Shown here: one piece after another, positions 1-64,000 of the stretch
Layout: every line of letters begins with the position of its first letter
How positions within the stretch are numbered: the stretch's first letter is position 1
DNA from: a virus
Reading direction: 5' to 3' (one strand)
DNA length: 64,000 nucleotides
IMG/VR virus record: IMGVR_UViG_3300029404_000062
Position numbers and translations under genes: made by a program
The notes under the pieces: generated by a model
Told to the model about the DNA's origin: nothing
What the model saw: only the letters and a program-made list of their open reading frames with translations
Database searches by the model: none

Positions 1-1347
1 GAGCCAGTTCTGGTCGTAAATATTGGCGTAGCTCTGGATGGAGGAGTCGTTGTTGGGGTCCGCCAGACCTGCATTGCCCGCGCCAAACCAGTTGCAGACG
101 ATGGTGCTGACGGTTCCATTGCCGTCATCATAGACGATGGCAGAGTTCTCAACGGCCACCTGATAGCCCTCGGGCAGGTCATCCAGCACCGGGGCGCTTG
201 CCACGACCTCGCCGGTCTTCATATCAAGTGCAAGAAGGTTTACGGTATCCTGATTATCGGTGAACAGCACAAGGTTCGGTGTCAGTGTGGGAGAGCAGCC
301 GCCGCCCCATGCAAGACCGCCGCCGGTGGTCTTATCGCCTTCGCCGCTCACCTTTGCGCCTGCGCTCTCATAGGGCGTGCACCACACAACGTCTACGCCT
401 TCTTCTGCACGCAGAAGATAGCAGTTCTGGTTGGTCAGGATCACCGCGCCGTCCTTGGAGGCGGCGATGCCGTTCTCGGCACCCTCGCCGGGGGTCAGCT
501 CGTGGACAAAGACAGCCTTTGAAAGGTCTGCCTGCTCACCGTTCAGGATGGCATCAATGGCAGAACGGGCAATGTAGCCGATGACGCCCTGCTGCTGGCG
601 CTGCGGGTAAATGCGGAAGCCGCCCGTTGCAAACCAGAGGTTTCCGTCATAGTCAAAGACCACGGACAGAAGATTCTGCGTCAGTTCTTTTCCAAGTGCA
701 GCCTCGGCAGCCGCCTTGATATCAATGTCCAGCACCTTTTCAAATTCCGGCAGCACATTGCCGTTTTCGTCCGTTGCGCGGAGCATCAGCACATGGTTGT
801 TGCTCGTGGGGCAGACGATGCGGTTGGACGCGTCCATGAAGGTATAGGAGCTTTGGATGACGTACCCGCCGCCGTCATGCTTCTTCGGGGAGAAATAGCC
901 AAGCGTCTTTGTCTCCTCGGCGTTCAGGTCGCGGATGGCAATGCCGCCCAGCAGCGGCACAACAGCATGGCCGTAGCTGTCAAAATAGATGGCGGGAGAA
1001 GCATTTGCATTCGTTGTCTCGTAGGAAACGTTGATCTCGGGATAAATGCCCAGCGGCAGGATCTCATCCGTCGAGTCGGTGTTATAGCCGTCGTGATGAA
1101 TGTTTGCATCGCTCTTGGCCATATAGGGGTTTTCCTCCACCTGCTTGGGGTTCAATGCCTTTACCGGCAGCGACGCAGAGGTCGTCTGTGCAGAAGAGGG
1201 CTGCACAGCAGCGGACGATGCAGCGGGCTGCGAAGCTGCGCCGCTGTCTGCGGGCGTCTGCGTACCGCCGCAGGCGGCCATGGACAAGCACAATGCTGCG
1301 GTCAGTGACAAGCTTAACGCAGAATGGATGATCCTTTTCTTTTTCAT
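1..1347 (-). CDS. Secreted lipoprotein, 3'-truncated by window edge. N-terminus MKKKRIIHSALSLSLTAALCLSMAACGG has a signal peptide plus lipobox. Remainder of unknown function.
   Basis: Reverse-complement translation from ATG at 1345-1347, with RBS GGAGAACGG upstream. Lipobox L-S-M-A-A-C present. ORF continues to position 1 without a stop. Confidence 0.6.
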   Translation of the reverse strand, partial: MKKKRIIHSALSLSLTAALCLSMAACGGTQTPADSGAASQPAASSAAVQPSSAQTTSASLPVKALNPKQVEENPYMAKSDANIHHDGYNTDSTDEILPLGIYPEINVSYETTNANASPAIYFDSYGHAVVPLLGGIAIRDLNAEETKTLGYFSPKKHDGGGYVIQSSYTFMDASNRIVCPTSNNHVLMLRATDENGNVLPEFEKVLDIDIKAAAEAALGKELTQNLLSVVFDYDGNLWFATGGFRIYPQRQQQGVIGYIARSAIDAILNGEQADLSKAVFVHELTPGEGAENGIAASKDGAVILTNQNCYLLRAEEGVDVVWCTPYESAGAKVSGEGDKTTGGGLAWGGGCSPTLTPNLVLFTDNQDTVNLLALDMKTGEVVASAPVLDDLPEGYQVAVENSAIVYDDGNGTVSTIVCNWFGAGNAGLADPNNDSSIQSYANIYDQNWL

Positions 1348-1377
1348 AAACCGTTCTCCTTGTTGTGTTCGTTGCGG

Positions 1378-1767
1378 TCAGGTCGGCGCTGCTCTGCCGG
1401 ATTTTTTTTGATCCAGCCAGATGCAAAAACCCTGCCGCAGGGCGGCTTCGGTCACCGGCTCCAGCAGAAAATAGTCTGCACGCAGCCGGAAGGCATGGAG
1501 CGAAAAATCCAGATCGCTGCACCAGATAACACGTGTTTGGGGACAAAGCGCGCGCAGATGCTCTACTGCATTCAAGCCGTCGACACCCGGCAGGGCGATC
1601 ACGGCGTTTGTCAGCGGCTCGCTGCGTGCGGTTTCAAAAAAACTTTCCTGATCGTGGTAACAGTCCATTTGGGGAAACAAACAATGCTCGGCGCAGAACT
1701 GCAAGATCTGCTCTGTCAGAAAAGCTTCCTGCGCCCTGCTGTTTGTCAGCACGGCGATTCGGTACAC
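1378..1767 (-). CDS. Atypical receiver (CheY-like) domain protein lacking the canonical phospho-acceptor Asp.
   Basis: 129-aa ORF with GTG start preceded by AGGAGGA. Residues ALPGVDGLNAVEHLRA...YFLLEPV resemble the receiver fold, but the DD pair and acceptor Asp are replaced (IAVLTNS, AVIALPG). Confidence 0.4.
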   Translation of the reverse strand: MYRIAVLTNSRAQEAFLTEQILQFCAEHCLFPQMDCYHDQESFFETARSEPLTNAVIALPGVDGLNAVEHLRALCPQTRVIWCSDLDFSLHAFRLRADYFLLEPVTEAALRQGFCIWLDQKKSGRAAPT

Positions 1768-1961
1768 AGCTTTCCTCCTTTCTCTTCCTCCCTTATTGGG
1801 GGCTTCTGTCTCCAGTATACGGACAGGCGCGGTCTTTTCAAGGTATCTGGCACGAAAGCACTGTTTCCGTCACGAAATCCCGTTTTCTGCTGCGACAGAA
1901 CCGGGCAACTGTGCTATAATCAGGATGAAAGAGTTTATAAAGGAGGTTGGAAGCTATAACA

Positions 1962-2516
1962 ATGGCTTCTTGGTACAGCATGAGATTTGCGATCGTTGAC
2001 GACCTTGATACCGAGCGCACGCTGCTGAAGGAGCGCTTAGCGCGGCAGCTGCGCCAGCGCGGCACAGAAGCAGAGCTTTTAGAATTTGACAGCGGCGAAG
2101 CTTTTCTGGCGGCAGAAAAAGAGCGGCGCTTTACCGCCGCATTTCTGGATATTTACATGGAAGGCTTAAGCGGCATGGACGCGGCAAGGGAGCTTCGGAA
2201 AACAGATACGGACTGCCTTCTGGTTTTTACCACCACCTCGACAGACCATGCGCTTGAGGGCTTTCAGGTGCGGGCATTTCATTATCTGGTCAAGCCATTT
2301 TCCGAAACCGAGCTTTCCGGTCTGCTGGATAAAATGCTCTCAAAGCTCCCGCGCCCGGAGCCGATCCTGACGGTGAAGGTGGATGGCAGCGACATTCGTT
2401 TGCGCTATCGGGACATCATCCAGTCTGTCCAGCATATTGCAGAAAAGACCGGCGGCGCAAGTACGTTCACCTATCAGGATGGCGTTTTCTCCGCCAAGGT
2501 CATGCTCTGTGGGTAA
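1962..2516 (+). CDS. Response regulator with intact receiver domain (DD, D in DIYMEG, T, KP) fused to a short, possibly truncated, LytTR DNA-binding domain.
   Basis: ORF 1947-2516; ATG at 1962 lies downstream of AGGAGG at 1941-1946. Receiver motifs FAIVDDLD...AAFLDIYMEGLSGMDA...VFTTTSTD...YLVKPF are present. C-terminal ILTVKVDGSDIRLRYRDIIQSVQHI is LytTR-like but ends early. Confidence 0.55.
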   Translation: MASWYSMRFAIVDDLDTERTLLKERLARQLRQRGTEAELLEFDSGEAFLAAEKERRFTAAFLDIYMEGLSGMDAARELRKTDTDCLLVFTTTSTDHALEGFQVRAFHYLVKPFSETELSGLLDKMLSKLPRPEPILTVKVDGSDIRLRYRDIIQSVQHIAEKTGGASTFTYQDGVFSAKVMLCG

Positions 2517-2578
2517 TGGCGTCCCATCGTGCAGGGGCAGGCATCCCGTCTGACGCAAAACGCTTCGCCATTAAAAAA

Positions 2579-2626
2579 CCGCGAGGATGCGTTCATAAAA
2601 GCGCTTCCTCGCGGTTTGATCTTTTA
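2579..2626. terminator. Bidirectional rho-independent terminator between convergent genes.
   Basis: 10-bp stem CCGCGAGGA...TCCTCGCGG flanked by an A-run on the 5' side and TTTGATCTTTT on the 3' side. Confidence 0.6.
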
Positions 2627-2673
2627 TAGGTTTATTTTATAGCATTGTGCATTTTTACGCACAGGCATAAGTC

Positions 2674-4059
2674 TTAAACAGCGTAACCCTTGTTCTTAAT
2701 GACCTCCACGACCTGAGAGACGTACTTCTGGCAGGTGTCGTGGTCGGGGGCTTCCACCATCACGCGCACAAGCGGCTCAGTGCCGGACTCACGGACGAGG
2801 ATACGGCCGGTATCGCCCAGTGCTTCTGCAACGGCCTTGACGGCCTCCTGCACCGCCGGGTCGTTCTGTGCGGCCTTTTTGTCGGTGACGCGGACATTCT
2901 CCAGAACCTGCGGATAAATCTTCAGGGGCTCAGCCAGCTTGCTCATAGGCATCTTCTTGGCCAGCATAACTTCCATCATCTTGAGACTGGTCAGGATGCC
3001 GTCACCGGTGCTGGCGTACTTAGAGAAGATGATATGACCGCTCTGCTCGCCGCCGATACGGCAGCCGTTCTTAGCCATGTACTCGTAGACGTACTTGTCG
3101 CCCACAGCAGTCTTAGCGTAGCCAATGCCCTGCTCATCGAACGCCTTGTAGAGGCCAAAGTTGGACATAACAGTCGTGACTACGGTGTTGTTCATCAGCT
3201 CGCCGTGCTCCTTCATGTAGCAGCCGTAGATGTACAGAATGTGGTCGCCGGTGATGACATTGCCTTTCTCGTCCACGCACAGGCAGCGGTCAGCATCGCC
3301 GTCGAAGGCAAAGCCGACATCCAGACCGTTCTCCACCACAAACTTCTGCAGACCCTCAATATGGGTAGAGCCAGCATTGTTGTTGATATTCAGGCCATTG
3401 GGCTTGTTGTTGATAACATAGGTATCTGCACCCAGAGCATCGAAAACACTCTTAGCGATATTCCAGCTTGCACCGTTGGCACAGTCCAGACCGACCTTGA
3501 CGCCTTTGAAGGAGTAGATACCCAGAGAAATCAGATAACCCATATAACGGTTGCGACCTGCCACATAGTCCACCGTACAGCCGATGTGCTCGCGATGGGC
3601 AAAGGGCAGCTCCGGCCAGTCCTTATCAAACACATGAAGCTTGCCGTCGATGTAGTCCTCCACCAGCAGCAGAGTCTCTTCGGGCATTTTCTCGCCGTAG
3701 CAGTCGATCAGCTTGATACCGTTATCGTAGTAGGGGTTGTGGCTGGCAGAGATCATGATGCCGCAATCGAAATCGTCCACGCGGGCAATGTAAGCCACAG
3801 ACGGCGTAGTAGTGACGTGCAGCAGGTAGGCGTCTGCGCCGGAAGCGGTCAGGCCAGCGACAAGACTATATTCAAACATATAGGAGCTGCGGCGGGTGTC
3901 CTTGCCGATAACGATACGGGCAGGCTCGCTGTTGCCGTTGCGCTTGCGGAGCATATTATAATACCAGCCAAGGAAGCGGCCAACTTTGTAGGCGTGGTCG
4001 GCAGTCAGATCAATACCAGCTTCACCACGGAAGCCATCAGTTCCAAAGTACTTTCCCAT
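2674..4059 (-). CDS. glmM: Phosphoglucosamine mutase-like phosphohexomutase.
   Basis: N-terminus MGKYFGTDGFRG and active-site loop GIMISASHNPYYDNGIK (phosphoserine motif) are GlmM hallmarks. Product is ~460 aa. In-frame upstream extension of ORF 2674-4122 ignored; start at MGKYF has RBS GAGGTAA. Confidence 0.75.
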   Translation of the reverse strand: MGKYFGTDGFRGEAGIDLTADHAYKVGRFLGWYYNMLRKRNGNSEPARIVIGKDTRRSSYMFEYSLVAGLTASGADAYLLHVTTTPSVAYIARVDDFDCGIMISASHNPYYDNGIKLIDCYGEKMPEETLLLVEDYIDGKLHVFDKDWPELPFAHREHIGCTVDYVAGRNRYMGYLISLGIYSFKGVKVGLDCANGASWNIAKSVFDALGADTYVINNKPNGLNINNNAGSTHIEGLQKFVVENGLDVGFAFDGDADRCLCVDEKGNVITGDHILYIYGCYMKEHGELMNNTVVTTVMSNFGLYKAFDEQGIGYAKTAVGDKYVYEYMAKNGCRIGGEQSGHIIFSKYASTGDGILTSLKMMEVMLAKKMPMSKLAEPLKIYPQVLENVRVTDKKAAQNDPAVQEAVKAVAEALGDTGRILVRESGTEPLVRVMVEAPDHDTCQKYVSQVVEVIKNKGYAV

Positions 4060-4239
4060 TTCTTGATTACCTCGTTCCCAAAAGTGAACTTTTAATAGTG
4101 TATATGCTTTTCCCCGTCGCACGATGCTACCTGCGAAAAAGCATTGTCATCCGCATAGTGCATCGAATCAGGGACACTGTGAATTTAGTATAGCACAATT
4201 CTTGAAGCAAATCACCCTTTCTGCAGATTTTCTCCCTGC

Positions 4240-4292
4240 AGACACACAAAAACACCCTTCCTCTCACGGAAACCCGCAAAAGGAAGGGTGTT
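4240..4292 (-). terminator. Rho-independent terminator downstream of the GAPDH remnant, minus-strand sense.
   Basis: Stem ACACCCTTCC...GGAAGGGTGT followed on the minus strand by a TTTTTGTGTG run. An adjacent second hairpin TCTGCAG...CTGCAGA is present. Confidence 0.55.
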
Positions 4293-4402
4293 AAACTCAT
4301 TATCCTGTTGTCATACCGATCACAGCATATTCACACCAGCAAAGCCGGTATCAGCCGTTATTCAGCACGGCACCTCAAGCACTTTTGAGCGTAGAGCTGT
4401 GA

Positions 4403-4511
4403 TTAGCAGTTCTCAGCGAAGTACTTAATGGTACGGACCATCTGAGAGGTGTAGGAGTTCTCGTTGTCGTACCAAGACACGACCTGAACCTGATAGGTGT
4501 CGTCGTAGCTA
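4403..4511 (-). pseudogene. gap: 3'-terminal remnant (last ~36 codons) of the glyceraldehyde-3-phosphate dehydrogenase gene. The upstream body is absent and replaced by an AT-rich junction.
   Basis: Reverse-complement translation gives RSYDDTYQVQVVSWYDNENSYTSQMVRTIKYFAENC*, the canonical GAPDH C-terminus (VVSWYDNE, YFAE). Reading upstream hits an in-frame TAG at 4512-4514, followed by non-coding AT-rich DNA. Confidence 0.7.
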
Positions 4512-4845
4512 CGCTAAATTTTCACGATTTTTTTGTGATCGTTCATAATTTCGAAACAACAGTTACAGTACCACAGCATACCGTTGTCGTACCAAAACCG
4601 GCTTGTTCGTACCAAAATTATACCACGTTTAGGCGTTATTTTCAAGATCTTTCGCGATTTTGTGTTTTAGAATTATTCTATACATTTTACTTCTTTTTAC
4701 GTGCATATAATTTTCACATAGTATCGTGTACTCCTCGGAGCGTCCGGGACCCGGGGCTTCCGCCGGGGCGTTCGCCCTGCCCAGATGCGCTCCTCAGGGT
4801 GGGTGTGATGAGGGGTTGGATGATTCTGTTCGGTCTCCACGATCT

Positions 4846-5194
4846 CACGCTGAAGAGCATCGTACTGCTGCTGGGTGATCTCACCGTTGGCAAGCTGCTC
4901 ATTAGCCTGCTGTGCGGCAGTCTTCAGCGTTGCCAGCTTTTCCTTGGTGGCTTCAATGGCATCCTTGAGCATCTTTTGCTTCTGGACGACCAGTTCTGTA
5001 TTGGAGGGGTCCAACTTCAGGAGTTTGTTGACATCCTTCAGTCCGGACTGCGTCCCCTTGATTGACTTGTTTACACTTTCCAGTGCTTTGGAGAGCTTTG
5101 TGGTATCGCCGCCGATCTCAACGGTGATGCCCTGGATTCTGGATGCCATTTGCGTAACCACCTCCTCGCAGGCATGAAAAAAGCCCATCTGCAC
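4846..5194 (-). pseudogene. Duplicated 5' fragment of the tape-measure gene (first ~116 codons). ~96% nucleotide identity to 36010-36383, then diverges into an unrelated tail.
   Basis: ORF 4697-5194 translates to MQMGFFHA.EEVV..MASRIQGITVEIGGDTTKLSKALESVNKSIKGTQSGLKDVNKLLKLDPSNTELVVQKQKMLKDAIEATKEKLATLKTAAQQANEQLANGEITQQQYDALQREIVETEQN, identical to the TMP N-terminus at 30429-36383. Similarity extends 16 bp upstream of the ATG (GCATGAAAAAAGCCCATCTGCACG.AGCAGACAGGCTAAA). Confidence 0.8.
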
Positions 5195-5292
5195 GAAGCA
5201 GACAGGCTAAAGGAAAAAATGCTATTAGCTGTGTATCAAAGTCATCCTTTCAGCATACAATATATTTATCAGCAAATTTATCGACTAACCGG

Positions 5293-5321
5293 TTGATATT
5301 TTTGCAAACGTGTGCTATAAT
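5293..5321 (+). promoter_or_regulatory. Near-consensus sigma-A promoter upstream of the antitoxin gene.
   Basis: TTGATA, 17-nt spacer, TATAAT, followed by RBS AAAGGAG 10 nt before the ATG at 5348. Confidence 0.55.
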
Positions 5322-5347
5322 GCAATCAAAGAAAGGAGTTGACGATT

Positions 5348-5677
5348 ATGGCTTCTGTTATGAGTGCTATTACCAACACTGTTCCAATCACCCAATTCAA
5401 CCGTGGTCTTGCCGGAAAAATATTTGAAGATGTCAAGCAGTGCGGTGCCAAGGTTGTTATGAAAAACAATGCTGCCGAATGCGTTCTCATCTCCCCGGAC
5501 GAATATGTCCGTTTAATGGATGAATTAAATGATGCTCGTCTGCTGGCTGTTGCTTCTGAACGTATGGCACACTTTGATCCCACCTCTTTGATTTCTGAGG
5601 AAGAAATGAACCGCCGTCTCGGTGTTACAGAAGACGATCTCGCCGGTTTTGACGAGGTAGAAAGTCATCTTCCTTGA
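5348..5677 (+). CDS. Phd/YefM-family type II antitoxin, orphan: no cognate toxin gene follows.
   Basis: ITQFNRGLAGKIFEDVKQCGAKVVMKNNAAECVLISPDEYVRLMDELNDARLL matches the Phd/YefM antitoxin fold signature. The last ~8 codons run into the ParB-MTase gene fragment. Confidence 0.65.
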   Translation: MASVMSAITNTVPITQFNRGLAGKIFEDVKQCGAKVVMKNNAAECVLISPDEYVRLMDELNDARLLAVASERMAHFDPTSLISEEEMNRRLGVTEDDLAGFDEVESHLP

Positions 5678-5745
5678 CCTCCTTGCTGTGGACCTTGTTG
5701 AACAGGGTCTCAATCTCCGGCGGCTCAAAGGGATCAAAACTTCAG
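5652..5745 (-). pseudogene. ~95-bp internal fragment of a ParB-nuclease/DNA-methyltransferase gene (~88% identical to 60331-60425). Minus-strand translation ...PPEIETLFNKVHSKEVKEDDF.
   Basis: Direct nucleotide alignment of 5652-5745 with 60331-60425 inside CDS 59497-60765. Same orientation as the full gene. Confidence 0.65.
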
Positions 5746-5924
5746 CGTTTTGTATGAGTTCTCGGCATTTTCAGTTCATATAACTGTGAAATACAACCAA
5801 TTTCAGTGCCCTATATAGTGTGCAAAACAGGTTCTTTTCGACATTGCTACGTCAATATGGTTTGTTGAGTAGACATTTCTGGACTAAAAATGCGGCGGCG
5901 TAGTTGCTCGACAGGGGCGCAAAA

Positions 5925-6215
5925 AGCTCACTTATTGCGATATGTCGCTACATATCCGATTTTTGAGCATAAAAAAAGAAGCCGCCGATTATGGACGAAT
6001 CGACCGCTTCAAACTCCGTTTGGAGTAAAATGTTCACTTTTTTCTGGACAAGTGATTATTCTCACTTATATGGATTTTTAGTGATTATACTCACTTATTT
6101 TCGTCTGGATGATTCTATCACCCAGATATAAGGGTGCGTAAAAAGCTCACTTATTTTAAGTGAACATAATCACTTATTTTCAATAGCCGTAAGTGAGCTT
6201 AATCACTTATTTTTC
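5925..6215. repeat. Iteron-like array: at least 9 copies of (A)AGCTCACTTATT(TT) or its complement AATAAGTGA in both orientations within ~290 bp.
   Basis: Copies at approximately 5925, 6031, 6051, 6061, 6081, 6091, 6145, 6157, 6171, 6191 and 6203. The final pair forms inverted copies (TAAGTGAAC / GTAAGTGAGC). Confidence 0.6.
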
Positions 6216-6320
6216 ATGGTATGGGTCCCGCCCAGATGGTTACCTTCCGGCTTGCTAACAACTTAGCCTCCTGGATCGTGACCGTCTGGGCTGCTTTTTT
6301 CCTGCTTCGCCACACGCCCC

Positions 6321-6791
6321 TCACACTGCCCCACTGTCGCGTTTTATCGGCGAGGCCGAGGAACTTTCCGCAGCGGAGGTGTTTTCGCCACACAGGGGCT
6401 TTGTGGGGCTTTCGTCCAGAGCCTTTCCGTTTTCCACAAGGAACGGTGTACTCAGGTCAAAGCTCACAAGTTTTTGACCTGGGATGCTTTTCCCTTCCAT
6501 GCGGTAAGTCCTGCTCTTGTTCCAATGGGCATCCCGGTAGATCATCTGCACCAGTGCCTTGCACTTTATCTCACAGCTATTGCCTTCATTCAGCTTCGGC
6601 GTTTTATGAGAACCCACATCCTCGGCTGCACAATTCTGGACTGCCACTTGATTGGCCCGACGATTGTATAAAAAGCGATAATGTACCGGCCAGCCCAGAG
6701 CTTCCAAGGTGCTGCGGAAGATAGTGATCCTTCCATCCACCGCATTAAAGGTCATCCCCAGCATCCGCTGGTTCCATATTCTTTCGCTCAC
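6321..6791 (-). CDS. Stand-alone paralog of the serine-recombinase C-terminal domain (DUF4368-like), diverged copy.
   Basis: MTFNAVDGRITIFRSTLEALGWPVHYRFLY... aligns with rec1 residues ~415-520 (TIFNGKLRFNTACLKKFETVEYVELLL...) and with ORF 6843-7559. Confidence 0.45.
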   Translation of the reverse strand: MSERIWNQRMLGMTFNAVDGRITIFRSTLEALGWPVHYRFLYNRRANQVAVQNCAAEDVGSHKTPKLNEGNSCEIKCKALVQMIYRDAHWNKSRTYRMEGKSIPGQKLVSFDLSTPFLVENGKALDESPTKPLCGENTSAAESSSASPIKRDSGAV

Positions 6792-6842
6792 GTCTCTCCC
6801 CTCCTCAAAAATGGGCGCACTTTCCCCTTGGTATCGTTATGT

Positions 6843-7559
6843 TCAATCTGTTCCGGCACTCTGCCCGACTTCGGGGACCGCTTTCCCTGTCAGTATTCCC
6901 ATTGACACATATTCGTCCATCTGCTGAACTTCGGATTCCTTCAGATGTTCTTCTACAGGCACGCCAAAAGTACCCGCAATATCATCCGGGTAAAATCCCT
7001 TTCTGCTGCTTGCAGGCTTTTCTTCTGGTGTGTTATTCGGAGAATCGGCGGCACCTTTCTTCCGTCTCTGTCCTTCATGGAAAATCTCAGGCACGAGCAA
7101 ATCAAAGACATACAGGGTTTCACCCTCAAAGGTGATCCTGTATCCCAGCATCTTGTACCGGCATTCGCTATCCCAGCCCATCTCCTTATAGACCAGCTCG
7201 GCAAAAGGCTTGCAGGACATTTTTCTGCTCTTTCGCTTATCCGGTTTTGCAACGCACCAGCGCAGAGCGTCTTTATCATTTTCATCACAGCCGCGCACGA
7301 CAATTCGCTTCAAGTCACTGTTGAACATGACATGAACATAGACCACATCTTCCAGACCAGTAATGCAGGCCGTGTTGAATGTGATGCTGTCCTTGCGGAT
7401 CACGATGGCGGGGTCACGAAGATGAGCAAACAACTCTTTTCGCACGACCTGATATCCATCATACGAAAAGGTACTCTCCAGTTCTTCTGCTCTTGTGTCT
7501 CTATCATTTTGTTCTGCCTGCTCTTCTGATGGCAGAATTACAGTATTTTCCTCATTCAT
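6843..7559 (-). CDS. Stand-alone paralog of the serine-recombinase C-terminal domain (DUF4368-like). Overlaps the stop of recombinase 1 by 8 nt.
   Basis: YDGYQVVRKELFAHLRDPAIVIRKDSITFNTACITGLEDVVYVHVMFNSDLKRIVVRGCDENDKDALRW aligns along its length with the rec1 C-terminus (LTGYEVVRAQYFSTMQNPAMTIFNGKLRFNTACLKKFETVEYVELLLNSVDRCVAIRPCEKSNPNAIRW). Confidence 0.55.
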   Translation of the reverse strand: MNEENTVILPSEEQAEQNDRDTRAEELESTFSYDGYQVVRKELFAHLRDPAIVIRKDSITFNTACITGLEDVVYVHVMFNSDLKRIVVRGCDENDKDALRWCVAKPDKRKSRKMSCKPFAELVYKEMGWDSECRYKMLGYRITFEGETLYVFDLLVPEIFHEGQRRKKGAADSPNNTPEEKPASSRKGFYPDDIAGTFGVPVEEHLKESEVQQMDEYVSMGILTGKAVPEVGQSAGTD

Positions 7560-9393
7560 CTATTTCAGTCCATCCTTCCATTATCTCTTCCGCTTCATGG
7601 AGCAGCGCATTCAGACTATCTGCGGTAAATGTATTCATTTCTTCTATCTCTGTTGCCGGCCGAAGCACATCCCAGTTCCCGGCATAATGTTCCTGCTGTA
7701 AAATACCGACCTGCGCAATACTTGTGATTGGCTGTCCAAAAGTCCCTGCCCATTCCGGTGGGAAAATGTAAATCGTTTTTTTGACCGTTTCGCCCTCTGC
7801 TTCTTCCGAATTTTCCTTTGGCGGCAGAACGATTTCTTCAACCTTGATCATCTCCGGCTCGTCCAGTTCAAAGAGCATCAGCTTATTATCGCCGTCCTCC
7901 ACGAATTGCCCACGGAACCGATAACGCAGATCTTCATCCCACTCCATGATGTCAAAAAGAGTCTTTGCCAGACCACGGCAGCCAAGTGTGCTGGCACACC
8001 AGCGTCCTTCTTTCAGCCGACCCCAGCGGATTGCATTGGGATTGCTCTTTTCACACGGACGGATAGCAACGCAGCGGTCAACGGAATTTAACAACAGCTC
8101 CACATATTCCACAGTTTCAAACTTTTTCAGGCAGGCTGTGTTGAAACGCAGTTTTCCATTGAAAATCGTCATTGCAGGGTTCTGCATCGTTGAGAAATAC
8201 TGCGCCCGAACCACCTCATATCCCGTCAGGTCGAGCCGTTTTTTCACATCTGCCACGACAGAATCGTCCGGCTCCTGCATCACACTTTCGGATGCTTCCC
8301 GGTATTCTTCAGCCGAAAAGCCTGTCCAGTCCTTATCGAAAGGAACATATCCTCGCAGGATTCCATCATCAACCACGCTCAAAACCGGCAGTGGCCGATT
8401 TTTCCTCGTGTAACTTCTGGATGCTCTCAGGTGATTGGCAGCGTTGAATACATCTCTGGACACGATTGCCTCATGGTGGTCCCGCTGCCGATACTGCGTC
8501 CGATCATTGTTGTTTTTCTTGGATTTATGCGTCAAAAAATTTGGCGTGTAAGTCTTTCGAGCCAGTACATCTCCGCAATGACGCTCATTTGCAATGACAC
8601 CCGCCAATGTGCTCGGATTCCATTCCGTGTTCCCCGGCTTCGTCTTCCGCCCGTATTCCGTTAGGAGTTCTGCAATTTCCTTAAGAGAAAATCCGTTCAA
8701 GTACAGGTAATAAATCACCTTTACCGTCTGGGCTTCCTCTGGGTTGACCACCAGGTTGCCTTCCTCGTCCTGATCATATCCCAGCAGAGCCGGAGTCAGG
8801 AACAGACCACGGCTAAAGCGCCGGTCAATGGACCAGTTCATAATGATAGACTTGGAATGGGATTCTTCCTCTGCCACTGATGCCAGAATGGTAAGAATCA
8901 TGCGGCCATTGCTGTCCAACGTGTAAATATTGTCGGCTTCAAATTTCACACCTACAGGTGGTGTAAGGTTTTTCAGTGTTTCAATTACAGATAAGCAGTC
9001 TACGATATTTCGTGCAAAACGGGCAATGGACTTCGTAAGAACAAGGTCGATTTTCCCGGCCTTGCAGTCCTCAATCAACTGCTGCATTCCCTTGCGATGT
9101 TCCAGGGATGTGCCGCTGATGCCCTCGTCATCGTAGATGCCGACAAATTCCCATCCCGGCTGCGCCTTGATGTATTCAGTATAATAATTCTTCTGAAGCT
9201 CATACGAGGAAGTCTGTTCATCATTGTCAGTGGAAACACGGACATAGGCTGCGACACGCCGAATAGAGGTGCTTTCTTCAAGCCCCTCCACAGTTTTTGC
9301 CGGGATGACTTCCAGTTCAGAGGCATCCACGCCTTTATACCGATCTCTGATTTTTTGCTTGCGGTCTACCGCTTCCACTTCACTGCTTATCAT
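7552..9393 (-). CDS. Large serine recombinase 1 (resolvase catalytic domain + recombinase domain + zinc-ribbon + C-terminal DUF4368-like domain).
   Basis: N-terminal AAYVRVSTDNDEQ (catalytic Ser) ...KSIARFARN. 613 aa. Confidence 0.85.
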   Translation of the reverse strand: MISSEVEAVDRKQKIRDRYKGVDASELEVIPAKTVEGLEESTSIRRVAAYVRVSTDNDEQTSSYELQKNYYTEYIKAQPGWEFVGIYDDEGISGTSLEHRKGMQQLIEDCKAGKIDLVLTKSIARFARNIVDCLSVIETLKNLTPPVGVKFEADNIYTLDSNGRMILTILASVAEEESHSKSIIMNWSIDRRFSRGLFLTPALLGYDQDEEGNLVVNPEEAQTVKVIYYLYLNGFSLKEIAELLTEYGRKTKPGNTEWNPSTLAGVIANERHCGDVLARKTYTPNFLTHKSKKNNNDRTQYRQRDHHEAIVSRDVFNAANHLRASRSYTRKNRPLPVLSVVDDGILRGYVPFDKDWTGFSAEEYREASESVMQEPDDSVVADVKKRLDLTGYEVVRAQYFSTMQNPAMTIFNGKLRFNTACLKKFETVEYVELLLNSVDRCVAIRPCEKSNPNAIRWGRLKEGRWCASTLGCRGLAKTLFDIMEWDEDLRYRFRGQFVEDGDNKLMLFELDEPEMIKVEEIVLPPKENSEEAEGETVKKTIYIFPPEWAGTFGQPITSIAQVGILQQEHYAGNWDVLRPATEIEEMNTFTADSLNALLHEAEEIMEGWTEIDE

Positions 9394-9403
9394 GTACTTC
9401 CTC

Positions 9404-10381
9404 TCATTCTTCCGGCTTTATGCTCCAATACCACTGGCGCATCTTCCGATAGCTTCGGATGCCGAGTTCCTTTTTTGTATTTTCTGCGGTCCTGCGGCTG
9501 ATACCCTCGTCGCTCATCCGCATATAGATTTCCCTTGATCTCATGTCTCCCTCAGAAAGCAACTTTTTGATCAAGTATGCGGCTTTCTCGGACTTCGATT
9601 CAAAATCTGGCATTCCCGGATCTGCGGATGGATCTGGTGTAACCTCACACTCCAACCACTCAAATCCTGCTTCTGCTGTTATGGAGAACCGAATCTCACC
9701 GTCTGATGGAGCCAGACTATTTTTGATCTGCCGAACAATACGGATGTCTGTGTTTTCCGGGTCGCGCTCTACTTGCAGGACACTCCGGGCCGCAGCCACG
9801 ACATCAATACTGCCCAGGCTCCGGTACAGACCTTTGGTTCCTTCCTTTTTGTTGAGATGCCCAATCAGCACAATGGCACAATCATATACGGATGCCCACA
9901 TACCCAGCCGGTGCATCAACTTTCTTGCTCTGCCCGCAATCTGAAGGTCAGAATCGCTTCCAAGATATGCCTGAATCGGATCGATGACTACCAGACGCGG
10001 CCGGAATTCTATAATAGCCTGCCGGATGCGTTCATCATCCAGCGTCAGCCCGCTGTATGTATCTTCATTTATAAATGCCACATTCCTGCAATCCGCACCG
10101 CACTTTTCCAGTCTGGGCTTGATGGTATCTGACACACCGTCCTCCGAACACTGGTAGATGACTTTCTTCGGCATCCCGATTGGTTTTCCATCCGGGGTGT
10201 TCCCGCCTTTAGAAAGTTCCGCAATCAGGTTCATCATCATTGTGGATTTGCCATCTCCGGGATCTCCTTGCAGCAATGTGATCTTTCCAACTGCAATGAA
10301 CGGATACCACAGCCAGCGAACAGAAGTCGCCTGTACATCACTATATAATGTAAGAATTCCTGTTTCACCTTTTCCTGCCAT
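9404..10381 (-). CDS. RecA-like P-loop ATPase (AAA_25/RepA-like) with C-terminal DNA-binding-like tail. Co-operonic with recombinase 1.
   Basis: Walker A GDPGDGKS and Walker B-like RLVVIDPIQ. Start at MAGKGETG has RBS GGAAAGGAAAG. Its stop lies 11 nt from the rec1 start. Confidence 0.6.
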   Translation of the reverse strand: MAGKGETGILTLYSDVQATSVRWLWYPFIAVGKITLLQGDPGDGKSTMMMNLIAELSKGGNTPDGKPIGMPKKVIYQCSEDGVSDTIKPRLEKCGADCRNVAFINEDTYSGLTLDDERIRQAIIEFRPRLVVIDPIQAYLGSDSDLQIAGRARKLMHRLGMWASVYDCAIVLIGHLNKKEGTKGLYRSLGSIDVVAAARSVLQVERDPENTDIRIVRQIKNSLAPSDGEIRFSITAEAGFEWLECEVTPDPSADPGMPDFESKSEKAAYLIKKLLSEGDMRSREIYMRMSDEGISRRTAENTKKELGIRSYRKMRQWYWSIKPEE

Positions 10382-10631
10382 CGTCTTTCCTTTCCATTTG
10401 CAGTCTTTTCCTACATTTATATTATAGAGAATGCGTGACGATTTGGCTTCCACCTGTCAGGTGGAGTAACACCAAAAATTCCACTTGTCAGATGGAAAAA
10501 TCGCCTAAGACCACATTACCGATGGAGGTGCGGACTATTGCGGTCTTAGAATCTCCTATATTCAGTTGCTATGTGCATCTTCCTGCGAGATAATCGAACT
10601 GCCTTATGCGGGTATCATAAGGAGGAAACAC

Positions 10632-10973
10632 ATGGCAATCGATTATATCGCACTTGGACAGCGCATTAGCGATTTTAGAAACAAACATAATTTTTCACAG
10701 GAGGAGCTTGCTTTCCGCAGTGGCGTTGGAAACAAGCATATCAGCAACATTGAACTTGGAAAAGGAAAACCGAGTCTGGAATCTCTCGTCCAAATTGCAA
10801 ACGTTCTTAATGTATCCGCAGATGACCTGCTAGTGGACAGCCTTACACACTCTACTTCCACTGCTGACACGGAGATTCACCGTCTGCTCTTAGACTGTAA
10901 CGCAATCGAACAGGAGATTCTCACCCGGATGGTAAAGGAGATGAAAGCAATCCTCTACGGTTTGGGAATCTGA
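10632..10973 (+). CDS. XRE-family helix-turn-helix transcriptional regulator.
   Basis: FSQEELAFRSGVGNKHISNIELGKGKPSLESLVQIANVLNVSADDLL is a classic HTH_3 motif. Only plus-strand gene in the island. Confidence 0.7.
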   Translation: MAIDYIALGQRISDFRNKHNFSQEELAFRSGVGNKHISNIELGKGKPSLESLVQIANVLNVSADDLLVDSLTHSTSTADTEIHRLLLDCNAIEQEILTRMVKEMKAILYGLGI

Positions 10974-11134
10974 TTTTGTAACCCGTTGACCACATAACAA
11001 AAAAGCCCGCATAAGCCACAGCTGCACTTCGGCTCAAACCGGGGTGCTGTCTGTGGTTCATGCGGGTCAGGGCAAAAAAAGGAGCCCGCCAGCGTACCAT
11101 GTAGATTCTACACAGTGCGCCAGCGGGCAAAATT

Positions 11135-11653
11135 TCACTTCAATAGATCAGACAGACTGTATTCTCCCTTCGGAATGTTTGCAGTTCTCCGATATTCCTT
11201 TATTGCACTTATCAATGTTTGTGGATTACTGAAATAGTCCTTTACAAAATCATATGACTTCACATCATGCATACGCAGATCCGTCTTACAAAATTCGCTC
11301 GGTTTCTTCCCAGAACGCTTAAACTTGTCATAAGCTCCTTCACTATGGATGATCAGCATTTCTATTTCTGGTGCTGTAATGATATTTATGACATCAACCT
11401 TATGTTCGTAAGCCTTGCTAAGACGAAAATCTTCTCTGCGAGAATCCAAAATCCGAATCACGGAAATTTGGTCATCAAAGCCTTTACGCAAGTAACGCTC
11501 CTCAAATCGCTTTGCACTTCGGCAGCGGATAACACTTTCGTCCAGCATTTCTTCCCTTGAAAAAATCAAAAGGTCATTATCCACAAGAATATCAATAATT
11601 GCGGACTCTGCAGAGCCCTCGCATATACACGCTTTATATTTTGCTAATTTCAT
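11135..11653 (-). CDS. Small DUF4276/RloB-like (TOPRIM-related) protein, partner of the AAA_21 ATPase.
   Basis: N-terminus KACICEGSAESAIIDILV resembles the xLVEGxTEExFV TOPRIM-like start of DUF4276 proteins. 172 aa, low GC (~38%). Separated from the upstream ATPase gene by 13 nt. Confidence 0.45.
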   Translation of the reverse strand: MKLAKYKACICEGSAESAIIDILVDNDLLIFSREEMLDESVIRCRSAKRFEERYLRKGFDDQISVIRILDSRREDFRLSKAYEHKVDVINIITAPEIEMLIIHSEGAYDKFKRSGKKPSEFCKTDLRMHDVKSYDFVKDYFSNPQTLISAIKEYRRTANIPKGEYSLSDLLK

Positions 11654-11665
11654 TTCGCCGCCTCC

Positions 11666-12817
11666 TTAGTGTATTGAAGCAGCCAAATTTTTCTTCAAGC
11701 GCATATATGCCTCATATGCAGGAGTTGTTCCCTCAAGAAAACCGCTTTGATAGGCATCACTCTTTTTAATGTCATTGCGCTTTAAAATATTGCTCAAGTT
11801 ATCAGCTGTGATTCCGTTACGGTTTCTAACGATATAGATTCCATCATTTCGGTCATATTCATCCAGCAATTCTGGATAGTGCGTTGTAAAAATCAGTGTT
11901 CCACCGTTTCTGTTCAAACGGCTATCCATAAAGAAGCGTACTAAAGTCGTGACAATTTCTTTATTAAAATGGTTTTCGATTTCATCCACCAGAAGGTATC
12001 CACCGGACTGAAGAACCTCTTTTACCATTGAAAAAGTAATGATACCCTTGATTGTGCCGGAAGACAGATACTGTTCAAGATCCACTGCATTGTTCAAAGT
12101 GATCTCATCTTCACCCTTAAATTTCAGGTGAATAAAGGTTTTTCCATCTGTTTCTTCAAAACACAATTTTTCAATGGTCGGATCAAGAAAAGCTATCACT
12201 TCGAGTGGGATGTCATCTGTAAATGGAAGGACATTCACATTTGTATAAGAAAGCAGGCTGAATACTTCAACCTTATCATTTGTCTTTTTATTATGAGCAA
12301 TAATCAAGCTAACATCGTCCGGAAGGAACGCTTCATCATTATTCCGAACTGCAGCCGGCTCTATTCCGGTAAAATCCGTCAGATATTTTTTCGACTTTAC
12401 GCTGGCAATCGGTTTCTCCCACATTTTTTCGGCCAGAATAGAGTAATTATAATCTCCCGCTTTTGCTTTCTTTGCCACAATCACAGTCTCCAGGCAGCAG
12501 ACGTATTTGCGTTCATCATAAAAATATGTGCGAATCGTTGCCTTCTCAGTTCCTCCAAGAATGCTCTTTGCTTCCACATGATTAATGGGCTCATTTTTAA
12601 CAATGCTCAAGGCCAGATTGATAACTTTCAGCACGGATGTTTTTCCAGACGCATTGATGCCAATAAAAGCACAAGCGGAATGAAGGTAGTAATTATCCTT
12701 CATCCTATACAGGCGATCTTTATCATCCTCACTTACACGCTGTTGGGTATAAAAGCAGATATCAAGATCTTCCTTAAACAGTGGAAGTCCTTGTGCCGTG
12801 ATACGAAGTATTTTCAT
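11666..12817 (-). CDS. AAA_21/ABC-type ATPase (OLD/AbiL-like ATPase component).
   Basis: Walker A GINASGKTS, Walker B LLVDEIENHF, followed by TTHYPELL (H-loop). 383 aa, low GC. Confidence 0.65.
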   Translation of the reverse strand: MKILRITAQGLPLFKEDLDICFYTQQRVSEDDKDRLYRMKDNYYLHSACAFIGINASGKTSVLKVINLALSIVKNEPINHVEAKSILGGTEKATIRTYFYDERKYVCCLETVIVAKKAKAGDYNYSILAEKMWEKPIASVKSKKYLTDFTGIEPAAVRNNDEAFLPDDVSLIIAHNKKTNDKVEVFSLLSYTNVNVLPFTDDIPLEVIAFLDPTIEKLCFEETDGKTFIHLKFKGEDEITLNNAVDLEQYLSSGTIKGIITFSMVKEVLQSGGYLLVDEIENHFNKEIVTTLVRFFMDSRLNRNGGTLIFTTHYPELLDEYDRNDGIYIVRNRNGITADNLSNILKRNDIKKSDAYQSGFLEGTTPAYEAYMRLKKNLAASIH

Positions 12818-12914
12818 TTTTCAATCCCCCTTCTAAAAACGGCTTTTCCGTTTTTATTTTTCACTATTCTTATTATACCCCACCTAAAAGAAATTATCAA
12901 CGATTTTTCCGTTT

Positions 12915-13316
12915 TTATTTTCTTCTATATCTCAAACTCCGGTAAGCATCCTGTATGAAGCCCACAAACTCAGGACTCATCGTCTCCACGATATGTTTGC
13001 CGTCCACCCCTCGCAGCATCTCTACGGCGATCTGCGCCACATCGCTCTTGTCCTGTTCCATCCGTCTCAAAGCATCTGCCACCGCCTCATCAATGAACGC
13101 AGCGAGCTTTGCTCCTTCAATAATGCTTTGTACCGGCATCGGTGCGCCATCTTCACCCGCCAGCCGGATGACTTTTGGTTCTATGATCTCCCCGATCTTA
13201 CGCAGTGCTTCATCCTCCGGCATCTGCCGCAGATACCCTTTCATGGTGCTTACGACCATTATCTCCAGCGGTGTTGTCCCGTAATCCTCAACGGAAAGCC
13301 ACGATAACCTTTTCAC
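12915..13316 (-). CDS. Hypothetical protein (133 aa).
   Basis: ORF only; no recognisable motifs. Confidence 0.3.
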   Translation of the reverse strand: MKRLSWLSVEDYGTTPLEIMVVSTMKGYLRQMPEDEALRKIGEIIEPKVIRLAGEDGAPMPVQSIIEGAKLAAFIDEAVADALRRMEQDKSDVAQIAVEMLRGVDGKHIVETMSPEFVGFIQDAYRSLRYRRK

Positions 13317-13410
13317 ACTATCCTCTCCCTGCTATGTGTATTTCTGTGTACCCACAACATATAACAGGACTCTGCACATAGCAACCAAATTTTTCCGGAT
13401 AAACGGAAAC

Positions 13411-13460
13411 AAAAAAGGCCCTGCCAGATGCAGTTTTGAGCCACATCCAGCAGGGTCGTA
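13411..13460. terminator. Bidirectional rho-independent terminator downstream of recombinase 2.
   Basis: Stem GCCCTGCCAGATG...CATCCAGCAGGGTC with T-runs on both flanks (TATTTTTT on plus, TTTTTTGTTTCC on minus). Confidence 0.55.
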
Positions 13461-13518
13461 TTTTTTCTCACATTATGCTGTTCGTCTTATCGTTGGTTTC
13501 TTCAAATAGTGTTTTTTC

Positions 13519-15819
13519 TCACACAGCTTCTCCACGTTCCCGTTTTGCAGCGGTCGTCAGATACCGGCGATACTGGATGCTGAAGCCATGCACTTTGTAC
13601 GGTGCATCCACATACACCACCGTACCGTTGAGGTCGCTCCGCTTGAATCCCATGAAGCTGGTCAATGTTCTGCGATTGCCCTTCGTCGTCAGCGTTACAC
13701 CGAAGTTCGTCTTGTAGGTGATGATATCGCCCTGCACCACTCCACTCTCGATGAAGGCGCAGTAGATACCTTTCTCAAAATGAAGCATATCTGGGGATTC
13801 GGCGATTCGCTCTGGTGTCAGCTTCAGCTTGCCCTTGGTCACAGCGGACACTCGCCCTTCAATGACCTTACCGTCCACATCTCTCAGAAGACTTCCCTGC
13901 ACATCCAGTCCGTTGACCTTCAGCGGCATTCCGGCCGCGTTGGTATCCGGCAGTTCTTTCAGGCAGGCAAGGAAATATTCAAAGTTCTTCTTCATGATCG
14001 TCAGCACACCCTGCTCTGCCTCGATGGTCTGCTGCTCATGGCGAAGCGTCTTGATGCGCTCCCGCAGGTCATTTACCAGCTCTGTGTAGATTTGGGCCTC
14101 CGAGCCTTCCTCTGCCGAAATCTCATAAAAGGATGCTCCGATGCTGTTCGGGGTCAGCCCGTTCCGGATGTCCGTGTCGATGTCATCGATTGTCACCTCG
14201 CCGTTGGAAAGGGCATCCTTCAGTTCCGCATTATCTTCCAGAGCGGCTTCCCGCAGGGCTGCCACCTGATGGCTGACTGCATCCTGCAGGCGTTCTTCCA
14301 GTTCTTCGATCTGAGAATTCACCGTCTGAAGCCGCTGTACCGAGATGCTGTTGTTCTTTGCCTGCTTCATCGCCTGTTCAAAAGCGTTGTCGAACAGGGT
14401 CACGATCATGGATGCATCGCCGTGCTGTTCGTAATCCCGCTTCATGCTGTAAAGCAGTTCCATGAAGCTCTGCTCCAAAGCGCATTCATAATAGGTTTCA
14501 GAAGGACACCGTTCATTGGCGGCTTTCTTTTCCGCATCCGACATACATCCCTTTTTGCTGCGACAGTACATTTTCTGGTCGGGGCTGCCATTCTTGGGCG
14601 GTGCGTCCTGCCGTTCTCCTGCCTTCCGCTTGCACTTCCAGACAGGATAGGAATAGCTGTACTTTTCGAGGAATTCACCCGTATCCTCCCCTGTCGCTTT
14701 CAGGCTCCTCTCATCCGTGTAGCCATTTGCCACGCCAGTGTACGTCACACGAAAGAATCCTTCACCACAGGGCTTTCCGGCATCCGGTCCATGCTCAAGG
14801 ATTGCCCCACAGCGCAGATTTCCAAAAGGTGAGCCTTTGATGGTGCGGGTCTTTTTCTTTCCGGGACCTTTCGTCATATCCGTCCGGGGCTTCTCGAACA
14901 AAAGCGTCTGCACCTTATCCCAAGTCACCCGGTCGATGATGCCTACATGGTGGTTCTTGACATAGTACCGGGGTGCTTCACCCTTATTGATGCTGGAACG
15001 GTGTGTCAGGAAATCCTTCGTGATGGTCTTCTGCATCTCCACATCGCCTACATATTTCTCATTCCGCAGAACGATCAGGATGGAGCTTGCCCGCCATTTC
15101 TTTCCGTTCACAGTCGTCTTTCCCAGCTCGTTCAATTCTTCTGCGATTTTATTAGCGGTCTGCCCCTTCACGAAGCGTTCAAAGATGTACCGCACCACCT
15201 GCGCCTGTTCCGGTACGATCACCCACTCCTGATTCGGTCCCAGATCATACCCCAGCATCCGCTTCAGATTGATATGCGGAACGCCCGCCTGGAACTTCTT
15301 CTGGATACTCCAGCGGATGTTGTCCGAAATGGAACGGCTCTCATCCTGTGCCAAAGCGGAAAGGATGGTCAGGATCAGCTCGCCTTTGGCATCCAGCGTA
15401 TCGATATTTTCCTTCTCGAAGTACACACCCACAGGCGGCTTCAATTGCCGAAGCTCACGGGTACAGGTCAGGGAATCGATCGTGTTTCGTGCGAATCGGG
15501 AAATGGACTTCGTGACAATGTAGTCCAACTTGCCATCCATCGCGTCCTTCATCATGCGGTTGAATTCCTCACGGTGCTCTCTGTTCGTGCCGGATTTAGC
15601 TTCATCGGCATAGATGCCTGCAAAGATCCATCCAGGTTTTCCTGTAATCAGGTTCTTGTAGAATGCTTTCTGGGTCGTGTAGGATGTCTGCTGGCTTTCA
15701 TCGCCAGTGGACACGCGGCAGTAAGCCGCCACACGGATGTTCGTCTGCTGTTTCAGCTGTCCGCCATTCTGCACTGATCGCACACTGGCAGGGATCACGT
15801 CTACTTTTCTCTGTGCCAT
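13519..15819 (-). CDS. Large serine recombinase 2 (766 aa).
   Basis: AAYCRVSTGDESQ...KSISRFARN resolvase domain; long recombinase/zinc-ribbon/coiled-coil C-terminus. Confidence 0.85.
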   Translation of the reverse strand: MAQRKVDVIPASVRSVQNGGQLKQQTNIRVAAYCRVSTGDESQQTSYTTQKAFYKNLITGKPGWIFAGIYADEAKSGTNREHREEFNRMMKDAMDGKLDYIVTKSISRFARNTIDSLTCTRELRQLKPPVGVYFEKENIDTLDAKGELILTILSALAQDESRSISDNIRWSIQKKFQAGVPHINLKRMLGYDLGPNQEWVIVPEQAQVVRYIFERFVKGQTANKIAEELNELGKTTVNGKKWRASSILIVLRNEKYVGDVEMQKTITKDFLTHRSSINKGEAPRYYVKNHHVGIIDRVTWDKVQTLLFEKPRTDMTKGPGKKKTRTIKGSPFGNLRCGAILEHGPDAGKPCGEGFFRVTYTGVANGYTDERSLKATGEDTGEFLEKYSYSYPVWKCKRKAGERQDAPPKNGSPDQKMYCRSKKGCMSDAEKKAANERCPSETYYECALEQSFMELLYSMKRDYEQHGDASMIVTLFDNAFEQAMKQAKNNSISVQRLQTVNSQIEELEERLQDAVSHQVAALREAALEDNAELKDALSNGEVTIDDIDTDIRNGLTPNSIGASFYEISAEEGSEAQIYTELVNDLRERIKTLRHEQQTIEAEQGVLTIMKKNFEYFLACLKELPDTNAAGMPLKVNGLDVQGSLLRDVDGKVIEGRVSAVTKGKLKLTPERIAESPDMLHFEKGIYCAFIESGVVQGDIITYKTNFGVTLTTKGNRRTLTSFMGFKRSDLNGTVVYVDAPYKVHGFSIQYRRYLTTAAKRERGEAV

Positions 15820-15861
15820 AATTGCTCCTTTCCGCCGATCCTCTTCCGACCGGCTCTCGCT

Positions 15862-18210
15862 TTACTTTCTCCGAATCTGCTTCACATACTGCTTTCTCTG
15901 GCTTCCATTCCGCATCACATGACCATCAAAGTAGCTGGCAGTGTAGCGGTAATCCTCGATGTTGGTATCCATCTCAACTTCCGTTTTGGTGTCATCGAAC
16001 CAGTGGATCGTGTACTTCAGCGGAGAATGGATAGTCATCGAAAGGATAAATGCCTTGCAGTGTTCCTGCGTCATACCGTTCAGAAATTCTATCATTCCTT
16101 CCCGTCCTGCCGGAAGCTGTTTCATCCATTCGAGGGCTTTTTCTCGGCGGTCATAATCCTGTTCCAACTCTTCCCAGTATTCTTCCAGATAGTCAAGCCG
16201 TTCTGTCAGTTTCTGTTCCGATTCTTCGTCTGCTGCTACCGCCTGTTCCAGCTTTTCAATCAGCTGTCTCTTTTCCTCAATGGTGGCTGCATCGATCATC
16301 TCATCACCCAGAAGTTCCAGTCTGGTTTGCATAACATCCACCTGACTCTTCAGCAGACGGATTTTCTTATTCGTGCTCTCGATACTGAGATGGGCCGCCG
16401 AAATCTGCTTTTTATAAAAGGCACGGTCACGTTCCATGAAGTCCAGCTTCTGTATGCTTTCCAGCCGCGACAACATCTGGCTCACAAAGCTGTCCGCTTC
16501 CGGGGTGAAATTTTCATACTGCTCTTTGAACCGTCCACTCATGATGTCTGCAATCTTCACATCATCGTGGATCGGTTTGACCGTCAGCCGGAACCGTTCC
16601 AGAACACCTTTTCGGAATACGCGGATGATCTGTTCCTCATACACCTTTTCTGCATGACAGATCCTCTTTCCATTATTCTGATTGCTGGAAGGGCAGAACC
16701 AAATCGTGTTGCTCCCGCTTGAGTTTCTTACATTATAAAATCGTCCGCATTCTCCACAGATGAGTCTTCCGCTAAAAGCCTTCGGTACATTTAATTTTCC
16801 CAGCCCCCTGCCGTAGTAAGAACTGTTCATTATTCGTATCTCTTGTACTTTTGCAAACAATTCTTCATCGATAATTGCCGGGTGATGGTCTCTGACCAGA
16901 TATTGCGGAACTTCTCCATTATTTATCCGTCTTTCATGGTTTAAGTAGTCCGTAGTATAGCTTTTTTGAATCCGGACTGCCCCTGTGTAACGCTCCGCAC
17001 GAATAATCTGCCCGATCTGCCGTCCAGTCCAGCCATCTTCCAACACACTGTTGAGCTGTCCCTTTTTTGAATTTTTCTTTCGGGCTTCCACTGCCTTTGT
17101 TCGCGGTGGTGGAATTCTATCAAAATTCAAGCTCCTGGCAATCTCTGTATATGCCTTACCTTCCAGAACTTCATGGAAGATTCGCCTGACCACCGCCGCT
17201 TCCTCTTCAACGATTTCAATGTCCTTATACTTATATCCACTTTCAAGGGTAATGACCTTTCCATTGTAGCGGTACCCATAAATGACCGCATTCCTGACTT
17301 CTCCCTTTGGAAAGCGCATCTTATTTCCAAGATTGATATTGCCGGAAATACTCCGACTCTCTTCCTGGGCGATTGCCGCCAGCGTAGTAAGGATAAAATC
17401 ATTCGTCGGGTCAGCGGTGTCCAGATTTTCCTTTTCAAAAAGGATCGTCACGCCACTGTCATGCAGGGCATCCAATGCTTCCATGAAATCTGCCGTGTTC
17501 CGTGCAAAACGGGAAATGGACTTGCACACAATGCGGTCGATTTTTCCCTCTTTGCAGTGCCGGAGCAGTCTGCGGAATCCGGTTCTATTTTCTCTGGATG
17601 TACCGGAGATGCCGTAATCTGAGTACACACCAACTGCATTCCATTCCGGATTGCTTTCAATCAGCTGGTTAAAATAGCGTTCCTGTGTTTCGTAGGAATT
17701 TTCCTGATCACTCGAATCTGTAGAAACGCGGATGTAAGCAGCCACCTTCAGACAGCCATTTTTCTTTTTCGTTGCACGGAACGTAGCCGTGGAGATGAAT
17801 CGGTTGTCCTGTTCCTGTGGTTCTTCATCTGCATGAAAAAGCTGTGAGAACTCACTCTGCATCCCGCTCTGTACTTTTTCTGCGATGTCCGGCTGTGCCA
17901 TGACTTTCCTTGCCGCCAGCGCATTCTGAATCAGTGCGGTAATGCCGGGGTCTACTACTTCTTTTGGTTTTTGTTGAGTAGACCTGTCCTGTTGCGTGTC
18001 AGTCGAGGGTAAAAAGGAAGCCGTGGCAGCTTCCGTACTCTGACGGACTCCTGCCACAGCTTCTTTCGGTTTAAGGGCTGCTGCCAACAGAGCTGAAACA
18101 TCCACGGCAGATGCCGTTTCTCTCTTTTTCTGTTTCTGCTGGACGGTATTTTTGACCGTTGCTTTCTGTAAACTTGCCAGAAAATCAGTTCCTGCACTCA
18201 TAATCTCCAC
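15862..18210 (-). CDS. Large serine recombinase 3 (782 aa) with a ~140-aa N-terminal extension.
   Basis: VAAYIRVSTDSSDQ...KSISRFARN; CGECGRFY zinc-ribbon. Confidence 0.85.
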   Translation of the reverse strand: MEIMSAGTDFLASLQKATVKNTVQQKQKKRETASAVDVSALLAAALKPKEAVAGVRQSTEAATASFLPSTDTQQDRSTQQKPKEVVDPGITALIQNALAARKVMAQPDIAEKVQSGMQSEFSQLFHADEEPQEQDNRFISTATFRATKKKNGCLKVAAYIRVSTDSSDQENSYETQERYFNQLIESNPEWNAVGVYSDYGISGTSRENRTGFRRLLRHCKEGKIDRIVCKSISRFARNTADFMEALDALHDSGVTILFEKENLDTADPTNDFILTTLAAIAQEESRSISGNINLGNKMRFPKGEVRNAVIYGYRYNGKVITLESGYKYKDIEIVEEEAAVVRRIFHEVLEGKAYTEIARSLNFDRIPPPRTKAVEARKKNSKKGQLNSVLEDGWTGRQIGQIIRAERYTGAVRIQKSYTTDYLNHERRINNGEVPQYLVRDHHPAIIDEELFAKVQEIRIMNSSYYGRGLGKLNVPKAFSGRLICGECGRFYNVRNSSGSNTIWFCPSSNQNNGKRICHAEKVYEEQIIRVFRKGVLERFRLTVKPIHDDVKIADIMSGRFKEQYENFTPEADSFVSQMLSRLESIQKLDFMERDRAFYKKQISAAHLSIESTNKKIRLLKSQVDVMQTRLELLGDEMIDAATIEEKRQLIEKLEQAVAADEESEQKLTERLDYLEEYWEELEQDYDRREKALEWMKQLPAGREGMIEFLNGMTQEHCKAFILSMTIHSPLKYTIHWFDDTKTEVEMDTNIEDYRYTASYFDGHVMRNGSQRKQYVKQIRRK

Positions 18211-18367
18211 TCCTTTCTGCCCGTTTCTTCCTTTGGGCAGTCACATATTCCCTCTGTTTCGTGATATTATCAAGTTTTATCGGCGCAGAAAGACGGAGAA
18301 ATACCGCTCCGATTATTGTTCTATCTGCACGATATGTACCCCACCCTTGGCGGGTGGGGAGGTCTTA

Positions 18368-19834
18368 TCAGATCCGGGCAGCATAGTCCAGACTGATCCA
18401 GCCTGCGCCGGATTTCAGCTTACCCCAGCCCTTGACCGAGCCAGTTCCAGCAGATTCTGCGACAATGGTGAACACGCCCTTTCCGGTGTAATAACCGGTC
18501 TTACCGTAATTCGTGCCCGGTCCCTTGCGGATGTTGAGGTCGTTAATGGATACACGGACTGCATACGGCACAGATGCCGCCGGGGTAGTCGGATAGACCG
18601 CCTTGCCGTCCGGGTCAAAGACCGTATAGCCGGGATTTGCATCTGCACATTCTTTGGCATAGACCAGCTCATGGAATGCGCCTTTCTGGGAAGCCGCGTT
18701 CTGCCAGCTCTTACGCACACGATACCAGCCGGAAATCGCGGTGCTGTCAGACGCTTTTGCCAGATCATACTTCGTAAGGTTCCAACGCTCGATGATACTG
18801 CAAAGGTTCTGAACATAGGTGTGGCTGGTCGCATAGCCACCGTCCTTGATCAGCTGCACTGCTTTCTTGTAGTCCGTGCAGCCTGCCAGACCCTCATAGC
18901 GTTTCTTGCTGCCGTTCATTGCCCCCAGCAGATACGCTGCATGGTCGGCAATAGAATCTTCCACACAGTCATATTTGCGAAAATTAGCTGTGATTGTGAC
19001 CATCGAACCGTCCGGGTTCTGTTCCTGCGTTTTCTTCGTGTAGACAGACGTTCCATCCCATGCAGAATTCGGCCAGGTATTACCGGAGAGGTCAGCCTTC
19101 ATGCCAAAGCAGTTATTGGCATTCTGCGCCAACTCGCTCGTGCCATAGCCGGACTCCAGAATGAACTGTGCCATCGACACACAGGCGAGGATGCCGGACT
19201 GTTTCTGGTTCTCCGTGAATAGCGGCCCGATCTTTGTGACTGCTTCTGCCTCAGATAGATTTTTCAGCGAAGATGCCTGCAAGCCGGAAGAACCGCCCAG
19301 TGCCGCCGTCGCCTTTGCCGCCAGATCACCCAGACGGGCATACAGCCAGTCGCCGGGGCAGCTTTTGTTGGCAAACCAGCGATGCACAGTCAGCACCATC
19401 TCGTCTGCTGCCGGAGCATAGTTGAGTGTCTTATTCTTATCCCCCAGCCACAACAGCTTTTTCTTGCCGTTGCGCTGACAAATATCGGTGCAGAGCTTAA
19501 TTAGGGAACCGTACACCGAACTGTTCATGGCATACGGTGCAGTCAGGTCACTGGCGCACTCGATAGTGATAGCTCTCTGGTCATTCGCATTGCTGGAAGA
19601 GCACCAGCTGCGGTTCTTCTCTTCCACGCACAACGAAACCCTGCCGTCCTTGCCGATGCCGTAGTTGCAGCTTGCCTGACGGCTCGTGCTGGTAAAGCAG
19701 CCGCAGATGCTTTCCGCAGAAAGCTGACCCACAACACAATGCGGTGTGATACGGTCGATGCTGTGTGTCCTCTGCCCGGAGTGGTTCGGGGAGAGATTGG
19801 TGTAAACAACAAGTGGACTATTGGTATATCCCAT
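18368..19834 (-). CDS. Modular endolysin: N-acetylmuramoyl-L-alanine amidase (Amidase_2/PGRP) + glucosaminidase domain + C-terminal SH3b-like repeats.
   Basis: Amidase_2-like NHSGQRTHSIDRITPHCVVGQ; glucosaminidase-like FILESGYGTSELAQNANNCFGMK; C-terminal GWYRVRKSWQNAASQKGAF / VRVSINDLNIRKGPGTNYG repeats. Confidence 0.8.
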   Translation of the reverse strand: MGYTNSPLVVYTNLSPNHSGQRTHSIDRITPHCVVGQLSAESICGCFTSTSRQASCNYGIGKDGRVSLCVEEKNRSWCSSSNANDQRAITIECASDLTAPYAMNSSVYGSLIKLCTDICQRNGKKKLLWLGDKNKTLNYAPAADEMVLTVHRWFANKSCPGDWLYARLGDLAAKATAALGGSSGLQASSLKNLSEAEAVTKIGPLFTENQKQSGILACVSMAQFILESGYGTSELAQNANNCFGMKADLSGNTWPNSAWDGTSVYTKKTQEQNPDGSMVTITANFRKYDCVEDSIADHAAYLLGAMNGSKKRYEGLAGCTDYKKAVQLIKDGGYATSHTYVQNLCSIIERWNLTKYDLAKASDSTAISGWYRVRKSWQNAASQKGAFHELVYAKECADANPGYTVFDPDGKAVYPTTPAASVPYAVRVSINDLNIRKGPGTNYGKTGYYTGKGVFTIVAESAGTGSVKGWGKLKSGAGWISLDYAARI

Positions 19835-19898
19835 AATGATTACCTCCTGAAAAAGATAGAAGCCCGGATTTCTCCGAGCCTCTGCGCAATGTGTATTT

Positions 19899-20609
19899 TT
19901 AAGGAATCAGCAGCTTCATGCCGACCCGGATGGCATTGGAGGTCAGACCGTTCAGCGAACGAATCTCTCCGTAGCGAGTACCATCTCCCAGCTCCTTCTC
20001 TGCGATCTTCCAAAGATTGTCGCCGGGATGCACCTCATAGATCTTGCTGGCAGTAAACGCATAGGTATCGGCACTGTTGAGGACATACGCCAAACCATTC
20101 TCTGCCTCCGGGCATTTGATCTTCAGCCAGCCATCACAGAATTCCGCGATTTCCACAATGGTGTTTTTCTTGTAGACCGTTACGACCTCGGATTCAAGAT
20201 CCGGACTGGTGCGGATATTCATGAGCGTCTTGAGCTTACCGTAGGCAATAGTCGCCGGAAGTTCCTCTGCAGTCGGGAACTCGACCTCATCCACAGGCTC
20301 TTCTTTCTTATCCGCTGGCTGCTCTCCCGCCTCCGATTCTTCCACAGGACTTTCCGGTTCCTTCTCCTCCGGCTTATCCAGTACCTCTCGCTCCTCGTTA
20401 TCCTCTGCTCCCGTAACAGGCACGGCTTCCTCCGGGTAGATGACATTACCGTCATTGTCAAAAACACGGCTGCCCGGATTCTCATCACACTTTGCTTTCG
20501 CGTTTGCCAGCAGCCGGTATGCGCCAAGCTGGGAGGATTCATCTTCCCAATCCACCCGCACACGGTAATAGCCGGTCGTCAGCTTTGCAGGGTATTCTTT
20601 CTTACTCAT
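19899..20609 (-). CDS. Cell-wall-binding protein: N-terminal SH3b-like repeat, acidic linker, C-terminal LysM domain.
   Basis: YYRVRVDWEDESSQLGAY (same repeat type as the lysin) and C-terminal YEVHPGDNLWKIAEKELGDGTRYGEIRSLNGL...GMKLLIP (LysM). Confidence 0.6.
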   Translation of the reverse strand: MSKKEYPAKLTTGYYRVRVDWEDESSQLGAYRLLANAKAKCDENPGSRVFDNDGNVIYPEEAVPVTGAEDNEEREVLDKPEEKEPESPVEESEAGEQPADKKEEPVDEVEFPTAEELPATIAYGKLKTLMNIRTSPDLESEVVTVYKKNTIVEIAEFCDGWLKIKCPEAENGLAYVLNSADTYAFTASKIYEVHPGDNLWKIAEKELGDGTRYGEIRSLNGLTSNAIRVGMKLLIP

Positions 20610-20661
20610 CTTGTTCTCCTCCTAAAAATAAGGGAGAGGCTGTCACACCTCTCCCAGTTCA

Positions 20662-21090
20662 TCACTGTTCCTCGTTCTCGTGCTTCTTCTGGCTTTTTTC
20701 CTCCTTGAGCTGCGCCAGCATCTCCTTCAGCTTGTCCGGCACCGGAAGACCGATCACCGCCGCATTCTCAAGACAGCTCAGACCTTCATTTGCCAGATAG
20801 AAGAACACCACAGCCGTGCGGATGGCAGAGCCATTCTGAAGCACCTGTGTATCGATGATGTTGGCAATCCCGACCAGCACGAAGATACACACCTTCTTGG
20901 CAATGCCACGGAAGCCGACCTCAGAAGACAGCTCATGCTTGATGGCTGCTGCCAGCACCCCGGTGAAGTAGTCACAGACCACGAACACCACCAAAGCGTA
21001 AAGGAAGCCATCAAAGCCACCGAAGAACCAGCCCAGAAATCCGCCCAATCCTGCGAACATCCATTCAATCTTGTCGATCACATTCTGCAT
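20662..21090 (-). CDS. Holin (TcdE/phage_holin_4-like, multi-TM).
   Basis: Hydrophobic segments GLGGFLGWFFGGFDGFLYALVVFVVCDYFTGVLAAAI and IFVLVGIANII; charged C-terminal tail; located upstream of the lysin. Confidence 0.7.
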   Translation of the reverse strand: MQNVIDKIEWMFAGLGGFLGWFFGGFDGFLYALVVFVVCDYFTGVLAAAIKHELSSEVGFRGIAKKVCIFVLVGIANIIDTQVLQNGSAIRTAVVFFYLANEGLSCLENAAVIGLPVPDKLKEMLAQLKEEKSQKKHENEEQ

Positions 21091-21223
21091 ACGCTTGTCC
21101 TTTCCTGCCCAGTTGGGCATAAAAAATAGACGGCATCTGCCGCCTTGTGTAAAAAAACTCCTTCTATAATGAACACCGTTTAACAGACATTTTAGAAGTA
21201 TGTCTGTCCTTGACGGTGGAAAT

Positions 21224-23506
21224 TTAATAAAATTTGTTATCTAATCCGATAAATTCAACCTCCCGGAACTCGGTCGGGTTCTTCTTGATAATCCAATCGA
21301 TATAGGTGGCGATAATCATGGCACAGACGAAATAGCCAACTGCATTGAAATGTCCTCCTCGCTTCTGCTGATAAAGAAAACCGGAAGAATACAATGTCGT
21401 GCCGTAAGTGAAAAGGTCAACCAGATACACATTCTGGAACATCCCTGCAATCTCACGAACTGCAGCATTATACCCGGCAGTTTCCACAGCTTTTAACGGA
21501 TCGGTCAGCACAAAGATTTTTGCTTTCGGCTGAAGTTGCTGAATTTTCTGGATGATCCTTCCGTAATTCCCATAGTAGGTATCCGGATTCTGTGTATAAT
21601 CATTCATGTCGATATCCGCAGCCGTGCCAATGGTGTACTTCTTATTGTTTTCGTTCTGCCCCAGTCCGATGACATAAGCCTCGCACTTATGCTCTCCGTC
21701 AAAGCACTCAACTGCCATAGAGCTGGAAAGGAACGTATCACACCGGAGTCCACCTCTTGACCAGTTGTAATAGGTATTGCCAGTCATTCTGGCAAGATAC
21801 TGTCCCCAGGAATACTCAAACAGATCTTTTCCACTGGTAGAACCATCTGCTTTCTTATACACAGCTTCTCCGCTGGCAAGACTATCTCCGATGCAGCCCA
21901 CATGTCGGAAAATCGCCATCAAACCGGCATCATTGCGAATGCGCTCCAACGGAGTATCCGAAAGATTAAATCCCAGCAGATCATTCACTTCGGCTGTCAA
22001 CCGCTTCTGGATGCTTACTTCCAATTTTCCCTTCGTGACCGCGCCATCGGCAATTTTAGGAGTTGTGATTGCCCCATCCTGCACCTTCCCGGTAGAAACA
22101 ACTGTATCCTGAAACCAGATCTTTGCAAAATCCTTCAGGTTTTCCTTGTACATAGTCAGCCGGATATATTCCGTTCCCTTCGGGCAAACAAATTCTGTAT
22201 AGCACAAAACCCCACCCTTCTCCTGAGCATATTTCAGACCAGAAAGATATTTCTTATCTGCATCATAGAATGCCAGACCAGAAACATCATTGGGTGCTGT
22301 ACTCATGCTGGCGCGTAAAAGGCATCGGCTACCGCCATACGGAAATGGAAGATAATCTTCAGTCGCAAAATAAGTGTTGGTTCCAGGCGTATATGTCCGG
22401 AGGCTTCCATTTGACCGAGAAATATACAAATCGGGGGTCAGAACAATATCCAGGGGGATTTCCAGAAATGCCGCATTTTTTGCAAGCACCGCACCATCAC
22501 TCAGCTTTTCCGGTGTTATGGATTCATCTGCCAGATTGTCCGTCTTAACACATTTCTGTGCCAATTTCTCATGCGTGACCGCCTGATCTACGATCTGACC
22601 AACAGAAACACTGCAATCATCCAGCCACAGACCCACACCATCGAGGTTTTCCTGCCCCATGCAGGTCATCCGCATATACGCTGTCCCTTCCGGACAAAAA
22701 ATGCGCCGCAATGCCAGTTTGTTCGTTTCCCGGTTGTAGTCACTTCCAGCGATAAACTTCTTATCTGCATCATAAAAAGCAATCCCAGATTTATCGCTTT
22801 CCACTTTTGACATGGCAGAGCAAACCTGAATCCAACAACCCCCATACGGAAATGAAATATATTCTACCGTAGCGAAATACACGTTTGGTGTCTGTGAAAA
22901 AGTCTCCACTCCGCCATATTTTCTCGGAATATATTTATCTGCCGTCCAGTTGAGCTCCGGCGTGATATTCAGAAAAGACAAGCGGCTTCCGTTCAATGCA
23001 TCTTTCAAGATACCTTTACCAGATCCGATTGCCCGAACATGAGATCCCATTGATTTATAGGTCTGCCCTTCTTCATCCACCCGTGCGTCCACAACCTCTG
23101 CGGCATAGTCCTTATCCTTATCGGTCGAAGCCGACACATTGGCATCCAGCCGCTTATCCATCGTATCCATGCGGCTGTTCAGCTCTGCCTTATTGCTGTT
23201 GGTAAGGCTTTCTGCCGATGCCACACGGGTGTTAATATTGGATTCAGCCTTGTCAACATATTCCGTAAGATGAGCTTCGGTCTCTTTCATCTCCCGGATC
23301 GCTTCTGCAATCTGGGCACTGTAAAGGCTGTACTGCATCCAGTAAGATTGATCCGAAATGGCAGTTCCGGTCGGCACAGGCTTCCTGCTGATATAGCTCT
23401 CTCCGGACGATTTATCGAGTACAATGCTGAGTTCTTCGTATTCCTTGCTAATATCCCACACACCATCGTGTTTGGGAACGATTCTTCTTCCAATAAATTT
23501 AGACAT
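21224..23506 (-). CDS. Tail fibre/receptor-binding protein 1 with C-terminal SGNH/GDSL hydrolase domain.
   Basis: N-terminus MSKFIGRRIVPKHDGVWD... is shared with the next gene. GDSL block HVGCIGDSLASGE near residue 525. Confidence 0.7.
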   Translation of the reverse strand: MSKFIGRRIVPKHDGVWDISKEYEELSIVLDKSSGESYISRKPVPTGTAISDQSYWMQYSLYSAQIAEAIREMKETEAHLTEYVDKAESNINTRVASAESLTNSNKAELNSRMDTMDKRLDANVSASTDKDKDYAAEVVDARVDEEGQTYKSMGSHVRAIGSGKGILKDALNGSRLSFLNITPELNWTADKYIPRKYGGVETFSQTPNVYFATVEYISFPYGGCWIQVCSAMSKVESDKSGIAFYDADKKFIAGSDYNRETNKLALRRIFCPEGTAYMRMTCMGQENLDGVGLWLDDCSVSVGQIVDQAVTHEKLAQKCVKTDNLADESITPEKLSDGAVLAKNAAFLEIPLDIVLTPDLYISRSNGSLRTYTPGTNTYFATEDYLPFPYGGSRCLLRASMSTAPNDVSGLAFYDADKKYLSGLKYAQEKGGVLCYTEFVCPKGTEYIRLTMYKENLKDFAKIWFQDTVVSTGKVQDGAITTPKIADGAVTKGKLEVSIQKRLTAEVNDLLGFNLSDTPLERIRNDAGLMAIFRHVGCIGDSLASGEAVYKKADGSTSGKDLFEYSWGQYLARMTGNTYYNWSRGGLRCDTFLSSSMAVECFDGEHKCEAYVIGLGQNENNKKYTIGTAADIDMNDYTQNPDTYYGNYGRIIQKIQQLQPKAKIFVLTDPLKAVETAGYNAAVREIAGMFQNVYLVDLFTYGTTLYSSGFLYQQKRGGHFNAVGYFVCAMIIATYIDWIIKKNPTEFREVEFIGLDNKFY

Positions 23507-23669
23507 AACAGTCTCCCTTCTACCGGTCTGCTCCGGCCATCATGATTTTCACTGCATCCGGCAGACTGGGAGGTCCTGTCTTTGAGAGGTCAAGAGCTAC
23601 ATAGTACCCCCCCCCCGAATTTTCTGACGATTCATCATATTCTTTTTCCTTTCCCGGCAAAATGCCGCA

Positions 23670-26600
23670 TTATTTGCTGTCCTCCGTCAGCCACGCACGG
23701 ATCTGGCAATAGTAGCCGTCTGCCCATGCCTGATATCCTCGTGCCGAGGGATGGATGCTGTTGGTTAGTGTCCGGCTGGTTTCCGTGAACCGGTTCGTCA
23801 CCGGTTTATCACTGTACGGAAATGCCAGACGGCGGTCAGTGCGCAGGCCGTGGGCAAAGCAGGTCACATTCTTGTGGTACTTGCCAGCATCAAATGCCTT
23901 GATCAGTGCAAGGTTCAGCGTGTTGATGCTCATATGGAAGATACCCATGCTGGAACCGCACTGATAAGAATAATCCGAGCCGGGGCCACAAAGACCGATA
24001 CCGATCTTGCAGTTCGGGAAGCCCGTTTCCTTATCCAGCAGCGCATCGATAAACTGCTTCGCCTGATCCACGAACTTCTGCACCTCTGCTTCCGTGCGGT
24101 ACAGTGTAGTGCCCTGTGACACATCATTGGTGCCAAGTGCAATCAGGAAGTAATCGATGCCCTCATAGCCGTTGGTCTCGCAGTATTTCTGGAAATCCAG
24201 ACGGCCTTTGATCTTGTCCCAGAACGCATTCGTTTTGCCGGCGTAATCCGTATCTGCCAGATACCGGGCAAAGGTCCAGCTGCCGCGTCCTTCGTGCTTG
24301 CCACCAGACGGTCCTCTCGTTCCCAGCGGGTGGATCACGCAGTCATTATCCTCTGCCAGCAGACGGTACACTTCCGTTGCCACAGAACCATTGTCCACGA
24401 GAGAGTCTCCACAGATGCAGATATTCTTCGTGAGCTTGTCCTTCAGCTTATGGTGGACCCTGACCTGGACAGGTTTGGACGATACCGTATGGCAGTCATC
24501 TTCATCCAGACGGCGGACGGTCAGTGCAAAATCCGTACTGTCCTTCGTCGGCGTGTAGTTCATGCAGTACTCGTTCCGGGTCAGGCTCGGTGCATTCGTG
24601 CCTCTGGCGAGCACATACAGATTTTCCTTGCCATCGTGGCGGGAAAGACAGTCAAAGAAGATGGAAAGCTGGCGTCCCTCCATGCAGTCCCAGTGGGACG
24701 GGGTCACGATGTCATCCTCTACAGCCGGAGTAATGGCTTTCTGCACATAATCCGTGATACGCTTCGGGATGAAAGATGCCGCGTTATCCGCGAAGAGATC
24801 ACCCGCTTTGTATTCCTTACCGCCCACAATGAACTTCACATCCGGGTGAATGTGCGGATTATACAGCTTGCTCTGATACCAGGATGCAATATAGAAACCA
24901 TTCGTACCCAGCTTTCGGAACAGGCTGGTGTCGTACAGATTGATGGTTTTCGTACCGGCATCATAAGCGAGGATGCGCATCGGCATACCAAATGTCGAGC
25001 TAGGTGTGTTAAATGCCATCTCTACCGGATCGCCTGCCATGATCCACTCATAGTGGAACGTATCTGGAACACCCAGACACTTGGTACTGACCTGGATCGT
25101 ACCGCCATCCTGGTCAATGGTAATACCGCCGCTTGCCAGATACATATGGCGGGAATCCTTACCGGCAAGATCCGTGCGGAGCTGCTGGAAGCGGTCCTCA
25201 TACTTCTTTTCGATATAGGAATCACGCCGTTCTTCATCGAAAAGCTCACCAGCCTTATAAGTCGTGCCATCCAGCACAATGCTGAAAGAGGAACCCATGT
25301 GCGGATACCAGAAATGGTTTTCATACCATGCAGCGATATAGTAGCCGTTTACTCCCAATGCCCGGAACTGTGCAGTGTTGTAAAGATTGATCTGATCTAT
25401 GGACGAGTCATAGGCAAGGATCAGCATGTGATGCTTTTCTGCTTCCGTACTATCCAACATCGGTACCGGCTCCTCACTAGCACTGATCCAGTAGTAAGCA
25501 CCGTTATCGACAACCGCCAGGATACGTTTCGTGACCTGAATGGTGCGGTTGACCCTATCGATCGCAAACTGGCCTGTAGCGAGGAACATCTTTGCTGAAC
25601 GGTACTTGTGCCAGGTCATCGCAGTATTCGCAATCTTGGCTGGATTGCCATAATCGATCCCGTTGATGACTGTACCGCTGCTTGAAGGAGCTGCGTACAC
25701 CACATTCCAGTCAAAAAAGACCGCAAACACAAAGCGGCCCTTTGTGAATAGATCGCCCCAGCTATCGCCGCTTGTATTTTCCACCTTAATGACAGGGACT
25801 TCTGTCTTTTCTCCCGTCTCGTTTGCGGATGCTTCCGCACCATCATAATAGATCGCCCACCATTTTCCCACTACTGCAAAGTCAAACGAGGTACTGTTTT
25901 CCGCCACCAGTTTCGTCTGCTCGTACTGTGTACCATTTGTACGGCGGCAGACATATACACTCTTTCCCTCCGGGAATGTGACCGTCACTTTGCTGCCCGT
26001 GAACCTGATATCCACGCTGCCGTTCATCCACTGCCAGCCTGTTGCGTAATTTGACAGCAATCTCATCGGGAGCATGTTGTCATAGAGGTACACCGAGAGC
26101 TTCGAGAACAGCTTTTCATTGGTGGTGACAGAGATGAAACGGGTATTCGGAAGCAGTGTGATCACATAGTTGTCATAGACCTTGCCGCTCTCTGCCCGGA
26201 AACAGCCACCGAGGAACTTACGGTCCATGTCATAGCAGACCACGTTGTTATAGTCATCCCGGCCGCTCATATAGCCGAACTGACCGTCCACCAGAATCGC
26301 ATCACCGCTGACCGGGACCATGTGCGCCACGCGCCAGCTTTCCGAAGCTACAAGGTTGCCGTTCTGGTTTGCGTAACCATTTTTGATCACCCAGTTCTTC
26401 ATGATATTCTGCATGGAACGCACCCTGCCGACTGCACGGATATTGTCACCGGCTGTGGGATAAGTCTTTCCCTCATCATCCACACGGGCATCTACCAGCT
26501 CCTGCGCATAGTTGGCATTTTTGTCCGTAGATGCCTTGACGTTGGCATTGATCTGGGCTTTCAGTGTTTCTGCAGTCTTATCCATCTCGGACTTACTGGC

Positions 26601-26975
26601 TGCAACTGCACTGTTCGCTGCATCGACTTTCTGAGTGATATCCGCTACATCCTGTGCGGTCATCTTGCGCAGGACTGCCACATCTGATGCAGTATCTGTA
26701 CGAAGCTGCTCTACATCTGCCGCAGTATCCTTGCGGAACTGCTCCACTTCTTCTGCCGTATTCTGACGGTACAGAGCCATCTGCTCCGAGAACCGGGAAC
26801 ACATCGCCCAGTATTCCTCCTGAGACAAAAGCGTTCCGACCGGCACAGGTTTCCGGCTCATATAGCTGTCGCCAGTGGATTCCTCATACACAATGGTAAG
26901 AGGCTCATATTCTTTTGCTTTGTCCCAGACACCATCATGGCGAGGGACGATTCGGTTGCCGATATATTCCGACAT
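23670..26975 (-). CDS. Tail fibre/receptor-binding protein 2 (~1100 aa) with C-terminal SGNH/GDSL hydrolase domain.
   Basis: MSEYIGNRIVPRHDGVWD N-terminus paralogous to fibre 1. C-terminal ICICGDSLVDNGS ... GTNDVSQG (GDSL blocks I and III). Confidence 0.7.
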   Translation of the reverse strand: MSEYIGNRIVPRHDGVWDKAKEYEPLTIVYEESTGDSYMSRKPVPVGTLLSQEEYWAMCSRFSEQMALYRQNTAEEVEQFRKDTAADVEQLRTDTASDVAVLRKMTAQDVADITQKVDAANSAVAASKSEMDKTAETLKAQINANVKASTDKNANYAQELVDARVDDEGKTYPTAGDNIRAVGRVRSMQNIMKNWVIKNGYANQNGNLVASESWRVAHMVPVSGDAILVDGQFGYMSGRDDYNNVVCYDMDRKFLGGCFRAESGKVYDNYVITLLPNTRFISVTTNEKLFSKLSVYLYDNMLPMRLLSNYATGWQWMNGSVDIRFTGSKVTVTFPEGKSVYVCRRTNGTQYEQTKLVAENSTSFDFAVVGKWWAIYYDGAEASANETGEKTEVPVIKVENTSGDSWGDLFTKGRFVFAVFFDWNVVYAAPSSSGTVINGIDYGNPAKIANTAMTWHKYRSAKMFLATGQFAIDRVNRTIQVTKRILAVVDNGAYYWISASEEPVPMLDSTEAEKHHMLILAYDSSIDQINLYNTAQFRALGVNGYYIAAWYENHFWYPHMGSSFSIVLDGTTYKAGELFDEERRDSYIEKKYEDRFQQLRTDLAGKDSRHMYLASGGITIDQDGGTIQVSTKCLGVPDTFHYEWIMAGDPVEMAFNTPSSTFGMPMRILAYDAGTKTINLYDTSLFRKLGTNGFYIASWYQSKLYNPHIHPDVKFIVGGKEYKAGDLFADNAASFIPKRITDYVQKAITPAVEDDIVTPSHWDCMEGRQLSIFFDCLSRHDGKENLYVLARGTNAPSLTRNEYCMNYTPTKDSTDFALTVRRLDEDDCHTVSSKPVQVRVHHKLKDKLTKNICICGDSLVDNGSVATEVYRLLAEDNDCVIHPLGTRGPSGGKHEGRGSWTFARYLADTDYAGKTNAFWDKIKGRLDFQKYCETNGYEGIDYFLIALGTNDVSQGTTLYRTEAEVQKFVDQAKQFIDALLDKETGFPNCKIGIGLCGPGSDYSYQCGSSMGIFHMSINTLNLALIKAFDAGKYHKNVTCFAHGLRTDRRLAFPYSDKPVTNRFTETSRTLTNSIHPSARGYQAWADGYYCQIRAWLTEDSK

Positions 26976-26997
26976 ATTTTCCCCTTTCCCGGCTGCA

Positions 26998-27666
26998 TCA
27001 GCCGTTTGCAAACTCTACGATCAAGCGTCCGTCACCATCCATTGAAAAGATGAGCTTCAGACCATCCTCGGTGGTGAAGGCAAGATAACCGTCATCCGTA
27101 ACCGTACAGTTCAAAAGATTTTCGATGAATTTCTGGATGGTGCTGGATTCCGACTTGTCACTGAAGCCGAGTCCATCCTCCGACACAACGGCAAAATAGC
27201 CATCATCCGTGATATACACTTCCAGCAGTCCCTTGCGGATGGCTTCCACCACGCCAGCGTAGGTATAAGTGGCGATCTTGCCGTTGTTGATGGCTGCCCG
27301 CTCCACCTTCAATGTGAGAGAGAACGACCCAAGGACATCCCCTGCTGCGCTGAGCATAACAACATCCAGCGGAAACCGCCCGGCCTGTGCGGTCATGAAG
27401 GTCGTGATTGTAAAGACGACCGCCCCATTTTCAACAAACACAAGGTCGGATGCCGTCTCGCTGGTGTAATGAAAGATCGTGCCGTCCGGTCTGGTGCCGG
27501 AACAGGCAACAATGCAGTCCTGCGGTACAGAATACTGTACCGAGTTGTTATACAGGACACATCTGACTTTCCGTGCCCTGTTATCATATTGTTTGACCGG
27601 AACTGTCACTGGAATGAGATTTTCCGTCAGCGACAGTTCCACTTCCTGATAAATGCTTGTGATCAT
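26998..27666 (-). CDS. Phage tail/baseplate structural protein (BppU-like), hypothetical.
   Basis: Position between Tal and the fibres. 222 aa with no enzymatic motifs. Confidence 0.35.
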   Translation of the reverse strand: MITSIYQEVELSLTENLIPVTVPVKQYDNRARKVRCVLYNNSVQYSVPQDCIVACSGTRPDGTIFHYTSETASDLVFVENGAVVFTITTFMTAQAGRFPLDVVMLSAAGDVLGSFSLTLKVERAAINNGKIATYTYAGVVEAIRKGLLEVYITDDGYFAVVSEDGLGFSDKSESSTIQKFIENLLNCTVTDDGYLAFTTEDGLKLIFSMDGDGRLIVEFANG

Positions 27667-29630
27667 TATGCGCTCCCTCCTTCCTGATCGGTCTTCTTAT
27701 CATCTGTTTCTTCTTTGCCCCCATTATCTTTTTCTTCGGTGTCCTGGTTCTCCGGCTCCGGCTTTTCCGGTTCCGTCGGTGTGGTCGGTTCCGTTGGTTG
27801 TTCCGGCTCATGGCCGATGGTCTGCCACTGTTCTCCATCCCAGAGCTTTAACCGCAGGTTCTTCTTATCAACCCAGAGCATATCTGCCGCCGGGGCCACC
27901 GGCGCATTTTCCGACACCGGGATGCTGGGCTGGTACTTTTCATCCAGTTCTTTTTCGACATCTTCCGACAGCTTCTTCGCCACACTGTATCTCTCATCCA
28001 ACTCCTTCTGCAGATCTTCTGAGATTTCTGTTAGGGTGCCATACCGCTTATCCAGTTCCTCATACAGCTCTTTAGACAGCTTCTTTGCCGTTTCGTACCG
28101 CTGGTCGAGCGTTTTCTGAAGCTCGGCAGAGATGGCGGTCGCTGTTTTGTACCGTTCATCCAGTTCCTTCAGCAGCTCCTCGGAAAGCTCCGTGGCTTTC
28201 TTATAGCGGTCATCCAGTTCTTTGAGGGTCTGTTCCAGTAGGATCGCTGTCCTGACTGCGGTGTCATCCGCCTCCCAGCCATATCCCCACGTCTTACCGG
28301 CATCCGTGGATACAAACAACCCGGCAGCGCTGTTCTTCCATGCGACCGTTGACTGTTTCAAAGTCGCCGCATTGAATGCATACCGGGTCGTATTTCCCTT
28401 ACTGTCAGTTTCATTTTTATAATGCAGTCCAAACAGCGCAGCAAAAAGCGCACCGTCATAAATAATGGATGCTGTGATCCCACCGACCTGCTCTCCCACT
28501 GCTGTCTCCGCACGGACTGCCGTATCATAGGCAATCGTTGCTGTATTCCGGATGCTATTGAGCGAACCGGTCAGAGAAGAATTCCGGCTGCTGACTGTGG
28601 AGTTCGACAGCGTAATGCTGTTATAGCGTTCCAGCAGCGCATCATACTCGGTTTCCGTGACTTTGGAACTGATTTCGATTCCCAGCTTTGAGATAAACAC
28701 ATGGACCGTATCGCAAAGGGAGACTCGCTCTGCTTCCACGATGTCCTCGTATCCCGGTGTATTCCAGAGCTGTAAGAAGTCGATCTTGATGTCGATTTCC
28801 GGCTCCGTTAAGTCCGTGGTGTCGATATAGTTCTGTGCATATTCCCGGAGTGCCGTCTCACTCGGCTTTTCCTGAAAATTGCTGGTACAGTCCAGCACGG
28901 TGACCTTCTGGTAAGGAATTGACCGCTTGCTTTGCAGCACCACCTTCTCCGGCAGCTCCATGACCGCCTGGGTTTCATTATCCACCCAGTACGGATGCAC
29001 ACCAGTGATCGTGTTCTCGATGGATTTCTCCATCTTGAAGTCTGTCAGGTTCTTCCCGTAGATGATGTGGACATTGTGATCCGCACCTCTGGTTTTATGA
29101 AACTTGACCGTGTAGCGATCCCACTCAAATTCACCGCCGAAGGTATCCAGCACGGAAGCATCCATGCCGCCCAGACAGTTACGGAAGGACGATGGAACGC
29201 CCAGCGTAAAGGTTGCACTGGATTCCACATTCGTCCAGACATTAAACGGACAGTCGAAAGCCGCATGGCTTTTCAGCCCCTGCATTGCCCCGCCACATCC
29301 GGTCACTGAAAATGGTGATACCGTGATAAAGTTGAGCTGGTAGGAAATATGCCGTGCCTGCACTTCCAGCTTGCCATCAATAGGGGTCGTGATCTTGTAG
29401 ATGCGGAACGGCTGAGACTGCATGGTATCGGATGGCTTGGCAAGGATGATATTCCCCTCCTCCAGCCTTTCTGCATGGATGCCATCTGCCGGACAGACCA
29501 GCTTCAGTTCATAGCTTCCGTTTCTCTTTTCCGTTACAGTACAAGACTGTGCATCTGCCAGCTTTCCGATGCCGTTATGGTCAAATTTCATTTCTCTGGA
29601 ATCATATAAACATGGAATCACTGGCTGCAC
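27666..29630 (-). CDS. Tail-associated lysin/tail tip protein (Tal, prophage tail endopeptidase-like N-terminus) with heptad-like KELDERY repeats and Pro/Glu-rich C-terminus.
   Basis: Location immediately after Dit; size 654 aa. Internal repeats LKELDDRYKKATELSEELLKELDERYKTATAISAELQKTLDQRYETAKKLSKELYEELDKRYGTLTEISEDLQKELDERYSVAKKLSEDVEKELDEKY. Confidence 0.6.
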   Translation of the reverse strand: MQPVIPCLYDSREMKFDHNGIGKLADAQSCTVTEKRNGSYELKLVCPADGIHAERLEEGNIILAKPSDTMQSQPFRIYKITTPIDGKLEVQARHISYQLNFITVSPFSVTGCGGAMQGLKSHAAFDCPFNVWTNVESSATFTLGVPSSFRNCLGGMDASVLDTFGGEFEWDRYTVKFHKTRGADHNVHIIYGKNLTDFKMEKSIENTITGVHPYWVDNETQAVMELPEKVVLQSKRSIPYQKVTVLDCTSNFQEKPSETALREYAQNYIDTTDLTEPEIDIKIDFLQLWNTPGYEDIVEAERVSLCDTVHVFISKLGIEISSKVTETEYDALLERYNSITLSNSTVSSRNSSLTGSLNSIRNTATIAYDTAVRAETAVGEQVGGITASIIYDGALFAALFGLHYKNETDSKGNTTRYAFNAATLKQSTVAWKNSAAGLFVSTDAGKTWGYGWEADDTAVRTAILLEQTLKELDDRYKKATELSEELLKELDERYKTATAISAELQKTLDQRYETAKKLSKELYEELDKRYGTLTEISEDLQKELDERYSVAKKLSEDVEKELDEKYQPSIPVSENAPVAPAADMLWVDKKNLRLKLWDGEQWQTIGHEPEQPTEPTTPTEPEKPEPENQDTEEKDNGGKEETDDKKTDQEGGSA

Positions 29631-29637
29631 CTCCCTT

Positions 29638-30420
29638 TTACAGCGTCCACCAGCGTGGAGTCACCTCCACCGCTGTGATACCGCCTGTCCATGTGATCTG
29701 TGTCTTTCCCTCCGGCAATTCCGGGAAGTCATCCGAAAGGATGGTCTCATTGCAGAAGCCGGAAGCGTTGTAGGCGTTGTGCGTCTCACAGTTGAGCAGC
29801 ACGTAGTCCTTAATACTGTGGATGGTGATCTTCTCCTCACCCACATACAGCTCACCGCCAGAATCTCCGTAGACCTTGAAGATAGGCTGCGCCGGAAATG
29901 CAAATGGGTTCTTCAAAGTTGATCTGCCATCCAACCGGATCGTCCTCTGCCCATCCACGCTCCACCTCTGGGGCTTACAATTGAAGGTCAGTTCCATCTC
30001 AGCGGCTTTCTGGGCGGTGATATCAAATTCCAGAGCATCCTTGCAGACTGCCATCCTGAAGAAATCCGGGTCGTAGGTGTCCTGCAACTTCTGGTAGCCA
30101 ATCGGAGATAACAGCCATGACTTGACCGCAGCTGTCTTGGCTGGCAGACCGTTGAAGAAAAATGCCTTATACTTGATATCCACGTTCTGATATCTGCGCC
30201 TTCCTGTCCTTGCATTCTCGGTGATGATGTCCCCGTTCCTGCCGGGTACGGAGGTACTCTCCACATCTGCAGCCGGGGAATCATATACACCGGGTCCAGA
30301 CAAATATAAAAGGAAGTCTTTGCTGGACTTCCCAGCAAAGGCCAGATACTGTCTGGCGTATCTGCCTTTTAACTGAAACTGTGATACTGTCTGCTTTGGG
30401 GTGTTGTAGCCCATACGCAT
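29638..30420 (-). CDS. Distal tail protein (Dit, siphovirus tail component).
   Basis: 260-aa gene directly downstream of the TMP, the conserved Dit position. Confidence 0.6.
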   Translation of the reverse strand: MRMGYNTPKQTVSQFQLKGRYARQYLAFAGKSSKDFLLYLSGPGVYDSPAADVESTSVPGRNGDIITENARTGRRRYQNVDIKYKAFFFNGLPAKTAAVKSWLLSPIGYQKLQDTYDPDFFRMAVCKDALEFDITAQKAAEMELTFNCKPQRWSVDGQRTIRLDGRSTLKNPFAFPAQPIFKVYGDSGGELYVGEEKITIHSIKDYVLLNCETHNAYNASGFCNETILSDDFPELPEGKTQITWTGGITAVEVTPRWWTL

Positions 30421-30428
30421 CTCCTCCT

Positions 30429-33400
30429 TTACTTGAAGACTGAATCATCCTCGTGGATCATGCCGTTGATCTTATCGGCAACGGTCTGTGCCAGTTCATC
30501 ATCGTTCCGGGCGTTATAGCCATTGACTGTGATATACACACCGCCAAGGTTGGTCGTCCGGGTGGTACCGCCTCCGGCCAGAGCTGTCCGCGGGAAGTTC
30601 CAGCCAGAGCCATCGAAGTGCGGCAGGGTCAGTTCCGGCAGACTGAAGGAACTGATGCCCTCCATACCCTGCTGCACCTTTGCTGCCATCGACTTGATCT
30701 GGCTGATCAGACTGCCTTCTCCTTTCTTGATGCCGCCGGAAAGCAGCTTCATGAAGTCCGGCATATAGGTGTCCGCATCTGCCAGAGGTCCTTCATCCGG
30801 TACCGAGAAGTGCAGGAACGATCGGATACCGCTTGCCACACTCTTGACCGCATTGCCGACCCAGCTGACGCCCTTTTTGATACCTCCGGCGATACCGCCA
30901 ACGATGTCTTTGCCCAAGCTGACCGCCGAGGAAGCCACATTCTTGATACTGCCCCAGATGGACGATGCCACATTGCCGATGGCAGATGCCGCATTGGAGA
31001 TTCCGTTCTTGATGGCATTGACACCGTTCGTGAATACAGAAGTGACCTTGTTCCAAATATTCGTCACACCCTCCCGGAAGCCATCGCAGTTTTTCCAGAG
31101 AGCGGTCAGTCCCAGACCGATGCCGCCAACGGCCGCCACTGCGATACCTGCAGGACCCGCCAGACCAGCAAGTGCTGTGCCTGCGGATGCGAGGAAACCA
31201 CCTGCGGAGCTTGCTACGCCTGCAAGAGCCGTACCCGCACCTGCCGCCAGACCAGATACGGCCGTGCCAACCGAACCGAACAGTCCTGCGATTGCGGAGC
31301 CGGCAGAACCAGCAATTCCGCCCAATGTGGACCCCACACCAGACAGAAGCCCGGAAAGACTGCCGCCTAAACCACCGATCTTCGATACCACACTGGAAAG
31401 CAGTCCGCCCAGATTCGACAGGATTCCACTGCCGCTGGAGCTAAGGCTTCCCAGCTTCGAGATAATGCCAGTGATGCCTTCTCCGAGACCGCCCATCTTG
31501 GAAGTCAACCCAGAGATCAGGTTGCCAAAGTTCGACACAATCTGACCGCCATCTGCACTGCCGATTTTCGACAGGAAACTGCCGATGTTGGACAGCAGAC
31601 CGCCGCCGTTCTCTGTGCCGAGAACATTGCCGAGGTTCTGCATCGTACTTCCAAGGTTTCCAATGGTGTTCTTCATGGAACCGAGCTTGTCCACAAGCCC
31701 CGTGACCGTATTGACCGTGTCACCGACCTTGCTGATGCCGTTGCCCAGGCTCTTTAGGAAATCCGAGTTGAAGGTATCGCCAAGGCTACGGATCGCATTC
31801 CCAAGGGAACTGGTCTGAGAGCTCAGCTCACCAATGGAATCCTTCATATCCGCAAAACCCTGCTTCACTTCATCGCTCATGCCACCGACTGCGGTTTTGG
31901 TGATACCCTGCAGGTCAGTCCAGAGCTGCTGGAACTGTGTTTTCAGACCGGAAAGCCCGGACATCAACTGGGACTGGATACCGCTGCCCACATCCCTTGC
32001 AGCACTACCGATACCGCTCTGACTTTTCTTGATCGTGGTGGCAAAACTGCCGACCACGGAATCCATCCAGTCGCCCAGAGAATCTACCGGGGTCGTGAGG
32101 TTGCTGCTCATAGCCCCAGCAAGTCCCTGCACGGCTTTCACCACCGACTTGACATTTTTCTTAATGCCGGTTGCCAGCAGCTTCATGAAGTCGGGCATAT
32201 AGGTATCTGCATCGGACAGAGGACCCTCGTCTGGTACAGAGAAATGCAACAGACTTCTAACCCTGCTTGCGACATTTTCTGCCGCTGCGATCACGGAACT
32301 AGCCGCTGCCCGGACACCTGCCGCCATCTGGGAACAGATATCTGCACCCCAGCGGTATGCCGAAGAAGCAATCGAACCGAGCGAGTTAAAGCTGCTCCTG
32401 ATACTTGCGACACCAGAAGAAACCGTGCTGCGCAGGCTGGACATTGCCGAAGACACCGTGGACTTGATGCCGTTGAAAGCAGAGGTCGTGGTGGATTTCA
32501 GGGAATTCCAGCCGCTCGTGACCGTACTGCGGACAGCTGTGACAGAAGAAGTCGTAAGAGACTTGATGCTGTTCCATGCTGTCGTAATGACTGTTTTGAT
32601 ACCATTCCAGCTGGTGTTTGTCAGAGTTTTCACTGCGTTCCATGCGCTTGTCATGGAAGATTTTACAGAAGCAGTCGCAGAAGTAGTCAGAGACTTGATT
32701 CCGTTCCATGCTGTAGTGATAACGCTCTTGATTCCGTTCCAGCTGGTCGTTGTCAGCGACTTCACTGCATTCCATGCACTGGTCATGGAAGATTTAACTA
32801 CCGCTGTCGCAGAGGTCACATTGGATCTCACCGCCGCAAAGCTGGTCTGGATGGTGGTCTTGATGCTGTTCCATGTGCTCGTGGTACTGGTCGTAATGGA
32901 GCTCCATGCGGATCTCATCGCGGCACTTACACCTGTCGTTCCGGTCTTCACCGTCTGGCTGATGGCTGCCCAGCTCTTACTGTATGCCTGCTCCACTCCC
33001 CTCATGGAGTTGGTGATGGAGGTAGACAGCGTGGTGGACAGGTTCTCTGCCGCCGCAGTCACAAGGCTGGTGTTGGTCGTGATGCCGTTTGCCAGACCCT
33101 GCATAAAGTCCGGCATCCAGCTTTCCATATCTGCCAGAGGTCCTTCATCCGGCACAGAGAAGTGCAGGAAGGAACGGATACGATCCGCCACTCCCGATAC
33201 GGCACTTGCCACATCCTGAATCCTCGACTGGATACCGGACACAATGTTGCCGATCATGTCAGAGCCCCACGAAAATGCCTGTCCAGCCAGACCCTTGATA
33301 AAGGAGACCGCACTGTTAAAGCCATTCGTGATGGTGGTCTTAATACCGGAAATCGTAGAGGAAATCCCGGATTTCATCGAGTTAAAGGCTGTGGTTGCCG

Positions 33401-36383
33401 CGCTCTTGATGCTGTTACTGAGGGACGAAACCGTAGACTTCATGGCATTCCAGCCGGAGGAAACCACCGATTTGATGCTGTTAACCACACCGGAGATCTT
33501 GCTGCTGATGGCGCTCCAGATGGAAGAAACCGTGGACTGGATCGCAGAAAGGACTGTCGAAATGACCGTCTTGATCGCATTCCATGCCGTACTCATCCTG
33601 GTTTGGATGCCAGTCAGCAGCGGAGACAGGAAGGATACAATGGCGTTCCACACCGTTGTCACTGCAGTCTGGATTGCTGTCAGCACCGTGGAGATAGCCG
33701 TCTGAATCGCTGACCAAACTGTAGAAAAAGTCGTCTGCAATCCAGTCAGCATCGGAGTCACGAAGGCAACGATGGCGTTCCAGATGGAAGTGATCTTCGT
33801 CTGAATTGCGGTCAGTGCTGCGCCGATCAGGATCTGGATCACCTGCCAGATAGTCTCAAACAGATATTTGAACGCATCCAACAGAGGTTTCATGGTGTTG
33901 TAGATGCCATTCCACACCGAAGTGATAGTCGTGCTGATGGTGTTCATGACCGTAGAGATCGCGGTCGAGATTGCCGTCCACACAGTTGTCACCGTGGTAT
34001 GGATTGTATTCATCACAGAAGAAACTGCTGTGGAAATGGCAGTCCAGATGGTGCTGAAGGTCGTCTGGATACTCGTAAGGACGGTGGTGAAAAATCCAGA
34101 CACTGCTGTAAATACAGTCGTTGCTACACTTTGGATAGCGGAAACTGTGTTTGAAAAGAAGCTGCTGATTCCACTCCACACAGTCTCGAAGAAGCTCTTG
34201 ATACTGCCCCAGACCGTCTGCCAGTCCGTACCGAACAGCCCAAGGAACACATCCAGCGCACTCTTCAGAGCAGTAAGGGTCATGGAGAAAATGGACTTCA
34301 CGCCATCCCAGATGCTGGAAAAGATACCCTTTACCGCTTCCCATGCGCCGCTCCAGTTGCTGGAGAACACATTGGAAAAGACATCAAACAAGCCGAGCAG
34401 CGTATCCAGAGCCGTACTCAATACCGTAGCCACAATCTGGAATGCTCCCTCAAACAGCGGTGCAAGCACCTGACAGAAGCCATCCCAGACTGCTTTCAGT
34501 ACCTCAGTTACATCCTTAAAATCAAAGCCCAGCCCGTTGATCCGCTGTATCAGCTGATCACAGAAGCCTTTCACCTTGGAAACGATGTCGTTCCAGATGC
34601 CGGTAATGGCAGCACGGAACTCCTCGTTGGTGTTCCAGAGATTCATAAAAGCCGCCACCAGCGTACCGATGACGGCCACTACAGCTACGACCGGCCCGGA
34701 CAGACCACCCAGAACCACACCCAGCTTGCTGAACACACCGCTGGCACTTCCCACGTGGGTGATGAGAAGCCGGACACCCTTTGCAAGAGAACTGAACCCC
34801 CGCATCGCGGTGCCGACGGTCGATATGGTCTTGCCCAGCACAATGAGCAGCGGACCAATGGATGCCGCCAGCAGCCCGATCTTGATGATCGTTTCCCTGG
34901 TACTTTCATCCATACTGTTCAGCTTGTCCACGAACTGCTGCACGGCAGATACGATCTTACGGATGGTCGGCATCAGGATATCACCAAAAGAAATGGCCAG
35001 CTCTTCCAACTGAGATTTCAGAATGGTGAGCTGACCATTTAAATTGTCCTGCATGGTCTCTGCCATGCTTTCGGATGCACCATCGCAGTTTTCAATGGCT
35101 CCACGCAGTTTGTTGATGTCCGTTTCGCTGGAATTCATCAAGGCAAGGAATCCGGACATAGCATTTTTGCCGACCAGTGCCTCAGCGTTGGCGGCCTTCT
35201 CAGATTCCGACAGCCCGGAAAATGCCACACGGCAGTCCGCAAGGATGTCGTTCAGGCTTCTCATGCTGCCATCTGCGTTGCTGGTCGCAATCGTGACCTC
35301 ACCAATGTTTTTACCCACAAAGGTCACTTCACCGGAAAGGTTGTTCATGATGGTACGAAGGGACGTACCAGCCTGCGAAGCCTTGATACCACTATTTGCC
35401 ATCAGACCGATGGCTTCTGCGGTATCCTCTGCCGAGAATCCCAGCGCACCGGCGATAGGTGCACAGTACTTGAACGTCTCGCCCATCATGGAGACATTGG
35501 TGTTCGCATTGGAAGAAGCAGCTGCAAGGATATCTGCAAAATGCCCGGAATCCGCAGCAGATAAGCCGAACGCGGTAAGGGCATCCGTGACGATATCCGA
35601 AGTCGTAGCGAGGTCTTCACCGGATGCCGCCGCAAGGTTCATGATACCCTCGATGCCGTTCAGCATGTCAGAAGTCTTCCATCCGGCCATGGCCATGTAT
35701 TCCATCGCCGAAGCTGCCTCGGATGCAGAGAACTTGGTCTTTGCACCCATCTCACGGGCTTTTGCACGAAGCTGGTCAAAGTCATCTCCTGTCGCACCGG
35801 AAATGGCAGAAACCTTACTCATCTCGGAATCAAAATCTGCTGCTGTCTTTACTGCGGCCGTACCAAGACCCGTTACAGCGGCAGTCACCGGCAGGAACTT
35901 CTTACCAACATTCTCCACAGAAGATCCGATGTTCTGGAGCTTTTCTCCGGCTTCATCGATTTTGGCAAGAGTCGCATTGGTAGTAGCCGCCTGGTCCTGT
36001 AAGGATCGCAGATTCTGTTCGGTCTCCACGATCTCACGCTGGAGGGCATCGTACTGCTGCTGGGTGATCTCACCGTTGGCAAGCTGCTCATTCGCCTGCT
36101 GTGCCGCAGTCTTCAGAGTTGCCAGCTTTTCCTTGGTAGCTTCAATGGCATCCTTAAGCATCTTCTGCTTCTGGACGACCAGTTCTGTATTGGAGGGGTC
36201 CAGTTTCAGGAGTTTGTTGACATCCTTCAGTCCGGACTGCGTCCCCTTGATTGACTTGTTTACACTTTCCAGTGCTTTGGAGAGCTTTGTGGTATCGCCG
36301 CCGATCTCAACGGTGATGCCCTGGATTCTGGATGCCATATGGATGACCACCTCCTTTTGGGCATGAAAAAAGCCCATCTGCAC
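30429..36383 (-). CDS. Tape measure protein, 1984 aa, with extensive internal degenerate repeats.
   Basis: Size, position after the G/GT chaperones, coiled-coil N-terminus, Gly-rich segments, and repeats of ...TIWTAISTAVSSVMNTI... type. Confidence 0.85.
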   Translation of the reverse strand: MQMGFFHAQKEVVIHMASRIQGITVEIGGDTTKLSKALESVNKSIKGTQSGLKDVNKLLKLDPSNTELVVQKQKMLKDAIEATKEKLATLKTAAQQANEQLANGEITQQQYDALQREIVETEQNLRSLQDQAATTNATLAKIDEAGEKLQNIGSSVENVGKKFLPVTAAVTGLGTAAVKTAADFDSEMSKVSAISGATGDDFDQLRAKAREMGAKTKFSASEAASAMEYMAMAGWKTSDMLNGIEGIMNLAAASGEDLATTSDIVTDALTAFGLSAADSGHFADILAAASSNANTNVSMMGETFKYCAPIAGALGFSAEDTAEAIGLMANSGIKASQAGTSLRTIMNNLSGEVTFVGKNIGEVTIATSNADGSMRSLNDILADCRVAFSGLSESEKAANAEALVGKNAMSGFLALMNSSETDINKLRGAIENCDGASESMAETMQDNLNGQLTILKSQLEELAISFGDILMPTIRKIVSAVQQFVDKLNSMDESTRETIIKIGLLAASIGPLLIVLGKTISTVGTAMRGFSSLAKGVRLLITHVGSASGVFSKLGVVLGGLSGPVVAVVAVIGTLVAAFMNLWNTNEEFRAAITGIWNDIVSKVKGFCDQLIQRINGLGFDFKDVTEVLKAVWDGFCQVLAPLFEGAFQIVATVLSTALDTLLGLFDVFSNVFSSNWSGAWEAVKGIFSSIWDGVKSIFSMTLTALKSALDVFLGLFGTDWQTVWGSIKSFFETVWSGISSFFSNTVSAIQSVATTVFTAVSGFFTTVLTSIQTTFSTIWTAISTAVSSVMNTIHTTVTTVWTAISTAISTVMNTISTTITSVWNGIYNTMKPLLDAFKYLFETIWQVIQILIGAALTAIQTKITSIWNAIVAFVTPMLTGLQTTFSTVWSAIQTAISTVLTAIQTAVTTVWNAIVSFLSPLLTGIQTRMSTAWNAIKTVISTVLSAIQSTVSSIWSAISSKISGVVNSIKSVVSSGWNAMKSTVSSLSNSIKSAATTAFNSMKSGISSTISGIKTTITNGFNSAVSFIKGLAGQAFSWGSDMIGNIVSGIQSRIQDVASAVSGVADRIRSFLHFSVPDEGPLADMESWMPDFMQGLANGITTNTSLVTAAAENLSTTLSTSITNSMRGVEQAYSKSWAAISQTVKTGTTGVSAAMRSAWSSITTSTTSTWNSIKTTIQTSFAAVRSNVTSATAVVKSSMTSAWNAVKSLTTTSWNGIKSVITTAWNGIKSLTTSATASVKSSMTSAWNAVKTLTNTSWNGIKTVITTAWNSIKSLTTSSVTAVRSTVTSGWNSLKSTTTSAFNGIKSTVSSAMSSLRSTVSSGVASIRSSFNSLGSIASSAYRWGADICSQMAAGVRAAASSVIAAAENVASRVRSLLHFSVPDEGPLSDADTYMPDFMKLLATGIKKNVKSVVKAVQGLAGAMSSNLTTPVDSLGDWMDSVVGSFATTIKKSQSGIGSAARDVGSGIQSQLMSGLSGLKTQFQQLWTDLQGITKTAVGGMSDEVKQGFADMKDSIGELSSQTSSLGNAIRSLGDTFNSDFLKSLGNGISKVGDTVNTVTGLVDKLGSMKNTIGNLGSTMQNLGNVLGTENGGGLLSNIGSFLSKIGSADGGQIVSNFGNLISGLTSKMGGLGEGITGIISKLGSLSSSGSGILSNLGGLLSSVVSKIGGLGGSLSGLLSGVGSTLGGIAGSAGSAIAGLFGSVGTAVSGLAAGAGTALAGVASSAGGFLASAGTALAGLAGPAGIAVAAVGGIGLGLTALWKNCDGFREGVTNIWNKVTSVFTNGVNAIKNGISNAASAIGNVASSIWGSIKNVASSAVSLGKDIVGGIAGGIKKGVSWVGNAVKSVASGIRSFLHFSVPDEGPLADADTYMPDFMKLLSGGIKKGEGSLISQIKSMAAKVQQGMEGISSFSLPELTLPHFDGSGWNFPRTALAGGGTTRTTNLGGVYITVNGYNARNDDELAQTVADKINGMIHEDDSVFK

Positions 36384-36423
36384 GGAGCAGACAGGCTAAA
36401 AATGGGTATAAAAATACCCTGCC

Positions 36424-36450
36424 AGCTTTCACCAGCAGGGTTGATTAGAA
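36424..36450 (-). terminator. Terminator hairpin immediately downstream of the DUF234 ATPase gene.
   Basis: CCCTGCCAGCTTTCACCAGCAGGG stem-loop, followed on the minus strand by a T-rich run. Confidence 0.5.
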
Positions 36451-36453
36451 TTT

Positions 36454-37851
36454 TTACTTGTAAAGGTCTTCCAGCGTTATCAGCCGAACTTCACCTCGCT
36501 CTTGTGCCTGAAGAAGTCCATCTGTGAATCCGCCTTTCGAGAAGATATAGTAGTGATAGTTGTTGCCCTTTCCAAAAACTGAAGCATAATCCCGAATCAA
36601 ATCGAGTTCATCCACACCGATTTTCTCATTCCGGTATTTGCATGAACCGATGATATAGTCTTTGCCCTCAACAGGAGTTCCGACGATATCAATCTGTATC
36701 TGCTTTTTCTTCTTCGGGTCTGTCCCCCACCACTGGCCGATTTCACTCAGCTCAATAGGAAGGCTATCCGAATAATAGAGCAGGTAATCCTGACACATCT
36801 TCTCATAAATTAGACCCATGTAATCAGGAAGATACTGCTTTACAGCGTGTGGATAGGTCTTTGCAATTCTGCCAGAGTCAATGGCACTCATATTGATTGG
36901 CACAAACCGATACCAGAAACGGAAGAAGTTATCAGCCAGCAGATAGATGGTTTTCTTACCCGGTTTTTCTGTAATCGGTGTTTCTTTCTTCGCAATGCCA
37001 AGGTCGATCAGCGTTTTCAGGTACTTCGATACGACCGAGTTTTCCTCGCCGACCTTCATCTTGATATCGTTCATTCGGGAAGCACCTTCTGCAATCGCTT
37101 TAATGATTGCATTATAAATGGCCGGCTCCCGGAGTTCCTGCTTCAGTAAGTTCCCCGGTTCCTCATACAGATAGCTGGAGCGGTCAAAGAAATTATCCAA
37201 CAGAGCTTCATCCACACTATCTCGCACATCCAACTTATTGATATAGTGGGGAACTCCTCCCGTGATTCCATAAATCAGGGAATTGTCTTCTGCAGACAGA
37301 TTTGGGTGGAACACAGCGGTTTCTTTATAGTCTAGCGGCTCAATCTTAAACTGTCCAGTACGTCTGCCATACAACGGACTTTCCTTTCCAAGCACCTGAC
37401 TCTCCATGAAGCTCATAGAGGAGCCGCAAAGAATCAGGTACATCTTGGACTCTGTCCATTTGTGGTCGATGATGTGCTGCAGCATCGCTGAAATAGCTGG
37501 TTTTGCTTTTGCAAGATAAGGATACTCATCAATGACAAAGACAATCCTCTTTTCCTTTGAAAGTGCTGTCAGCTCATCCAAAGCTGCATCATAGGACCTG
37601 AACTCCGGTGCAGACTCCATATCCGGCCGCTCAAAACTCATAATCGACTTTGAGAGAGCTTCCAGATTTTCCTTTCCTGTCGTGTTCAATGCAGAAAAGA
37701 AAATGGTAGGCTTATCTTTGCAGAACTCGTTGATCAGTGCCGTTTTACCAACACGCCGTCTGCCGTAGATGACAATGCACTCAAACTTATCACCTGCATA
37801 CCGTTTATTCAGTTTCCGCAGCTCATCCTCACGGCAATAGAATTGACTCAT
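36454..37851 (-). CDS. AAA+ ATPase of the COG1672 type (Arch_ATPase domain + C-terminal DUF234, predicted nuclease-like). Low-GC moron inserted between the tail chaperones and the TMP.
   Basis: Walker A GRRRVGKTAL, Walker B VFVIDEYPYL. ~44% GC against ~57% in flanking phage genes. Own promoter and terminator. Confidence 0.7.
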   Translation of the reverse strand: MSQFYCREDELRKLNKRYAGDKFECIVIYGRRRVGKTALINEFCKDKPTIFFSALNTTGKENLEALSKSIMSFERPDMESAPEFRSYDAALDELTALSKEKRIVFVIDEYPYLAKAKPAISAMLQHIIDHKWTESKMYLILCGSSMSFMESQVLGKESPLYGRRTGQFKIEPLDYKETAVFHPNLSAEDNSLIYGITGGVPHYINKLDVRDSVDEALLDNFFDRSSYLYEEPGNLLKQELREPAIYNAIIKAIAEGASRMNDIKMKVGEENSVVSKYLKTLIDLGIAKKETPITEKPGKKTIYLLADNFFRFWYRFVPINMSAIDSGRIAKTYPHAVKQYLPDYMGLIYEKMCQDYLLYYSDSLPIELSEIGQWWGTDPKKKKQIQIDIVGTPVEGKDYIIGSCKYRNEKIGVDELDLIRDYASVFGKGNNYHYYIFSKGGFTDGLLQAQERGEVRLITLEDLYK

Positions 37852-37911
37852 CTGCTCACCTCCAATAATTACACTCGTGAGTTAGTAACTCGTAAGTTAC
37901 TTCTTTACGAG

Positions 37912-37943
37912 TATAATAAATCAGATAGTCTGCAAAGTCAAGT
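37912..37943 (-). promoter_or_regulatory. Near-consensus sigma-A promoter driving the DUF234 ATPase moron.
   Basis: Minus-strand TTGACT, 17-nt spacer, TATTAT, followed by a 5'-UTR hairpin CTCGTAA...TTACGAG and RBS GGAGGTG. Confidence 0.5.
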
Positions 37944-37959
37944 AAAATAAGTCGAACCT

Positions 37960-38187
37960 TTAGAATCGATCGAAGTCCGACTGACTTGCCAGCTCTTTGT
38001 ACGGATAGTCGTCGTTCTGCCGCTCTGTGAACATATCATTGACCAACCCGATGGTCAGCAGGTCGAGGTCGGCAATGCTGATACCGAGCTGTACACAGCG
38101 CAGCAGAAAGAGCGGGGTGGTCATTTCCCGCTCACTTTTTCGAGGTTTTTTCTGGATTCCACCTCCGTCTGCACATTCAGGCCCCAC
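37960..38187 (-). CDS. Tail assembly chaperone T segment. Expressed as a G-T fusion by -1 programmed frameshift.
   Basis: ORF in the -1 frame overlaps the 3' end of the G gene. Frame arithmetic and reading after the slippery site give KKPRKSEREMTTPLF, matching this ORF. Confidence 0.65.
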   Translation of the reverse strand: MGPECADGGGIQKKPRKSEREMTTPLFLLRCVQLGISIADLDLLTIGLVNDMFTERQNDDYPYKELASQSDFDRF

Positions 38188-38501
38188 AGTTCGATCAGCT
38201 GGGGCAGGATCTGGTAGATGGAGAAGGTGTTGAACTGGTCCAGGAACTCCTCCGGGCTGTCCGGCACATTCGCAGGGTCAGCATGACGGGCCATCAACCA
38301 TGCCAGGTCCTCGAACATCTCCAGACTGAAAAGGTCGAGGTTGGAATTGTCCTCATCGTTCTCCCCTACGCTCTTTTCCAGCTGGCGCAAGTCTTTGTAA
38401 ATGTCACGGCCGAACTTGATACGGTACAGGCGGGGTACAGCGGCACTTGCCTTAAAGGTGACTTCCTTGCCATCGATCTCGATTTTCTTTGTAACTGCCA
38501 T
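38121..38501 (-). CDS. Tail assembly chaperone G.
   Basis: Start MAVTKKIEIDGKEV with RBS GGAGG. Sits in the conserved position between the major tail protein and TMP. Acidic C-terminus. Confidence 0.7.
   Translation of the reverse strand: MAVTKKIEIDGKEVTFKASAAVPRLYRIKFGRDIYKDLRQLEKSVGENDEDNSNLDLFSLEMFEDLAWLMARHADPANVPDSPEEFLDQFNTFSIYQILPQLIELWGLNVQTEVESRKNLEKVSGK
38145..38151 (-). promoter_or_regulatory. -1 programmed ribosomal frameshift slippery heptamer A_AAA_AAC (mRNA sense) in the G/GT overlap. A second G_AAA_AAG lies 9 nt downstream.
   Basis: Zero-frame codons AGA AAA AAC CTC GAA AAA GTG. Shift to -1 yields the T ORF. Confidence 0.6.
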
Positions 38502-38567
38502 AATCGTAATCCTCCAAAATTTCATGTAAAATTGGCAGAGCCGAAGCCCTGCCATATATCGTGTTTC

Positions 38568-39395
38568 TTACTCTGCCGGGTCAATGCTCACCAGTGCATT
38601 ACTGCCACTCACAGTCGGCAGCTTTCCATCCCACTTCTGGATCTTCTGGTAATCGATCAGCGTATCGGACAGGCTTTCTGCCAGTTTGCGGTTTGCCTCT
38701 GCCTGTGCATCTGCGGCAATGGAAGTCTTCTGGGCTTCTGCCTCTGCATTGGTGATCGCCACCTGCTTATCGGCTTCTGCCTTGGCAATGGCGGCTTCGT
38801 TCTCGATCTTCTGCTTATCTGCGTTCTGCTGTGCAATGGACTTCTGCTGGATGGCGGCATTGTAGGCTTCCTCGAAATTCATGTCGTTGACGACGACCTT
38901 GTTTACGAACACAACATCCTCACCATATTTCTGCACAAGGGACTCTGCCAGCTTCTGCTGTGCCAGAGGCTCGATCTTGGTACGGTTGGTTACCTCATTG
39001 GGACCAAGTTCTGCCATCGCAGACTTGATTGCCGATGCCACTAACTCATCACCGACCAGATTCTTGATGTCGGACACATTCGCATACAGCCATGCGCTCT
39101 TTTCAGGAAGCACCTGATAGGTCACGATGACATCAGCGGCATACACAGGAGTCTTGTCGGAGGCTTCGCCCCAGACCTGCGCCTCGATATGCTTATCCTG
39201 CTGCTTGTTGTTGACCTTATGGATGCTCTGCACAAAAGGAATGCAGAAATTGAGCTTGCCACTCTGGATGGTGGTCTCCTGGATCTGACCAAAGCTGGTC
39301 TTCACGCCGGTGTAGCCGGTGGGAATGATGTGGAACGAACAGATAGCCAGCACCAGAACGATGATCACTGCGAACAAAGGAAAAATCTTCTTCAT
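38568..39395 (-). CDS. SPFH/band-7 (prohibitin/HflC-like) membrane protein. Moron between the major tail protein and chaperone genes.
   Basis: N-terminal TM helix IFPLFAVIIVLVLAICSF, SPFH core, C-terminal Ala/Glu/Lys-rich coiled-coil (AEAEAQKTSIAADAQAEANRKLAE). Confidence 0.7.
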   Translation of the reverse strand: MKKIFPLFAVIIVLVLAICSFHIIPTGYTGVKTSFGQIQETTIQSGKLNFCIPFVQSIHKVNNKQQDKHIEAQVWGEASDKTPVYAADVIVTYQVLPEKSAWLYANVSDIKNLVGDELVASAIKSAMAELGPNEVTNRTKIEPLAQQKLAESLVQKYGEDVVFVNKVVVNDMNFEEAYNAAIQQKSIAQQNADKQKIENEAAIAKAEADKQVAITNAEAEAQKTSIAADAQAEANRKLAESLSDTLIDYQKIQKWDGKLPTVSGSNALVSIDPAE

Positions 39396-39457
39396 AATCG
39401 TATACCTCTTTATAATAATGTAAGCAGAGCCAAAGCCCTGCGGTGTGTGCCGGTCAC

Positions 39458-40072
39458 TTAGCCCTGCGGCTCCTCGGTGTGACTGGTGTCTTCAGTGTCC
39501 ACAGCTTCTGCCTGCGGCTCATAGACCGCATCGTACCACTTGTTATAGACATCATCGGTGGTGTTGGTGCCGGTCTTTGCCTTAACATAACCGTTTGCCA
39601 GAGGGGTTGCCTGCAGGTTCAGGGTGTCCGTCTTGACTTCCTTGCTGTCCTCATTGGTCTCACCCTCGATGGACGGACGGCTTGCCACACAGTTGTACAG
39701 CACATGACGGATGTGGCGCTGGTCGCCATCGAACTCAAACAGGAATGCGAAATGCTCCAGTTCCACGTTGGCGTTCTCAGCAAGCACGCCATTGCCATCC
39801 AACTCCTCGTGCATGATGTCCGTGAGGAAGCTCTCCGGGATCAGCGCGATCTCCAGATCCCCCTCATAGCCGGAGTTGTTATTCACGACATAGTAGGCGA
39901 TATTGTCCGCATAGAACGGCTCGATCTCGCCATTGGCATCCATAGAAAGACTGACGGCACCGGGAATACGGACCGGCTTTGCATAGGTGACACTGCCATC
40001 TTCGTCAAAGGTCGCCTTGGCATAATGGCAGTTTTTCAGGCCAAATTTGACCTTATTGCTTTTCTTCGACAT
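39458..40072 (-). CDS. Major tail protein.
   Basis: Position upstream of the chaperones. N-terminus MSKKSNKVKFGLKNCHYAKATFDEDGSVTYAKPVRIPGAVSL is typical of siphovirus major tail proteins. 204 aa. Confidence 0.7.
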   Translation of the reverse strand: MSKKSNKVKFGLKNCHYAKATFDEDGSVTYAKPVRIPGAVSLSMDANGEIEPFYADNIAYYVVNNNSGYEGDLEIALIPESFLTDIMHEELDGNGVLAENANVELEHFAFLFEFDGDQRHIRHVLYNCVASRPSIEGETNEDSKEVKTDTLNLQATPLANGYVKAKTGTNTTDDVYNKWYDAVYEPQAEAVDTEDTSHTEEPQG

Positions 40073-40106
40073 AGTGTTCCTCCCATAAAAATATCCTGCA
40101 TGAGCA

Positions 40107-40424
40107 TCACACAGTCAGCTCATACAGGACTTCATACATCTTTTCGGTTTCGATCCAGACCTCGCTTTTCTCATAGTAGAGTTCGTGTGCGGTCAGGACT
40201 TCTTCAATGCTTGCTTCCATATCCGAGTCTTTGTAATCGGTGTACACCTCAATGTCCAGCCGGTTAAAGTGGTGGTACACAAGGTTATCTGCACCGAAAT
40301 TCTCGGCTTTCGGATACAGGAAACAGATAAACGGTGGATCAGGGCTCTCCCCTTCTGCGAAATGGTCATACGCATAGGGAAGCCCCATCTCCTCCACCAG
40401 AGCTTTTACTTCTTCATGGGTCAT
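40107..40424 (-). CDS. Hypothetical phage protein, possibly tail terminator/completion (by position).
   Basis: Position only; 105-aa acidic protein. Confidence 0.3.
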   Translation of the reverse strand: MTHEEVKALVEEMGLPYAYDHFAEGESPDPPFICFLYPKAENFGADNLVYHHFNRLDIEVYTDYKDSDMEASIEEVLTAHELYYEKSEVWIETEKMYEVLYELTV

Positions 40425-40434
40425 TGGTTCCTCC

Positions 40435-40812
40435 TTACTTTAGTGCCTTTTCGATGAGAGACTGGAGCTGCTCGATACCGGCCTGCTCTGCCGGGGCAAT
40501 ATGGGGTCTTGCTGCCACCCGGCCGCCGCCGCGCTTGGCATGACCTTTTTCCAGCAGATGTGCCAGCTGGTAGCGGTTTTTGGAATGCACCACCATCTGA
40601 AGGCTCTGGCTGGACTCCGACTGCTTGGTCGCCGCCCAGCTTCCCTTGTACGCGCCCGTCCGGGACGGTGCATTGGCCGAGATCTGGTCTTTGACCGTTT
40701 TGGCAGACTTACGGACAGCACTTTTCACCTGCGCGGAAGCAAGCGTTGCATATTCTTTTAAGCCCTCGTTTATGGCATCTGCCATCTCATCAATGCTGAC
40801 GGTTCTGCTCAT
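40435..40812 (-). CDS. HK97 gp10-family head-tail joining/tail component protein.
   Basis: 125 aa; the ...YQLAHLLEKGH... block resembles the gp10 family; conserved gene order. Confidence 0.5.
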   Translation of the reverse strand: MSRTVSIDEMADAINEGLKEYATLASAQVKSAVRKSAKTVKDQISANAPSRTGAYKGSWAATKQSESSQSLQMVVHSKNRYQLAHLLEKGHAKRGGGRVAARPHIAPAEQAGIEQLQSLIEKALK

Positions 40813-41143
40813 CCGGCTGCCTCCTCTCCAGTCTGCAATGAATCTTCAGGATCTTCTTCTGATAGTTCATCGGGTCAACGGATTCGATATTGTAGAGCTG
40901 CTCCCGGAAGCGGATGCGGTAACCAGTGGAAGTTAATCCTCTGGTCTCGCTGCACCAGCGAACCGTAAACACCACGCTCTTCTGTTCGGCTGTGACCTCA
41001 CCTTCTTCTTCCTGTGCCTGATAGGTCGAAGCGTAGGCAAAGCAGGTGAAATATTCCTCCCATGTGTTCCGATGGTTTCCGACCTTATCGGTCACGACCG
41101 TGCTTTTCTCGATTGTGATCCGCTCATTCAGTTTCTCGATCAT
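40790..41143 (-). CDS. Head closure (head-tail adaptor) protein.
   Basis: 117 aa. Gene order connector, head-closure, gp10, major tail protein. Confidence 0.5.
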   Translation of the reverse strand: MIEKLNERITIEKSTVVTDKVGNHRNTWEEYFTCFAYASTYQAQEEEGEVTAEQKSVVFTVRWCSETRGLTSTGYRIRFREQLYNIESVDPMNYQKKILKIHCRLERRQPDEQNRQH

Positions 41144-41481
41144 CAGAACACCCCCTCCCTCACAGCAAACAGAATGGAACGAAGCGTCAGCATCAGCTGC
41201 TTATGGTCAGCTTCGTCCCGGTGCTCATAGAGATACCCCAGTGCATACAGAATCGCCACACGACAGGTGCTGCGCAGGGCTTCCAGTTCCCTTGTGGGCA
41301 GTACTCCGTTCTCGGCATCCCGGTCAGCGGCATTGACTGCCTCCCACTGGTCTTCCGAAAGACGGCCAACGTCCTTGCACATCTGCTCCGCAGAAGATAA
41401 AAGAATGCCGATCAGGGCATCCTCATCGCTGCTGTCCACGCGGAGATAGGTCTTCGCTTCGTAAAGCGGAATCAGTGCCAT
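41143..41481 (-). CDS. gp6-like head-tail connector protein.
   Basis: N-terminus LYEAKTYLRVDSSDEDALIGILLSSAEQ matches the gp6-like connector pattern. Confidence 0.55.
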   Translation of the reverse strand: MALIPLYEAKTYLRVDSSDEDALIGILLSSAEQMCKDVGRLSEDQWEAVNAADRDAENGVLPTRELEALRSTCRVAILYALGYLYEHRDEADHKQLMLTLRSILFAVREGVF

Positions 41482-41507
41482 AACCAGCTCCTCCTTTCCA
41501 GACTTTC

Positions 41508-42713
41508 TTAGCCCTGCGGTGCCATCTGCAGAAGCTGTACGGCTTCGGGCAGGATCAGCTTGCCATCCACACGCTGGGTGGTCAGGAAACCGACCTGATC
41601 AGTACGGGCATACAGCTCGTTCAGACGGCGGAAGGTGCGGTTCTGGCGGTCAGCCACCCAGTAGTAGCTGTAATCGCCAAAGGCCATGACCTTGCTGCCA
41701 CCCTTGATCTCCGGCATGAAGGCGGAAGTCTTCAGTGGACGGTTCAGCAGGGTATCCGGCTTGCCGATCTCCAGACCCGGCTTCCAGATATAGTTGCCGT
41801 TGTTGTCCTTGATGGTCATCAGCTGCAGCACCAGGGCTTCGTTGCAGAGGAACTGTGCCTTCTTGCGGTAAGGAGCCTTCAGTGCATAGTAGAGCTTGAA
41901 GATCTCATCAAAGGACACAGCATCCTTCTGGGCGGCGGTCACACCGACCTTGGCACCGCCGGTCTCAGCCAGCAGACCCAGAGGCTTGCCCACACCGTCA
42001 CCAGTGATAAAGGCACGCTCCTCTGCGTTGCCCATACGCACACCGAAACGGCGGGCAATATAGGTGGCGAGGTCAAAAGCGGAGTCATTCAGCAGCTCGT
42101 TGGAGATCTTGATCATAGTGCCCAGCTTGTACGCAGACAGCATGGTCTGACCGAAAGTGGTATCGCTCTCCGGGATCTCCTCACCCTCATCGATCCAGCT
42201 TGCCTCGCCGGTATCCTCAGCGATAGGGATCTTGCGGGTGCCGGAGCTGGTGCGGATGACAGTCGCCAGGCCACGGAAGATGTTGTTCTCTTCCAGTGCC
42301 TCCACCAGCTTCTTCTCGAACTCATCCGGGACAGTGAAGCCGCCCTCGGTATCCTCGCCCACAGACAGTGCATTGCGGACCTCGCCGTAATGGCCACGGT
42401 TGCGGATCATGTTCCAGAAGTTCTCGGCATACTCGGCAGTGGCGGTCGGCTTGACATCCTTCTTGCTGCCGTTCTTCGGGTCAGCATGGACAGGATTGGA
42501 AGTCGGTGCGGACAGCTGTGCCTCGATCTGTGCCTGCTGCTCCAGACGCTCGATCTCTGCACCCAGGTCCTTGACCTCCTGTGCCATCTTGTTGTACTGC
42601 TCCACGGCCTCAGCCTTTACCAGACCGTTCTCGCCGCGGTTCTTCTCCAGAAAGTCCTTGGTCTGCTCCCAGAGAGTGTTGCGCTTGGTGCGCAGTTCCA
42701 GAATCTTACTCAT
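41508..42713 (-). CDS. Major capsid protein, HK97 fold.
   Basis: 401 aa; follows the prohead protease; blocks ...KLGTMIKISNELLNDS..., ...FITGDGVGKPLGLL... typical of HK97-type MCP. Confidence 0.8.
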   Translation of the reverse strand: MSKILELRTKRNTLWEQTKDFLEKNRGENGLVKAEAVEQYNKMAQEVKDLGAEIERLEQQAQIEAQLSAPTSNPVHADPKNGSKKDVKPTATAEYAENFWNMIRNRGHYGEVRNALSVGEDTEGGFTVPDEFEKKLVEALEENNIFRGLATVIRTSSGTRKIPIAEDTGEASWIDEGEEIPESDTTFGQTMLSAYKLGTMIKISNELLNDSAFDLATYIARRFGVRMGNAEERAFITGDGVGKPLGLLAETGGAKVGVTAAQKDAVSFDEIFKLYYALKAPYRKKAQFLCNEALVLQLMTIKDNNGNYIWKPGLEIGKPDTLLNRPLKTSAFMPEIKGGSKVMAFGDYSYYWVADRQNRTFRRLNELYARTDQVGFLTTQRVDGKLILPEAVQLLQMAPQG

Positions 42714-42770
42714 AGTGTTTGTCCTCCATAGATTGATTTGTGGTGATATGAAAAACAGCCTGAATGCACA

Positions 42771-43670
42771 TCACTTCATGCACTCAAGCTGTTTCATCAG
42801 GATATTGTAGGGAATGCTGCCATCCTCGGTCTTTCCGTCCATGTCAAGGACAGGACCGGAATTGGCAGGTGGTTCAGCCGGAGGGGTAGGCTCTGCGGAC
42901 GGTTTCGGGTCAGCAGGTGGCTCCTTCGGCTCAGTGTGTTTCTGGCCCACATCTTCCGGCTTCACACCCAGACGGTTCAGGACGATTAGATCCATCTGAC
43001 GGCTGGAGAAAAGGTGCCCTGCCGTATCCTTCTGGAACGGCTTCTTTTCTTCGCCCTCGCCCGGTTCACTGTCAGGGTCTTCTTCCGGATTCTCCGGATC
43101 TGCCGGGTCACTGTCCGGCTCTTCCTCTTTCTTTGCAAAGAGGATCTCATCTGCAAAGCCCAGCTCCACCGCCTTCTTCGCATTCATCCAGGTCTCATTG
43201 CTCATGAGGTTGGCGATGCGGGCATGGCTGAGTCCGCTCTTTGCAGCATAGGCATTGATGATGCTCTCCTTGACTTCGTTCAGCACCTCGATGGCCTTCT
43301 CCATGTCCTTGGTGTTGCCCATCGCAACGGTGCTGGGGTCATGGATCATCAGCATGGCGACAGGACTCATCTGGACAGTATCACCGGCCATTGCGACAAC
43401 AGATGCCGCCGAAGCTGCAATCGCATCGATCTTGACCGTGATGCTGCCCTTGTAATCCTTAAGCATGGTATAAATCTCGGCGGCGGCGAACACATTTCCG
43501 CCCGGACTGTTGATCCAGACGGTCACATCCCCCTCGCCGGATTCCAGCTCATCCCGGAACATCTGCGGCGTGATCTCATCGCCCCAGAAAGATTCCTCAT
43601 CGATGGGTCCTTCCAGCCGGAGAATTCTGGTGTCATCACTGTTTTTGATCCAGTTCCAGAATTTCTTCAT
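42771..43670 (-). CDS. Prohead maturation protease (ClpP/S14-like) with acidic scaffold-like C-terminus.
   Basis: WINSPGGNVFAAAEIYTML...IDAIAASAASVVAMAGD...MLMIHDPS carries the ClpP-family catalytic-centre pattern. Confidence 0.8.
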   Translation of the reverse strand: MKKFWNWIKNSDDTRILRLEGPIDEESFWGDEITPQMFRDELESGEGDVTVWINSPGGNVFAAAEIYTMLKDYKGSITVKIDAIAASAASVVAMAGDTVQMSPVAMLMIHDPSTVAMGNTKDMEKAIEVLNEVKESIINAYAAKSGLSHARIANLMSNETWMNAKKAVELGFADEILFAKKEEEPDSDPADPENPEEDPDSEPGEGEEKKPFQKDTAGHLFSSRQMDLIVLNRLGVKPEDVGQKHTEPKEPPADPKPSAEPTPPAEPPANSGPVLDMDGKTEDGSIPYNILMKQLECMK

Positions 43671-45064
43671 CGGGTTCTCCTTCCTGTTTTTTGTGGCTTA
43701 CTCTCACTCAGCCGGTTATCGCTGTCAGGTTCGTCTTCCGGGTCGGGCTGTGTCTGTTTCGGCTGATTCTGCTGGACTGCGGCAGCTTTATTCTGCTGTG
43801 CCACTCCTGCATCTTTCAGCTTCACATAGCCGCCGTTCAGATAATAATCGTCACCGCCCTCCTCTGCCGGGATGAGATCCATGTTCTCCAGACGATGCAC
43901 ATCATTCGGAGAGAGGAAGCCGTTACTGATGCCGGTCGCATAACCGTTCATCCGGCTCTGGTAGTCACCACGGAGCAGACCGTCCACATTGAATTTCGGG
44001 AAGTAGGTGTCCTGCTCCTCTTCCAGCAGCAGATCCTTGATGATGCCCTGCTCGATGCGGACAAGCCACGGGGTCAGGGAGTGCATCACGAAGTTCAGCG
44101 ACTGGTATTCAATGTTGGAGAAGGTCGCCCTGGACAGATCGGCTACCAGATGCGGAGGCACACGGAAGATGCGGCAGATCTCCGTCACGGAAAACTGCTT
44201 CGTTTCCAAAAACTGGCTGTCCTCCGGTGGCAGGGAGATTGGTTTGTAGGCCATGCCCTCTTCCAGCACAGCCACACGATGGGCATTGGCTGCACCGCCA
44301 TAAGCCGCCTCCCAGCTATCCCGGATACGGTTCGGGTCTTTTACAACGCCGGGATGCTCCAGCACACCGCTGGGCTGTGCGCCGTTCTTGAAGAAGGAGG
44401 AACCGTATTTATCTACCGCAATGGAAGTGCCGAGGCTGTTCTTCATCATAGCGATTGGCGAGAAACCGATCAGGCCATTAAACCCAAGCCCCGGCACATG
44501 AAAGATCTCGTCCCGGCGGAAGTAGAGGTCCTTGTTCTGTTCTCCCGGAACTTCATCCGTGTATGCGTGGTAGATATAGTAGAGCTCGCCACTCTCATCT
44601 CGGTCCACTTCGACATTTTCCGGCATCAGCGGATACAGACCCAGCACCGTATTCTTGCCATCTCGGACGATCTGCGCGTAAGCGTTGCCCCAGAGAAGCA
44701 GGTGGGTCATCAGCGTTTCCCAGAAGACAAAGGATGTCATCTCCGGGTTGGGCTGGCGATACAGGATCTTGTACAGCGGATGATCCCGTGCCTTTTCCTT
44801 GTTGCCGTTGTCGTCTGTCACCCGGTAGAGATGCAGCGGCAGTGCCGCAATGGACTCTGCCAGCAGACGAACACAGGCATACACGGTCGGGATCTGCATG
44901 GCGGCTTTCTCATCCACCTGCTCCCCGGCATTGGAACGGCCAAACACAAAGGTCTGCCCGGAATCGCGGACATTATCCGTGACCTGCGGCAGACCTTCTT
45001 TTGGCTGTTCTGTTTTGGGAGAATCCCTTGGGTTCTCAAACCCCATCCATTCCCAGAATCCCAT
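43667..45064 (-). CDS. Portal protein (HK97-family).
   Basis: 465 aa between terminase and protease; start overlaps the protease stop by 4 nt. Confidence 0.75.
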   Translation of the reverse strand: MGFWEWMGFENPRDSPKTEQPKEGLPQVTDNVRDSGQTFVFGRSNAGEQVDEKAAMQIPTVYACVRLLAESIAALPLHLYRVTDDNGNKEKARDHPLYKILYRQPNPEMTSFVFWETLMTHLLLWGNAYAQIVRDGKNTVLGLYPLMPENVEVDRDESGELYYIYHAYTDEVPGEQNKDLYFRRDEIFHVPGLGFNGLIGFSPIAMMKNSLGTSIAVDKYGSSFFKNGAQPSGVLEHPGVVKDPNRIRDSWEAAYGGAANAHRVAVLEEGMAYKPISLPPEDSQFLETKQFSVTEICRIFRVPPHLVADLSRATFSNIEYQSLNFVMHSLTPWLVRIEQGIIKDLLLEEEQDTYFPKFNVDGLLRGDYQSRMNGYATGISNGFLSPNDVHRLENMDLIPAEEGGDDYYLNGGYVKLKDAGVAQQNKAAAVQQNQPKQTQPDPEDEPDSDNRLSESKPQKTGRRTR

Positions 45065-45303
45065 TAAGCCTTATCCTCCTTCTCCAGTTCCGGCAGACCG
45101 GCAAGGCTGGTACCGAGGGACGCAACACCTGCCACGATCACTGCACTGCCGACTGCCATCCAGTCCACCGTGCCGCCGGGCATCTGTGTCACGACCAGGG
45201 CCGCGCCGGTCTGGAACATCGTCTTTGCAGCACGGATGCCGGCTGCCTTCCACCATTCTGCACTCATCAGATACTTCATTGTGTTTTCCTCCATCTTTTT
45301 CAT
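45064..45303 (-). CDS. Small membrane protein (79 aa), hypothetical.
   Basis: Two hydrophobic segments; translationally coupled between TerL and portal. Confidence 0.35.
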   Translation of the reverse strand: MKKMEENTMKYLMSAEWWKAAGIRAAKTMFQTGAALVVTQMPGGTVDWMAVGSAVIVAGVASLGTSLAGLPELEKEDKA

Positions 45304-45304
45304 A

Positions 45305-46930
45305 TCAAAAAACGATCATGTCACGTTCGTCGTAGACGCTTCCCTGCTGCTGTCCTTCGTTTCGGATGCAGCGGTCCAGTGCCATGATCGCAGCGACGAT
45401 ACCATCGATTTTCTCCGGCGATTTTGCCTTTGTCGGCTTGATATTGCCTGCCGGGTCGGTATCCACGACCACATTCCCCGCCATCCATGCCATGACCGGA
45501 TTGCCGCCGTGGGTAATACGCCCTTCCATCAGGAGCTTGTAGAACTCCTTGGTGGGCGGGCTCATATCTTTGAAGCCCTGTCCGAAAGGTACGACTGTGA
45601 ATCCCATCCCCTCAAGATTCTGGGTCATCTGCACGGCTCCCCATCGGTCAAAGGCAATCTCTAAAATGTGATAGGTCTTACCCAGCTCCTCGATGACTTT
45701 CTCGATAAATCCGTAGTGAATGACATTGCCTTCTGTCGCCATCAGATACCCCTGCTGATACCAGACATCATACGGAACGGATGCCCTGCGCACACGCTGG
45801 GGGATCGTGTCCTCCGGTATCCAGAAGAAAGGAAGCATGATGTACTTTTCTTCTGGGATTCTCGGTGGGAACATCAGCACAAAAGCTGTGATGTCTCCGG
45901 TGCTGGACAAGTCCAGACCTCCATAACAGTCACGGCCTTTCAGGACTTCCATATCAATGGGCTGGTTGCCCAGATTGTAGATGTGTTCCGGGATAAACCG
46001 GGTCAGCGATGCAACCCACATATTCAGACGAAGCTGCTTGAACACATTCTCCTCTGCCGGGTTGTCCAGTGCTTCCTGGTACGCATCCCGGACACGCTGT
46101 ATCTGGATGGTCTGGCCCAATGAGGGGTTTGCCTTATACCAGTTGGCTTCATCGTGCCAGTCATCCTCATCGGTCAAACCGTAGACCACGGGGTAGAAAG
46201 TGTGGTCGATCTTATGTCCGGCCAACAGGTCAAGGGCTTTCATGTGGAGCTCGTAGCAGATGCTCTCCTTGTCCGTGCCGGCCGTGGTGATCAGGAAGAA
46301 CAGCGGCTGTTCACGGGCATCACCGGAACCTTTGGTAAGGACATCGTAGAGTTTTCGGTTTGGCTGGGCATGAACCTCATCCAGCACCAGACCTGACACG
46401 TTCAGACCGTGCTTCGTACCAACTTCGGCAGACAGAACCTGATAAAATCCTGCGTTCCCGTAGTTCACGATGCGCTTGGTGGCTGCCATGATCTTGCACC
46501 GTTTCAAAAGTGCCGGGGTCATCTGCACCATCTGGTGGGCAACATCAAAAACAATGGATGCCTGCTGGCGGTCAGCCGCCGCACCATAGACTTCGGCAGA
46601 TGGCTCATTATCGGCAAAAAGCAGATACAAGGCCACCGCAGCGGCAAGCTCAGATTTGCCGTTCTTCTTGCCGATTTCGACATAAGCCGTGCGAAACTGA
46701 CGGTTTCCCTTTTCATCCACGATGCCAAACACATCCCGGATGATCTGCTCCTGCCAAGGGAGAAGCCAGAACCGCTTGCCTGCCCACTTACCTTTGGTAT
46801 GACGCAGGTTTTCGATAAAAGTCACTGCCCGGTCTGCTTTTGCGGCATCGTAATGGCAGGTCGGAAGCATGAACCGGCTGGGTTTGTAGTCCTTTAGTTT
46901 CGGATAGTTTTTCGGTCTGCACTCTGCCAT
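45305..46930 (-). CDS. Terminase large subunit.
   Basis: 541 aa; ATPase region ...KRFWLLPWQEQIIRDVFG... and Walker-type LVLDEVHAQ; nuclease C-terminus. Confidence 0.85.
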   Translation of the reverse strand: MAECRPKNYPKLKDYKPSRFMLPTCHYDAAKADRAVTFIENLRHTKGKWAGKRFWLLPWQEQIIRDVFGIVDEKGNRQFRTAYVEIGKKNGKSELAAAVALYLLFADNEPSAEVYGAAADRQQASIVFDVAHQMVQMTPALLKRCKIMAATKRIVNYGNAGFYQVLSAEVGTKHGLNVSGLVLDEVHAQPNRKLYDVLTKGSGDAREQPLFFLITTAGTDKESICYELHMKALDLLAGHKIDHTFYPVVYGLTDEDDWHDEANWYKANPSLGQTIQIQRVRDAYQEALDNPAEENVFKQLRLNMWVASLTRFIPEHIYNLGNQPIDMEVLKGRDCYGGLDLSSTGDITAFVLMFPPRIPEEKYIMLPFFWIPEDTIPQRVRRASVPYDVWYQQGYLMATEGNVIHYGFIEKVIEELGKTYHILEIAFDRWGAVQMTQNLEGMGFTVVPFGQGFKDMSPPTKEFYKLLMEGRITHGGNPVMAWMAGNVVVDTDPAGNIKPTKAKSPEKIDGIVAAIMALDRCIRNEGQQQGSVYDERDMIVF

Positions 46931-47415
46931 CAGCTTCCACCTCCTCCCAGCAGATTCTCCATCTCATCAGCTGCATCCGCAGGACCGCCGTCCGAAGCAA
47001 TGATCCGGCTTCGGGAGGACGGGGTCAGACCGAACTGCTCTGCAAACTTGTTCATGATCTTCAGATAGGTCTGGGCGATGGACACCTGCGGCACCTGCTG
47101 CCAGTACCCGGACGGGGTCTTGACGATAGTGCCGTGCTGGGTGATGAACTCCTCTGCCTCCTTCCATCGGGCATACGCCTGACAGTAACCGGCAAAGGCC
47201 GCCATGTCCACTTCGGTCAGGATGCCGATGGCTTCCATCTGTTTGGCAAGTCTACGCCACTCTTTCTTTGCTTCCGGCTCCAGCCACTTCGGACAGGCCG
47301 GTGCTTTCTTATTGGGCTTCGGTTCGCTGGTGTTCAGCGGATGCTTGCCCGGATTACCTTCCAGTTCCTTCATGGCGGTCGGCTTTGGTTTTCTGCCTCT
47401 GGTAGCCATTGGCAT
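46930..47415 (-). CDS. Terminase small subunit (P27-family-like).
   Basis: Basic N-terminus MATRGRKPKPTAMKELEGNPGKH, typical of P27-family TerS; adjacent to TerL with overlapping stop/start. Confidence 0.7.
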   Translation of the reverse strand: MPMATRGRKPKPTAMKELEGNPGKHPLNTSEPKPNKKAPACPKWLEPEAKKEWRRLAKQMEAIGILTEVDMAAFAGYCQAYARWKEAEEFITQHGTIVKTPSGYWQQVPQVSIAQTYLKIMNKFAEQFGLTPSSRSRIIASDGGPADAADEMENLLGGGGS

Positions 47416-47600
47416 CTCCTCCTTTCTACAAAAATGGGTAAAGAAAAAGGACCTCCAAAGAAGTCCTTAAAATATCATTTTCCCAAACAGGAAACTTTTC
47501 TGCATAACTAACAAATAGTTTCCCATTTCGGCAACTTTATATAAAACACATCGGATACGAGGCACAGCCCCTTTTCAGGGCGTGTACCTTTTGGGTGCTG

Positions 47601-47978
47601 TTAGGCGTTGGGGTTGGCTTCCTTCCAAGCCTCGTATTCATCGACCAGCTCCGCTTCCTCGATGACCTGCCAGACGCTGCAGAAGCGGCTTCTCTGCTGC
47701 TCGATCTCCGCTTCCGTCCAGTCTTCCGGCTTGCGGCTCATGTCGTGGTAGGCATCCATCTCCGCTTTCGTCCGGAAGAAAAGGATCTGCTTCAGCTTCA
47801 GCGTTTCCTCGTTATTCCGCAGGCTGTACCGCTTGTCTTCTGCCGCCCTGCAAAGGCTTCCGAGATCGTTGCAGCTGAGGGTCATGTCCTGCTTGAAGGC
47901 GATCTCAATGCCGATCAGCTTCTTCTCGGTGTCAGCTTCCTGAATGTTCTTAAGGTAGGTTTTTGCTTTGTTCGTCAT
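47601..47978 (-). CDS. Hypothetical phage protein.
   Basis: Start MTNKAKTYLKN preceded by promoter cassette copy 1. Confidence 0.4.
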   Translation of the reverse strand: MTNKAKTYLKNIQEADTEKKLIGIEIAFKQDMTLSCNDLGSLCRAAEDKRYSLRNNEETLKLKQILFFRTKAEMDAYHDMSRKPEDWTEAEIEQQRSRFCSVWQVIEEAELVDEYEAWKEANPNA

Positions 47979-48004
47979 GGTCTGTATCCTCCGTGTGTTT
48001 TGTT

Positions 48005-48090
48005 TTCCGTAGGGCTTTTCCCTTCGTTGTGACTGTATATTACCGTCACTGCCCGGACATAGCAAGCGGCTATGCTGCACGATCATACAC
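48005..48090 (-). repeat. Promoter/leader cassette copy 1 (conserved ~80 bp: upstream box GATCGTGCAGTATAGCCGCTTGCTAT, -35 TTGCTA, 17-nt spacer, -10 TAATAT/TATAT, leader ...ACCGAAAGGG..., RBS).
   Basis: Aligns with copies at 48488, 49150, 49772, 50438, 50762, 54898, 56328. Confidence 0.6.
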
Positions 48091-48177
48091 ACCCCTTTTT
48101 GTCGGATTTATGTGTATTTACACGCCGGAGAAATCCGCCACTACGAGCAAAAGCCCCCGAAGGAGCTCTGCCTTTTT

Positions 48178-48462
48178 TCAGTGTGCGTTCCTGATGCACC
48201 ACTCGATCGCGTGACCGGCATCCGTGTAGGTCTCATCGGAAATCTTCAGAAGCTCCAATCGGCACTCAATCGGTGACCAGCCTTCCTCCGGGTCTTCCAC
48301 AAAGCCGTATACCGCTCCCTCCAGCATGCCGTTCCAGTTCATCTGGGCAACCAGAACCCTGTCACCGAACTGCATGATGCTGTCGTAGCAAGGTCTGAGT
48401 CGGTCGTAGAAGCTCTCGATGCTGATGTTGTTTTCTGGGAAATTAATCAAATGCTTTTTCAT
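48178..48462 (-). CDS. Hypothetical small protein (94 aa).
   Basis: ORF behind cassette copy 2. Confidence 0.4.
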   Translation of the reverse strand: MKKHLINFPENNISIESFYDRLRPCYDSIMQFGDRVLVAQMNWNGMLEGAVYGFVEDPEEGWSPIECRLELLKISDETYTDAGHAIEWCIRNAH

Positions 48463-48487
48463 GGTAAAATCCTCCGTGTTTTCGTTT

Positions 48488-48572
48488 TTCCCTTGGGGCT
48501 TTCCCCTTTCGGTATGTGCATATTACCGTCAGGTGCAAAGGATAGCAAGCGGCTATACTGCACGATCATCTT
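48488..48572 (-). repeat. Promoter/leader cassette copy 2.
   Basis: CCTTGGGGCTTTCCCCTTTCGGTATGTGCATATTACCGTCAGGTGCAAAGGATAGCAAGCGGCTATACTGCACGATCAT. Confidence 0.6.
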
Positions 48573-48597
48573 CCCAGAATACCGGGCAGAATGTACA

Positions 48598-48813
48598 TTA
48601 CTCTGCATTTTCGGCATCCTGCTCCATGAGGTCTACGATGGTATCGTAGAAGAATTGCGGGTCGTAGGCCAGCGGCTCCCGGCCGGCTTCCTTATCCATC
48701 CTGATCTGGTCTGCTACCATGTCCTCGGCATCCTCCAGCGTGAAGGCATCCTTATCGCTGTCATCCATGTGATTGTAGATTTCCACGATGACATCCATCA
48801 TCCGTTCTTCCAT
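48598..48813 (-). CDS. Hypothetical acidic small protein.
   Basis: ORF 48598-48879; internal start MEERMM chosen. Confidence 0.35.
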   Translation of the reverse strand: MEERMMDVIVEIYNHMDDSDKDAFTLEDAEDMVADQIRMDKEAGREPLAYDPQFFYDTIVDLMEQDAENAE

Positions 48814-48941
48814 GTGCTTTTCCTTTCTGGGGCATCCACGCCGCCACATCTTCCCCTGTGTGGGGCGTTGTCGCTTCATTCGGATCGTTTTGCCACCCGT
48901 GGCACAAGCCCCTGTGTGGGGCTGTGTCGGGGGCTGTCGGT

Positions 48942-49133
48942 TTATCTGTTCATCCGTCCCAGCAGGTAGGCTTCCTCCATTGCTTTCTGGATGCCCCAGA
49001 CCGGAACCTCAATGAAGTCCTCGCTGTCATTGTCGCGGGCTTCGAGGTCGCCCCGGCTGTCTACCGCTGCCATCAGGCGCTTGGCGATTTCCAGCAGGGC
49101 TTTTTCTTCTTCCTTGGTAATGTTCTTCTTCAT
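48942..49133 (-). CDS. Hypothetical small protein (63 aa).
   Basis: Behind cassette copy 3. Confidence 0.35.
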   Translation of the reverse strand: MKKNITKEEEKALLEIAKRLMAAVDSRGDLEARDNDSEDFIEVPVWGIQKAMEEAYLLGRMNR

Positions 49134-49149
49134 GGTGGTTTCCTCCGTT

Positions 49150-49232
49150 TTTCTTGGTTTTCCGTTTCGGTATGTGCATATTACCGTCTATGTCACACAC
49201 TATCAAGCGGCTATACTACACAAAGATAGCCG
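49150..49232 (-). repeat. Promoter/leader cassette copy 3.
   Basis: TTTCGGTATGTGCATATTACCGTCTATGTCACACACTATCAAGCGGCTATACTACAC. Confidence 0.55.
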
Positions 49233-49297
49233 CCCGGAACTGTGCGTATTACAGCAGAAGAAAAGGGCTGCCGGCAAGCCCCATGTGTTTCTCTGGC

Positions 49298-49747
49298 TTA
49301 GTAGTCTTCTTCGTCCTCGTAATCTTCCTCTTCGTCCCAGTCATCTTCCTCTTCATCCCAGCTGTCATCCTGGTCTTCTTCCTCATCCTTGAAGTCCCAC
49401 ATATCTTCGGTCGGCTGGTTTCTAAGGTCTGGGTTCTGCTCAACATAGTCGGCAACCGCTCCGCAAAGGATGTCCAGAACCTTTTCGTAGGCTTCCTCAC
49501 TGTAGACTGCCCAGGCATCTGCAGTCAGCTTTGCGATTTTGTCGTTGCCCTTGGCTCCAAGGAACCGCCCTGCAGGGTTGCAGGTTTCCTTGCCGTAGCC
49601 GATGCCCAGCTGGTCGCCGTCGTTGTAAAAGCGGTATCCGATGCGGCTCATTGCCCTTACCAGCTCCCCTGCGAGGCTGTCTGCCTTGCCCGTATCCGGT
49701 ACCAGTTCCTTGAAAAGTTTATTGATGCGGTCTTCATTCTTCGTCAT
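49298..49747 (-). CDS. Hypothetical protein with extremely acidic C-terminal tail (DWDEEEDYEDEEDY). Candidate DNA-mimic/anti-restriction-like.
   Basis: Start MTKNEDRINK behind cassette copy 4. Last ~45 residues are >60% Asp/Glu. Confidence 0.4.
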   Translation of the reverse strand: MTKNEDRINKLFKELVPDTGKADSLAGELVRAMSRIGYRFYNDGDQLGIGYGKETCNPAGRFLGAKGNDKIAKLTADAWAVYSEEAYEKVLDILCGAVADYVEQNPDLRNQPTEDMWDFKDEEEDQDDSWDEEEDDWDEEEDYEDEEDY

Positions 49748-49771
49748 TGTCGTATCCTCCGTTTTTGTTGT

Positions 49772-49848
49772 TTTCCCCTTTCGGTGACTGTATATTACCG
49801 TCACCTCGAAACACTATCAAGCGGCTAAACTACACGATCATTCAATCC
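49772..49848 (-). repeat. Promoter/leader cassette copy 4.
   Basis: CCCTTTCGGTGACTGTATATTACCGTCACCTCGAAACACTATCAAGCGGCTAAACTACACGATCAT. Confidence 0.55.
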
Positions 49849-49949
49849 TGTAATTGTCATATTTATGTGCTTTTCATGCCAGCTTTCGGAAGACAGACAC
49901 GAGCAAAAGGCTGGTCATTTCCAGCCCCTTGCGCCTGTCGGTCTTGCCT

Positions 49950-50210
49950 TTAGCGGATGATTTCGAGGTAGCTTACGTTGCCCCAGCAGTCCGTTCCCTT
50001 GAAGCGGATGCGCTTGTCGTTCTCCCTGTCGAGGGTGAATTTCCGAAGGAGCTTCATCTTCTGGATGCGGTTCAGAAGGTCCTTGCCGTTCTTCGCATCC
50101 TCAACGGCATCCCTGATCTCGACCACCGCACTGTCGCTTCCGTACCAGAGGTTGCTGAGTGCCTCTGGAATTCCGTTTGCAAGATAAAGGTTGATTTTTG
50201 TGTAGGTCAT
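49950..50210 (-). CDS. Hypothetical small protein (86 aa).
   Basis: Co-transcribed with 50226-50432. Confidence 0.35.
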   Translation of the reverse strand: MTYTKINLYLANGIPEALSNLWYGSDSAVVEIRDAVEDAKNGKDLLNRIQKMKLLRKFTLDRENDKRIRFKGTDCWGNVSYLEIIR

Positions 50211-50225
50211 GTTTTTGTTCTCCTC

Positions 50226-50432
50226 TCAAAATGTCATCGTTTCCAGAATCTCATCCATGCCTGCCTCCCAGTCATGGCGGCTAAATTCAATTTTGCTGTA
50301 CATCTCTGCGCTGTCCGGCTCATCGAAAAGCCGGAAGCATTCTCTTGCCAGCTCCTCGCTGGTATGCTGCTGGATTTCATCCGGCTGTCCATCCAGCCGT
50401 GTAAAGGTGATCTCGTAAGTGTAGCGTTCCAT
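50226..50432 (-). CDS. Hypothetical small protein (68 aa).
   Basis: Behind cassette copy 5. Confidence 0.35.
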   Translation of the reverse strand: MERYTYEITFTRLDGQPDEIQQHTSEELARECFRLFDEPDSAEMYSKIEFSRHDWEAGMDEILETMTF

Positions 50433-50437
50433 GTTCT

Positions 50438-50518
50438 TTGCCCCTTTCGTTTTGGTAGCTGTATATTACCGTCACTGCCGGATACTATCAAGCGGCTAAA
50501 GTACACGATCATCTGCCC
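50438..50518 (-). repeat. Promoter/leader cassette copy 5.
   Basis: TTTTGGTAGCTGTATATTACCGTCACTGCCGGATACTATCAAGCGGCTAAAGTACACGATCAT. Confidence 0.55.
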
Positions 50519-50571
50519 CCTGATCTGGAGGATTTATGTGTTTATCCGGGGAGGTTTCCCTCCCCGTTTTC

Positions 50572-50748
50572 TTAGCTGAACATCTCTGCCGTGTCATCGT
50601 CGATCCAAAGGTGCATGCCGTCTGCTTCCATAATCGCATGGTCTTCATGAACCTCGGTGATGATTCCTTCCCGGCTTCCTCTTCCATCAAATTCGTTCCA
50701 GTGCCATGTTGTCTTTCTTCCCTTTTTCCATGTTCTCCAATCAGCCAT
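50572..50748 (-). CDS. Hypothetical small protein (58 aa).
   Basis: Start MADWRTWKKG with RBS GGAGG, behind cassette copy 6. Confidence 0.35.
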   Translation of the reverse strand: MADWRTWKKGRKTTWHWNEFDGRGSREGIITEVHEDHAIMEADGMHLWIDDDTAEMFS

Positions 50749-50761
50749 TCTCCTGTCCTCC

Positions 50762-50842
50762 TTTGCTTTTTGTAGCTGTATATTACCGTCACCGCCCTGT
50801 GATAGCAAGGCCATAAAACGTCATATTATCAACGATCTTTGC
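50762..50842 (-). repeat. Promoter/leader cassette copy 6 (more diverged).
   Basis: TTTTTGTAGCTGTATATTACCGTCACCGCCCTGTGATAGCAAGGCCATAAAACGTCAT. Confidence 0.45.
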
Positions 50843-50958
50843 CCCTCATGTTTGGTACATATATGACCCCTGATTGACTTGCTATATATGTGTTTCTGCG
50901 GCATTATACACACAACGAAAGCAAAGAAAAACCAAACCAAAAACGGAGGACAAAAACC

Positions 50959-51210
50959 ATGAAAAAGACCATTACAGAAGTTGAAACCGCAATCGAAAAC
51001 CGCATCGCAGAGCTTGAAGAAGAATACGAGCTGGACATTTACGACCGCAACGACATCCGGGAAGAAGAATACCAGAAAGCCGGATGGCGGCACGACCCTT
51101 TCCCAGAGGAGCTTGAGGAAGAGGACGAAGAAGAGGAAGAAGATTGGCACTACCACAGCATGGAAGAACGACTGAACGAGGTCGGCATGAGCATGAGGGA
51201 TTTCTTCTAA
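50959..51210 (+). CDS. Small acidic protein (83 aa). Only plus-strand gene in this arm.
   Basis: Start MKKTITEVE after RBS AACGGAGGA. EEEDEEEEEDW acidic stretch; own promoter TTGACT...; followed by a hairpin terminator. Confidence 0.45.
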   Translation: MKKTITEVETAIENRIAELEEEYELDIYDRNDIREEEYQKAGWRHDPFPEELEEEDEEEEEDWHYHSMEERLNEVGMSMRDFF

Positions 51211-51214
51211 GGAA

Positions 51215-51262
51215 TCCCAAAAGGCTCCCCCAGCAGAAGCTGGGGCTCTGCCTCGTATCCCC
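51215..51262. terminator. Bidirectional terminator hairpin between convergent genes.
   Basis: CCCCCAGC-AGAA-GCTGGGGG stem-loop with flanking T/G-rich runs. Confidence 0.45.
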
Positions 51263-51409
51263 CGTTTTGGTTTGGTATGATACACAAAACCGCTGCCAGA
51301 TATTTGTGTACATTATGGCGGCGGTTCTTCTTGCTATCGTTGCTTTATAGAGGTAACATACAGTAAACTGGAAGGGGGTTCTCATTCTTTTGAGGCCCCC
51401 ATTTTCCGT

Positions 51410-51601
51410 CTAATCGGCTTCGCCCTGCATTGCCTGATGCATCACCCTGCGGTTATGCGCCCTGGCTTTCTTTTTCAGGTCTCTTTTCCATCTGCGGATG
51501 GTCACCGCCTTGCAGTGGTTTCTCGACCATTCGTATTCATCCAGAATGTATCTGCCGCCGTGTTCCCTCTCGCCATAAGCCGGCATCTTTCTGTGTCCCA
51601 T
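51410..51601 (-). CDS. Hypothetical small basic protein (63 aa).
   Basis: ORF only. Confidence 0.3.
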   Translation of the reverse strand: MGHRKMPAYGEREHGGRYILDEYEWSRNHCKAVTIRRWKRDLKKKARAHNRRVMHQAMQGEAD

Positions 51602-51672
51602 AGGCCCCTCCTGTTAAACCAAGCCCTCCCGGTCTTTTCTGGCCGAGAGGGTATTTTTCTGATTGTGGTATC

Positions 51673-52044
51673 TTATTCCGGCTTCGTTCCGTCATCCATC
51701 TGGATGACTGCCATCTGCCCGAACATGCTGACGAATGCCTCCGGCACCCAGAAACGTTCCCTGAATTTCCTGAGCAGGTCCTGGGGCAGCTCTGCGAAAT
51801 CTTCCTCGCCCAATCCGCAGATGAAGAAGTTTCCCTTGATGGGCTGCTCCAGTTCCGGGATGTATCTGCTGAACAACTTCTCGGTGAACAGACCGTTGTC
51901 ATCGGTGACCAGGGCGGCGCGTTCTTCCCACGGGTAGGTGGCTGTGATGCAGTCGCAGTTGAGGATGCGGTAGAACTCTTGCAGGGAGTTTTCAATATCC
52001 ACCACCTGCGGATGCTCCATCGGTTTGATCAGAAGAACTTTCAT
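51673..52044 (-). CDS. DUF3846-like hypothetical protein.
   Basis: MKVLLIKPMEHPQVVDIENSLQEFYRILNCD resembles the DUF3846 family common in phage/ICE accessory regions. Start overlaps the upstream stop (ATGA). Confidence 0.35.
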   Translation of the reverse strand: MKVLLIKPMEHPQVVDIENSLQEFYRILNCDCITATYPWEERAALVTDDNGLFTEKLFSRYIPELEQPIKGNFFICGLGEEDFAELPQDLLRKFRERFWVPEAFVSMFGQMAVIQMDDGTKPE

Positions 52045-52508
52045 TCGACCCAGCCCCCTTTCACGATTGCCCAGTCTGCAAGCTGCATCTTCTGCTGTCC
52101 GCCCCATGCAATATCCTCTAACGCTTCCTCCGTTCCGCAGCGGTTGCAGATCTGAATGTCCGCCCTTCGACTGAGTGCCTGCTGCTGATGGGCGTAGCAG
52201 TCAGGATTTGCTCCGCACCTGGGGCAACGTGGTCCGGTCTGTCGCGTTTTTCCAAGCCGGTCGAGCGACACCTTGACCTCGGCATCCGTTGCCACACGGT
52301 GGCAACTGTCCGCGCCGTAGGAAATGTTCAGATGGCTTCCGGTGTCCCAGCTCACTAAGATGTTTCCGGCATCATCAACCCCGTTGCAGGTTCCCTGCGT
52401 TCCGATGGGCGGTGCCTGCCTGTCATCCATCTCATCGAGGATGATCCGGCATCCGACCGGGAACTCTTTTCTCAACTTCTTGACCATTTTCTGATCTGCG
52501 AAATTCAT
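52041..52508 (-). CDS. DUF4314-like protein with C-terminal zinc-ribbon.
   Basis: VGCRIILDEMDDRQAPPIGTQGTCNGVDDAGNILVSWDTGSHLNISYGADSCHRV (DUF4314-like) plus CPRCG...CNRCG. Confidence 0.45.
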   Translation of the reverse strand: MNFADQKMVKKLRKEFPVGCRIILDEMDDRQAPPIGTQGTCNGVDDAGNILVSWDTGSHLNISYGADSCHRVATDAEVKVSLDRLGKTRQTGPRCPRCGANPDCYAHQQQALSRRADIQICNRCGTEEALEDIAWGGQQKMQLADWAIVKGGWVE

Positions 52509-52984
52509 GACTGCACCTCCCCGATCATCTTCTGGGCGGCATCCTTATCCATGCATTCCTTCAGCGCACCTTCGAGGATGTGCATCGGGAAGTGGAATGC
52601 CTTGTAGCCGTCATGCAGAACTTTGTAGTAATACCGGCTCGGTGCGCGGTGCCCGAAGTCGTTTTCCATGATGTAGACCATTGCGGTCACCATCTCCGGC
52701 TCTGCCCCTTCCCGGAGCAGTTCAATGTTCAGATCTTCCTTGCGGTAGTAGTTCGGGTAGCCCTCATAGAGGTCGAGGTTTCCTTCGTCCCTTTCCGAGA
52801 TCTCCCACACCAGAACCGGCGTGTTCTTCTTCGGGTTCGGTGCGATGGTGGCGCAGCCGCGGAACAAAAGCTCCCAGCCGGCCAGCACCGCCTGCCCTGC
52901 AATTTTTGCATCCGGGCATCGGTCTGCCATCTGCTCCACCGACAGGTTGCTGCCGTAGGCGATGTAATATTTCTTGTTCTTCAT
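52505..52984 (-). CDS. Gamma-glutamyl cyclotransferase-like (GGCT/AIG2-fold) protein 1.
   Basis: YYIAYGSNLSVEQMADRCPDAKIAG... matches the GGCT signature YxAYGSNL. Start MKNKKYY. Confidence 0.65.
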   Translation of the reverse strand: MKNKKYYIAYGSNLSVEQMADRCPDAKIAGQAVLAGWELLFRGCATIAPNPKKNTPVLVWEISERDEGNLDLYEGYPNYYRKEDLNIELLREGAEPEMVTAMVYIMENDFGHRAPSRYYYKVLHDGYKAFHFPMHILEGALKECMDKDAAQKMIGEVQS

Positions 52985-53114
52985 TTGAATCTCTCCCTTC
53001 GGTTTTCTCCGCTCTTGTCTGGCGGTATGGTATATATCACTCTTTTGCCCTGATTTATCAAGGCCGATGAGCATCATATACTGCACAGTGTTTTTTTCCT
53101 GTGATCGTGTACTC

Positions 53115-53636
53115 TTACATCATCTGCCGCTTCTTCAGATACCGGATGGCTTCCGCCCTTCCGATGCTGGCTGCCAGTCCACGCTTCAGTGTGTCCAGCG
53201 GAAATTCCCAGTCGCTGTATCCGCCACGCAGCAGTTCAAAATACTCGGCATCCGGGCAGCCAAGCCTCCGATCCTCGTGCATCACATAAGCGATGCATGG
53301 CTTTGCCTTTTTCATGCGGTTCCCGTTCAGGTTCCAGACCGGAAGCTGGAACTGCTTCTTATAATAGTATCTTGGGCAGCCTTCGTATCGGTCTAGCAGG
53401 AGCTCATCGTATTCCGAGAGCTTCCAGACCACCGCCGGTACGCTTTCATTGGCATCCTGCTCGATGGTGGCATAGCAGCCGGTCTTACTCTTTTTGAACA
53501 GGAGCCGGTAGCCCATGATCTCGGTCGTGCCGACCACCACAGCGTAAGGGCATCTCTTTCCCATCCGTTCCATGTCGAGGTTGCTTCCGTAGGCAAGGTA
53601 ATATCTGGATGGGTTTCGGCTGATCAGTTCAAACAT
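53115..53636 (-). CDS. Gamma-glutamyl cyclotransferase-like (GGCT/AIG2-fold) protein 2, paralog of the preceding gene.
   Basis: RYYLAYGSNLDMERMGKRCPYAVVVG...; start MFELISRN. Confidence 0.65.
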   Translation of the reverse strand: MFELISRNPSRYYLAYGSNLDMERMGKRCPYAVVVGTTEIMGYRLLFKKSKTGCYATIEQDANESVPAVVWKLSEYDELLLDRYEGCPRYYYKKQFQLPVWNLNGNRMKKAKPCIAYVMHEDRRLGCPDAEYFELLRGGYSDWEFPLDTLKRGLAASIGRAEAIRYLKKRQMM

Positions 53637-53865
53637 CTGCCTCACCGTCCTCCCTGCCAGTGAACTCCACGCCCTGGAAATCCTCTTTCCCAAGCTCGAT
53701 CTGGCTGTCCCGCCACCAGTCCTCTGCCACACGCTGGGCTTCCTCCACGGTCGGCTCTTTCATCTCGGATTCATAAATGGTCACCGTCCTCTGGTAGGTC
53801 TCGGTGATGATCACCTTAAAGGCTCTGCCGCCCGGTGTGTTTTCATTTTTTAACGTGCTTTTCAT
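53629..53865 (-). CDS. DpnD/PcfM-like small protein.
   Basis: 78 aa; FKVIITETYQRTVTIYESEMKEPTVEEAQRVAEDWW pattern typical of the DpnD/PcfM family seen in conjugative/phage accessory regions. Confidence 0.4.
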   Translation of the reverse strand: MKSTLKNENTPGGRAFKVIITETYQRTVTIYESEMKEPTVEEAQRVAEDWWRDSQIELGKEDFQGVEFTGREDGEADV

Positions 53866-53932
53866 AAACCTGCACCTCCTTCTACCACCTCAAGGGCGGT
53901 TGCCCGCCCAAAAGGTGCCCGTGCATCCCGGC

Positions 53933-54868
53933 TTATTTGTTCCGCCAGGATGCGTTGCCCTCCATGTTCCGCAGAAGGATCTCCCTTGCCGTTGCAAATT
54001 CATCCCCGATGAATCCCAGCCTCAGCATCCAGCACCGCATCGCGTACTTTTCGTTGTCGGTCTGCTGGGGCTTCGGGCTTGCCGTCCTGACCATCTTGGC
54101 AAGCTGGCTCATTGCGAGGCAAAGCTGGATGTAGGCTTTCATCTCACCGGCATGCAGTCCGTTGCGCTTTCCGTCCGCTGGGTCTGCAAATTGGAAAAGG
54201 CGGAATTCAATGGTTCCTTTTGTAAAGGTGGCATGAAGGTTCAGCATATGGTATCGGCTTGAATTGTAATGCTGGCTTCTGCCGTAGTCTGCACCGTTAC
54301 CTTCGTACCAGATGTCTTCCAGCCTGTGCATGGTGGTCGGCTTCTCGCGGTTCAGCCGGTCGAGGAAGCGGTGGTTGACCACCTGGCAATAATGTCCGGT
54401 GCGCCCCGCGTCGATCCGGATGGCTCTGCCGATCTGCTGTTCGTGCGCCGCCATGATGTTCACAAGGTTGCGGATGGTCTTTGCGGTGTGGTCGCCTTTG
54501 CCAATGTGAATGTGGACTCCGCATCCGCGGCTTGGGCTGCTCTTTGCGCCTGCCTTGCGGAGCAGTCGGATAATTTCCTGCAGGGGTTCGATGTCGTCGT
54601 AGGTGAGGATCGGGGTGACCAGTTCGCATTTTTCTGCGTCCGGTCCGTAGATGCTCACATCCCTCTGGAATTTCCAAACCCTGCCCTGTCCGTCCTTGCA
54701 AGCCCAGCTGTAATATCCGTACTCGCTGGCCGCGTTCCATGCTCTGGTTCCGAAGTACTCGGCGACCTTTCTTGCCGCTTTTTCTCTGGTGATGTTGTTC
54801 ATCTCGATCTCAACTCCGATGGTCTGGTTCTTCATGGCTTCAATCTGCTCTCTTGTTTTATCGTTCAT
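53933..54868 (-). CDS. Amidoligase (glutamine-synthetase/GCS-like carboxylate-amine ligase, Amidoligase_2 family).
   Basis: Metal-binding GVEIEM (ExE), CGVHIHIG (HxH), and TIEFRLFQ (E-x-R) motifs in the order expected for the GS-like amidoligase fold. Start MNDKTREQ behind cassette copy 7. Confidence 0.6.
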   Translation of the reverse strand: MNDKTREQIEAMKNQTIGVEIEMNNITREKAARKVAEYFGTRAWNAASEYGYYSWACKDGQGRVWKFQRDVSIYGPDAEKCELVTPILTYDDIEPLQEIIRLLRKAGAKSSPSRGCGVHIHIGKGDHTAKTIRNLVNIMAAHEQQIGRAIRIDAGRTGHYCQVVNHRFLDRLNREKPTTMHRLEDIWYEGNGADYGRSQHYNSSRYHMLNLHATFTKGTIEFRLFQFADPADGKRNGLHAGEMKAYIQLCLAMSQLAKMVRTASPKPQQTDNEKYAMRCWMLRLGFIGDEFATAREILLRNMEGNASWRNK

Positions 54869-54897
54869 GGTATGTTCTCCTTTGTTTTTTCCTTGTT

Positions 54898-54996
54898 TTC
54901 CCTTTCGGTATGTGCATATTACCGTCAGGTGCGGATAATAGCAAGGATATAAAAGAACATATATTCGACAAATATCGAGAGGAATGATCGTGTACA
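54898..54996 (-). repeat. Promoter/leader cassette copy 7.
   Basis: CCCTTTCGGTATGTGCATATTACCGTCAGGTGCGGATAATAGCAAGGATAT...GATCGTGTACAT. Confidence 0.5.
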
Positions 54997-55100
54997 TTTC
55001 TGCAGTTTATCCGCTTGATAATGTACATTTTCAGAGTTAATATCGTTACAATGAAAGAGGGTCTCGCATATTTTCCGTCCCCCATTGGGAGCTTGGGAGC

Positions 55101-56285
55101 TTACGCTCCCGCCTCCAGCATCTGCGCCGTGTCTGCCCCACAGTCGGGCTGTGTCGGCTCGGCATCTGCTGATGCGATCGTTTCCCCTGCGGAGGCACTG
55201 CCCTCCTGTGCCGCCTGTTTCGCGGCTTTCAGGGCATCCCGTTTTGCCTTTTCCCTTGCGAGGAACTTCTGTGCTTCCTCATCCGTGCGGAAAGCCGCAT
55301 GGCCGGAAAGATTCTCCATGAGGATCTTGCGTGTTTCTTTGAAGTCCGGACCGTTCATCCCCAGCCGCAGGAGCCATGTGCGGAGTGCGTATTTCTCATT
55401 CTCATCGTTGACATCCTTTGCCTGGATGCGCTTCTGGCTGATCGCCTGCTGGTTCATCAGCACCGCCAGCTGTGCAAAAGCCGTCAGGTGTTCGTGGTCC
55501 GGTGCGGTCGGGAAGCCGGTAAAGGTGACCTTCTCGGTGGTGATTTTCAGGCCTTCCAGTGCAGCACCATGTTCAGTCTCATAGTCGCTTACCGCGTTGA
55601 TGAAGTTCATGATGGCAAAGGTGCAGCTATCGTCTTTCAGCTTCTCCACCAGTCCCTCTTCCACATGGAAGTTTCCGCCAGTCGCCTTGCCGATGAGCTT
55701 GCCGCGGCTGTAAAGAAGGTTGACCAGGTTGCGGAGAGTCACACCGTTGTGCTGGCTGACCGGGAATGCAAGTTCCAAGTCCAGCGGCACCTCTTCCGGC
55801 TGATCTTCTGTCTCCTGCGATTCTGCATCCGGCTCATCCTCTATGGTATCATCCTCAGCCGTATTGTCCGGCTCCAATGCATCCTCGGCTCCTGCTTCCG
55901 CAGGTTCATCTTCTGCGGTATCTGCATCTTCGGATTCCTGCTCGTCCAGAACCTCCAGCTCTGCTTCGGGCATCTGCTCAGTTTCCGCTTCGGTCACAGG
56001 CTCCTCATCCATATCCGCTGTCAGCTCTGTGTCCTCCGGCTGGTCATCCGTGCTCTCAATACTCTCGCCGCCGCGGATCAGTCCCTCATTCAGCAGGGTC
56101 GTCAGCAGCTCGGCATCTGCATTCTCCGGCTCGACCAGAAGGTTGCCATTCCGGTCGATGGTGTAGCTCCCGATGTCGTAAGAATACAGAGGTGCTTTGG
56201 TATAGTAAGGGTGGATGCCGGTCAGCTCCTCCATGCGTTTTGCGAGGGTCTTTCTCTCGGCTACGTTCAGTTTAAATTTCAACAT
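55101..56285 (-). CDS. Degenerate amidoligase paralog: retains the C-terminal half but lacks the catalytic N-terminal motifs; carries a ~120-aa hyper-acidic insert.
   Basis: C-terminus EKYALRTWLLRLGMNGPDFKETRKILMENLSGHAAFRT aligns with the amidoligase's EKYAMRCWMLRLGFIGDEFATAREILLRNMEGNASWRN; TLRNLVNLL vs TIRNLVNIM. Region 70-190 is D/E-rich (TDDQPEDTELTADMDEEPVTEAETEQ...). Confidence 0.5.
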   Translation of the reverse strand: MLKFKLNVAERKTLAKRMEELTGIHPYYTKAPLYSYDIGSYTIDRNGNLLVEPENADAELLTTLLNEGLIRGGESIESTDDQPEDTELTADMDEEPVTEAETEQMPEAELEVLDEQESEDADTAEDEPAEAGAEDALEPDNTAEDDTIEDEPDAESQETEDQPEEVPLDLELAFPVSQHNGVTLRNLVNLLYSRGKLIGKATGGNFHVEEGLVEKLKDDSCTFAIMNFINAVSDYETEHGAALEGLKITTEKVTFTGFPTAPDHEHLTAFAQLAVLMNQQAISQKRIQAKDVNDENEKYALRTWLLRLGMNGPDFKETRKILMENLSGHAAFRTDEEAQKFLAREKAKRDALKAAKQAAQEGSASAGETIASADAEPTQPDCGADTAQMLEAGA

Positions 56286-56327
56286 AATTCATCGCTCCTT
56301 TTCGTTCATTTGTTTTTGTGCATCCCG

Positions 56328-56398
56328 ATGTTCTTTTCGGTAGCACATATATCACTCTAAAACGGATGAATAGCAAGGCCATTTCCCGATATTCTTCA
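56328..56398 (-). repeat. Promoter/leader cassette copy 8 (diverged).
   Basis: CTTTTCGGTAGCACATATATCACTCTAAAACGGATGAATAGCAAGGCC. Confidence 0.4.
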
Positions 56399-56508
56399 TG
56401 TTCGACCATTTACACAAGGGACCGCAAAATCTGTTGTGTAAATAGGACCAATATGTAAGCCCACCATATCACCAGGTCGCTTTCTACCTAGTAATATAGC
56501 GGGCCAGT

Positions 56509-58737
56509 TTATTCTTCCAGACCTGCACACCACGCGATGCCGGCCAGAACGAAGTAAACACAGGGCAGTGCCACGCCGTTGCCCCAGAGTTTGTACTCTG
56601 CCGCATCCGAATACGGGTCAGCCAGCCATTTGCGGATCTGTTTCTCTGTCTTTGGTTTCTTCGCCTGCGTCACGATCCTGCGGTGTGTTTCAAACACATC
56701 TGCCCAGAATGCCAGCTCTTCATCGGTCGGATTCTCCGCGCCGAGGTCACTGCACCACCAGTCCGGAAAGCCCTGCAACCGGGCGCATTCGATTGGTGTC
56801 AGTCGGCGGACTGTGTAGCTGACATCCTGCGGCACCGGTGCAATGGTGGTCGGGTCTTTGTAGTCCCGTGCCATCAAGGTCGGCGCAACCTCTTTCTCCA
56901 CCTGCATATAGGAGCCGGTAGTCATGGCATAGACGCTTTCCGGGACACAGACTGCATGGCGGTCAGTGGCATCCAGCGTGAAGCAGACATCCTCATTAAC
57001 CCCGTCCCCCTGCGGGCCGTTCTCGTCCTTGCGGCCGATCATGTTGCCCTGCAGCACAAAGGTCTGCATCTGGTCGCTCCGGGTCGCCATGAGTGCGCCG
57101 GACTTTCCATGCAGGTCGATCAGCTCATTGCGCTGATTTACGTGGAATGCGGTCACATCTTCCGGCTGTGCCACGAAGGTCTGCTGCTTCATCCCCGGCT
57201 CTGCTGCCAGTGCTGCTGACTTATCTCCCAGATCCCAGACTTCATCCCGCTGATTCTGGGTAAAAGCCACTGCCGGTGCGCCGCCGTGGGTACAGGACAA
57301 AGGCGGTGCCACCTGTTCGTCCACCGTGCAGTTCGACTTTCCGCCACCCTGATCCACGCAGACAACAGGTTCACAGATGCACAGCCCTCCCTGATTGCAG
57401 GTCGGGTCACCACCGCTGCGGTCGAGTGTCCGAGAGGTGCTGGCTTCATAGAAACCACTGTGCGGATTGTCACTCATCATGGAGTGGCTTGCCTTGGAGC
57501 AGACACCGTAGGCTTTCAGAACGAACAGCGTCTGGTCATTGTTGCAGCCCAGAGTTGCCGATTTTTCCTCTTGCCAGATCGCGCCCTTTCCGCCTCCATC
57601 ACATCCAGAGCGGATCTTCAGTGTGACCGCCGGGGAGTTTTCAACATCTTTCACCAGGCTTTCCACAGAGTTTTCAACTCCCATGACCAGCGGAACATTG
57701 CCGCCGCCTGTACCGCACCGGCTGGTCAGCGTCTGCACCTTGCCATCCTCGGAAATCTTCACCCGGCTGTCCGCAGGATGATTTTCCAGTGCAATGGCGG
57801 CCGGAACCACACCGGCCCGGAGTGTCGGTGAGCGTTCTTCCTCGTACCCGATGCTTCTGGCATTGGCGGAGTGTTCAGTGCAGAAGCCTGCCGCCTCCAT
57901 AACGCAGGGTGGATGCCCATGATCCTCTGCCCGGAGCGTCCCGGTCACTTCATGGGATACATCCATCTGTGCTCCACCCTGATCATTCAAGACGATTCTT
58001 CCGTTTCCACAGCCTGTCTCTCCAATGCTTCTTTCAGCACAGGCGGCAGCTCTTTGCCACGCACGGAAGCTCTCCGCAGAATACCGAGACACGCCTTCGG
58101 ACTCAAATAATATTTCTTTGGCACCCCGACCTGCAAAATCTGCGACAAGGAAGATTCGTTTTCTTCTTTGGGGTACGCCCCACCACTGTGCATCAAGGAC
58201 TCGATATGCGACGCTCCATCCGTCTCCCAGATAGTAGTCGGCATCGGGCCAGCCTTTTTTCGCAGGCGCAGGCACCTCGGCGGCCGGTTCTTTAACACCG
58301 ATGACGGCTTCGAGGACTGCTTTGAAGTCCTGCCCTTTGTTGGAGGAGAAAGCTCCCGGCACATTTTCCCACACGATGAATCGCGGTTGTTTTCCATTGG
58401 TTGCACACCTCATTTCCTTCACGATTCGGATTGCTTCATAAAACAGGCTGGACCGTGAACCATCCAGACCATCTCGTTTCCCGGCGATAGACATATCCTG
58501 GCATGGACTGCCAAAGGTGATGATGTCCACGGGCGGCAGGTCTGCGCCGCTGATGGCAGACACATTTCCGTAGTGTTTCATCTGGGGCAGCCGCTTCGTT
58601 GTTACCCGGATGGCGAACGGCTCCACCTCACTGCTCCAGACAGGCTCGATTCCAGCAAGCATTCCACCCAACGGAAAACCCCCGGAGCCATCGAAGAGGC
58701 TGCCGAGGGTCAAAGTCTTATTCTGTTCTTTGCTCAT
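56509..58737 (-). CDS. DNA (cytosine-5)-methyltransferase, 742 aa with a very long target-recognition region (multispecific phage-type).
   Basis: Motif I LFDGSGG, motif IV GSPCQDMS, motif VI ENV. ~450-aa insert between catalytic motifs and motif IX/X. Confidence 0.85.
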   Translation of the reverse strand: MSKEQNKTLTLGSLFDGSGGFPLGGMLAGIEPVWSSEVEPFAIRVTTKRLPQMKHYGNVSAISGADLPPVDIITFGSPCQDMSIAGKRDGLDGSRSSLFYEAIRIVKEMRCATNGKQPRFIVWENVPGAFSSNKGQDFKAVLEAVIGVKEPAAEVPAPAKKGWPDADYYLGDGWSVAYRVLDAQWWGVPQRRKRIFLVADFAGRGAKEILFESEGVSRYSAESFRAWQRAAACAERSIGETGCGNGRIVLNDQGGAQMDVSHEVTGTLRAEDHGHPPCVMEAAGFCTEHSANARSIGYEEERSPTLRAGVVPAAIALENHPADSRVKISEDGKVQTLTSRCGTGGGNVPLVMGVENSVESLVKDVENSPAVTLKIRSGCDGGGKGAIWQEEKSATLGCNNDQTLFVLKAYGVCSKASHSMMSDNPHSGFYEASTSRTLDRSGGDPTCNQGGLCICEPVVCVDQGGGKSNCTVDEQVAPPLSCTHGGAPAVAFTQNQRDEVWDLGDKSAALAAEPGMKQQTFVAQPEDVTAFHVNQRNELIDLHGKSGALMATRSDQMQTFVLQGNMIGRKDENGPQGDGVNEDVCFTLDATDRHAVCVPESVYAMTTGSYMQVEKEVAPTLMARDYKDPTTIAPVPQDVSYTVRRLTPIECARLQGFPDWWCSDLGAENPTDEELAFWADVFETHRRIVTQAKKPKTEKQIRKWLADPYSDAAEYKLWGNGVALPCVYFVLAGIAWCAGLEE

Positions 58738-59504
58738 ACAGCCTCCTCTCCGAGCATCTGCTCTGTGGCTTTCTGGTAGAAATCTCTGGACACTTCAAAT
58801 CCGTAGCTGTTGCGTCCCAGCTCTCTGGCAGCCCGAAGTGTCGAACCACTGCCGGCGCACGGGTCAATGACCACATTGCCCTCATCGGTAAAGGTTTCGA
58901 TCAGGCGTTTCAGCACGGACACCGGTTTCTGGGAAGGATGGATCTTCGGATATTCTTTGCCGTCCCGCTTCCAGTCAAACCAGTTGAAGATCATGTGGGG
59001 CTTGCCGTCTTCTCCGAGGTTACGGAACTTCGGCAGCTTGTTCCGGTACAGCACCAGAGCGTATTCCGTTGCACCCACGATCTTCATGTTGGCTTTCAGG
59101 ACTTGCGGACTGTAGTTCTTGCAGAACACCAGCGGGATATAATTCTTGAAGCCGTACTTCTCCGCTTCAGTGATCACCTTCGGGATCTGCTGGAAAGCAC
59201 AGAAAACGATCATGCACGGCGCATCTTTCTCGCCTTTTCCCGGCTCTTTCTTGAGCAGCCGGTTGCAGAAATGGAAATATTCTGCAATGTTGAAAGTGAA
59301 GTCGGTATTGAATGCCGCTTTCCGTGCCTTATCGCTCTCACCATTCTTGTTGTCCCCGTCCACATACCAGTCCGGTCTGCTGGCGTAGAAGTCCATTCCT
59401 ATGTTATACGGAATGTCGGCGATCACCAGCTGTGCCTTGGGGATGTTATAGGACTTGAAATTCTGGAAGTTGTCATGGATGAGGACACATTTCACATCAG
59501 CCAT
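58734..59504 (-). CDS. Amino-DNA methyltransferase (N6-adenine or N4-cytosine), beta-class motif order.
   Basis: Motif IV IADIPYNIG precedes the AdoMet motif VIDPCAGSGSTL. Confidence 0.75.
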   Translation of the reverse strand: MADVKCVLIHDNFQNFKSYNIPKAQLVIADIPYNIGMDFYASRPDWYVDGDNKNGESDKARKAAFNTDFTFNIAEYFHFCNRLLKKEPGKGEKDAPCMIVFCAFQQIPKVITEAEKYGFKNYIPLVFCKNYSPQVLKANMKIVGATEYALVLYRNKLPKFRNLGEDGKPHMIFNWFDWKRDGKEYPKIHPSQKPVSVLKRLIETFTDEGNVVIDPCAGSGSTLRAARELGRNSYGFEVSRDFYQKATEQMLGEEAV

Positions 59505-60765
59505 CGGCACCCACGCTTTCCGGCTCAAAGGTCGCCACCTCATCGAACTTCAGCCTCTGACCATCCCGGAGAACACACACATCCTCATAGCGGCCTTCAC
59601 TGTGTTCGATATACCGTTTCACGATGACATCCACGAATTTCGGGTCCAGCTCAATGCCCCGGCAGACACGGTCGGTCTCCTCACAGGCGATCAGGGTCGA
59701 GCCGCTACCGAGGAACGGGTCAAGGACGATGCCGTTGGTCATGGTAGAGTTGCGGATGGGATAGCTCATCAGACCGATGGGCTTCATGGTCGGATGGTCC
59801 TTGTTGGATTTCGGACGGTCATACTCCCAGATGGTCGTCTGCTTGCGGTCAGAATACCACTGGTGCTTGCCCTTCTGCTTCCAGCCATACAGACACGGTT
59901 CGTGCTGCCACTGGTAAGGACTGCGCCCCAGCACCAGTGCGTTCTTCTTCCAGATACAGCACCCGGACAGGTAGAACCCTGCATCCTTGAACGCCTTTTG
60001 GAAGTTCAATCCTTCGGTATCTGCATGGAAGATGTAGATGGAACCGTCATCCGCCAGATGGTCATGCATCTGTTTGAACGCCGCCAGCAGGAACTCGTAG
60101 AATTCCGAGTCGCCCATGTTGTCGTTCAGGATCTTGCCGGCCGTTTCTTCCACATCGACGTTGTACGGAGGGTCCGAAAGCACAAGGTTGGCTTTCACGC
60201 CGTCCATCAGGGTGCCGTAGCACTCTGCTTTCGTGGAGTCACCGCACAGGACTTTGTGCTTGCCCAGCATCCAGAGGTCACCCTCTTTGGAGAAGCACGG
60301 CTGCTTCAGTTCGGATTCCACATCAAAGTCATCTTCCTTGACTTCCTTGCTGTGTACCTTGTTGAACAGCGTCTCGATCTCAGGCGGGTCAAAGCCGGTC
60401 TTGCCCAGATCAAAGTTGGAATCCTCGATGTCTTTGAGCAGGTCGGCCAGCAGCGAATCATCCCACGCGCCTGTAATTTTGTTGAGGGCAATGTTCAGCG
60501 CCTTTTCTCTGGTCTTGTCGATGTCCACCACCGCACACGGAACTTCGGTGTAGCCCAGTTCCATCGCAACGGTCAGTCGCTGGTGACCGCCGATGATTGT
60601 CATGTCGGCATTGACCACCAGCGGGTCGGCAAAGCCAAACTCCGTGATGGAGTTCTTGATCTTCTCGTACTCTTTGTCTCCCGGCTTCAGCTTTTTCCGG
60701 GGATTGTATGCCGCTGGCTTGAGTACGGACACCGGCAGCATCTTCAGTTCAGCAGTTGTTTTCAT
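59497..60765 (-). CDS. ParB-like nuclease domain fused to an amino-DNA methyltransferase (DPPY).
   Basis: N-terminal ParB-like KMLPVSVLKPAAYNPRK... with GGHQR motif; methyltransferase motifs LSDPPYNV and LDPFLGSGST. Confidence 0.8.
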   Translation of the reverse strand: MKTTAELKMLPVSVLKPAAYNPRKKLKPGDKEYEKIKNSITEFGFADPLVVNADMTIIGGHQRLTVAMELGYTEVPCAVVDIDKTREKALNIALNKITGAWDDSLLADLLKDIEDSNFDLGKTGFDPPEIETLFNKVHSKEVKEDDFDVESELKQPCFSKEGDLWMLGKHKVLCGDSTKAECYGTLMDGVKANLVLSDPPYNVDVEETAGKILNDNMGDSEFYEFLLAAFKQMHDHLADDGSIYIFHADTEGLNFQKAFKDAGFYLSGCCIWKKNALVLGRSPYQWQHEPCLYGWKQKGKHQWYSDRKQTTIWEYDRPKSNKDHPTMKPIGLMSYPIRNSTMTNGIVLDPFLGSGSTLIACEETDRVCRGIELDPKFVDVIVKRYIEHSEGRYEDVCVLRDGQRLKFDEVATFEPESVGADG

Positions 60766-60786
60766 GTAAGCTCCTCCTTACTGGAT

Positions 60787-61020
60787 TTACACACGCATGA
60801 CCTGAGAGAACGGCACGAAAAAGGAGCCGAACAAAAAGCCCGACTCCAGTTTCTCGCTGTCTCCGCCATTCTCCGACTGCGGCCGTTCCGACATCTTGCA
60901 CCATTCTGGATCTTTTCCGTTGATGGATGCCAGAACTCTTTCTTCCGCTTCGTCAATCGTATGTACACAGATTTCTCCGGTGTTGAACATGGGGAACACA
61001 CCGATCACCTTTTCACTCAT
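60787..61020 (-). CDS. Hypothetical small protein (77 aa).
   Basis: ORF only. Confidence 0.3.
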   Translation of the reverse strand: MSEKVIGVFPMFNTGEICVHTIDEAEERVLASINGKDPEWCKMSERPQSENGGDSEKLESGFLFGSFFVPFSQVMRV

Positions 61021-61516
61021 CTTCCGTTGCCTCCTTCATCCCGTATCGATAATCCCAGTAACAGTTCAGACTGCAGAACTTCCGTTCCCTCCTCTGCTCA
61101 TCCACTGCCCGGAACTCCCGTCCACAGTTTTTACAGATGACCAGCCGGGAAGTTTTGCCTTTCTTACCATACCGGTTGAAATACTCTTTTTTGCACTCCC
61201 CGGAGCAGAACCGTCGTAAGCCACCTGCGCCTTTTTGCGCCGCGATCCGTCCGCAGACCGGGCATCTCCGATCCGGAGTGATCTTAGGCGGCATCAGGTG
61301 ACAGTTCCCACTCTCCGGCAACCCCAGTTCCCGGCAGTAATCCGTGACCTGTTCCAAAGAAAGCCCGGTGTCTTCTGCGATCTCCACACATTCAACCCCG
61401 GCAAGCCGCTGCCTTCTGACTTCTTCCCGCTCCGGGCGGTACTCATATCCCTCAAACACACAATCCAGCCGCACACCATTCTGTACGACATCACGCTCCA
61501 CGCTCAGCGGTTCCAT
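61013..61516 (-). CDS. Zinc-ribbon protein with HTH-like N-terminus and repeated CPxCG...R(R/K)FCSxxC motifs. Candidate phage regulator.
   Basis: Start MEPLSVERD with RBS GGAAGGAG. SLEQVTDYCRELGL HTH-like; RCPVCGR...RRFCSGECKKEYF and ICKNCGREF...RKFCSLNCYWDY. Confidence 0.4.
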   Translation of the reverse strand: MEPLSVERDVVQNGVRLDCVFEGYEYRPEREEVRRQRLAGVECVEIAEDTGLSLEQVTDYCRELGLPESGNCHLMPPKITPDRRCPVCGRIAAQKGAGGLRRFCSGECKKEYFNRYGKKGKTSRLVICKNCGREFRAVDEQRRERKFCSLNCYWDYRYGMKEATEDE

Positions 61517-61799
61517 CTGCTTCACTCCTTCCCTTGTTTGCACAGGCTCGGCTGCAATATTTCCGTTCCAGACCATACTGGTGCCGGTAGGAAAACTCCC
61601 TGCCGCACACCGGACAGATCTTTGACCGCACGGTCTTCCAGTTCTCTGGTTTCGGGTGGGTGTTGTTCCATCTGGACCGACATTCCGGCGAGCAGAACTT
61701 TCTTGGCCGGCCTTTATGGTTCGGTACGATTGCCGTACCGCACTGAGGACAGAAGGCAAACGCCATGTCCTTGATCATCTCAGCCGTGTAATCCTCCAT
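61491..61799 (-). CDS. Zinc-ribbon protein, paralogous motif architecture (CPQCG...RKFCSPEC; CPVCGREF...RKYCSRAC).
   Basis: 102 aa; same duplicated Cys motif as the downstream gene. Confidence 0.4.
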   Translation of the reverse strand: MEDYTAEMIKDMAFAFCPQCGTAIVPNHKGRPRKFCSPECRSRWNNTHPKPENWKTVRSKICPVCGREFSYRHQYGLERKYCSRACANKGRSEADGTAERGA

Positions 61800-62201
61800 C
61801 TGTCCTCACCGTCCTCTCATTTTTCGCCGTTTCTGCGGCATTTTCTATGGAAAATTTCAAAATACATACGAAAAGCGGCGAAGCAGGGATCGGCTCCGTT
61901 CCGCCAGGTTGAATTGTTGTTGCGGCGGCCGATCTGCGCACGCCTCCTGTTCCTCCCGGAACAAGCTAAAATGTGCAAAAGCTCCCTGTTTACGAGAGGT
62001 TTCACACACTTTGGTTCATTTCGGGGAAAAAGAATGGCACCGGAACCAAAGCTCCGATGCCTGTACATTTTCCTTGTTCATTTTGCGCCGTTAATCTGCT
62101 GACCCCCGGCCTATGAATTTTGCGGTTTTTCACGCAAAAGGGGCCACCGGTCTCCGTGAGACTTCACCACAGAGAAGTGACCCCGGCCCCCGGTGGGGTA
62201 A

Positions 62202-62561
62202 TCAGTAGGTGTATGTCGGATTGATGTCTTCCGTCAGGGTCTTCCGGTCGTGGCATTCTTTGCAGAGTGCCTGCCAGTTGTCCTCGTCCCAGAAAAGGCG
62301 CTGGTCGCCACGGTGCGGTTTAATGTGATCCACCACCGTAGCTCTGACATACCGGCCGTTCTTCATGCACTCCACACACAGCGGGTGCGCTTGCAAATAT
62401 GCCTTGCTGACTTTTTGCCAACGGCGTGTGTAACCACGCTTGGCAGCAGGTCTTGTTACTTCCGGGTGGAGAGGCAGGTGCTTCTCACAGTACAGCCTTC
62501 CGGGTTCCACCAGCTCCGGGCAGCCGGGGTGTCGGCACGGTACCTTTGGTTTGAACGGCAT
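62202..62561 (-). CDS. HNH endonuclease (phage-type).
   Basis: VDHIKPHRGDQRLFWDEDNWQALCKECHDRKT (HNH motif with His/Asn and Cys ligands); 119 aa. Confidence 0.8.
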   Translation of the reverse strand: MPFKPKVPCRHPGCPELVEPGRLYCEKHLPLHPEVTRPAAKRGYTRRWQKVSKAYLQAHPLCVECMKNGRYVRATVVDHIKPHRGDQRLFWDEDNWQALCKECHDRKTLTEDINPTYTY

Positions 62562-62564
62562 GGC

Positions 62565-63632
62565 TTACTCCTCCCACGGAAGACCGGCCTTACCGAAGTG
62601 ACCGTAGGCACTGACCTTGTTGTAGTCCACATCCAGAAGACCCAGCCGTTTGGTGATACCCTGCGGGGTCAGGTCGTAGCTGTCGTTGATGTAGGCTTGG
62701 ATGAAGTCCAGTGCTTCATGCTCCGTACCAAAACACTCCACCGACACACCCACCGGCTGAACCACGCCGATGGCGTAGGCCAGCTGGACTTCACACTTGT
62801 CAGCGTAGCCGGCCTGCACGATGTCCTTGGCGATCTTCCGTGCCATGTATGCAGCGGAGCGATCCACCTTGGTGGGGTCTTTGCCGGACAAAGCACCGCC
62901 ACCGATACAACCGATGCCGCCGTAGGTATCACACGCCAGCTTCCTGCCAGTCACACCACAGTCGGCAAAGCTGCCGCCCAGCACGAATCGGCCGGTCGGG
63001 TTGACCAGCTTCTGGAAGCTCCCGTCCAGTCCGTACTCACAGGCGGCAAGCACCATCATGGATTCGATGATGTGCCGGAAATCGCTGACCTCCACATCCG
63101 GGCTGTGCTGCACGGAGCAGAGGAAAGTGGTGATGCGTCCGGTGTCATAATCATAGCTGACCTGTGCCTTGGCATCTGCACGGAACATCCTGCTGGGATG
63201 CGCTTTCAACAACTGCAGAAACTTGGTGGCGACCATGTACGGAATCGGCATCTGCTCCACCGTTTCGTTGGTGGCATAGCCATACATGATGCCCTGGTCA
63301 CCGGCACCGCCCTTGTCCACACCAAGTGCAATGTCCGGCGACTGCTTGTCCACCAGAATGCCGATGCGGAGCAGCTCTCTCATATCAAAGCCCAGCTTCT
63401 CGGCGCCGATGCGGGTAAGCACATCGTGGACGATCTGGTGGTAGTTCGGCTGGTAGTCGGTGGTGACCTCGCCAGCGATAATAAGCTGGCTCTTTTTCAG
63501 CAGGCACTCGATTGCCACGCGGGCGTTCTTGTCATGCTGAAGGATGTCTGTCACGATGGCATCTGCGATCTGGTCACAGATCTTATCAGGATGTCCATCG
63601 CTGACCTGTTCACAGGTAATAATCTTACTCAT
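62565..63632 (-). CDS. metK: S-adenosylmethionine synthetase (MetK), phage-encoded, translationally coupled to the HNH gene.
   Basis: DGHPDKICDQIADAIVTD at the N-terminus, GAGDQGIMYGYA, and the Gly-rich C-terminal loop match MetK. ORF 62565-63761, start taken at MSKIITCEQ with RBS GGAGG. Confidence 0.8.
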   Translation of the reverse strand: MSKIITCEQVSDGHPDKICDQIADAIVTDILQHDKNARVAIECLLKKSQLIIAGEVTTDYQPNYHQIVHDVLTRIGAEKLGFDMRELLRIGILVDKQSPDIALGVDKGGAGDQGIMYGYATNETVEQMPIPYMVATKFLQLLKAHPSRMFRADAKAQVSYDYDTGRITTFLCSVQHSPDVEVSDFRHIIESMMVLAACEYGLDGSFQKLVNPTGRFVLGGSFADCGVTGRKLACDTYGGIGCIGGGALSGKDPTKVDRSAAYMARKIAKDIVQAGYADKCEVQLAYAIGVVQPVGVSVECFGTEHEALDFIQAYINDSYDLTPQGITKRLGLLDVDYNKVSAYGHFGKAGLPWEE

Positions 63633-63683
63633 GTTCTTTGTCCTCCGTCTTTCATGTATCACAAAGCAGGCCGCCTTTGCCCT

Positions 63684-63841
63684 TGCCCACAAATAGGCTC
63701 CCACAAAGACTGCCTGCCATGTTCCAATATTGCTTTTACAGTGTAAATGCGATGCCCACAAAGATTGGGCCGCCCAGTGAAAAAGTAACTTTCAAATCTT
63801 CTTGTTTTCTTTTCTTGTAGCAAGTAGCAACTTGTAGCTAC
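63684..63841. promoter_or_regulatory. Operator-like repeat cluster upstream of metK: three (G)CCCACAAAG boxes and the palindromic block CTTGTAGCAAGTAGCAACTTGTAGCTAC (contains perfect palindrome GTAGCTAC).
   Basis: Boxes at ~63684, 63698, 63753; palindromic block at 63815-63841; AT-rich surroundings. Confidence 0.4.
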
Positions 63842-64000
63842 TTTTTCATATAGAAATCTATAAAAGAAAGTAAACATCAGTGTACAAGGGGTACAAACAA
63901 GATAAAATAGAAATGAGGGGCGATAGAGCGGAAATGTCAGATTTTCCACTCTATCTGAACACGGTCGCTGGTGGCCTTGATCGTAGAGATCAAACCATCG

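Follow-up and report, generated by a model that had tools for sequence, protein, structure and literature searches.

Several described systems pair an ATPase with a TOPRIM protein. PARIS is one precedent for this combination (PMC11464382), P2 OLD acts as a tRNase (bioRxiv 10.64898/2026.07.10.737580), and TOPRIM_OLD toxins are neutralised by AAA ATPases in the NetFlax pairs from Firmicutes, whose toxin and antitoxin roles were validated in E. coli and for which an Abi function was proposed (PMC10440598). This logic is already well established, and the locus described here adds no new principle to it. In the window analysed (the whole stretch of 64,000 nucleotides of IMG/VR virus record IMGVR_UViG_3300029404_000062), positions 11135-12923 probably constitute a self-contained anti-phage module with two genes, of the 'ABC ATPase + TOPRIM nuclease' kind (OLD/PARIS/AbiL-RloAB superfamily), carried as accessory cargo of a prophage. 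An earlier note on this DNA considered the pairing not to be an established named system. This is half right: the architecture is that of AbiL, RloAB and PARIS, and AAA + TOPRIM_OLD pairs have already been validated as toxin-antitoxin systems (PMC10440598).

DNA homology with about 85 unrelated loci is confined to this stretch of ~1.8 kb and its two genes; the edge is sharp at 12920-12923, and in other contexts the sequence diverges directly past the stop codon of the small gene. The conserved unit therefore does not coincide with the bounds of 10500-12850 proposed before. Its GC content of 38.8% is the lowest of any 1.8-kb stretch in the window (mean 51.7%, standard deviation 3.5%), which confirms the reported dip, but the flanks measure 48.7-50.1% and not ~57%. 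The ATPase gene lies directly upstream of the small gene at 105 of 105 loci, always in this order, the identities of the two proteins across loci are correlated with r = 0.97, and the pairing persists in members at 36-41% identity. The suggestion of a mobile two-gene unit is thus borne out by the strict pairing and by the confinement of homology to the cassette. Both genes belong to one operon with the AbiL-type order, separated by 12 nt (13 nt had been given) that contain a ribosome binding site (TAA, GGAGG, then ATG), and the small gene is predicted to be translationally coupled to the ATPase gene. No third conserved gene was found next to the cassette in the neighbourhoods of cassette-carrying loci, and no recombination motifs were detected at the cassette's termini. 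We take a 276-aa antisense ORF (12128-12958, + strand) to be an artefact that stems from the low GC content of the coding strand.

Table 1. Positions of the cassette genes, of putative regulatory elements and of neighbouring features in the window
Feature	Position	Strand	Remarks
XRE/HTH_3 regulator, 113 aa	10632..10973	+	Pfam HTH_3 1.3e-15; convergent with cassette
Two tandem intrinsic terminators	10996..11128	-	3' of small gene; RNA fold, inverted repeat
172-aa protein, unannotated family	11135..11653	-	Candidate minimal OLD/RloB-like TOPRIM nuclease with C-terminal helical region
383-aa ABC-type ATPase (AAA_21, AbiLi-like)	11666..12817	-	Pfam, PADLOC, motifs
Putative promoter/leader	12818..12923	-	Travels with cassette; promoter scan, 11/12 matches
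Second operator-like palindrome, TAAAAACGG-AAAAG-CCGTTTTTA	12856-12834		Just before RBS GGGGG
Predicted -10, TATAAT	12877-12872	-	Promoter scan
Predicted -35, TTGATA	12900-12895	-	17-nt spacer to -10

In addition to the palindrome listed in Table 1, an operator-like imperfect palindrome (TAAAAACGG-N6-CGTTGATA) overlaps the -35 element of the cassette, and these promoter and palindrome motifs are kept in 70 distinct upstream sequences. Their sequence suggests a regulatory function for the putative leader palindromes, and the conserved TAAAAACGG palindromes at the promoter may allow the cassette to regulate itself. Downstream of the small gene, the earlier note had seen a single shared inverted-repeat terminator; there are instead two tandem hairpins (11128-11084, then UCCUUUUUUU; 11066-11006, then CUUUUUUGUU) in a region with a predicted RNA fold of -72.8 kcal/mol (z = -6.2 versus shuffles). 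Since the U-tracts of both lie on the - strand, the hairpins mainly terminate the ATPase operon; they are part of the local prophage backbone, outside the conserved cassette. The XRE regulator, which together with the terminator was thought to complete the module, does exist as a convergent gene, but it is, like the terminators, missing from more than 80 other cassette loci, and we rejected it as a part of the module and regard it as a neighbour only. Its likely start, ATG 10632, is preceded by GGAGG and surrounded by an inverted repeat (10584-10597 / 10639-10652), and it is divergent from the AAA_25/serine-recombinase operon (9404-10453, 7552-9393). The gene occurs only in related prophages (loci L032, L099, L102, L104-106 and L108), and it is absent from L052, which has the same backbone, and from the vicinity of the cassette elsewhere.

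A siphovirus-like prophage occupies 18.3-64 kb of the window; its endolysin gene lies on one side of the cassette and its integration end on the other. Large serine recombinases flank it on the left (7552-9393) and on the right (13519-15819, 15862-18210), in agreement with the placement between recombinases noticed before. The pair is present on 19 IMG/VR viral contigs, and the cassette is found in prophages, plasmids and defence islands; at loci L001-L008 its neighbours are a PDC-S62 candidate on one side and RdrA/RdrB-like genes on the other. Homologues of the small protein were not detected in sequenced phage genomes (tblastn, INPHARED), and the cassette region had no megablast match among phages and plasmids; tblastn of the small protein against plasmids gave three matches, and the two inspected represent the same ATPase + small-gene pair. 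Clustering at 50% identity divides the small-protein family into at least 911 clusters, and a single peptide pattern matched it at 358 sites in a collection with one genome per species. Its members are sometimes mislabelled by PGAP as 'N-6 DNA methylase', and we found no experiments on this family in the literature.

All ATPase motifs pointed out earlier (GINASGKT, residues 53-60; LLVDEIE, 275-281; TTHYPELL, 311-318) are present in the 383-aa ORF, and the residues of Walker A (G53-T60), the signature LSSG (251-254), Walker B (LLVDE, 275-279) and the H-loop (H313) are invariant in the family alignment A3. With these four motifs and a Pfam AAA_21 (PF13304) match above the cut-off (2.2e-15, 58 bits, cut-off 27), the protein belongs to the AAA_21/AbiLi-type ABC ATPases. 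Its best PADLOC match is AbiLi (2.5e-31), as expected for the AAA_21-type defence ATPase that had been proposed; AriA came second and clearly weaker (7e-17), and the PHROGs match is phrog_5836 (7.6e-33). Transporter and ABC-F models were matched with E >= 2.6e-4 only, far below their cut-offs, and we rejected a reading as transport or partition ATPase. AbiLi is still the best match (~1e-32) of divergent family ATPases (30-34% identity), compared to 1e-69 to 1e-88 for bona fide AbiLi. The nearest ATPase relatives outside the family are located on plasmids, where all are followed, in the same order, by a PGAP 'RloB family protein', and these pairs score as PADLOC AbiLi + AbiLii. An AF2 model of the ATPase (pLDDT 45.6), built from a shallow alignment (87-95% identity), was discarded.

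The 172-aa protein contains the N-terminal segment CICEGSAESAIIDILV (residues 9-24) from which the earlier note had derived a resemblance to DUF4276 and RloB-like proteins. Searches of Pfam, NCBIfam, PHROGs, PADLOC and PDB with the single sequence and with a 61-sequence profile yielded nothing significant, and the Pfam models Toprim, RloB, DUF4276 and DUF4435 and PADLOC AbiLii were all negative or marginal. Kinship with DUF4276 found no backing (0 of 61 family members match PF14103 at E <= 1), nor did sequence profiles support likeness to RloB, which was matched by one of 61 members at E 0.001 and in hhalign, against an 11-sequence RloB alignment from plasmid AbiL loci, with P = 0.014 and a probability of 3%. 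AbiLii did not match the window protein at E <= 1 and matched one of 61 members at E 0.023, while true RloB partners score 1e-8 to 1e-26 with AbiLii/RloB models. The RloB HMM reached at most 8.3 bits among 256 family members versus 4.7 for shuffled or reversed controls, which is suggestive only, and the reverse search of the family against RloB gave no signal. Pfam OLD-like_TOPRIM was marginal (2 of 61 members at E 0.06), and a viral fold search in BFVD returned nothing significant, the best match by TM being a 'RloB-like protein' (TM 0.42, E 0.29). A relationship to TOPRIM was thus not established by profile searches, where the earlier note had looked for it, and the TOPRIM link of the small protein rests on structure, motifs and context.

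The structure model of the small protein is confident (pLDDT 96.5); its top PDB match in Foldseek is the C-terminal region of OLD, and OLD and PH0156 are the only fold matches that cover ~130 residues including the helical part. Among 61 sequences with 35-59% identity, E12, G13, E16, D70, E98 and K132 are invariant and T93, P95 and E96 nearly so. In the model D70 lies at a strand end and T93..E98 at a helix start, and E12-x3-E16, D70, T93..E98 and K132 parallel E400/E404, D455, T506/E508 and K562 of Bp OLD, with the canonical DxD reduced to D-S. The first three of these motifs are also found in RloB, with a spacing of 56/28 residues versus 58/28 in the small protein; between the two families the motifs are collinear only when aligned greedily. 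Judged from fold and motifs, the protein is most plausibly a TOPRIM-type nuclease: structural and motif evidence of moderate strength suggests the TOPRIM fold, and nuclease activity is predicted.

Alternatively, the small protein might lack catalytic activity and serve the ATPase as an adaptor or regulator; its fold would then be a generic Rossmann/flavodoxin-like one, and its likeness to TOPRIM convergent or spurious. We consider this improbable, because the six invariant residues are almost all acidic or lysine and lie at strand ends and helix starts, where TOPRIM puts its metal ligands, because no fold other than OLD and PH0156 matches into the helical part, and because ATPases of the same clade are otherwise paired with RloB nucleases. 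It is also conceivable that the pair serves the DNA transactions of the mobile element itself (replication, recombination, repair, or processing during excision and integration), with an SMC/RecF-like ATPase and a TOPRIM nickase acting together with the serine recombinases and the AAA_25 protein. The position amid recombinases, with an AAA_25 RepA/DnaB-like gene as neighbour, would agree with this, as would the weak SMC_N match of the ATPase (5e-5, below cut-off) and the occurrence of TOPRIM domains in primases, topoisomerases and RecR. However, the flanks differ entirely in about 85 loci with no recombinase or replication gene kept adjacent, the GC content of the cassette is foreign to the prophage, and the best matches of the ATPase are defence ATPases and not RecF, RecN or SMC, which makes such a role highly improbable.

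A toxin-antitoxin addiction module, in which a nuclease toxin and an ATPase antitoxin stabilise the prophage or mobile element by post-segregational killing without a dedicated anti-phage role, would fit the same data as defence. The operon is bicistronic and translationally coupled, its carriers are prophages, plasmids and islands, and the operator-like palindromes at its own promoter, in a cassette that lacks a regulator gene, would suit autoregulation in the manner of toxin-antitoxin systems. Moreover, TOPRIM_OLD toxins of the NetFlax study are neutralised by AAA ATPases in E. coli, and one such AAA-neutralised system that was screened with E. coli phages gave no defence (PMC10440598). We nevertheless regard pure addiction as rather unlikely, since the closest characterised relatives, AbiL, PARIS, OLD and Gabija, are all anti-phage (PMC11464382, PMC13064643), the pair shares one island with RADAR-like and PDC-S62 genes, and an ATP-hydrolysing sensor-type protein of 383 aa would be an elaborate antitoxin. 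Addiction and defence are not mutually exclusive.

Most likely, the cassette is thus an abortive-infection module directed against phages, its general type being known and its effector family new. Against this reading stand the lack of a significant profile match between the small protein and any TOPRIM family, the reduction of DxD to D-S and the absence of homologues from sequenced phage genomes (INPHARED). In such a module the AbiLi-like ATPase, with its motifs for ATP binding and hydrolysis intact, would oligomerise and keep the 172-aa nuclease, the presumed effector, inactive, acting as sensor/regulator subunit with the combined roles of sensor and antitoxin. During infection, a protein of the phage or aberrantly structured DNA might be the cue that alters the state of the ATPase and thereby frees or activates the nuclease. 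The OLD-like acidic/lysine site of the latter (E12, E16, D70, T93/E96/E98 and K132) could support two-metal cleavage of either tRNA, like AriB and P2 OLD, or DNA, like GajA and Bp OLD, and cleavage would arrest the cell, abort the infection and protect the lysogen population. Sequestration, trigger, substrate and defence phenotype are all predicted here from the described relatives and the conserved residues.

Tentatively, and with somewhat less confidence than in the module as such, the 172-aa protein may found a family so far overlooked, as the smallest OLD/RloB-like TOPRIM nuclease that stands alone, and form with its ATPase a distinct anti-phage system that current finders miss, that is widespread in gut Firmicutes and that has spread as a discrete 1.8-kb cassette. 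If active, this would be an immunity module that prophages commonly carry in gut Clostridia of humans and animals, and because PADLOC v2.0, Pfam, NCBIfam and PHROGs contain no model for the effector family, censuses of gut-bacterial defence built on them would undercount it. An effector of 172 residues would also be a minimal model for building an OLD-type TOPRIM active site and, together with its partner, for how an ABC ATPase restrains a nuclease, and it would test whether tRNA cleavage is general in the OLD/PARIS/AbiL superfamily.

In the OLD nucleases (P2 Old, Ts OLD, Bp/Xcc OLD, GajA) ATPase and TOPRIM are fused, whereas the cassette has two genes and a much smaller TOPRIM-like domain; the 150 best family representatives, none longer than 292 aa, include no fused form. 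PARIS differs in its effector, as the cassette lacks a DUF4435 (PF14491) or PADLOC AriB match and encodes a protein of ~20 kDa compared to ~35 kDa for AriB, and also in its larger ATPase (AriA ~450-470 aa versus 383 aa). The sole link to DUF4435 is the fold-level similarity of the small protein to PH0156, which the literature connects with DUF4435. With DUF4276 (PF14103), to which it does not belong by profile, the small protein shares the N-terminal 'EG..E' past the first strand. Compared by description, the NetFlax AAA(D29):TOPRIM_OLD pairs (C. algidicarnis D44, S. agalactiae D60) are likewise bicistronic, but D44 is RloB-like, which the 172-aa family is not by HMM, and a search for a link to D60 via a Lactobacillales member gave no streptococcal match. 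From AbiL/RloAB the cassette is set apart by a partner that AbiLii and RloB models do not recognise, so that PADLOC, which needs both genes, would presumably not call AbiL here, by the replacement of the second Asp of DxD (D-S) and by the invariant K132 in the helical C-terminal part. It shares with AbiL/RloAB the order of an ATPase gene followed, with overlap or at short distance, by one for a small nuclease-like protein, a similar partner size (179-242 aa for RloB partners versus 172 aa) and the motifs CEGxxE / hhhD / [ST]xPxhExhhh at nearly the same spacing.

The ATPase gene and the gene of the 172-aa protein form one unit. Among 117 loci drawn from species-representative genomes, metagenomes, viral contigs and plasmids, the ATPase gene lay upstream in every one of the 105 whose sequence extends 1.2 kb or more in that direction, an overlapping AAA_21 gene still precedes the small gene in members at 36-46% identity, and identity to the window copies rises and falls together for the two proteins across loci (r = 0.97). 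DNA homology of the window to about 85 loci begins at the stop codon of the small gene (11135-11147), past which the sequences diverge immediately and share no terminal motif, and breaks off abruptly at 12920-12923, some 105 bp before the ATPase gene begins. The pair has no conserved third companion; the most frequent neighbouring gene was seen in 17 of 96 loci. Thus, the mobile unit consists of the promoter, the ATPase and the predicted nuclease. At one Lachnospiraceae locus (L083, 4388-5563) a 391-aa ORF, assigned by visual inspection as an IS110-like transposase, is inserted between the two genes, leaving a gap of 1.7 kb.

Both ORFs claimed in the earlier note are present (see table), with GGAGG in the 12-nt spacing between them, and the small gene is followed on the minus strand by two strong hairpins, each with a U-tract after it (jointly -72.8 kcal/mol; z = -6.2 for the RNA fold against shuffles). 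The cassette (11135-12923) is the stretch of 1.8 kb with the lowest GC content within the window (38.8%; window mean 51.7%, sd 3.5%). The dip is therefore real, but a fall from about 57%, as first described, exaggerates its size, the flanks having 48.7-50.1%.

Features of the cassette, its two proteins and the surrounding prophage (nucleotide positions refer to the window; placements in the 172-aa protein are from its predicted model, and Bp OLD counterparts from PMC6755086)
Feature	Position	Strand	Remark
383-aa ABC-ATPase gene	11666-12817	-	ORF and motif set
172-aa protein gene	11135-11653	-	ORF; ATG 12 nt past ATPase stop codon
Near-consensus promoter TTGATA-17-TATAAT	12900-12872	-	5' of ATPase gene
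Walker A GINASGKT	ATPase residues 53-60
Signature LSSG	ATPase residues 251-254
Walker B LLVDE	ATPase residues 275-279
H-loop	ATPase H313		within TTHYPE
172-aa protein	E12		directly after strand 6-11; Bp OLD E400
172-aa protein	E16		one turn past E12; Bp OLD E404
172-aa protein	D70		directly after strand 63-69; Bp OLD D455
172-aa protein	T93...E98		junction of strand 86-92 and helix 98-104; Bp OLD T506/E508, helical-domain start
172-aa protein	K132		helical part; Bp OLD K562
Large serine recombinases	7552-9393, 13519-15819, 15862-18210		cluster at prophage end
Endolysin	18368-19834		amidase and glucosaminidase domains
Tail	27666-29630
Tape measure	30429-36383		1984 aa
Major head protein	41508-42713
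Terminase (large)	45305-46930
Portal, protease			prophage part of window

Most of the window, from 18.3 kb onward (18368-64000), is a siphovirus-like prophage, which also encodes a LysM/SH3 protein, GDSL-lipase tail proteins and a Prophage_tail protein; a glmM-like host gene (2674-4122) lies outside its end. Two amidoligase-like genes, a 742-aa DNA methyltransferase and a ParB-like/methyltransferase fusion (53933-60765) are candidates for anti-restriction or epigenetic functions. The cassette has the lysis genes on one side and the end of the prophage on the other; in its vicinity are three large serine recombinases, an AAA_25 protein and an XRE regulator. The pair occurs in 19 IMG/VR viral contigs; L099 is essentially the same element as the window prophage, and in the loci L104, L105 and L108 the whole recombinase-cargo block is shared with it, the DNA being about 79% identical. 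The XRE gene and the terminators, counted as parts of the module in the earlier note, are found only in related prophages, and the XRE gene is missing both from L052, a Blautia locus sharing the backbone, and from all other cassette contexts, so that it belongs to the divergent XRE / AAA_25-recombinase unit of the prophage rather than to the defence module. At L052 the 613-aa recombinase, the AAA_25 gene, orf238, orf133 and the cassette are retained; besides the XRE gene, this locus lacks the 766-aa and the 782-aa recombinase, and its small gene is missing the 3' end, a pattern that suggests nested or modular integration units. The divergent promoter region at 10454-10660, between the AAA_25/recombinase operon (-) and the XRE gene (+), has the appearance of a CI/Cro-type switch for the integrative unit, with the XRE start lying between the two arms of a 14-nt inverted repeat (10584-10597 / 10639-10652). 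Immediately upstream of the cassette, a 133-aa ORF (12915-13316, -) with no family match has counterparts beside it (62-70% identity) in L032, L052, L102 and L104-108 alone, all of them related prophages.

Elsewhere, the pair is found on one Ligilactobacillus and two Bifidobacterium plasmids, and in eight loci (L001-L008) a PADLOC PDC-S62 candidate borders it on one side and RdrA/RdrB-like (RADAR-like) genes on the other, a defence-island setting. This island (e.g. L001 4958-16519) includes a PDC-S62-like protein of 567 aa, a TPR protein and an adenosine deaminase among the RdrA/RdrB-like genes; a 448-aa ORF with no PADLOC match and no Pfam match on record overlaps the stop of the small gene by 4 nt.

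The conserved leader (12818-12923, -) contains two operator-like imperfect palindromes with the common half-site TAAAAAC, one overlapping the -35 element and the other between the -10 element and the RBS, and both accompany the cassette in 70 distinct loci. Since no regulator is encoded in the cassette, autoregulation by the ATPase-nuclease complex through these putative operators is an attractive idea; either autoregulation or a 5'-UTR hairpin might explain the palindromes.

The ATPase carries the full ABC-ATPase motif set (Walker A, signature, Walker B, H-loop) and matches Pfam AAA_21 above the gathering cut-off (2.2e-15). In PADLOC, AbiLi, the ATPase of AbiL, ranks best (2.5e-31), followed by AriA of PARIS (7e-17) and numerous other defence ATPases, and AbiLi is the best match (about 1e-32) even for family ATPases that share no more than 30-34% identity with the window copy. 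NCBIfam ABC-F, FtsE and transporter models gave E values of 2.6e-4 or higher, hundreds of bits under their cut-offs; the protein therefore does not group with transport or partition ATPases. All 11 nearest non-family relatives inspected (tblastn, plasmids) show the same gene order, the ATPase coming first and a partner of 179-242 aa next, which PGAP labels RloB family/domain protein in 10 cases and only hypothetical in L118, and three such pairs scanned with PADLOC score as bona fide AbiLi (1e-69 to 1e-88) and AbiLii (1e-8 to 1e-26). The ATPase is a divergent AbiLi relative.

The 172-aa protein had no significant match in Pfam, NCBIfam, PHROGs or PDB. Its sole PADLOC match is marginal (PDC-M01A, E 0.0062) and limited to the window protein among those scanned; it aligns residues 56-117 with positions 116-173 of 566 in PDLC04242, a candidate defence ATPase model whose ATPase region lies further C-terminal, and might hint at a relative in which nuclease and ATPase are fused. 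The family comprises 2108 clusters at 90% and at least 911 at 50% identity, virtually all of the latter being free-standing proteins 165-200 aa long. PGAP names some members "N-6 DNA methylase" (L097 5983-6525, NZ_CP089851.1, WP_095759350.1, Ligilactobacillus salivarius; P0401, Limosilactobacillus mucosae); scans of the L. salivarius member, the window protein and further members, P0401 not included, found no methylase domain, and the label is probably a propagated misannotation. Among 61 members (35-59% identity), E12, G13, E16, D70, E98 and K132 are invariant and T93, P95 and E96 near-invariant. Scanned singly, one of the 61 matched RloB (E 0.001), two OLD-like_TOPRIM (E 0.06), one AbiLii (E 0.023) and none DUF4276; membership in DUF4276, RloB, DUF4435 or OLD-like_TOPRIM as currently modelled was rejected, matches being stray or lacking.

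Fold matches of the predicted model included PH0156 (2p62; 7.9, 136), the Class-2 OLD C-terminal region (6nk8; 6.9, 129), Ts OLD (6p74; 5.5, 101) and GajA (8u7i; 5.4, 123), while most other entries listed, CheY-like receivers for the greater part, lay at about 5-7 and about 85; the best PDB match in Foldseek was the OLD C-terminal region, a weak one (E 0.013, probability 0.44). PH0156 is reported to be the top HHpred PDB match of the lactococcal AriB/DUF4435 protein (PMC11381338). In the model, the invariant residues appear to occupy positions of the OLD nuclease catalytic machinery. Our RloB alignment has invariant E19-G20-x2-E23, D75 and E103, with motif spacings of 56 and 28 residues versus 58 and 28 in the 172-aa family, and a similar third motif (S-x-P-x-F-E-x-W-L-L versus T-x-P-E-I-E-x-L-I-I). 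Profile comparisons were non-significant, both with hhalign between the two alignments (P = 0.014, probability 3%) and with the RloB HMM against the family (at most 8.3 bits; shuffled or reversed controls at most 4.7). Taken together, fold matches, residue placement and RloB-like spacing suggest that the protein is quite probably a minimal OLD/RloB-like TOPRIM nuclease, in which the DxD motif is cut down to D-S. Of the TOPRIM/DUF4276 reading in the earlier note, the OLD-like fold and motif placement of the predicted model support the former half, but DUF4276 found no counterpart and the RloB link stayed below significance; overall, that note's observation was partly to largely confirmed and its interpretation supported in part.

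Whatever goes further than gene content, motifs, linkage and context is what we infer. In PARIS, AriB is held by AriA until a phage protein triggers its release and then cuts tRNA (PMC11464382), P2 OLD is an ATPase-gated TOPRIM tRNase (bioRxiv 10.64898/2026.07.10.737580), and NetFlax describes TOPRIM_OLD toxins neutralised by AAA proteins (PMC10440598). By analogy with these, the most likely mechanism is that the ATPase would be sensor and inhibitor of the small nuclease at once, and that an infecting phage would cause the nuclease to be set free or switched on, whereupon it would cleave tRNA or DNA and so bring the infection to an abortive end. The NetFlax arrangement and the plasmid copies would also suit a pure addiction module, a rather unlikely reading next to the defence-island loci and the anti-phage roles of the closest characterised relatives. 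A non-catalytic partner is conceivable; with six residues invariant across 61 members, we consider this distinctly improbable. That the pair serves the element's own DNA transactions would fit its place among recombinases, and is very improbable for a unit found in so many other contexts.

The putative effector family is unannotated and unusually small; PADLOC-DB 2.0, Pfam, NCBIfam and PHROGs, the libraries against which novelty was judged, have no model for it. The architecture of the pair is already known from AbiL/RloAB, PARIS and OLD, and we regard the pair as a variant of this kind of system, with a presumed role in defence, whose novelty lies in the effector family.

Follow-up and report, generated by a model that had tools for sequence, protein, structure and literature searches.

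A PDC-S27-family ATPase gene as probable moron cargo in a variable slot between the tail chaperone and tape-measure genes of a Heliusvirales-like gut prophage

Defence-gene hotspots of temperate phages and their satellites were reportedly described for P2 and P4 by Rousset et al. in 2022, and Dedrick et al. are said to have reported the prophage defences of cluster N mycobacteriophages in 2017 (both in the reference list of PMC10884400). As in these hotspots, the locus analysed here offers a fixed slot between conserved phage genes to many alternative cargoes, mostly of the defence, TA or Abi kind, in phages that otherwise hardly differ. In contrast to them, the slot is embedded in the tail operon of a Heliusvirales-like phage from the gut, between GT and the tape-measure protein (TMP) gene, and has conserved hairpins at its borders. 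The Heliusvirales paper (PMC11283538) does not mention this GT-TMP cargo slot. The closest precedent is gene 15 of HK97, the first element to be called a moron, which sits between the tail chaperone and tape-measure genes, is absent in close relatives and has a deviant GC content along with its own promoter and terminator; its expression from the prophage and a protective effect against superinfection have been proposed (Juhala et al. 2000 and Cumby et al. 2012, reviewed in PMC3594210). Our insert has exactly the same genomic position and shares the absence in close relatives, the deviating GC and the promoter and terminator, both of which are predicted here. However, HK97 gp15, whose function was tested, is a small protein of the inner membrane and acts by blocking DNA entry, whereas the present product is a 465-aa cytoplasmic ATPase-winged helix-nuclease-like protein of putative function. 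The hosts also differ, E. coli for HK97 and a member of the gut Clostridia here.

At the protein level, our search identified a full-length match to the single-gene PADLOC system PDC-S27 (PDLC04984, E 2.8e-56, aa 1-411 of 465), with which the protein shares an ATPase fused to a PD-(D/E)xK domain. PDC-S27 is a 'guilt-by-embedding' defence candidate (Payne et al., bioRxiv 10.1101/2024.01.29.577857; PMC12988326), and one representative of the family in E. coli B gave no protection against T7, T5 or T4 (PMC12881386). The family was defined from chromosomal genes embedded in RM, BREX or DISARM loci, whereas here it is phage cargo. A 90%-identical homologue does adjoin the type I RM genes hsdM/hsdS, the 'embedding' context that defines PDCs. 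Our literature search on DUF234, COG1672, PF03008 and PF01637 found no functional study.

The window, by which we mean the whole 64,000-nucleotide stretch of IMG/VR record IMGVR_UViG_3300029404_000062, comes from a Heliusvirales-like prophage in the chromosome of a gut Clostridia member. At one end the prophage has two genes for large serine recombinases, and its other products include a C5 methyltransferase, a ParB-N6 methyltransferase and a SAM synthetase. The 465-aa ORF is flanked by G/GT tail-chaperone ORFs and the tape-measure gene, and the locus is made up as follows.

37960..38555, minus strand: G/GT-like pair of tail assembly chaperones (G, 38121-38555; T frame, 37960-38187), bordering the slot on the left
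36398..37959, minus strand: inserted DNA, 1562 bp (1.56 kb), from the first base past the T stop codon to the last one ahead of the conserved backbone hairpin
36409..37950, minus strand: minimal cassette, 1542 bp, comprising promoter, leader, ORF and terminator (BLASTN/megablast against unrelated chromosomal and mobile-element contexts, with reading of the junctions)
37913..37941, minus strand: predicted sigma-70-type promoter, TTGACT-17-TATTAT, 10/12 consensus matches
37873..37912, minus strand: leader repeat array of three 9-mer copies, putative operator, read in the sequence
37859..37863, minus strand: ribosome-binding site GGAGG, read in the sequence, 7 nt 5' of the ATG
36454..37851, minus strand: PDC-S27-family ORF, 465 aa, ATG start
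36408..36441, minus strand: intrinsic terminator of the cassette, 11-bp stem (ACCCTGCTGGT/GCTGGCAGGGT) plus T-run, from folding, with the hairpin at 36441-36416
36371..36397, minus strand: phage-backbone hairpin plus T-run just 5' of the TMP ribosome-binding site, right-hand border of the slot
30429..36338, minus strand: tape-measure protein gene, 1969 aa, ATG at 36338 (PhageMin_Tail, E 2e-52; phrog_1272, E 2e-289)

We set the borders of the insert from homology breakpoints and from empty-site phages in which the T stop is joined directly to the TMP start. The G and T ORFs match phrog_709 (E 1.3e-39) and phrog_3033 (E 2.8e-23), respectively. They overlap, lie between the major tail and TMP genes, and contain a canonical -1 slippery heptamer (A_AAA_AAC, read in the sequence at 38151-38145), the arrangement of a G/GT pair with a predicted frameshift. 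The gene order is that of Heliusvirales phages, and the tape-measure gene as called in one relative (L005) likewise gives a 1969-aa product. The ORF, its Pfam domains and the PHROG assignments of its neighbours agree with the first-pass annotation, which had placed a COG1672-type ATPase with DUF234 between the G/GT chaperones and the TMP.

The base composition of the insert deviates from that of its surroundings. GC is 0.450 for the ORF and 0.440 for the insert compared with 0.523-0.526 in the flanks and 0.539 in the TMP gene, and the insert is the minimum among 917 prophage windows of the same size (z = -3.4). A GC content about 13% below that of the neighbours had been claimed at first; it is indeed lower, but by 8-9 percentage points, or about 16% in relative terms, and not by 13 points. 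We then compared the junction among 80 IMG/VR loci with a G protein at least 98% identical, in 62 of which it could be determined. This presence/absence check, proposed along with the original annotation, revealed the ATPase cassette in 5 phages, an empty site in 1 and other cargo in 56. Empty junctions were found in L131, with a 72-bp gap by tblastn, and in L001 (PV036444), with 14 bp between the annotated CDSs. In deposited relatives the site is either empty or occupied by an ORF on the opposite strand or by an acetyltransferase. The alternative cargoes are of about ten kinds, including ParE/Phd, YoeB, Abi_2/AbiD, AbiEi/AbiEii, DUF3990 (PDC-M13) and DUF6036; most are TA, Abi or defence-candidate genes, and their GC is 0.39-0.46 compared with 0.54 at the empty site. 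The earlier view that phage genomes rarely tolerate insertions at this position is contradicted by HK97 gene 15 at the same spot (PMC3594210) and by our finding that the junction is a hypervariable hotspot. Conserved hairpins are present after T in most cargo types and before TMP even at the empty site. Exchange tracts extend into the 3' end of T, indicating homologous recombination via the conserved flanking tail genes.

A scan for sites like the predicted promoter (TTGACT at 37941-37936, a 17 nt spacer, TATTAT at 37918-37913) was by itself not above chance, with 4 sites found and 3.0 expected. We nevertheless regard the promoter as credible because it travels with homologues in unrelated contexts, occurring in 73 of 88 unique upstream regions, and the near-consensus promoter first proposed for this gene is upheld in silico. 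The same can be said of the proposed terminator, since the intrinsic hairpin at 36441-36416, with its T-run, is present in every context in which the cassette was found. Together with the second hairpin (36397-36371) it folds at -38.7 kcal/mol (z = -5.4). We considered both terminators as the gene's own and rejected this, as the second is part of the phage backbone: it is seen in L131, whose site is empty, and of the 11 cargo-class representatives shown, 9 have it (in a variant form in L126 and L144) and the other two, L138 and L182, do not. Because the gene is oriented like the late operon and is not preceded by a terminator, it may in addition be transcribed together with the tail genes. In the lysogen, transcription would start from the cassette's own predicted promoter. 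With its presence in only 5 of 62 near-identical phages, the empty sites, the foreign GC and a promoter and terminator that are both predicted and conserved in unrelated contexts, the proposal of a moron inside the tail module is well supported, and the stretch 37959-36398 is almost certainly moron or cargo DNA, that is, a horizontally acquired and self-contained transcription unit.

The repeat array begins immediately 3' of the -10 box with an inverted copy, ACTCGTAAA (37912-37904), followed by CTTACGAGT (37896-37888) and CTCACGAGT (37881-37873), and the motif has no further occurrence within the window. In homologous upstream regions the repeats accompany the gene until protein identity falls to about 85%, and GGAGG is retained in nearly all of them; the distant homologues L100 and L101 have 3-4 direct repeats at 15-16-bp spacing. 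The leader had been described as structured, but its folding energy is unexceptional (MFE z = -0.62). Each of two alternative pairings has 89% paired cells, equal to the shuffled expectation, and the leader alignment contains no covariation in excess of shuffles for either pairing. What is conserved is a 9-bp repeat array, and we rejected an RNA fold, which neither thermodynamics nor covariation supports. An apparent compensatory change in one leader (L053) is an isolated case. The array, which overlaps both the -10 box and the predicted start site of transcription, would serve as an operator, perhaps one that the protein itself binds as a repressor through its winged helix. In six phages a 30-bp leader-repeat copy lies beside other cargo, and this makes it less likely that the repeat serves autoregulation of the PDC-S27 gene specifically.

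The protein can be divided into three parts.

aa 1 to about 210: ORC/Cdc6-STAND-like P-loop ATPase, Walker A G30-T37, Walker B D108-E109
about aa 211-310: helical lid and winged helix
about aa 330-465: Mrr-like PD-(D/E)xK domain (DUF234), with E350, Q386, D388, S403 and K405

Pfam assigns ATPase_2 (PF01637; E 5.5e-27, aa 4-207) with 95.5 bits against a gathering cut-off of 33.2, and DUF234 (PF03008; E 4.3e-18, aa 313-408) above its gathering score. Walker A (G30-RRRVGK-T37) and the Walker B pair D108-E109 are retained among 51 diverse and 92 close homologues, as befits a P-loop ATPase. A single-sequence AF2 model was unusable (pLDDT 42) and was replaced by one from the 51-sequence alignment (pLDDT 96). 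In this model the C-terminal elements (helix 338-359, strands 368-378, 383-393 and 398-405, helix 413-426, strand 431-438) form the core alpha-beta-beta-beta-alpha-beta PD-(D/E)xK fold. DUF234 is family 76 in a PD-(D/E)xK listing (PMC3424549). The C-terminal profile, which we ran as the check suggested for a nuclease-like fold, matches AF1548 (1y88, E 1.5e-5) and LlaBIII (4xqk, E 0.041; residues 25-154) over the (E)ID...(E)xK core, so the ATPase and nuclease-fold signatures are both real. We take AF1548 and the N-terminal region of LlaBIII to be Mrr-type nuclease folds, which the modelled topology of our domain resembles.

The active site differs from that of these relatives. E350, D388 and K405 of the catalytic signature are present, but E403 is replaced by S and the conserved E386 by Q, in contrast to the E/E of the PDC-S27 family and to the Mrr-like proteins. 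Two of the four family-conserved acids are thus replaced in 91 of 92 gut-clade alleles, fixed in the clade, and a nuclease function should not be taken for granted. The motif-III acid of LlaBIII, an active nuclease, is itself replaced by Q in the profile alignment; S403 therefore need not abolish catalysis. We consider a nucleolytic mechanism possible but doubtful. Strong purifying selection acts on all three domains. In structure the protein comes nearest to 2qen/2fna and Orc/Cdc6/NLR rather than to transposition ATPases. However, the archaeal Walker-type ATPases PABY2304 (2qen) and SSO1545 (2fna) and Orc1/Cdc6 have about 350 aa and lack a C-terminal DUF234 domain. Avs/AVAST and other STAND NTPase defence proteins with nuclease effectors have an N-terminal nuclease and TPR, WD or other sensor repeats at the C-terminus, whereas in this protein of 465 aa the nuclease-like domain is C-terminal, only DUF234 follows the winged helix, and PADLOC returned no Avs match.

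Outside the phage, we identified the cassette at 99.2-99.9% DNA identity in unrelated chromosomal contexts (BLASTN against L004-L011; megablast against L004), and a public assembly collection lists the identical protein in 23,818 blocks. Promoter, three-copy 9-bp repeat leader, ORF and terminator stay together wherever the cassette occurs. Some chromosomal copies still have parts of T and TMP from the phage attached and show IS66-family ends at their borders, from which we conclude that the phage-borne allele has moved back into bacterial genomes. Other contexts include Shedu SduA_C, Cap15 and AAA_15/21 as neighbours, and no conserved partner gene was seen across the contexts compared. Among 32 species-level chromosomal homologue loci the neighbourhoods are mixed, with scattered defence hits among ordinary genes, a scan without a control that is suggestive only. 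Homologues, distant ones included, occur in only 8 of 50,697 deposited phage records, and the gene does not belong to the phage core.

These observations bear on several rival explanations. A structural or assembly gene of the tail would fit the position inside the tail module and the co-orientation with the late genes, and these are the only points in its favour. We rejected this explanation: the presence/absence pattern refutes it, and a foreign GC, an own predicted promoter and terminator and the occurrence of the same cassette in non-phage contexts all speak against it, as do the lack of a PHROG match for the ATPase and of a full-length viral structural analogue in BFVD. Its probability is close to nil. 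Another possibility is a regulatory or DNA-transaction protein for the prophage or other mobile elements, such as an ORC-like initiator, a partition factor or a lysogeny modulator binding iteron-like repeats, with no role in phage exclusion. The ORC/Cdc6-like ATPase and winged helix, the degenerate nuclease site and the iterated repeats beside the gene, including those of L100 and L101, are what such a protein would have. However, 57 of the 62 near-identical phages do without the gene, which is thus dispensable to the phage, it stands alone in many non-mobile chromosomal settings, and its slot otherwise holds TA and Abi genes. We regard this as very unlikely.

The gene could also be selfish or linked to mobility, with the ATPase-winged helix-nuclease and the repeats aiding the cassette's own maintenance or spread by addiction, by homing-like cuts at empty sites or by selecting targets for neighbouring insertion sequences in the manner of the TniB/TnsC/MuB ATPases. 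When junctions were read across contexts, however, the cassette ends had neither terminal inverted repeats nor target-site duplications, which led us to reject self-mobilisation. The junctions vary by context and are explained by IS66 inverted repeats, intron segments and phage T/TMP fragments, and the IS66 elements carry their own tnpA/B/C. Older alleles (76-95% identical) are stable in chromosomes under strong purifying selection, and the fold is not that of a transposition ATPase, so this explanation seems unlikely. A more specific form of the defence reading is a modification-dependent (type IV, Mrr-like) or restriction-like ATP-dependent endonuclease that cuts foreign-modified DNA, with the prophage methyltransferases and SAM synthetase either unrelated or setting the 'self' pattern. 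The presence of these enzymes is in keeping with it, as are the AF1548 and LlaBIII matches, the activity of LlaBIII despite its Q, and the homologue beside type I RM genes. Yet the protein has no recognisable modification-reading domain and has lost both E386 and E403, and we think it quite unlikely that it acts in this way.

On balance, a moron in a cargo slot that encodes a plausible anti-phage or anti-MGE ATPase is the explanation that we favour as probable. An anti-phage or anti-MGE role taken for itself is plausible, and we weigh its chances evenly. The TA, Abi and defence-candidate cargoes at the same junction are circumstantial support for a role in defence or exclusion. The first-pass annotation had called the gene a candidate defence or superinfection-exclusion factor; the candidacy remains plausible given this shared slot, although the one PDC-S27 representative examined gave no protection in E. 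coli B. We propose that the protein would be an ATP-controlled DNA-binding factor directed against incoming phage or other mobile DNA. It might act by cleavage or, considering the Q386/S403 active site, by non-canonical or non-catalytic engagement of DNA. We can also imagine, as an improbable extension, that the GT-TMP junction is a dedicated platform, bordered by two conserved hairpins, that actively shuffles single- and two-gene immunity cargoes, and that the PDC-S27 cassette represents a truly new defence in a single gene, has its own repeat operator, and escaped the phage to spread as protein-identical copies over gut Lachnospiraceae via IS66 composite elements and group II intron remnants.

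Prophage morons and defence hotspots are already well known, and the finding itself is unsurprising. For an extremely prevalent candidate family such as PDC-S27, a place in a slot that otherwise holds AbiD, AbiE and TA modules is independent 'guilt by hotspot' evidence, and the native cassette, from promoter to terminator, is ready for testing. The slot is hypervariable, belongs to the tail operon of a phage lineage that is among the most widespread in the human gut, and could yield further candidates such as DUF3990/PDC-M13 and the DUF6036 nucleotidyltransferase. Finally, the cassette copies that retain phage tail-gene fragments document traffic from phage to chromosome.

The ATPase gene lies within a prophage whose closest deposited relatives are Ca. 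Heliusvirales gut phages, to which it is ~70% identical in DNA sequence across G and TMP. From left to right, the prophage carries serine recombinases, an endolysin, GDSL-domain proteins, the tape-measure gene (TMP), the ATPase gene, T, G, an SPFH gene, the major tail, capsid and portal genes, TerL/TerS, and methyltransferases with a SAM synthetase.

Landmarks in and beside the prophage
2674-4122, phosphoglucomutase, a host gene left of the prophage
13519-18210, two large serine recombinases
between the serine recombinases and the GDSL-domain genes, endolysin
21224-27011, GDSL-domain proteins, probably tail fibres
ATG at 36338, downstream of the ATPase gene, tape-measure protein of 1969 aa (PhageMin_Tail, E 2e-52; phrog_1272, E 2e-289)
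36454-37851 (-), ATPase gene, ORF of 465 aa
37960-38187 (-), T, overlapping the G ORF (phrog_3033, E 2.8e-23)
38121-38555 (-), G, upstream of the ATPase gene (phrog_709, E 1.3e-39)
39458-40072, probable major tail protein, from Pfam calls in the syntenic locus L005
41508-42713, probable capsid gene, from Pfam calls in L005, not from the window scan
43667-45064, probable portal gene, from Pfam calls in L005, not from the window scan
right of the portal gene, TerL and TerS

The overlapping ORFs upstream of the ATPase gene, linked through a canonical -1 slippery heptamer (A_AAA_AAC, 38151-38145), are predicted to be a G/GT-type tail chaperone pair. We found that the junction between T and TMP is a hypervariable cargo slot in this phage lineage. 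In deposited relatives it holds 14 bp (PV036444), an opposite-strand 326-aa ORF (PV036433) or an acetyltransferase (PV036432). We then considered 80 IMG/VR loci (L112-L191) with a G protein at least 98% identical, 62 of which had a measurable junction. By Pfam and PADLOC, its contents (at the equivalent of window 36398-37959) sorted into twelve classes.

Contents of the T-TMP junction (loci out of 62)
ParE/Phd toxin-antitoxin, 17
DUF3990 (= PDC-M13) with small ORFs, three variants, 10 + 5 + 4
Abi_2/AbiD, 8
AbiEi/AbiEii, 6
465-aa ATPase gene, 5
AbiEi with HTH and DUF6036 nucleotidyltransferase, 3
AbiEi with group II intron reverse transcriptase, 1
AbiEi with Phd/ParE, 1
YoeB toxin-antitoxin, 1
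empty (72 bp), 1

Every cargo is AT-rich (GC 0.39-0.46, versus 0.54 at the empty site). Across near-identical loci T is 77-96% identical, as against at least 98% for G and 94-100% for the TMP N-terminus, so that exchange tracts extend into the 3' end of T; the pattern points to cargo exchange by homologous recombination through conserved tail genes. The first-pass annotation had held, wrongly, that phage genomes rarely tolerate insertions at this position: HK97 gene 15, the first element ever called a moron, likewise lies between tail chaperone and tape-measure genes (PMC3594210). Its reading of the ATPase gene as a moron is strongly supported, with the gene present in 5 of the 62 near-identical phages and other cargo or an empty junction elsewhere. 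The slot goes unmentioned in one Heliusvirales paper that we consulted (PMC11283538). A conserved long hairpin, CAGACGACCGTGCTTAT...ATAAGCACGGTCGTCTG, comes directly after the T stop (~15-70 nt) in L113, L117, L118, L119, L134 and L182 and is common to different opposite-strand cargoes (ParE/Phd, DUF3990, AbiD, YoeB); absent from the ATPase cargo, it probably terminates transcription in both directions and marks where the slot is bordered on the left.

The GC content of the ATPase ORF (0.450) and of the 1562-bp insert (0.440) falls below that of the flanks (0.523-0.526) and TMP (0.539), and the insert is the minimum among 917 same-size prophage windows (z = -3.4). The gene had been described as about 13% lower in GC than its neighbours; the direction is right but the drop is 8-9 percentage points. 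The promoter predicted for it, TTGACT-17-TATTAT (37941-37913), agrees with the consensus at 10 of 12 positions. The promoter scan by itself was no better than chance (4 sites versus 3.0 expected), and we accept the promoter because it is conserved: this type is found in 73 of 88 unique upstream regions of homologues, in unrelated genomic contexts, and in 60 of those 73 the same leader repeat directly follows the -10 box. The gene also appears to have its own terminator, as had been proposed, in a hairpin (36441-36416) with a T-run that accompanies the cassette in every context.

This hairpin and a second one at 36397-36371 jointly fold at -38.7 kcal/mol (z = -5.4). Membership of the second hairpin in the ATPase unit was ruled out: L131, whose site is empty, has it too, as do 9 of the 11 representatives of cargo classes that were compared (as a variant in two of the 9; absent in L138 and L182), and it therefore belongs to the phage backbone. 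This backbone hairpin, GCCTGTCTGC...GCAGATGGGC TTTT at 36371-36397 (-), closely precedes the ribosome-binding site of TMP. It bounds the slot on the right and resembles a terminator or attenuator lying within the late tail operon. Since an empty site, too, has the hairpin and T-run, transcripts of the late genes must pass a terminator-like signal in any case, and readthrough there may explain the tolerance of terminator-bearing cargo.

The original observation was confirmed except for the structured leader, which found no support: the fold z-score is -0.62, and each of two candidate pairings gave 89% paired cells, as many as shuffled alignments would give, and no covariation above that level. 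Rather, the leader holds three copies of a 9-mer found nowhere else in the window:

37912-37904, ACTCGTAAA, copy 1, inverted
37896-37888, CTTACGAGT, copy 2
37881-37873, CTCACGAGT, copy 3

With its first base directly behind the -10 box, the array covers the predicted transcription start, a geometry suggestive of a putative operator through which the repeats would regulate the ATPase gene. In the Oribacterium-type homologues L100, L101 and L103 (82-83% identical), 3-4 direct TTAYGATTCAG repeats spaced 15-16 bp apart replace the 9-mers in an iteron-like arrangement. A 30-bp copy (90% identical) of the repeat at 37902-37873 adjoins the backbone hairpin in DUF3990-cargo phages that have no ATPase gene beside it (BLASTN positions L117 6876-6905, L143 6891-6920, L187 7109-7138, with exact motif matches about 2 nt further in; motif matches only in L129, L167 and L169). 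Two readings fit this copy: a scar left by an ATPase cassette that was once there, or a repeat that is an independent cis element.

Nor is the mobility of the cassette confined to the phage. The assembly collection lists the identical 465-aa protein in 23,818 blocks, and among eight long-contig places listed, only one is the prophage (L005, a 5.39-Mb contig of GCA_020297485.1). The other seven carry a 1542-bp unit (window 37950-36409) at 99.2-99.9% identity beside IS66/ISL3 transposases, Shedu SduA_C, Cap15, AAA_15/21, an HD protein or a serine-recombinase element. L007 and L011 keep 148 bp of the phage T gene upstream of the cassette and L008 keeps the first ~70 bases of TMP, which indicates that some chromosomal copies of the phage allele derive from phage. 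In L007 the same IS66-type end, GTAAGTAGGTAATCATCCG, lies on both flanks in a composite-transposon-like arrangement. A 231-nt match to Rfam RF02005 (group II intron D1-D4) abuts the upstream end of the cassette in L004, L006, L008, L010 and L021 (locus 5669-5904), and matches to intron D5-D6 (RF00029) lie downstream in L006 (8719-8794) and L008 (8213-8287); judged from these matches, an ORF-less group II intron may hold the cassette in its domain IV. The TMP fragment of L008 is followed by a truncated ORF for a reverse transcriptase with a YADD motif. IS66-family terminal repeats bound the cassette and T fragment in L007 (~5754) and L011 (~7467), and the same T fragment is found on short contigs of Fusicatenibacter (L034), Roseburia (L036), Jutongia (L106) and a Lachnospiraceae MAG (L032).

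In a set with a single genome for each species we counted 277 stretches that encode relatives. The best 80 (76-100% identity) come mostly from Lachnospiraceae, some from Oscillospiraceae and a few from MAGs assigned to other phyla, and most have a non-phage context; a 90%-identical allele has type I RM hsdM/hsdS on one side and the trp operon on the other. The family is large, with 8746 representatives at the 50%-identity level. Few deposited phages carry it: 8 among 50,697 records, each at <36% identity.

Profile analysis confirmed the ATPase and DUF234 assignments, with PF01637 (ATPase_2, aa 4-207, E 5.5e-27) and PF03008 (DUF234, aa 313-408, E 4.3e-18) both exceeding their gathering scores. 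In a 51-sequence alignment of diverse homologues, Walker A is G30-RRRVGK-T37 and Walker B D108-E109. AF2 with this alignment gave pLDDT 96.1 and pTM 0.92. By its structural relatives, the N-terminal part is an ATPase of the ORC/Cdc6-STAND-like kind that carries a helical lid and a winged helix. The profile of the C-terminal part (alpha-beta-beta-beta-alpha-beta) matches AF1548 (1y88, E 1.5e-5) and aligns with residues 25-154 of LlaBIII (E 0.041), both of them Mrr-type nuclease domains. DUF234 has been listed as a PD-(D/E)xK family by Steczkiewicz et al. (PMC3424549). The proposed nuclease-like C-terminus would thus stand, but without a canonical active site: the family consensus is E350...E386-I-D388...E403-C-K405, whereas the window protein and 91 of 92 unique gut-clade alleles have Q386 and S403. 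LlaBIII has Q at the aligned motif-III acid position. As dN/dS is 0.03-0.05 in each of the three domains, we conclude that the C-terminal domain is functional despite this non-canonical active site.

In sum, where other phages of the lineage have mostly TA/Abi genes, this slot holds an accessory, mobile gene under strong constraint, with an ATPase-winged helix-nuclease-like product. A defence role is plausible, and better motivated because of the cargo hotspot: the gene would be expressed in the lysogen, and the protein might provide ATP-controlled DNA targeting against incoming phage or other mobile DNA. PADLOC matched the protein full-length to PDC-S27 (E 2.8e-56), more weakly to PDC-S01, and to none of its validated systems. 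Against a defence role, PDC-S27 is a 'guilt-by-embedding' candidate only (bioRxiv 10.1101/2024.01.29.577857), and one representative in E. coli B gave no protection against T7, T5 or T4 (PMC12881386). Further, in an uncontrolled scan around 32 species-level chromosomal homologues, defence genes (Dsr2, AbiLi, AriA, NsnB, PDC-S01/S04/S05, SoFic, AbiEii) are only scattered amid ordinary neighbours. What we describe is a prophage moron in a defence/TA hotspot, carrying an already known candidate family.

Elsewhere in the prophage, a 275-aa SPFH/Band_7 protein (phrog_200 'lipoprotein'; 38568-39395, -; GC 0.519, phage-like) is encoded between the major tail gene and G, which directly adjoin in PV036444, PV036433 and PV036432; it is a second lineage-specific insertion within the tail module, followed by a terminator-like hairpin (38554-38533), and no promoter was found upstream of it. 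The stretch 52505-63761 (-) looks like an anti-restriction or DNA-modification module, with a GGACT-like protein (52505-53086), an amidoligase (53933-54997), a C5 cytosine methyltransferase (56509-58737), a ParB-N6/N4 methyltransferase (59497-60765) and a SAM synthetase (62565-63761). Left of the prophage, a small element (7552-10453, -) encodes a 613-aa large serine recombinase and an AAA_25 ATPase, and a similar pair adjoins the ATPase cassette in L009 (595-3415). Just outside the prophage, the lowest GC of the window (0.39-0.43, ~10400-12400) surrounds an AAA_21 (OLD/AbiEii-like ABC ATPase) gene (11666-12817, -), and this stretch may be another defence-type island.

Follow-up and report, generated by a model that had tools for sequence, protein, structure and literature searches.

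The gene under study lies in a window of 64,000 nt (IMG/VR record IMGVR_UViG_3300029404_000062), the whole stretch of DNA that was analyzed and the one on which all motif and gene positions are numbered. Its source is a temperate, HK97-like siphophage from a lineage that occurs in gut Clostridia (Blautia, Faecalibacterium, and Clostridium fessum) and is related to GenBank phages labeled Ca. Heliusvirales, and the window also carries large serine recombinases at 13519-18210. At 38568-39395, on the minus strand, the phage encodes an SPFH/Band_7 membrane protein of 275 aa, and this gene occupies the junction between the major tail (tube) protein gene upstream (39458-40072, minus strand; PF06488 at 1.7e-7 and PHROG 88, major tail protein, at 6.7e-59) and the G/GT tail assembly chaperone downstream, whose G-like gene spans 38121-38501 on the minus strand (PHROG 709 at 8.4e-40). 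A reading made beforehand from the sequence only had described the SPFH gene as wedged into the tail cluster, and it does interrupt a tail-tube/chaperone pair that is otherwise contiguous.

The chaperone keeps its position ahead of the tape measure across relatives. A -1-frame extension (GT-like product) overlaps it, open to 37960 and matching PHROG 3033 at 2.8e-23, and the minus-strand slippery heptamer A_AAA_AAC at 38151-38145, recognized from the sequence and two overlapping ORF translations, is the predicted -1 frameshift site that would yield this extension. Another heptamer, GGGAAAT, was dropped as the slippery site on a frame check, the canonical zero-frame heptamer being A_AAA_AAC.

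Domain architecture and predicted topology of the SPFH protein

The proposal that the SPFH protein is membrane-anchored and carries a long Ala/Glu/Lys helix held up in the Pfam search, the homolog alignment, and an AF2 structure model. Band_7 (PF01145) matched residues 23-209 at 62.4 bits (gathering cut-off 23.6; 7.6e-17), and when the ORFs between 18.4 and 46.9 kb were scanned with Pfam and PHROG, the sole Band_7 match was the SPFH gene itself. The protein comprises a TM anchor (residues 5-20), an SPFH domain (~21-173), a helix (175-253), and an invariant C-terminal YQKIQKWDGKLP, and the AF2 model correspondingly shows a helix at 5-20, a beta/alpha domain at 21-173, and an ~80-residue helix at 175-253. 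This model is a monomer of moderate confidence (pLDDT 71, pTM 0.48), with the pLDDT held at that level because the alignment contained only sequences that were 72-100% identical. Foldseek returned full-length matches to prohibitin, HflK/C, QmcA, erlin, and stomatin as well as matches to phage and giant-virus SPFH proteins, and the best PDB sequence matches were prohibitin-2, QmcA, HflC, and HflK.

HflK/HflC and prohibitin are cage-forming SPFH complexes that enclose FtsH or m-AAA proteases. The phage protein resembles them in its N-terminal anchor, SPFH domain, long coiled-coil helix, short C-terminal tail, and predicted N-in/C-out orientation, but it is only 15-23% identical to them, scores far below the NCBIfam cut-offs for HflC (NF008259, 30.6 bits vs 427; TIGR01932, 21.9 bits vs 134.4), and is encoded by one SPFH gene with no paralogous partner, in a phage of a monoderm host, unlike the K/C or PHB1/2 pair. 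By analogy with HflK/C, the single N-terminal helix is predicted to anchor the protein such that the SPFH domain and coiled coil would lie on the outer face of the cytoplasmic membrane, an orientation that also follows the positive-inside rule given the conserved MKK before the hydrophobic helix. Solved SPFH complexes suggest, again by analogy, assembly into a ring or cage. The protein matches PHROG 200 at 3e-39, and the label of that family, 'lipoprotein', misfits because the cysteine is not conserved: in the homolog alignment the N-terminal MKK is kept, Cys19 varies to R, Q, S, T, or N, and a canonical lipobox is absent, so that a lipoprotein was ruled out.

Two hairpin-bearing spacers flank the gene

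The spacers on either side of the gene each carry the motif GCAGAGCC(G/A)AAGCCCTGC (plus strand), in copies at 38535-38552 and 39424-39441 that are identical at 17 of 18 positions. The sequence-only reading had reported a 19-nt motif just upstream and downstream of the gene; both copies are where it placed them, but the motif is 18 nt long and the end coordinates had been set 1-2 nt too far. The window holds these two copies only, and allowing up to 3 mismatches adds a single unrelated 3-mismatch site at 3116; shuffled sequences are expected to give 0.15 matches, and three or more occurred in 0 of 100 shuffles. Read on the minus (mRNA, coding) strand, both copies form the hairpin GCAGGGC-UU(C/U)G-GCUCUGC, with a GC-rich stem of 7-9 bp and a UUCG or UUUG loop.

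Upstream, the 62-nt spacer from the tube-protein stop to the SPFH ATG (39396-39457, minus strand) contains the hairpin, a TTACAT box, a ribosome-binding site (RBS), and ACGATT. Its hairpin copy (39424-39441, minus strand; GCAGGGC-UUUG-GCUCUGC) has a 7-bp stem that includes one G-U pair, and it forms, yet its 68-nt context is unexceptional (z -1.3). Downstream, the 66-nt spacer from the SPFH stop to the chaperone ATG (38502-38567, minus strand) contains the hairpin, a TTTACAT box, the RBS GGAGGA, and ACGATT. Here the hairpin copy (38533-38554, minus strand; 18-nt core at 38535-38552) reads UGGCAGGGC-UUCG-GCUCUGCCA, with a 9-bp stem followed by AUUUUACAUG, and folds at -17.7 kcal/mol (z -3.5).

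The likeness between the spacers reaches past the hairpin to the TTACAT box, GAGG, and ACGATT-ATG, and a permutation test of the post-hairpin segments gave p ~0.008, while the pre-hairpin segments of the two spacers had no significant similarity (p 0.45). Among close relatives the upstream spacer is conserved, with a mean pairwise difference of ~0.05 against a dS of ~0.3. Covariance models of Rfam 15 found nothing at the hairpins, the sole match within 36300-40500 being a sub-threshold sRNA at 36312-36457 (21 bits vs 100). Integron-cassette or attC-like hairpins were ruled out, as the stems are short, perfect, GC-rich, and capped by tetraloops, and neither R-box cores nor an integron integrase is present.

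Occupied and empty junctions among relatives

Comparison of distinct major-tail-to-chaperone intervals in IMG/VR relatives revealed 72 with the SPFH gene and 38 without it. Among the SPFH-less intervals, 25 have 0-20 nt and no hairpin, and the other 13 have a single hairpin spacer of 54-63 nt. One relative, L241, provides an empty site whose chaperone is 87% identical to that of the window and whose single spacer, a hairpin plus TACATGAAATGGAGGA, is of the downstream type. In every SPFH-bearing lineage checked (the window clade, an 88% clade, L209, and L218/L221), the hairpin, (C)TACAT, and RBS are found on both flanks, and stems vary between lineages yet keep their pairing (G-U to A-U or G-C; A-U to G-C). 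The closest SPFH homolog found outside a tail module (L216, 74% identity) has spacers of 8-11 nt and no hairpins, which speaks for the hairpin being a feature of the recipient site and not of the cargo.

These observations support the view that the flanking hairpin spacers are paralogous and that the whole spacer was copied at insertion, leaving a real footprint. The sequence-only reading had likewise supposed that an intergenic hairpin was duplicated when the gene came in, and SPFH-less relatives with one hairpin spacer or none agree with this, but none of them is close: all empty-site relatives are more diverged or mosaic lineages, and it is from these that duplication is inferred because an empty site was not found in close relatives. 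The scan of close relatives, which searched by exact pattern for the tube 3' end and the chaperone 5' end 40-70 nt apart, is a weak negative because exact matching was required.

A general insertion hotspot at the tube/chaperone junction was not supported, since SPFH is the sole cargo seen in it, bar two exceptions: L076, where an HNH_3+AP2 ORF is added behind SPFH, and L127, which has a rearranged fusion. While this slot stays constant, the slot between chaperone and tape measure swaps Abi_2, YoeB, ParE, AbiEii, DUF3990, and PDC-S27 cargo, a set that takes in Abi, toxin-antitoxin, and candidate defense genes.

Age, selection, and abundance

The insertion is old and has been maintained under strong purifying selection. 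The dN/dS of SPFH is 0.04-0.08 at a dS of ~0.3, near the values of the tube and chaperone genes, and the identities of SPFH and chaperone fall in step across lineages (97-99/98-100, 85-90/78-82, 82/80, 78/77, and 72/71%, SPFH/chaperone). The gene is abundant in human-gut metagenomes, where a single cluster at 90% identity can contain from several hundred to over 3,000 sequences, and cultured strains of Blautia, Faecalibacterium, and Clostridium carry it in prophages (lysogens include Blautia faecis DFI.3.66, Faecalibacterium intestinale CLA-AA-H281, and Clostridium fessum SNUG30386).

Probable expression of the gene and possible role of the hairpins

A crude sigma-70 consensus scan found no minus-strand site of at least 9/12 in the upstream spacer. 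As no promoter-like site is placed to drive it, the SPFH gene is in all likelihood co-transcribed with the late structural genes. The only nearby promoter-like site on the minus strand, TTTACA-16-TACGAT at 38530-38503, is downstream of SPFH and ends 2 nt before the chaperone ATG; its TACGAT is not conserved in other lineages, and we treated it as a chance match. A simple terminator scan flagged the downstream hairpin copy as terminator-like, though its tail is only AUUUUACAUG, and did not flag the upstream copy. The chaperone and tape-measure genes must be transcribed through the downstream hairpin. A pair of strong terminators in another part of the operon (36441-36371) points to antitermination or some other form of control. 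The hairpins are probably leaky terminators or stabilizers of mRNA 3' ends, and as such they would set expression of the following genes at a lower level than that of the abundant tube protein.

Canonical morons, reportedly described in work on lambda and HK97 by Hendrix and colleagues, carry their own promoter and are expressed from the prophage. The SPFH gene is like a moron in being an extra gene, present in some phages only, between two conserved late genes and with a terminator-like hairpin downstream, but differs in that the consensus scan found no promoter for it. The canonical layout instead fits the neighboring ATPase_2/DUF234 gene, which has a 10/12 promoter and two terminators and matches PDC-S27 at 2.8e-56.

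Defense families and distant homologs

Searches of PADLOC-DB v2 returned 0 families for the SPFH protein at E up to 0.01, and the expectation that it belongs among SPFH proteins recurrent in defense contexts was thus not borne out here. Four more distant homologs (43-55% identity) are encoded away from structural genes on phage-like contigs of 62-117 kb, where three of them adjoin RNA-repair, ligase, or NAD-salvage genes; two of the four contigs carry a Phage_integrase-family gene. A hairpin also follows the SPFH gene in some of the large-phage homologs.

Probable origin and proposed function of the insertion

The best explanation, to which we give slightly better than even chances, is that the gene encodes an accessory SPFH membrane scaffold of the late operon, inserted once, long ago, in the tube/chaperone spacer and acting in the lytic cycle. 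An HflK/C- or prohibitin-type scaffold gene would have entered the major-tail/chaperone spacer of an HK97-like temperate siphophage lineage on a single occasion, when that spacer would already have held a stable GC-rich UUCG hairpin and then a ribosome-binding site. Insertion would have left the full stop-to-ATG spacer duplicated, with one copy on either side, so that SPFH and chaperone each kept a hairpin and a translation start. Our committed guess is that the protein would act in the lytic cycle on the membrane of the infected cell, where it may enclose or organize a host membrane protein, for example an FtsH-type protease, or may stabilize the membrane until lysis. A role as a defense gene expressed from the prophage is less likely.

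The duplication has to be weighed against the hairpins being independent, generic terminators or stabilizers, with the downstream one having come with the SPFH cassette or having converged on the favored C(UUCG)G hairpin, an account that we regard as quite unlikely. It draws on at least 60 unrelated IMG/VR contigs in which the exact 18-mer lies at the center of a terminator-like hairpin behind a stop codon, with longer stems and T-runs; a stem-permuted control gave 13. Shared sequence by itself is therefore weak evidence that the copies have a common origin. The generic intergenic motif that the sequence-only reading had raised against its own proposal is therefore found across the collection and not within this genome. 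Also in keeping with independence are the hairpins after some large-phage homologs and the flanks of L218 and L221, whose hairpins differ in sequence and whose post-hairpin similarity is not significant. Set against this, the post-hairpin likeness (TACAT box, spacing, and ACGATT-ATG) reaches significance for three lineages, with p 0.008 in the window, p 1e-4 in L146, and 0 of 20,000 shuffles in L209, the hairpin-TACAT-RBS layout recurs on both flanks throughout the SPFH-bearing lineages, SPFH-less relatives exist with exactly one such spacer at the junction, and the nearest out-of-context homolog found is free of hairpins.

As to function, superinfection exclusion would mean that the SPFH protein, produced in lysogens or soon after infection, blocks DNA of incoming phages from entering at the membrane, maybe by caging a membrane protein on which tape-measure proteins rely for genome delivery. 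This would suit a predicted outward-facing membrane protein encoded by a strongly conserved accessory gene that is absent from related phages and adjoins a slot of defense-type cargo, and tail-operon insertions can encode exclusion proteins, as does HK97 gp15, which sits between chaperone and tape measure. Lytic phages also encode such proteins, so that SPFH genes on large phage-like contigs are compatible with the role. The prophage-encoded exclusion factor that the sequence-only reading had suggested is not the account we favor, and we judge it unlikely: PADLOC gave no match, no promoter-like site would serve expression from a repressed prophage whereas the neighboring ATPase cargo has one, the slot holds SPFH constantly against rapid turnover in the adjacent slot, and distant family members are found outside structural regions, on large phage-like contigs. 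The literature searched offered no functional link, and a 2026 paper states that the role of SPFH in phages 'remains unclear' (PMC13239085). We think it very unlikely that the protein is a tail structural or assembly factor, perhaps a membrane platform for an unusually long tape measure and tail, whose gene position reflects its function. The gene is probably co-transcribed with the tube and chaperone genes between which it lies, is under purifying selection as strong as that on structural genes, and accompanies a longer tape measure (~1,860-2,020 aa in all SPFH-bearing lineages with a complete one vs ~900-1,076 aa in all SPFH-less relatives), but this correlation comes down to essentially one phylogenetic split, and family members at 43-74% identity are found outside any tail module. 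SPFH proteins are not known to take part in virion assembly.

Relation to known systems and significance

The kind of gene is already known, as phage-encoded SPFH proteins or 'Band-7-like membrane proteins' (PHROG 200), with which the protein shares its domain family and overall fold, occur in Rhizobium phage Pasto, Streptomyces phage StarPlatinum, the T4-like phages RB43, 44RR, and Aeh1, and Vi01-like phages. They have been reported repeatedly without known function since at least 2006 (PMC1524935, PMC3220722, PMC13239085). The gene studied here is a new member of this kind and differs in sitting at the tube/chaperone junction of a temperate siphophage, with its spacer duplicated. The locus also recalls SPFH-NfeD operons (QmcA-YbbJ, archaeal stomatin-STOPP) in that SPFH probably shares a transcription unit with a ClpP-fold serine protease. 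This protease is the ordinary HK97-type prohead protease (CLP_protease, 119 bits), and an NfeD-SPFH pairing with it was rejected: its NfeD1b_N match is sub-threshold (22.1 bits vs a cut-off of 40), Pfam identified no NfeD-type membrane or OB-fold domain, and the protease is also found in SPFH-less relatives.

A broader reading, which we put forward as rather improbable, is that PHROG 200 SPFH proteins serve phages widely as a 'membrane guard' of the lytic cycle. They would form a homo-oligomeric cage over the outer side of the host membrane and so safeguard the burst size, either by sequestering a host membrane protease of FtsH type or by preventing premature collapse of the membrane, including collapse triggered by membrane-targeting abortive-infection effectors. 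If true, this would explain why, on large phage-like contigs, the family lies beside counter-defense-like genes (RNA repair, NAD salvage, Macro), why purifying selection is strong inside a late operon, and why the SPFH slot lacks the turnover of the adjacent defense hotspot. So far an annotated curiosity more than a discovery, the SPFH case is a tractable one, with an abundant gene under strong purifying selection, cultured hosts, and natural SPFH-less relatives. The duplicated spacer itself is a clean footprint of how a gene can be added to the best-conserved stretch of siphophage genes with the translation signals left intact.

Gene order around the SPFH gene

The minus strand carries every gene in this part of the window; together they make up the late gene module of an HK97-like siphophage: terminase (45305-46930), portal (43667-45064), ClpP-type prohead protease (42771-43670), capsid (41508-42713), connector and head-completion genes, tail terminator (40107-40424), major tail protein or tube (39458-40072), SPFH (38568-39395), tail assembly chaperone (38121-38501), an ATPase_2/DUF234 gene (36454-37851) and a 1,969-aa tape measure starting at ATG 36338 (30429-36338), as well as genes for the distal tail, a holin, an endolysin and two large serine recombinases. 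That the gene behind SPFH is of the G/GT type was confirmed by an overlapping, GT-like -1-frame extension (PHROG 3033) that stays open to 37960, together with a canonical A_AAA_AAC heptamer in the chaperone zero frame (38151-38145, minus strand) as the -1 frameshift site. The tube, chaperone and tape-measure run, which is usually contiguous, is therefore broken twice, by SPFH and by the ATPase gene.

A repeated spacer on both sides of SPFH

The sequence-only reading had seen a 19-nt hairpin repeat flanking SPFH. The two-copy flanking was confirmed, but the repeat measures 18 nt (38535-38552 and 39424-39441; 17/18 identical), with no further good match within the window and 0.15 matches expected by chance at up to 3 mismatches, as estimated from shuffles. 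The mRNA-strand sequence is GCAGGGC-UU(C/U)G-GCUCUGC, giving a stem of 7 bp; the downstream copy reaches 9 bp and folds at -17.7 kcal/mol (z -3.5). The stop-to-ATG spacers (62 and 66 nt) can be aligned along their whole length, and 3' of the hairpin both run from T(T)TACAT through the RBS to ACGATT-ATG. Permutation tests revealed similarity between the post-hairpin segments (p about 0.008) and no significant similarity between the pre-hairpin parts; because the post-hairpin segments are also alike, the repeated unit is the functional spacer and more than a hairpin. Divergence of the spacers within the close clade was only about 0.05 per site, making them far more conserved than synonymous sites, so they must themselves be constrained.

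A generic intergenic motif was the alternative to duplication, and here the window and the collection differ: the window holds only two copies, whereas at least 60 unrelated viral contigs, sampled from many environments, have the exact 18-mer GCAGGGCTTCGGCTCTGC as the tip or core of classic terminator-like hairpins. These hairpins have a longer stem plus a T-run and lie directly after stop codons (IMG/VR examples at loci L084-L197, such as L084, L092, L096, L102, L122, L125 and L166). The stem of GCAGGGCTTCGGCTCTGC, which contains a G-U pair, recurs across unrelated contigs; only 13 contigs contained an 18-mer control with a permuted stem. Given this wide occurrence, hairpin identity alone is weak evidence of descent. 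A third GC-rich hairpin, CCCCACCC-GCCAA-GGGTGGGG (about 18338-18365, minus strand), follows closely on the endolysin stop codon where the late operon ends, with TACAT directly 3' of the hairpin, the same arrangement as on both SPFH sides.

Relatives with and without SPFH

The distant relatives are human-faecal phages that GenBank labels Ca. Heliusvirales; their tube and chaperone proteins are 60-68% identical to those of the window, they lack SPFH, and their tube-to-chaperone gap is 1-13 nt. Close relatives in IMG/VR carry SPFH at 88-99% identity in at least 130 loci, in the same position in all. Counting distinct tube-to-chaperone intervals over all relatives retrieved, 72 held SPFH, 25 measured 0-20 nt without a hairpin, and 13 consisted of a single 54-63-nt spacer with one hairpin, in most of which the 18-mer is identical and enclosed in a 9-10-bp stem. 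SPFH-less relatives with one hairpin copy, the comparison proposed from the sequence, thus exist, but among the close relatives an exact-pattern scan from the tube 3' end to the chaperone 5' end, which requires exact matches and so gives a weak negative, found no empty site. One SPFH-less locus, L241, has a chaperone 87% identical to the window's, and its sole spacer is of the downstream type (hairpin plus GTTTACATGAAATGGAGGA).

Both sides of SPFH bear hairpin, (C)TACAT and RBS in every SPFH-bearing lineage found, namely the window clade, an 86-90% clade and loci L209 (82%), L218 (78%) and L221 (72%), with stems that vary by lineage while keeping their pairing (G-U becoming A-U or G-C, and A-U becoming G-C, among others). 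At L209 both spacers have nearly the same sequence, one that does not resemble the window's spacers, and two further loci (L146, L085) have an upstream copy resembling the downstream type, which suggests occasional gene conversion between the copies. An SPFH gene 74% identical (P0085, locus L216) lies outside the tail context in an unrelated AT-rich phage, within a run of small genes 3' of a Bro-N/ANT gene; its 8-11-nt spacers lack hairpins, so the hairpin is a feature of the recipient junction and not of the cargo. Duplication of the hairpin at insertion, as the sequence-only reading suggested, is well supported by the single-spacer relatives, L241, the two-sided spacers and the hairpin-less P0085.

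SPFH and chaperone identities (%) fall in parallel across lineages (97-99/98-100, 85-90/78-82, 82/80, 78/77 and 72/71), a pattern that fits a single ancient insertion inherited vertically since then. With the window sequence as reference, dN/dS was 0.04-0.08 for SPFH, 0.007-0.03 for tube and 0.015-0.024 for chaperone, each at dS of about 0.3. SPFH copies are internally deleted or frameshifted in a few contigs (L135, L185, L186, L143), and in decayed prophages of some isolate genomes and MAGs (L202, L204, L206, L213) connector and tube genes have been deleted, and SPFH, whole or in part, lies directly against the capsid or tail-terminator gene.

Several other features accompany these loci. At L076, a 231-aa HNH_3 plus AP2 ORF (homing-endonuclease-like) lies between the downstream hairpin and the chaperone, making use of the original RBS position, and the chaperone is preceded by a fresh RBS. 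L127 is a rearranged variant, in which SPFH breaks off near residue 148 and continues in frame into sequence that has a sigma-70 region-4 domain at its end. Loci in Blautia faecis DFI.3.66 (L201) and Faecalibacterium intestinale CLA-AA-H281 (L208), hosts of different families, share 98% nucleotide identity over 20.8 kb, which points to a very broad host range, to recent transfer or to contamination. Complete tape measures span about 1,860-2,020 aa in SPFH-bearing lineages (window 30429-36338; L201, L200, L212, L213, L118, L163) whereas those of all relatives lacking SPFH (L002, L106, L120, L260-L293) reach about 900-1,076 aa, a difference that may come down to one phylogenetic split.

The SPFH protein and its possible role

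The protein matches Band_7 (62 bits) and PHROG 200 (3e-39), its closest solved relatives by sequence being prohibitin-2, QmcA, HflC and HflK (E 1e-6 to 4e-3); HflC/HflK orthology was rejected on scores far under the NCBIfam cut-offs. An AF2 model (pLDDT 71) comprises a TM helix (5-20), SPFH domain (21-173), long helix (175-253) and disordered tail, and Foldseek matched full-length cage-forming SPFH proteins as well as those of phages and giant viruses. Across aligned homologs MKK at the N-terminus is conserved but Cys19 varies, so we rejected a lipoprotein and read the N-terminus as a probable uncleaved N-in/C-out anchor, HflK/C-like; homologs as distant as 37% identity keep the C-terminal YQKIQKWDGKLP unchanged. 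At the 50%-identity level the family comprises 156 clusters at E < 1e-30 and 1,142 at E < 1e-10. All four members examined at 43-55% identity (L308-L314) lie away from the structural genes on phage-like contigs of 62-117 kb, three of them adjoining genes such as those for RtcB, DNA or RNA ligases, a Pnkp-like enzyme, NAMPT/NAD synthase or Macro, a class often tied to counter-defence.

The second slot has a different character. Its ATPase_2/DUF234 gene matches PADLOC PDC-S27 (2.8e-56) and has the layout of a canonical moron, with its own 10/12 promoter (37941-37913) and two strong terminators (36441-36416, 36397-36371). Phages whose flanking genes are more than 95% identical carry YoeB or ParE toxin-antitoxin pairs, Abi_2, DUF3990 or a group II intron reverse transcriptase there, or nothing, and an 81% relative (L242) carries AbiEii. 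This chaperone-to-tape-measure junction is a hypervariable cargo hotspot (window 36339-37959, minus strand; L163, L200, L201, L212, L218-L221, L227, L228, L242, L249, L120). An ABC-type ATPase also occurs among its cargo in relatives.

The SPFH slot, unlike the second, is invariant across relatives; a consensus scan found no promoter placed to drive SPFH, PADLOC returned no match for it, and its downstream hairpin is terminator-like. The proposal that SPFH serves defence is left unsupported by the missing promoter, missing PADLOC match and invariant slot, and exclusion expressed from the prophage, the main rival to the reading favoured here, is a less likely but plausible alternative. The literature searched gives no function for phage SPFH proteins, of which this gene is a new, well-placed member in a known, uncharacterised group. 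We favour an accessory lytic-cycle function for SPFH at the membrane, co-expressed with the late operon.
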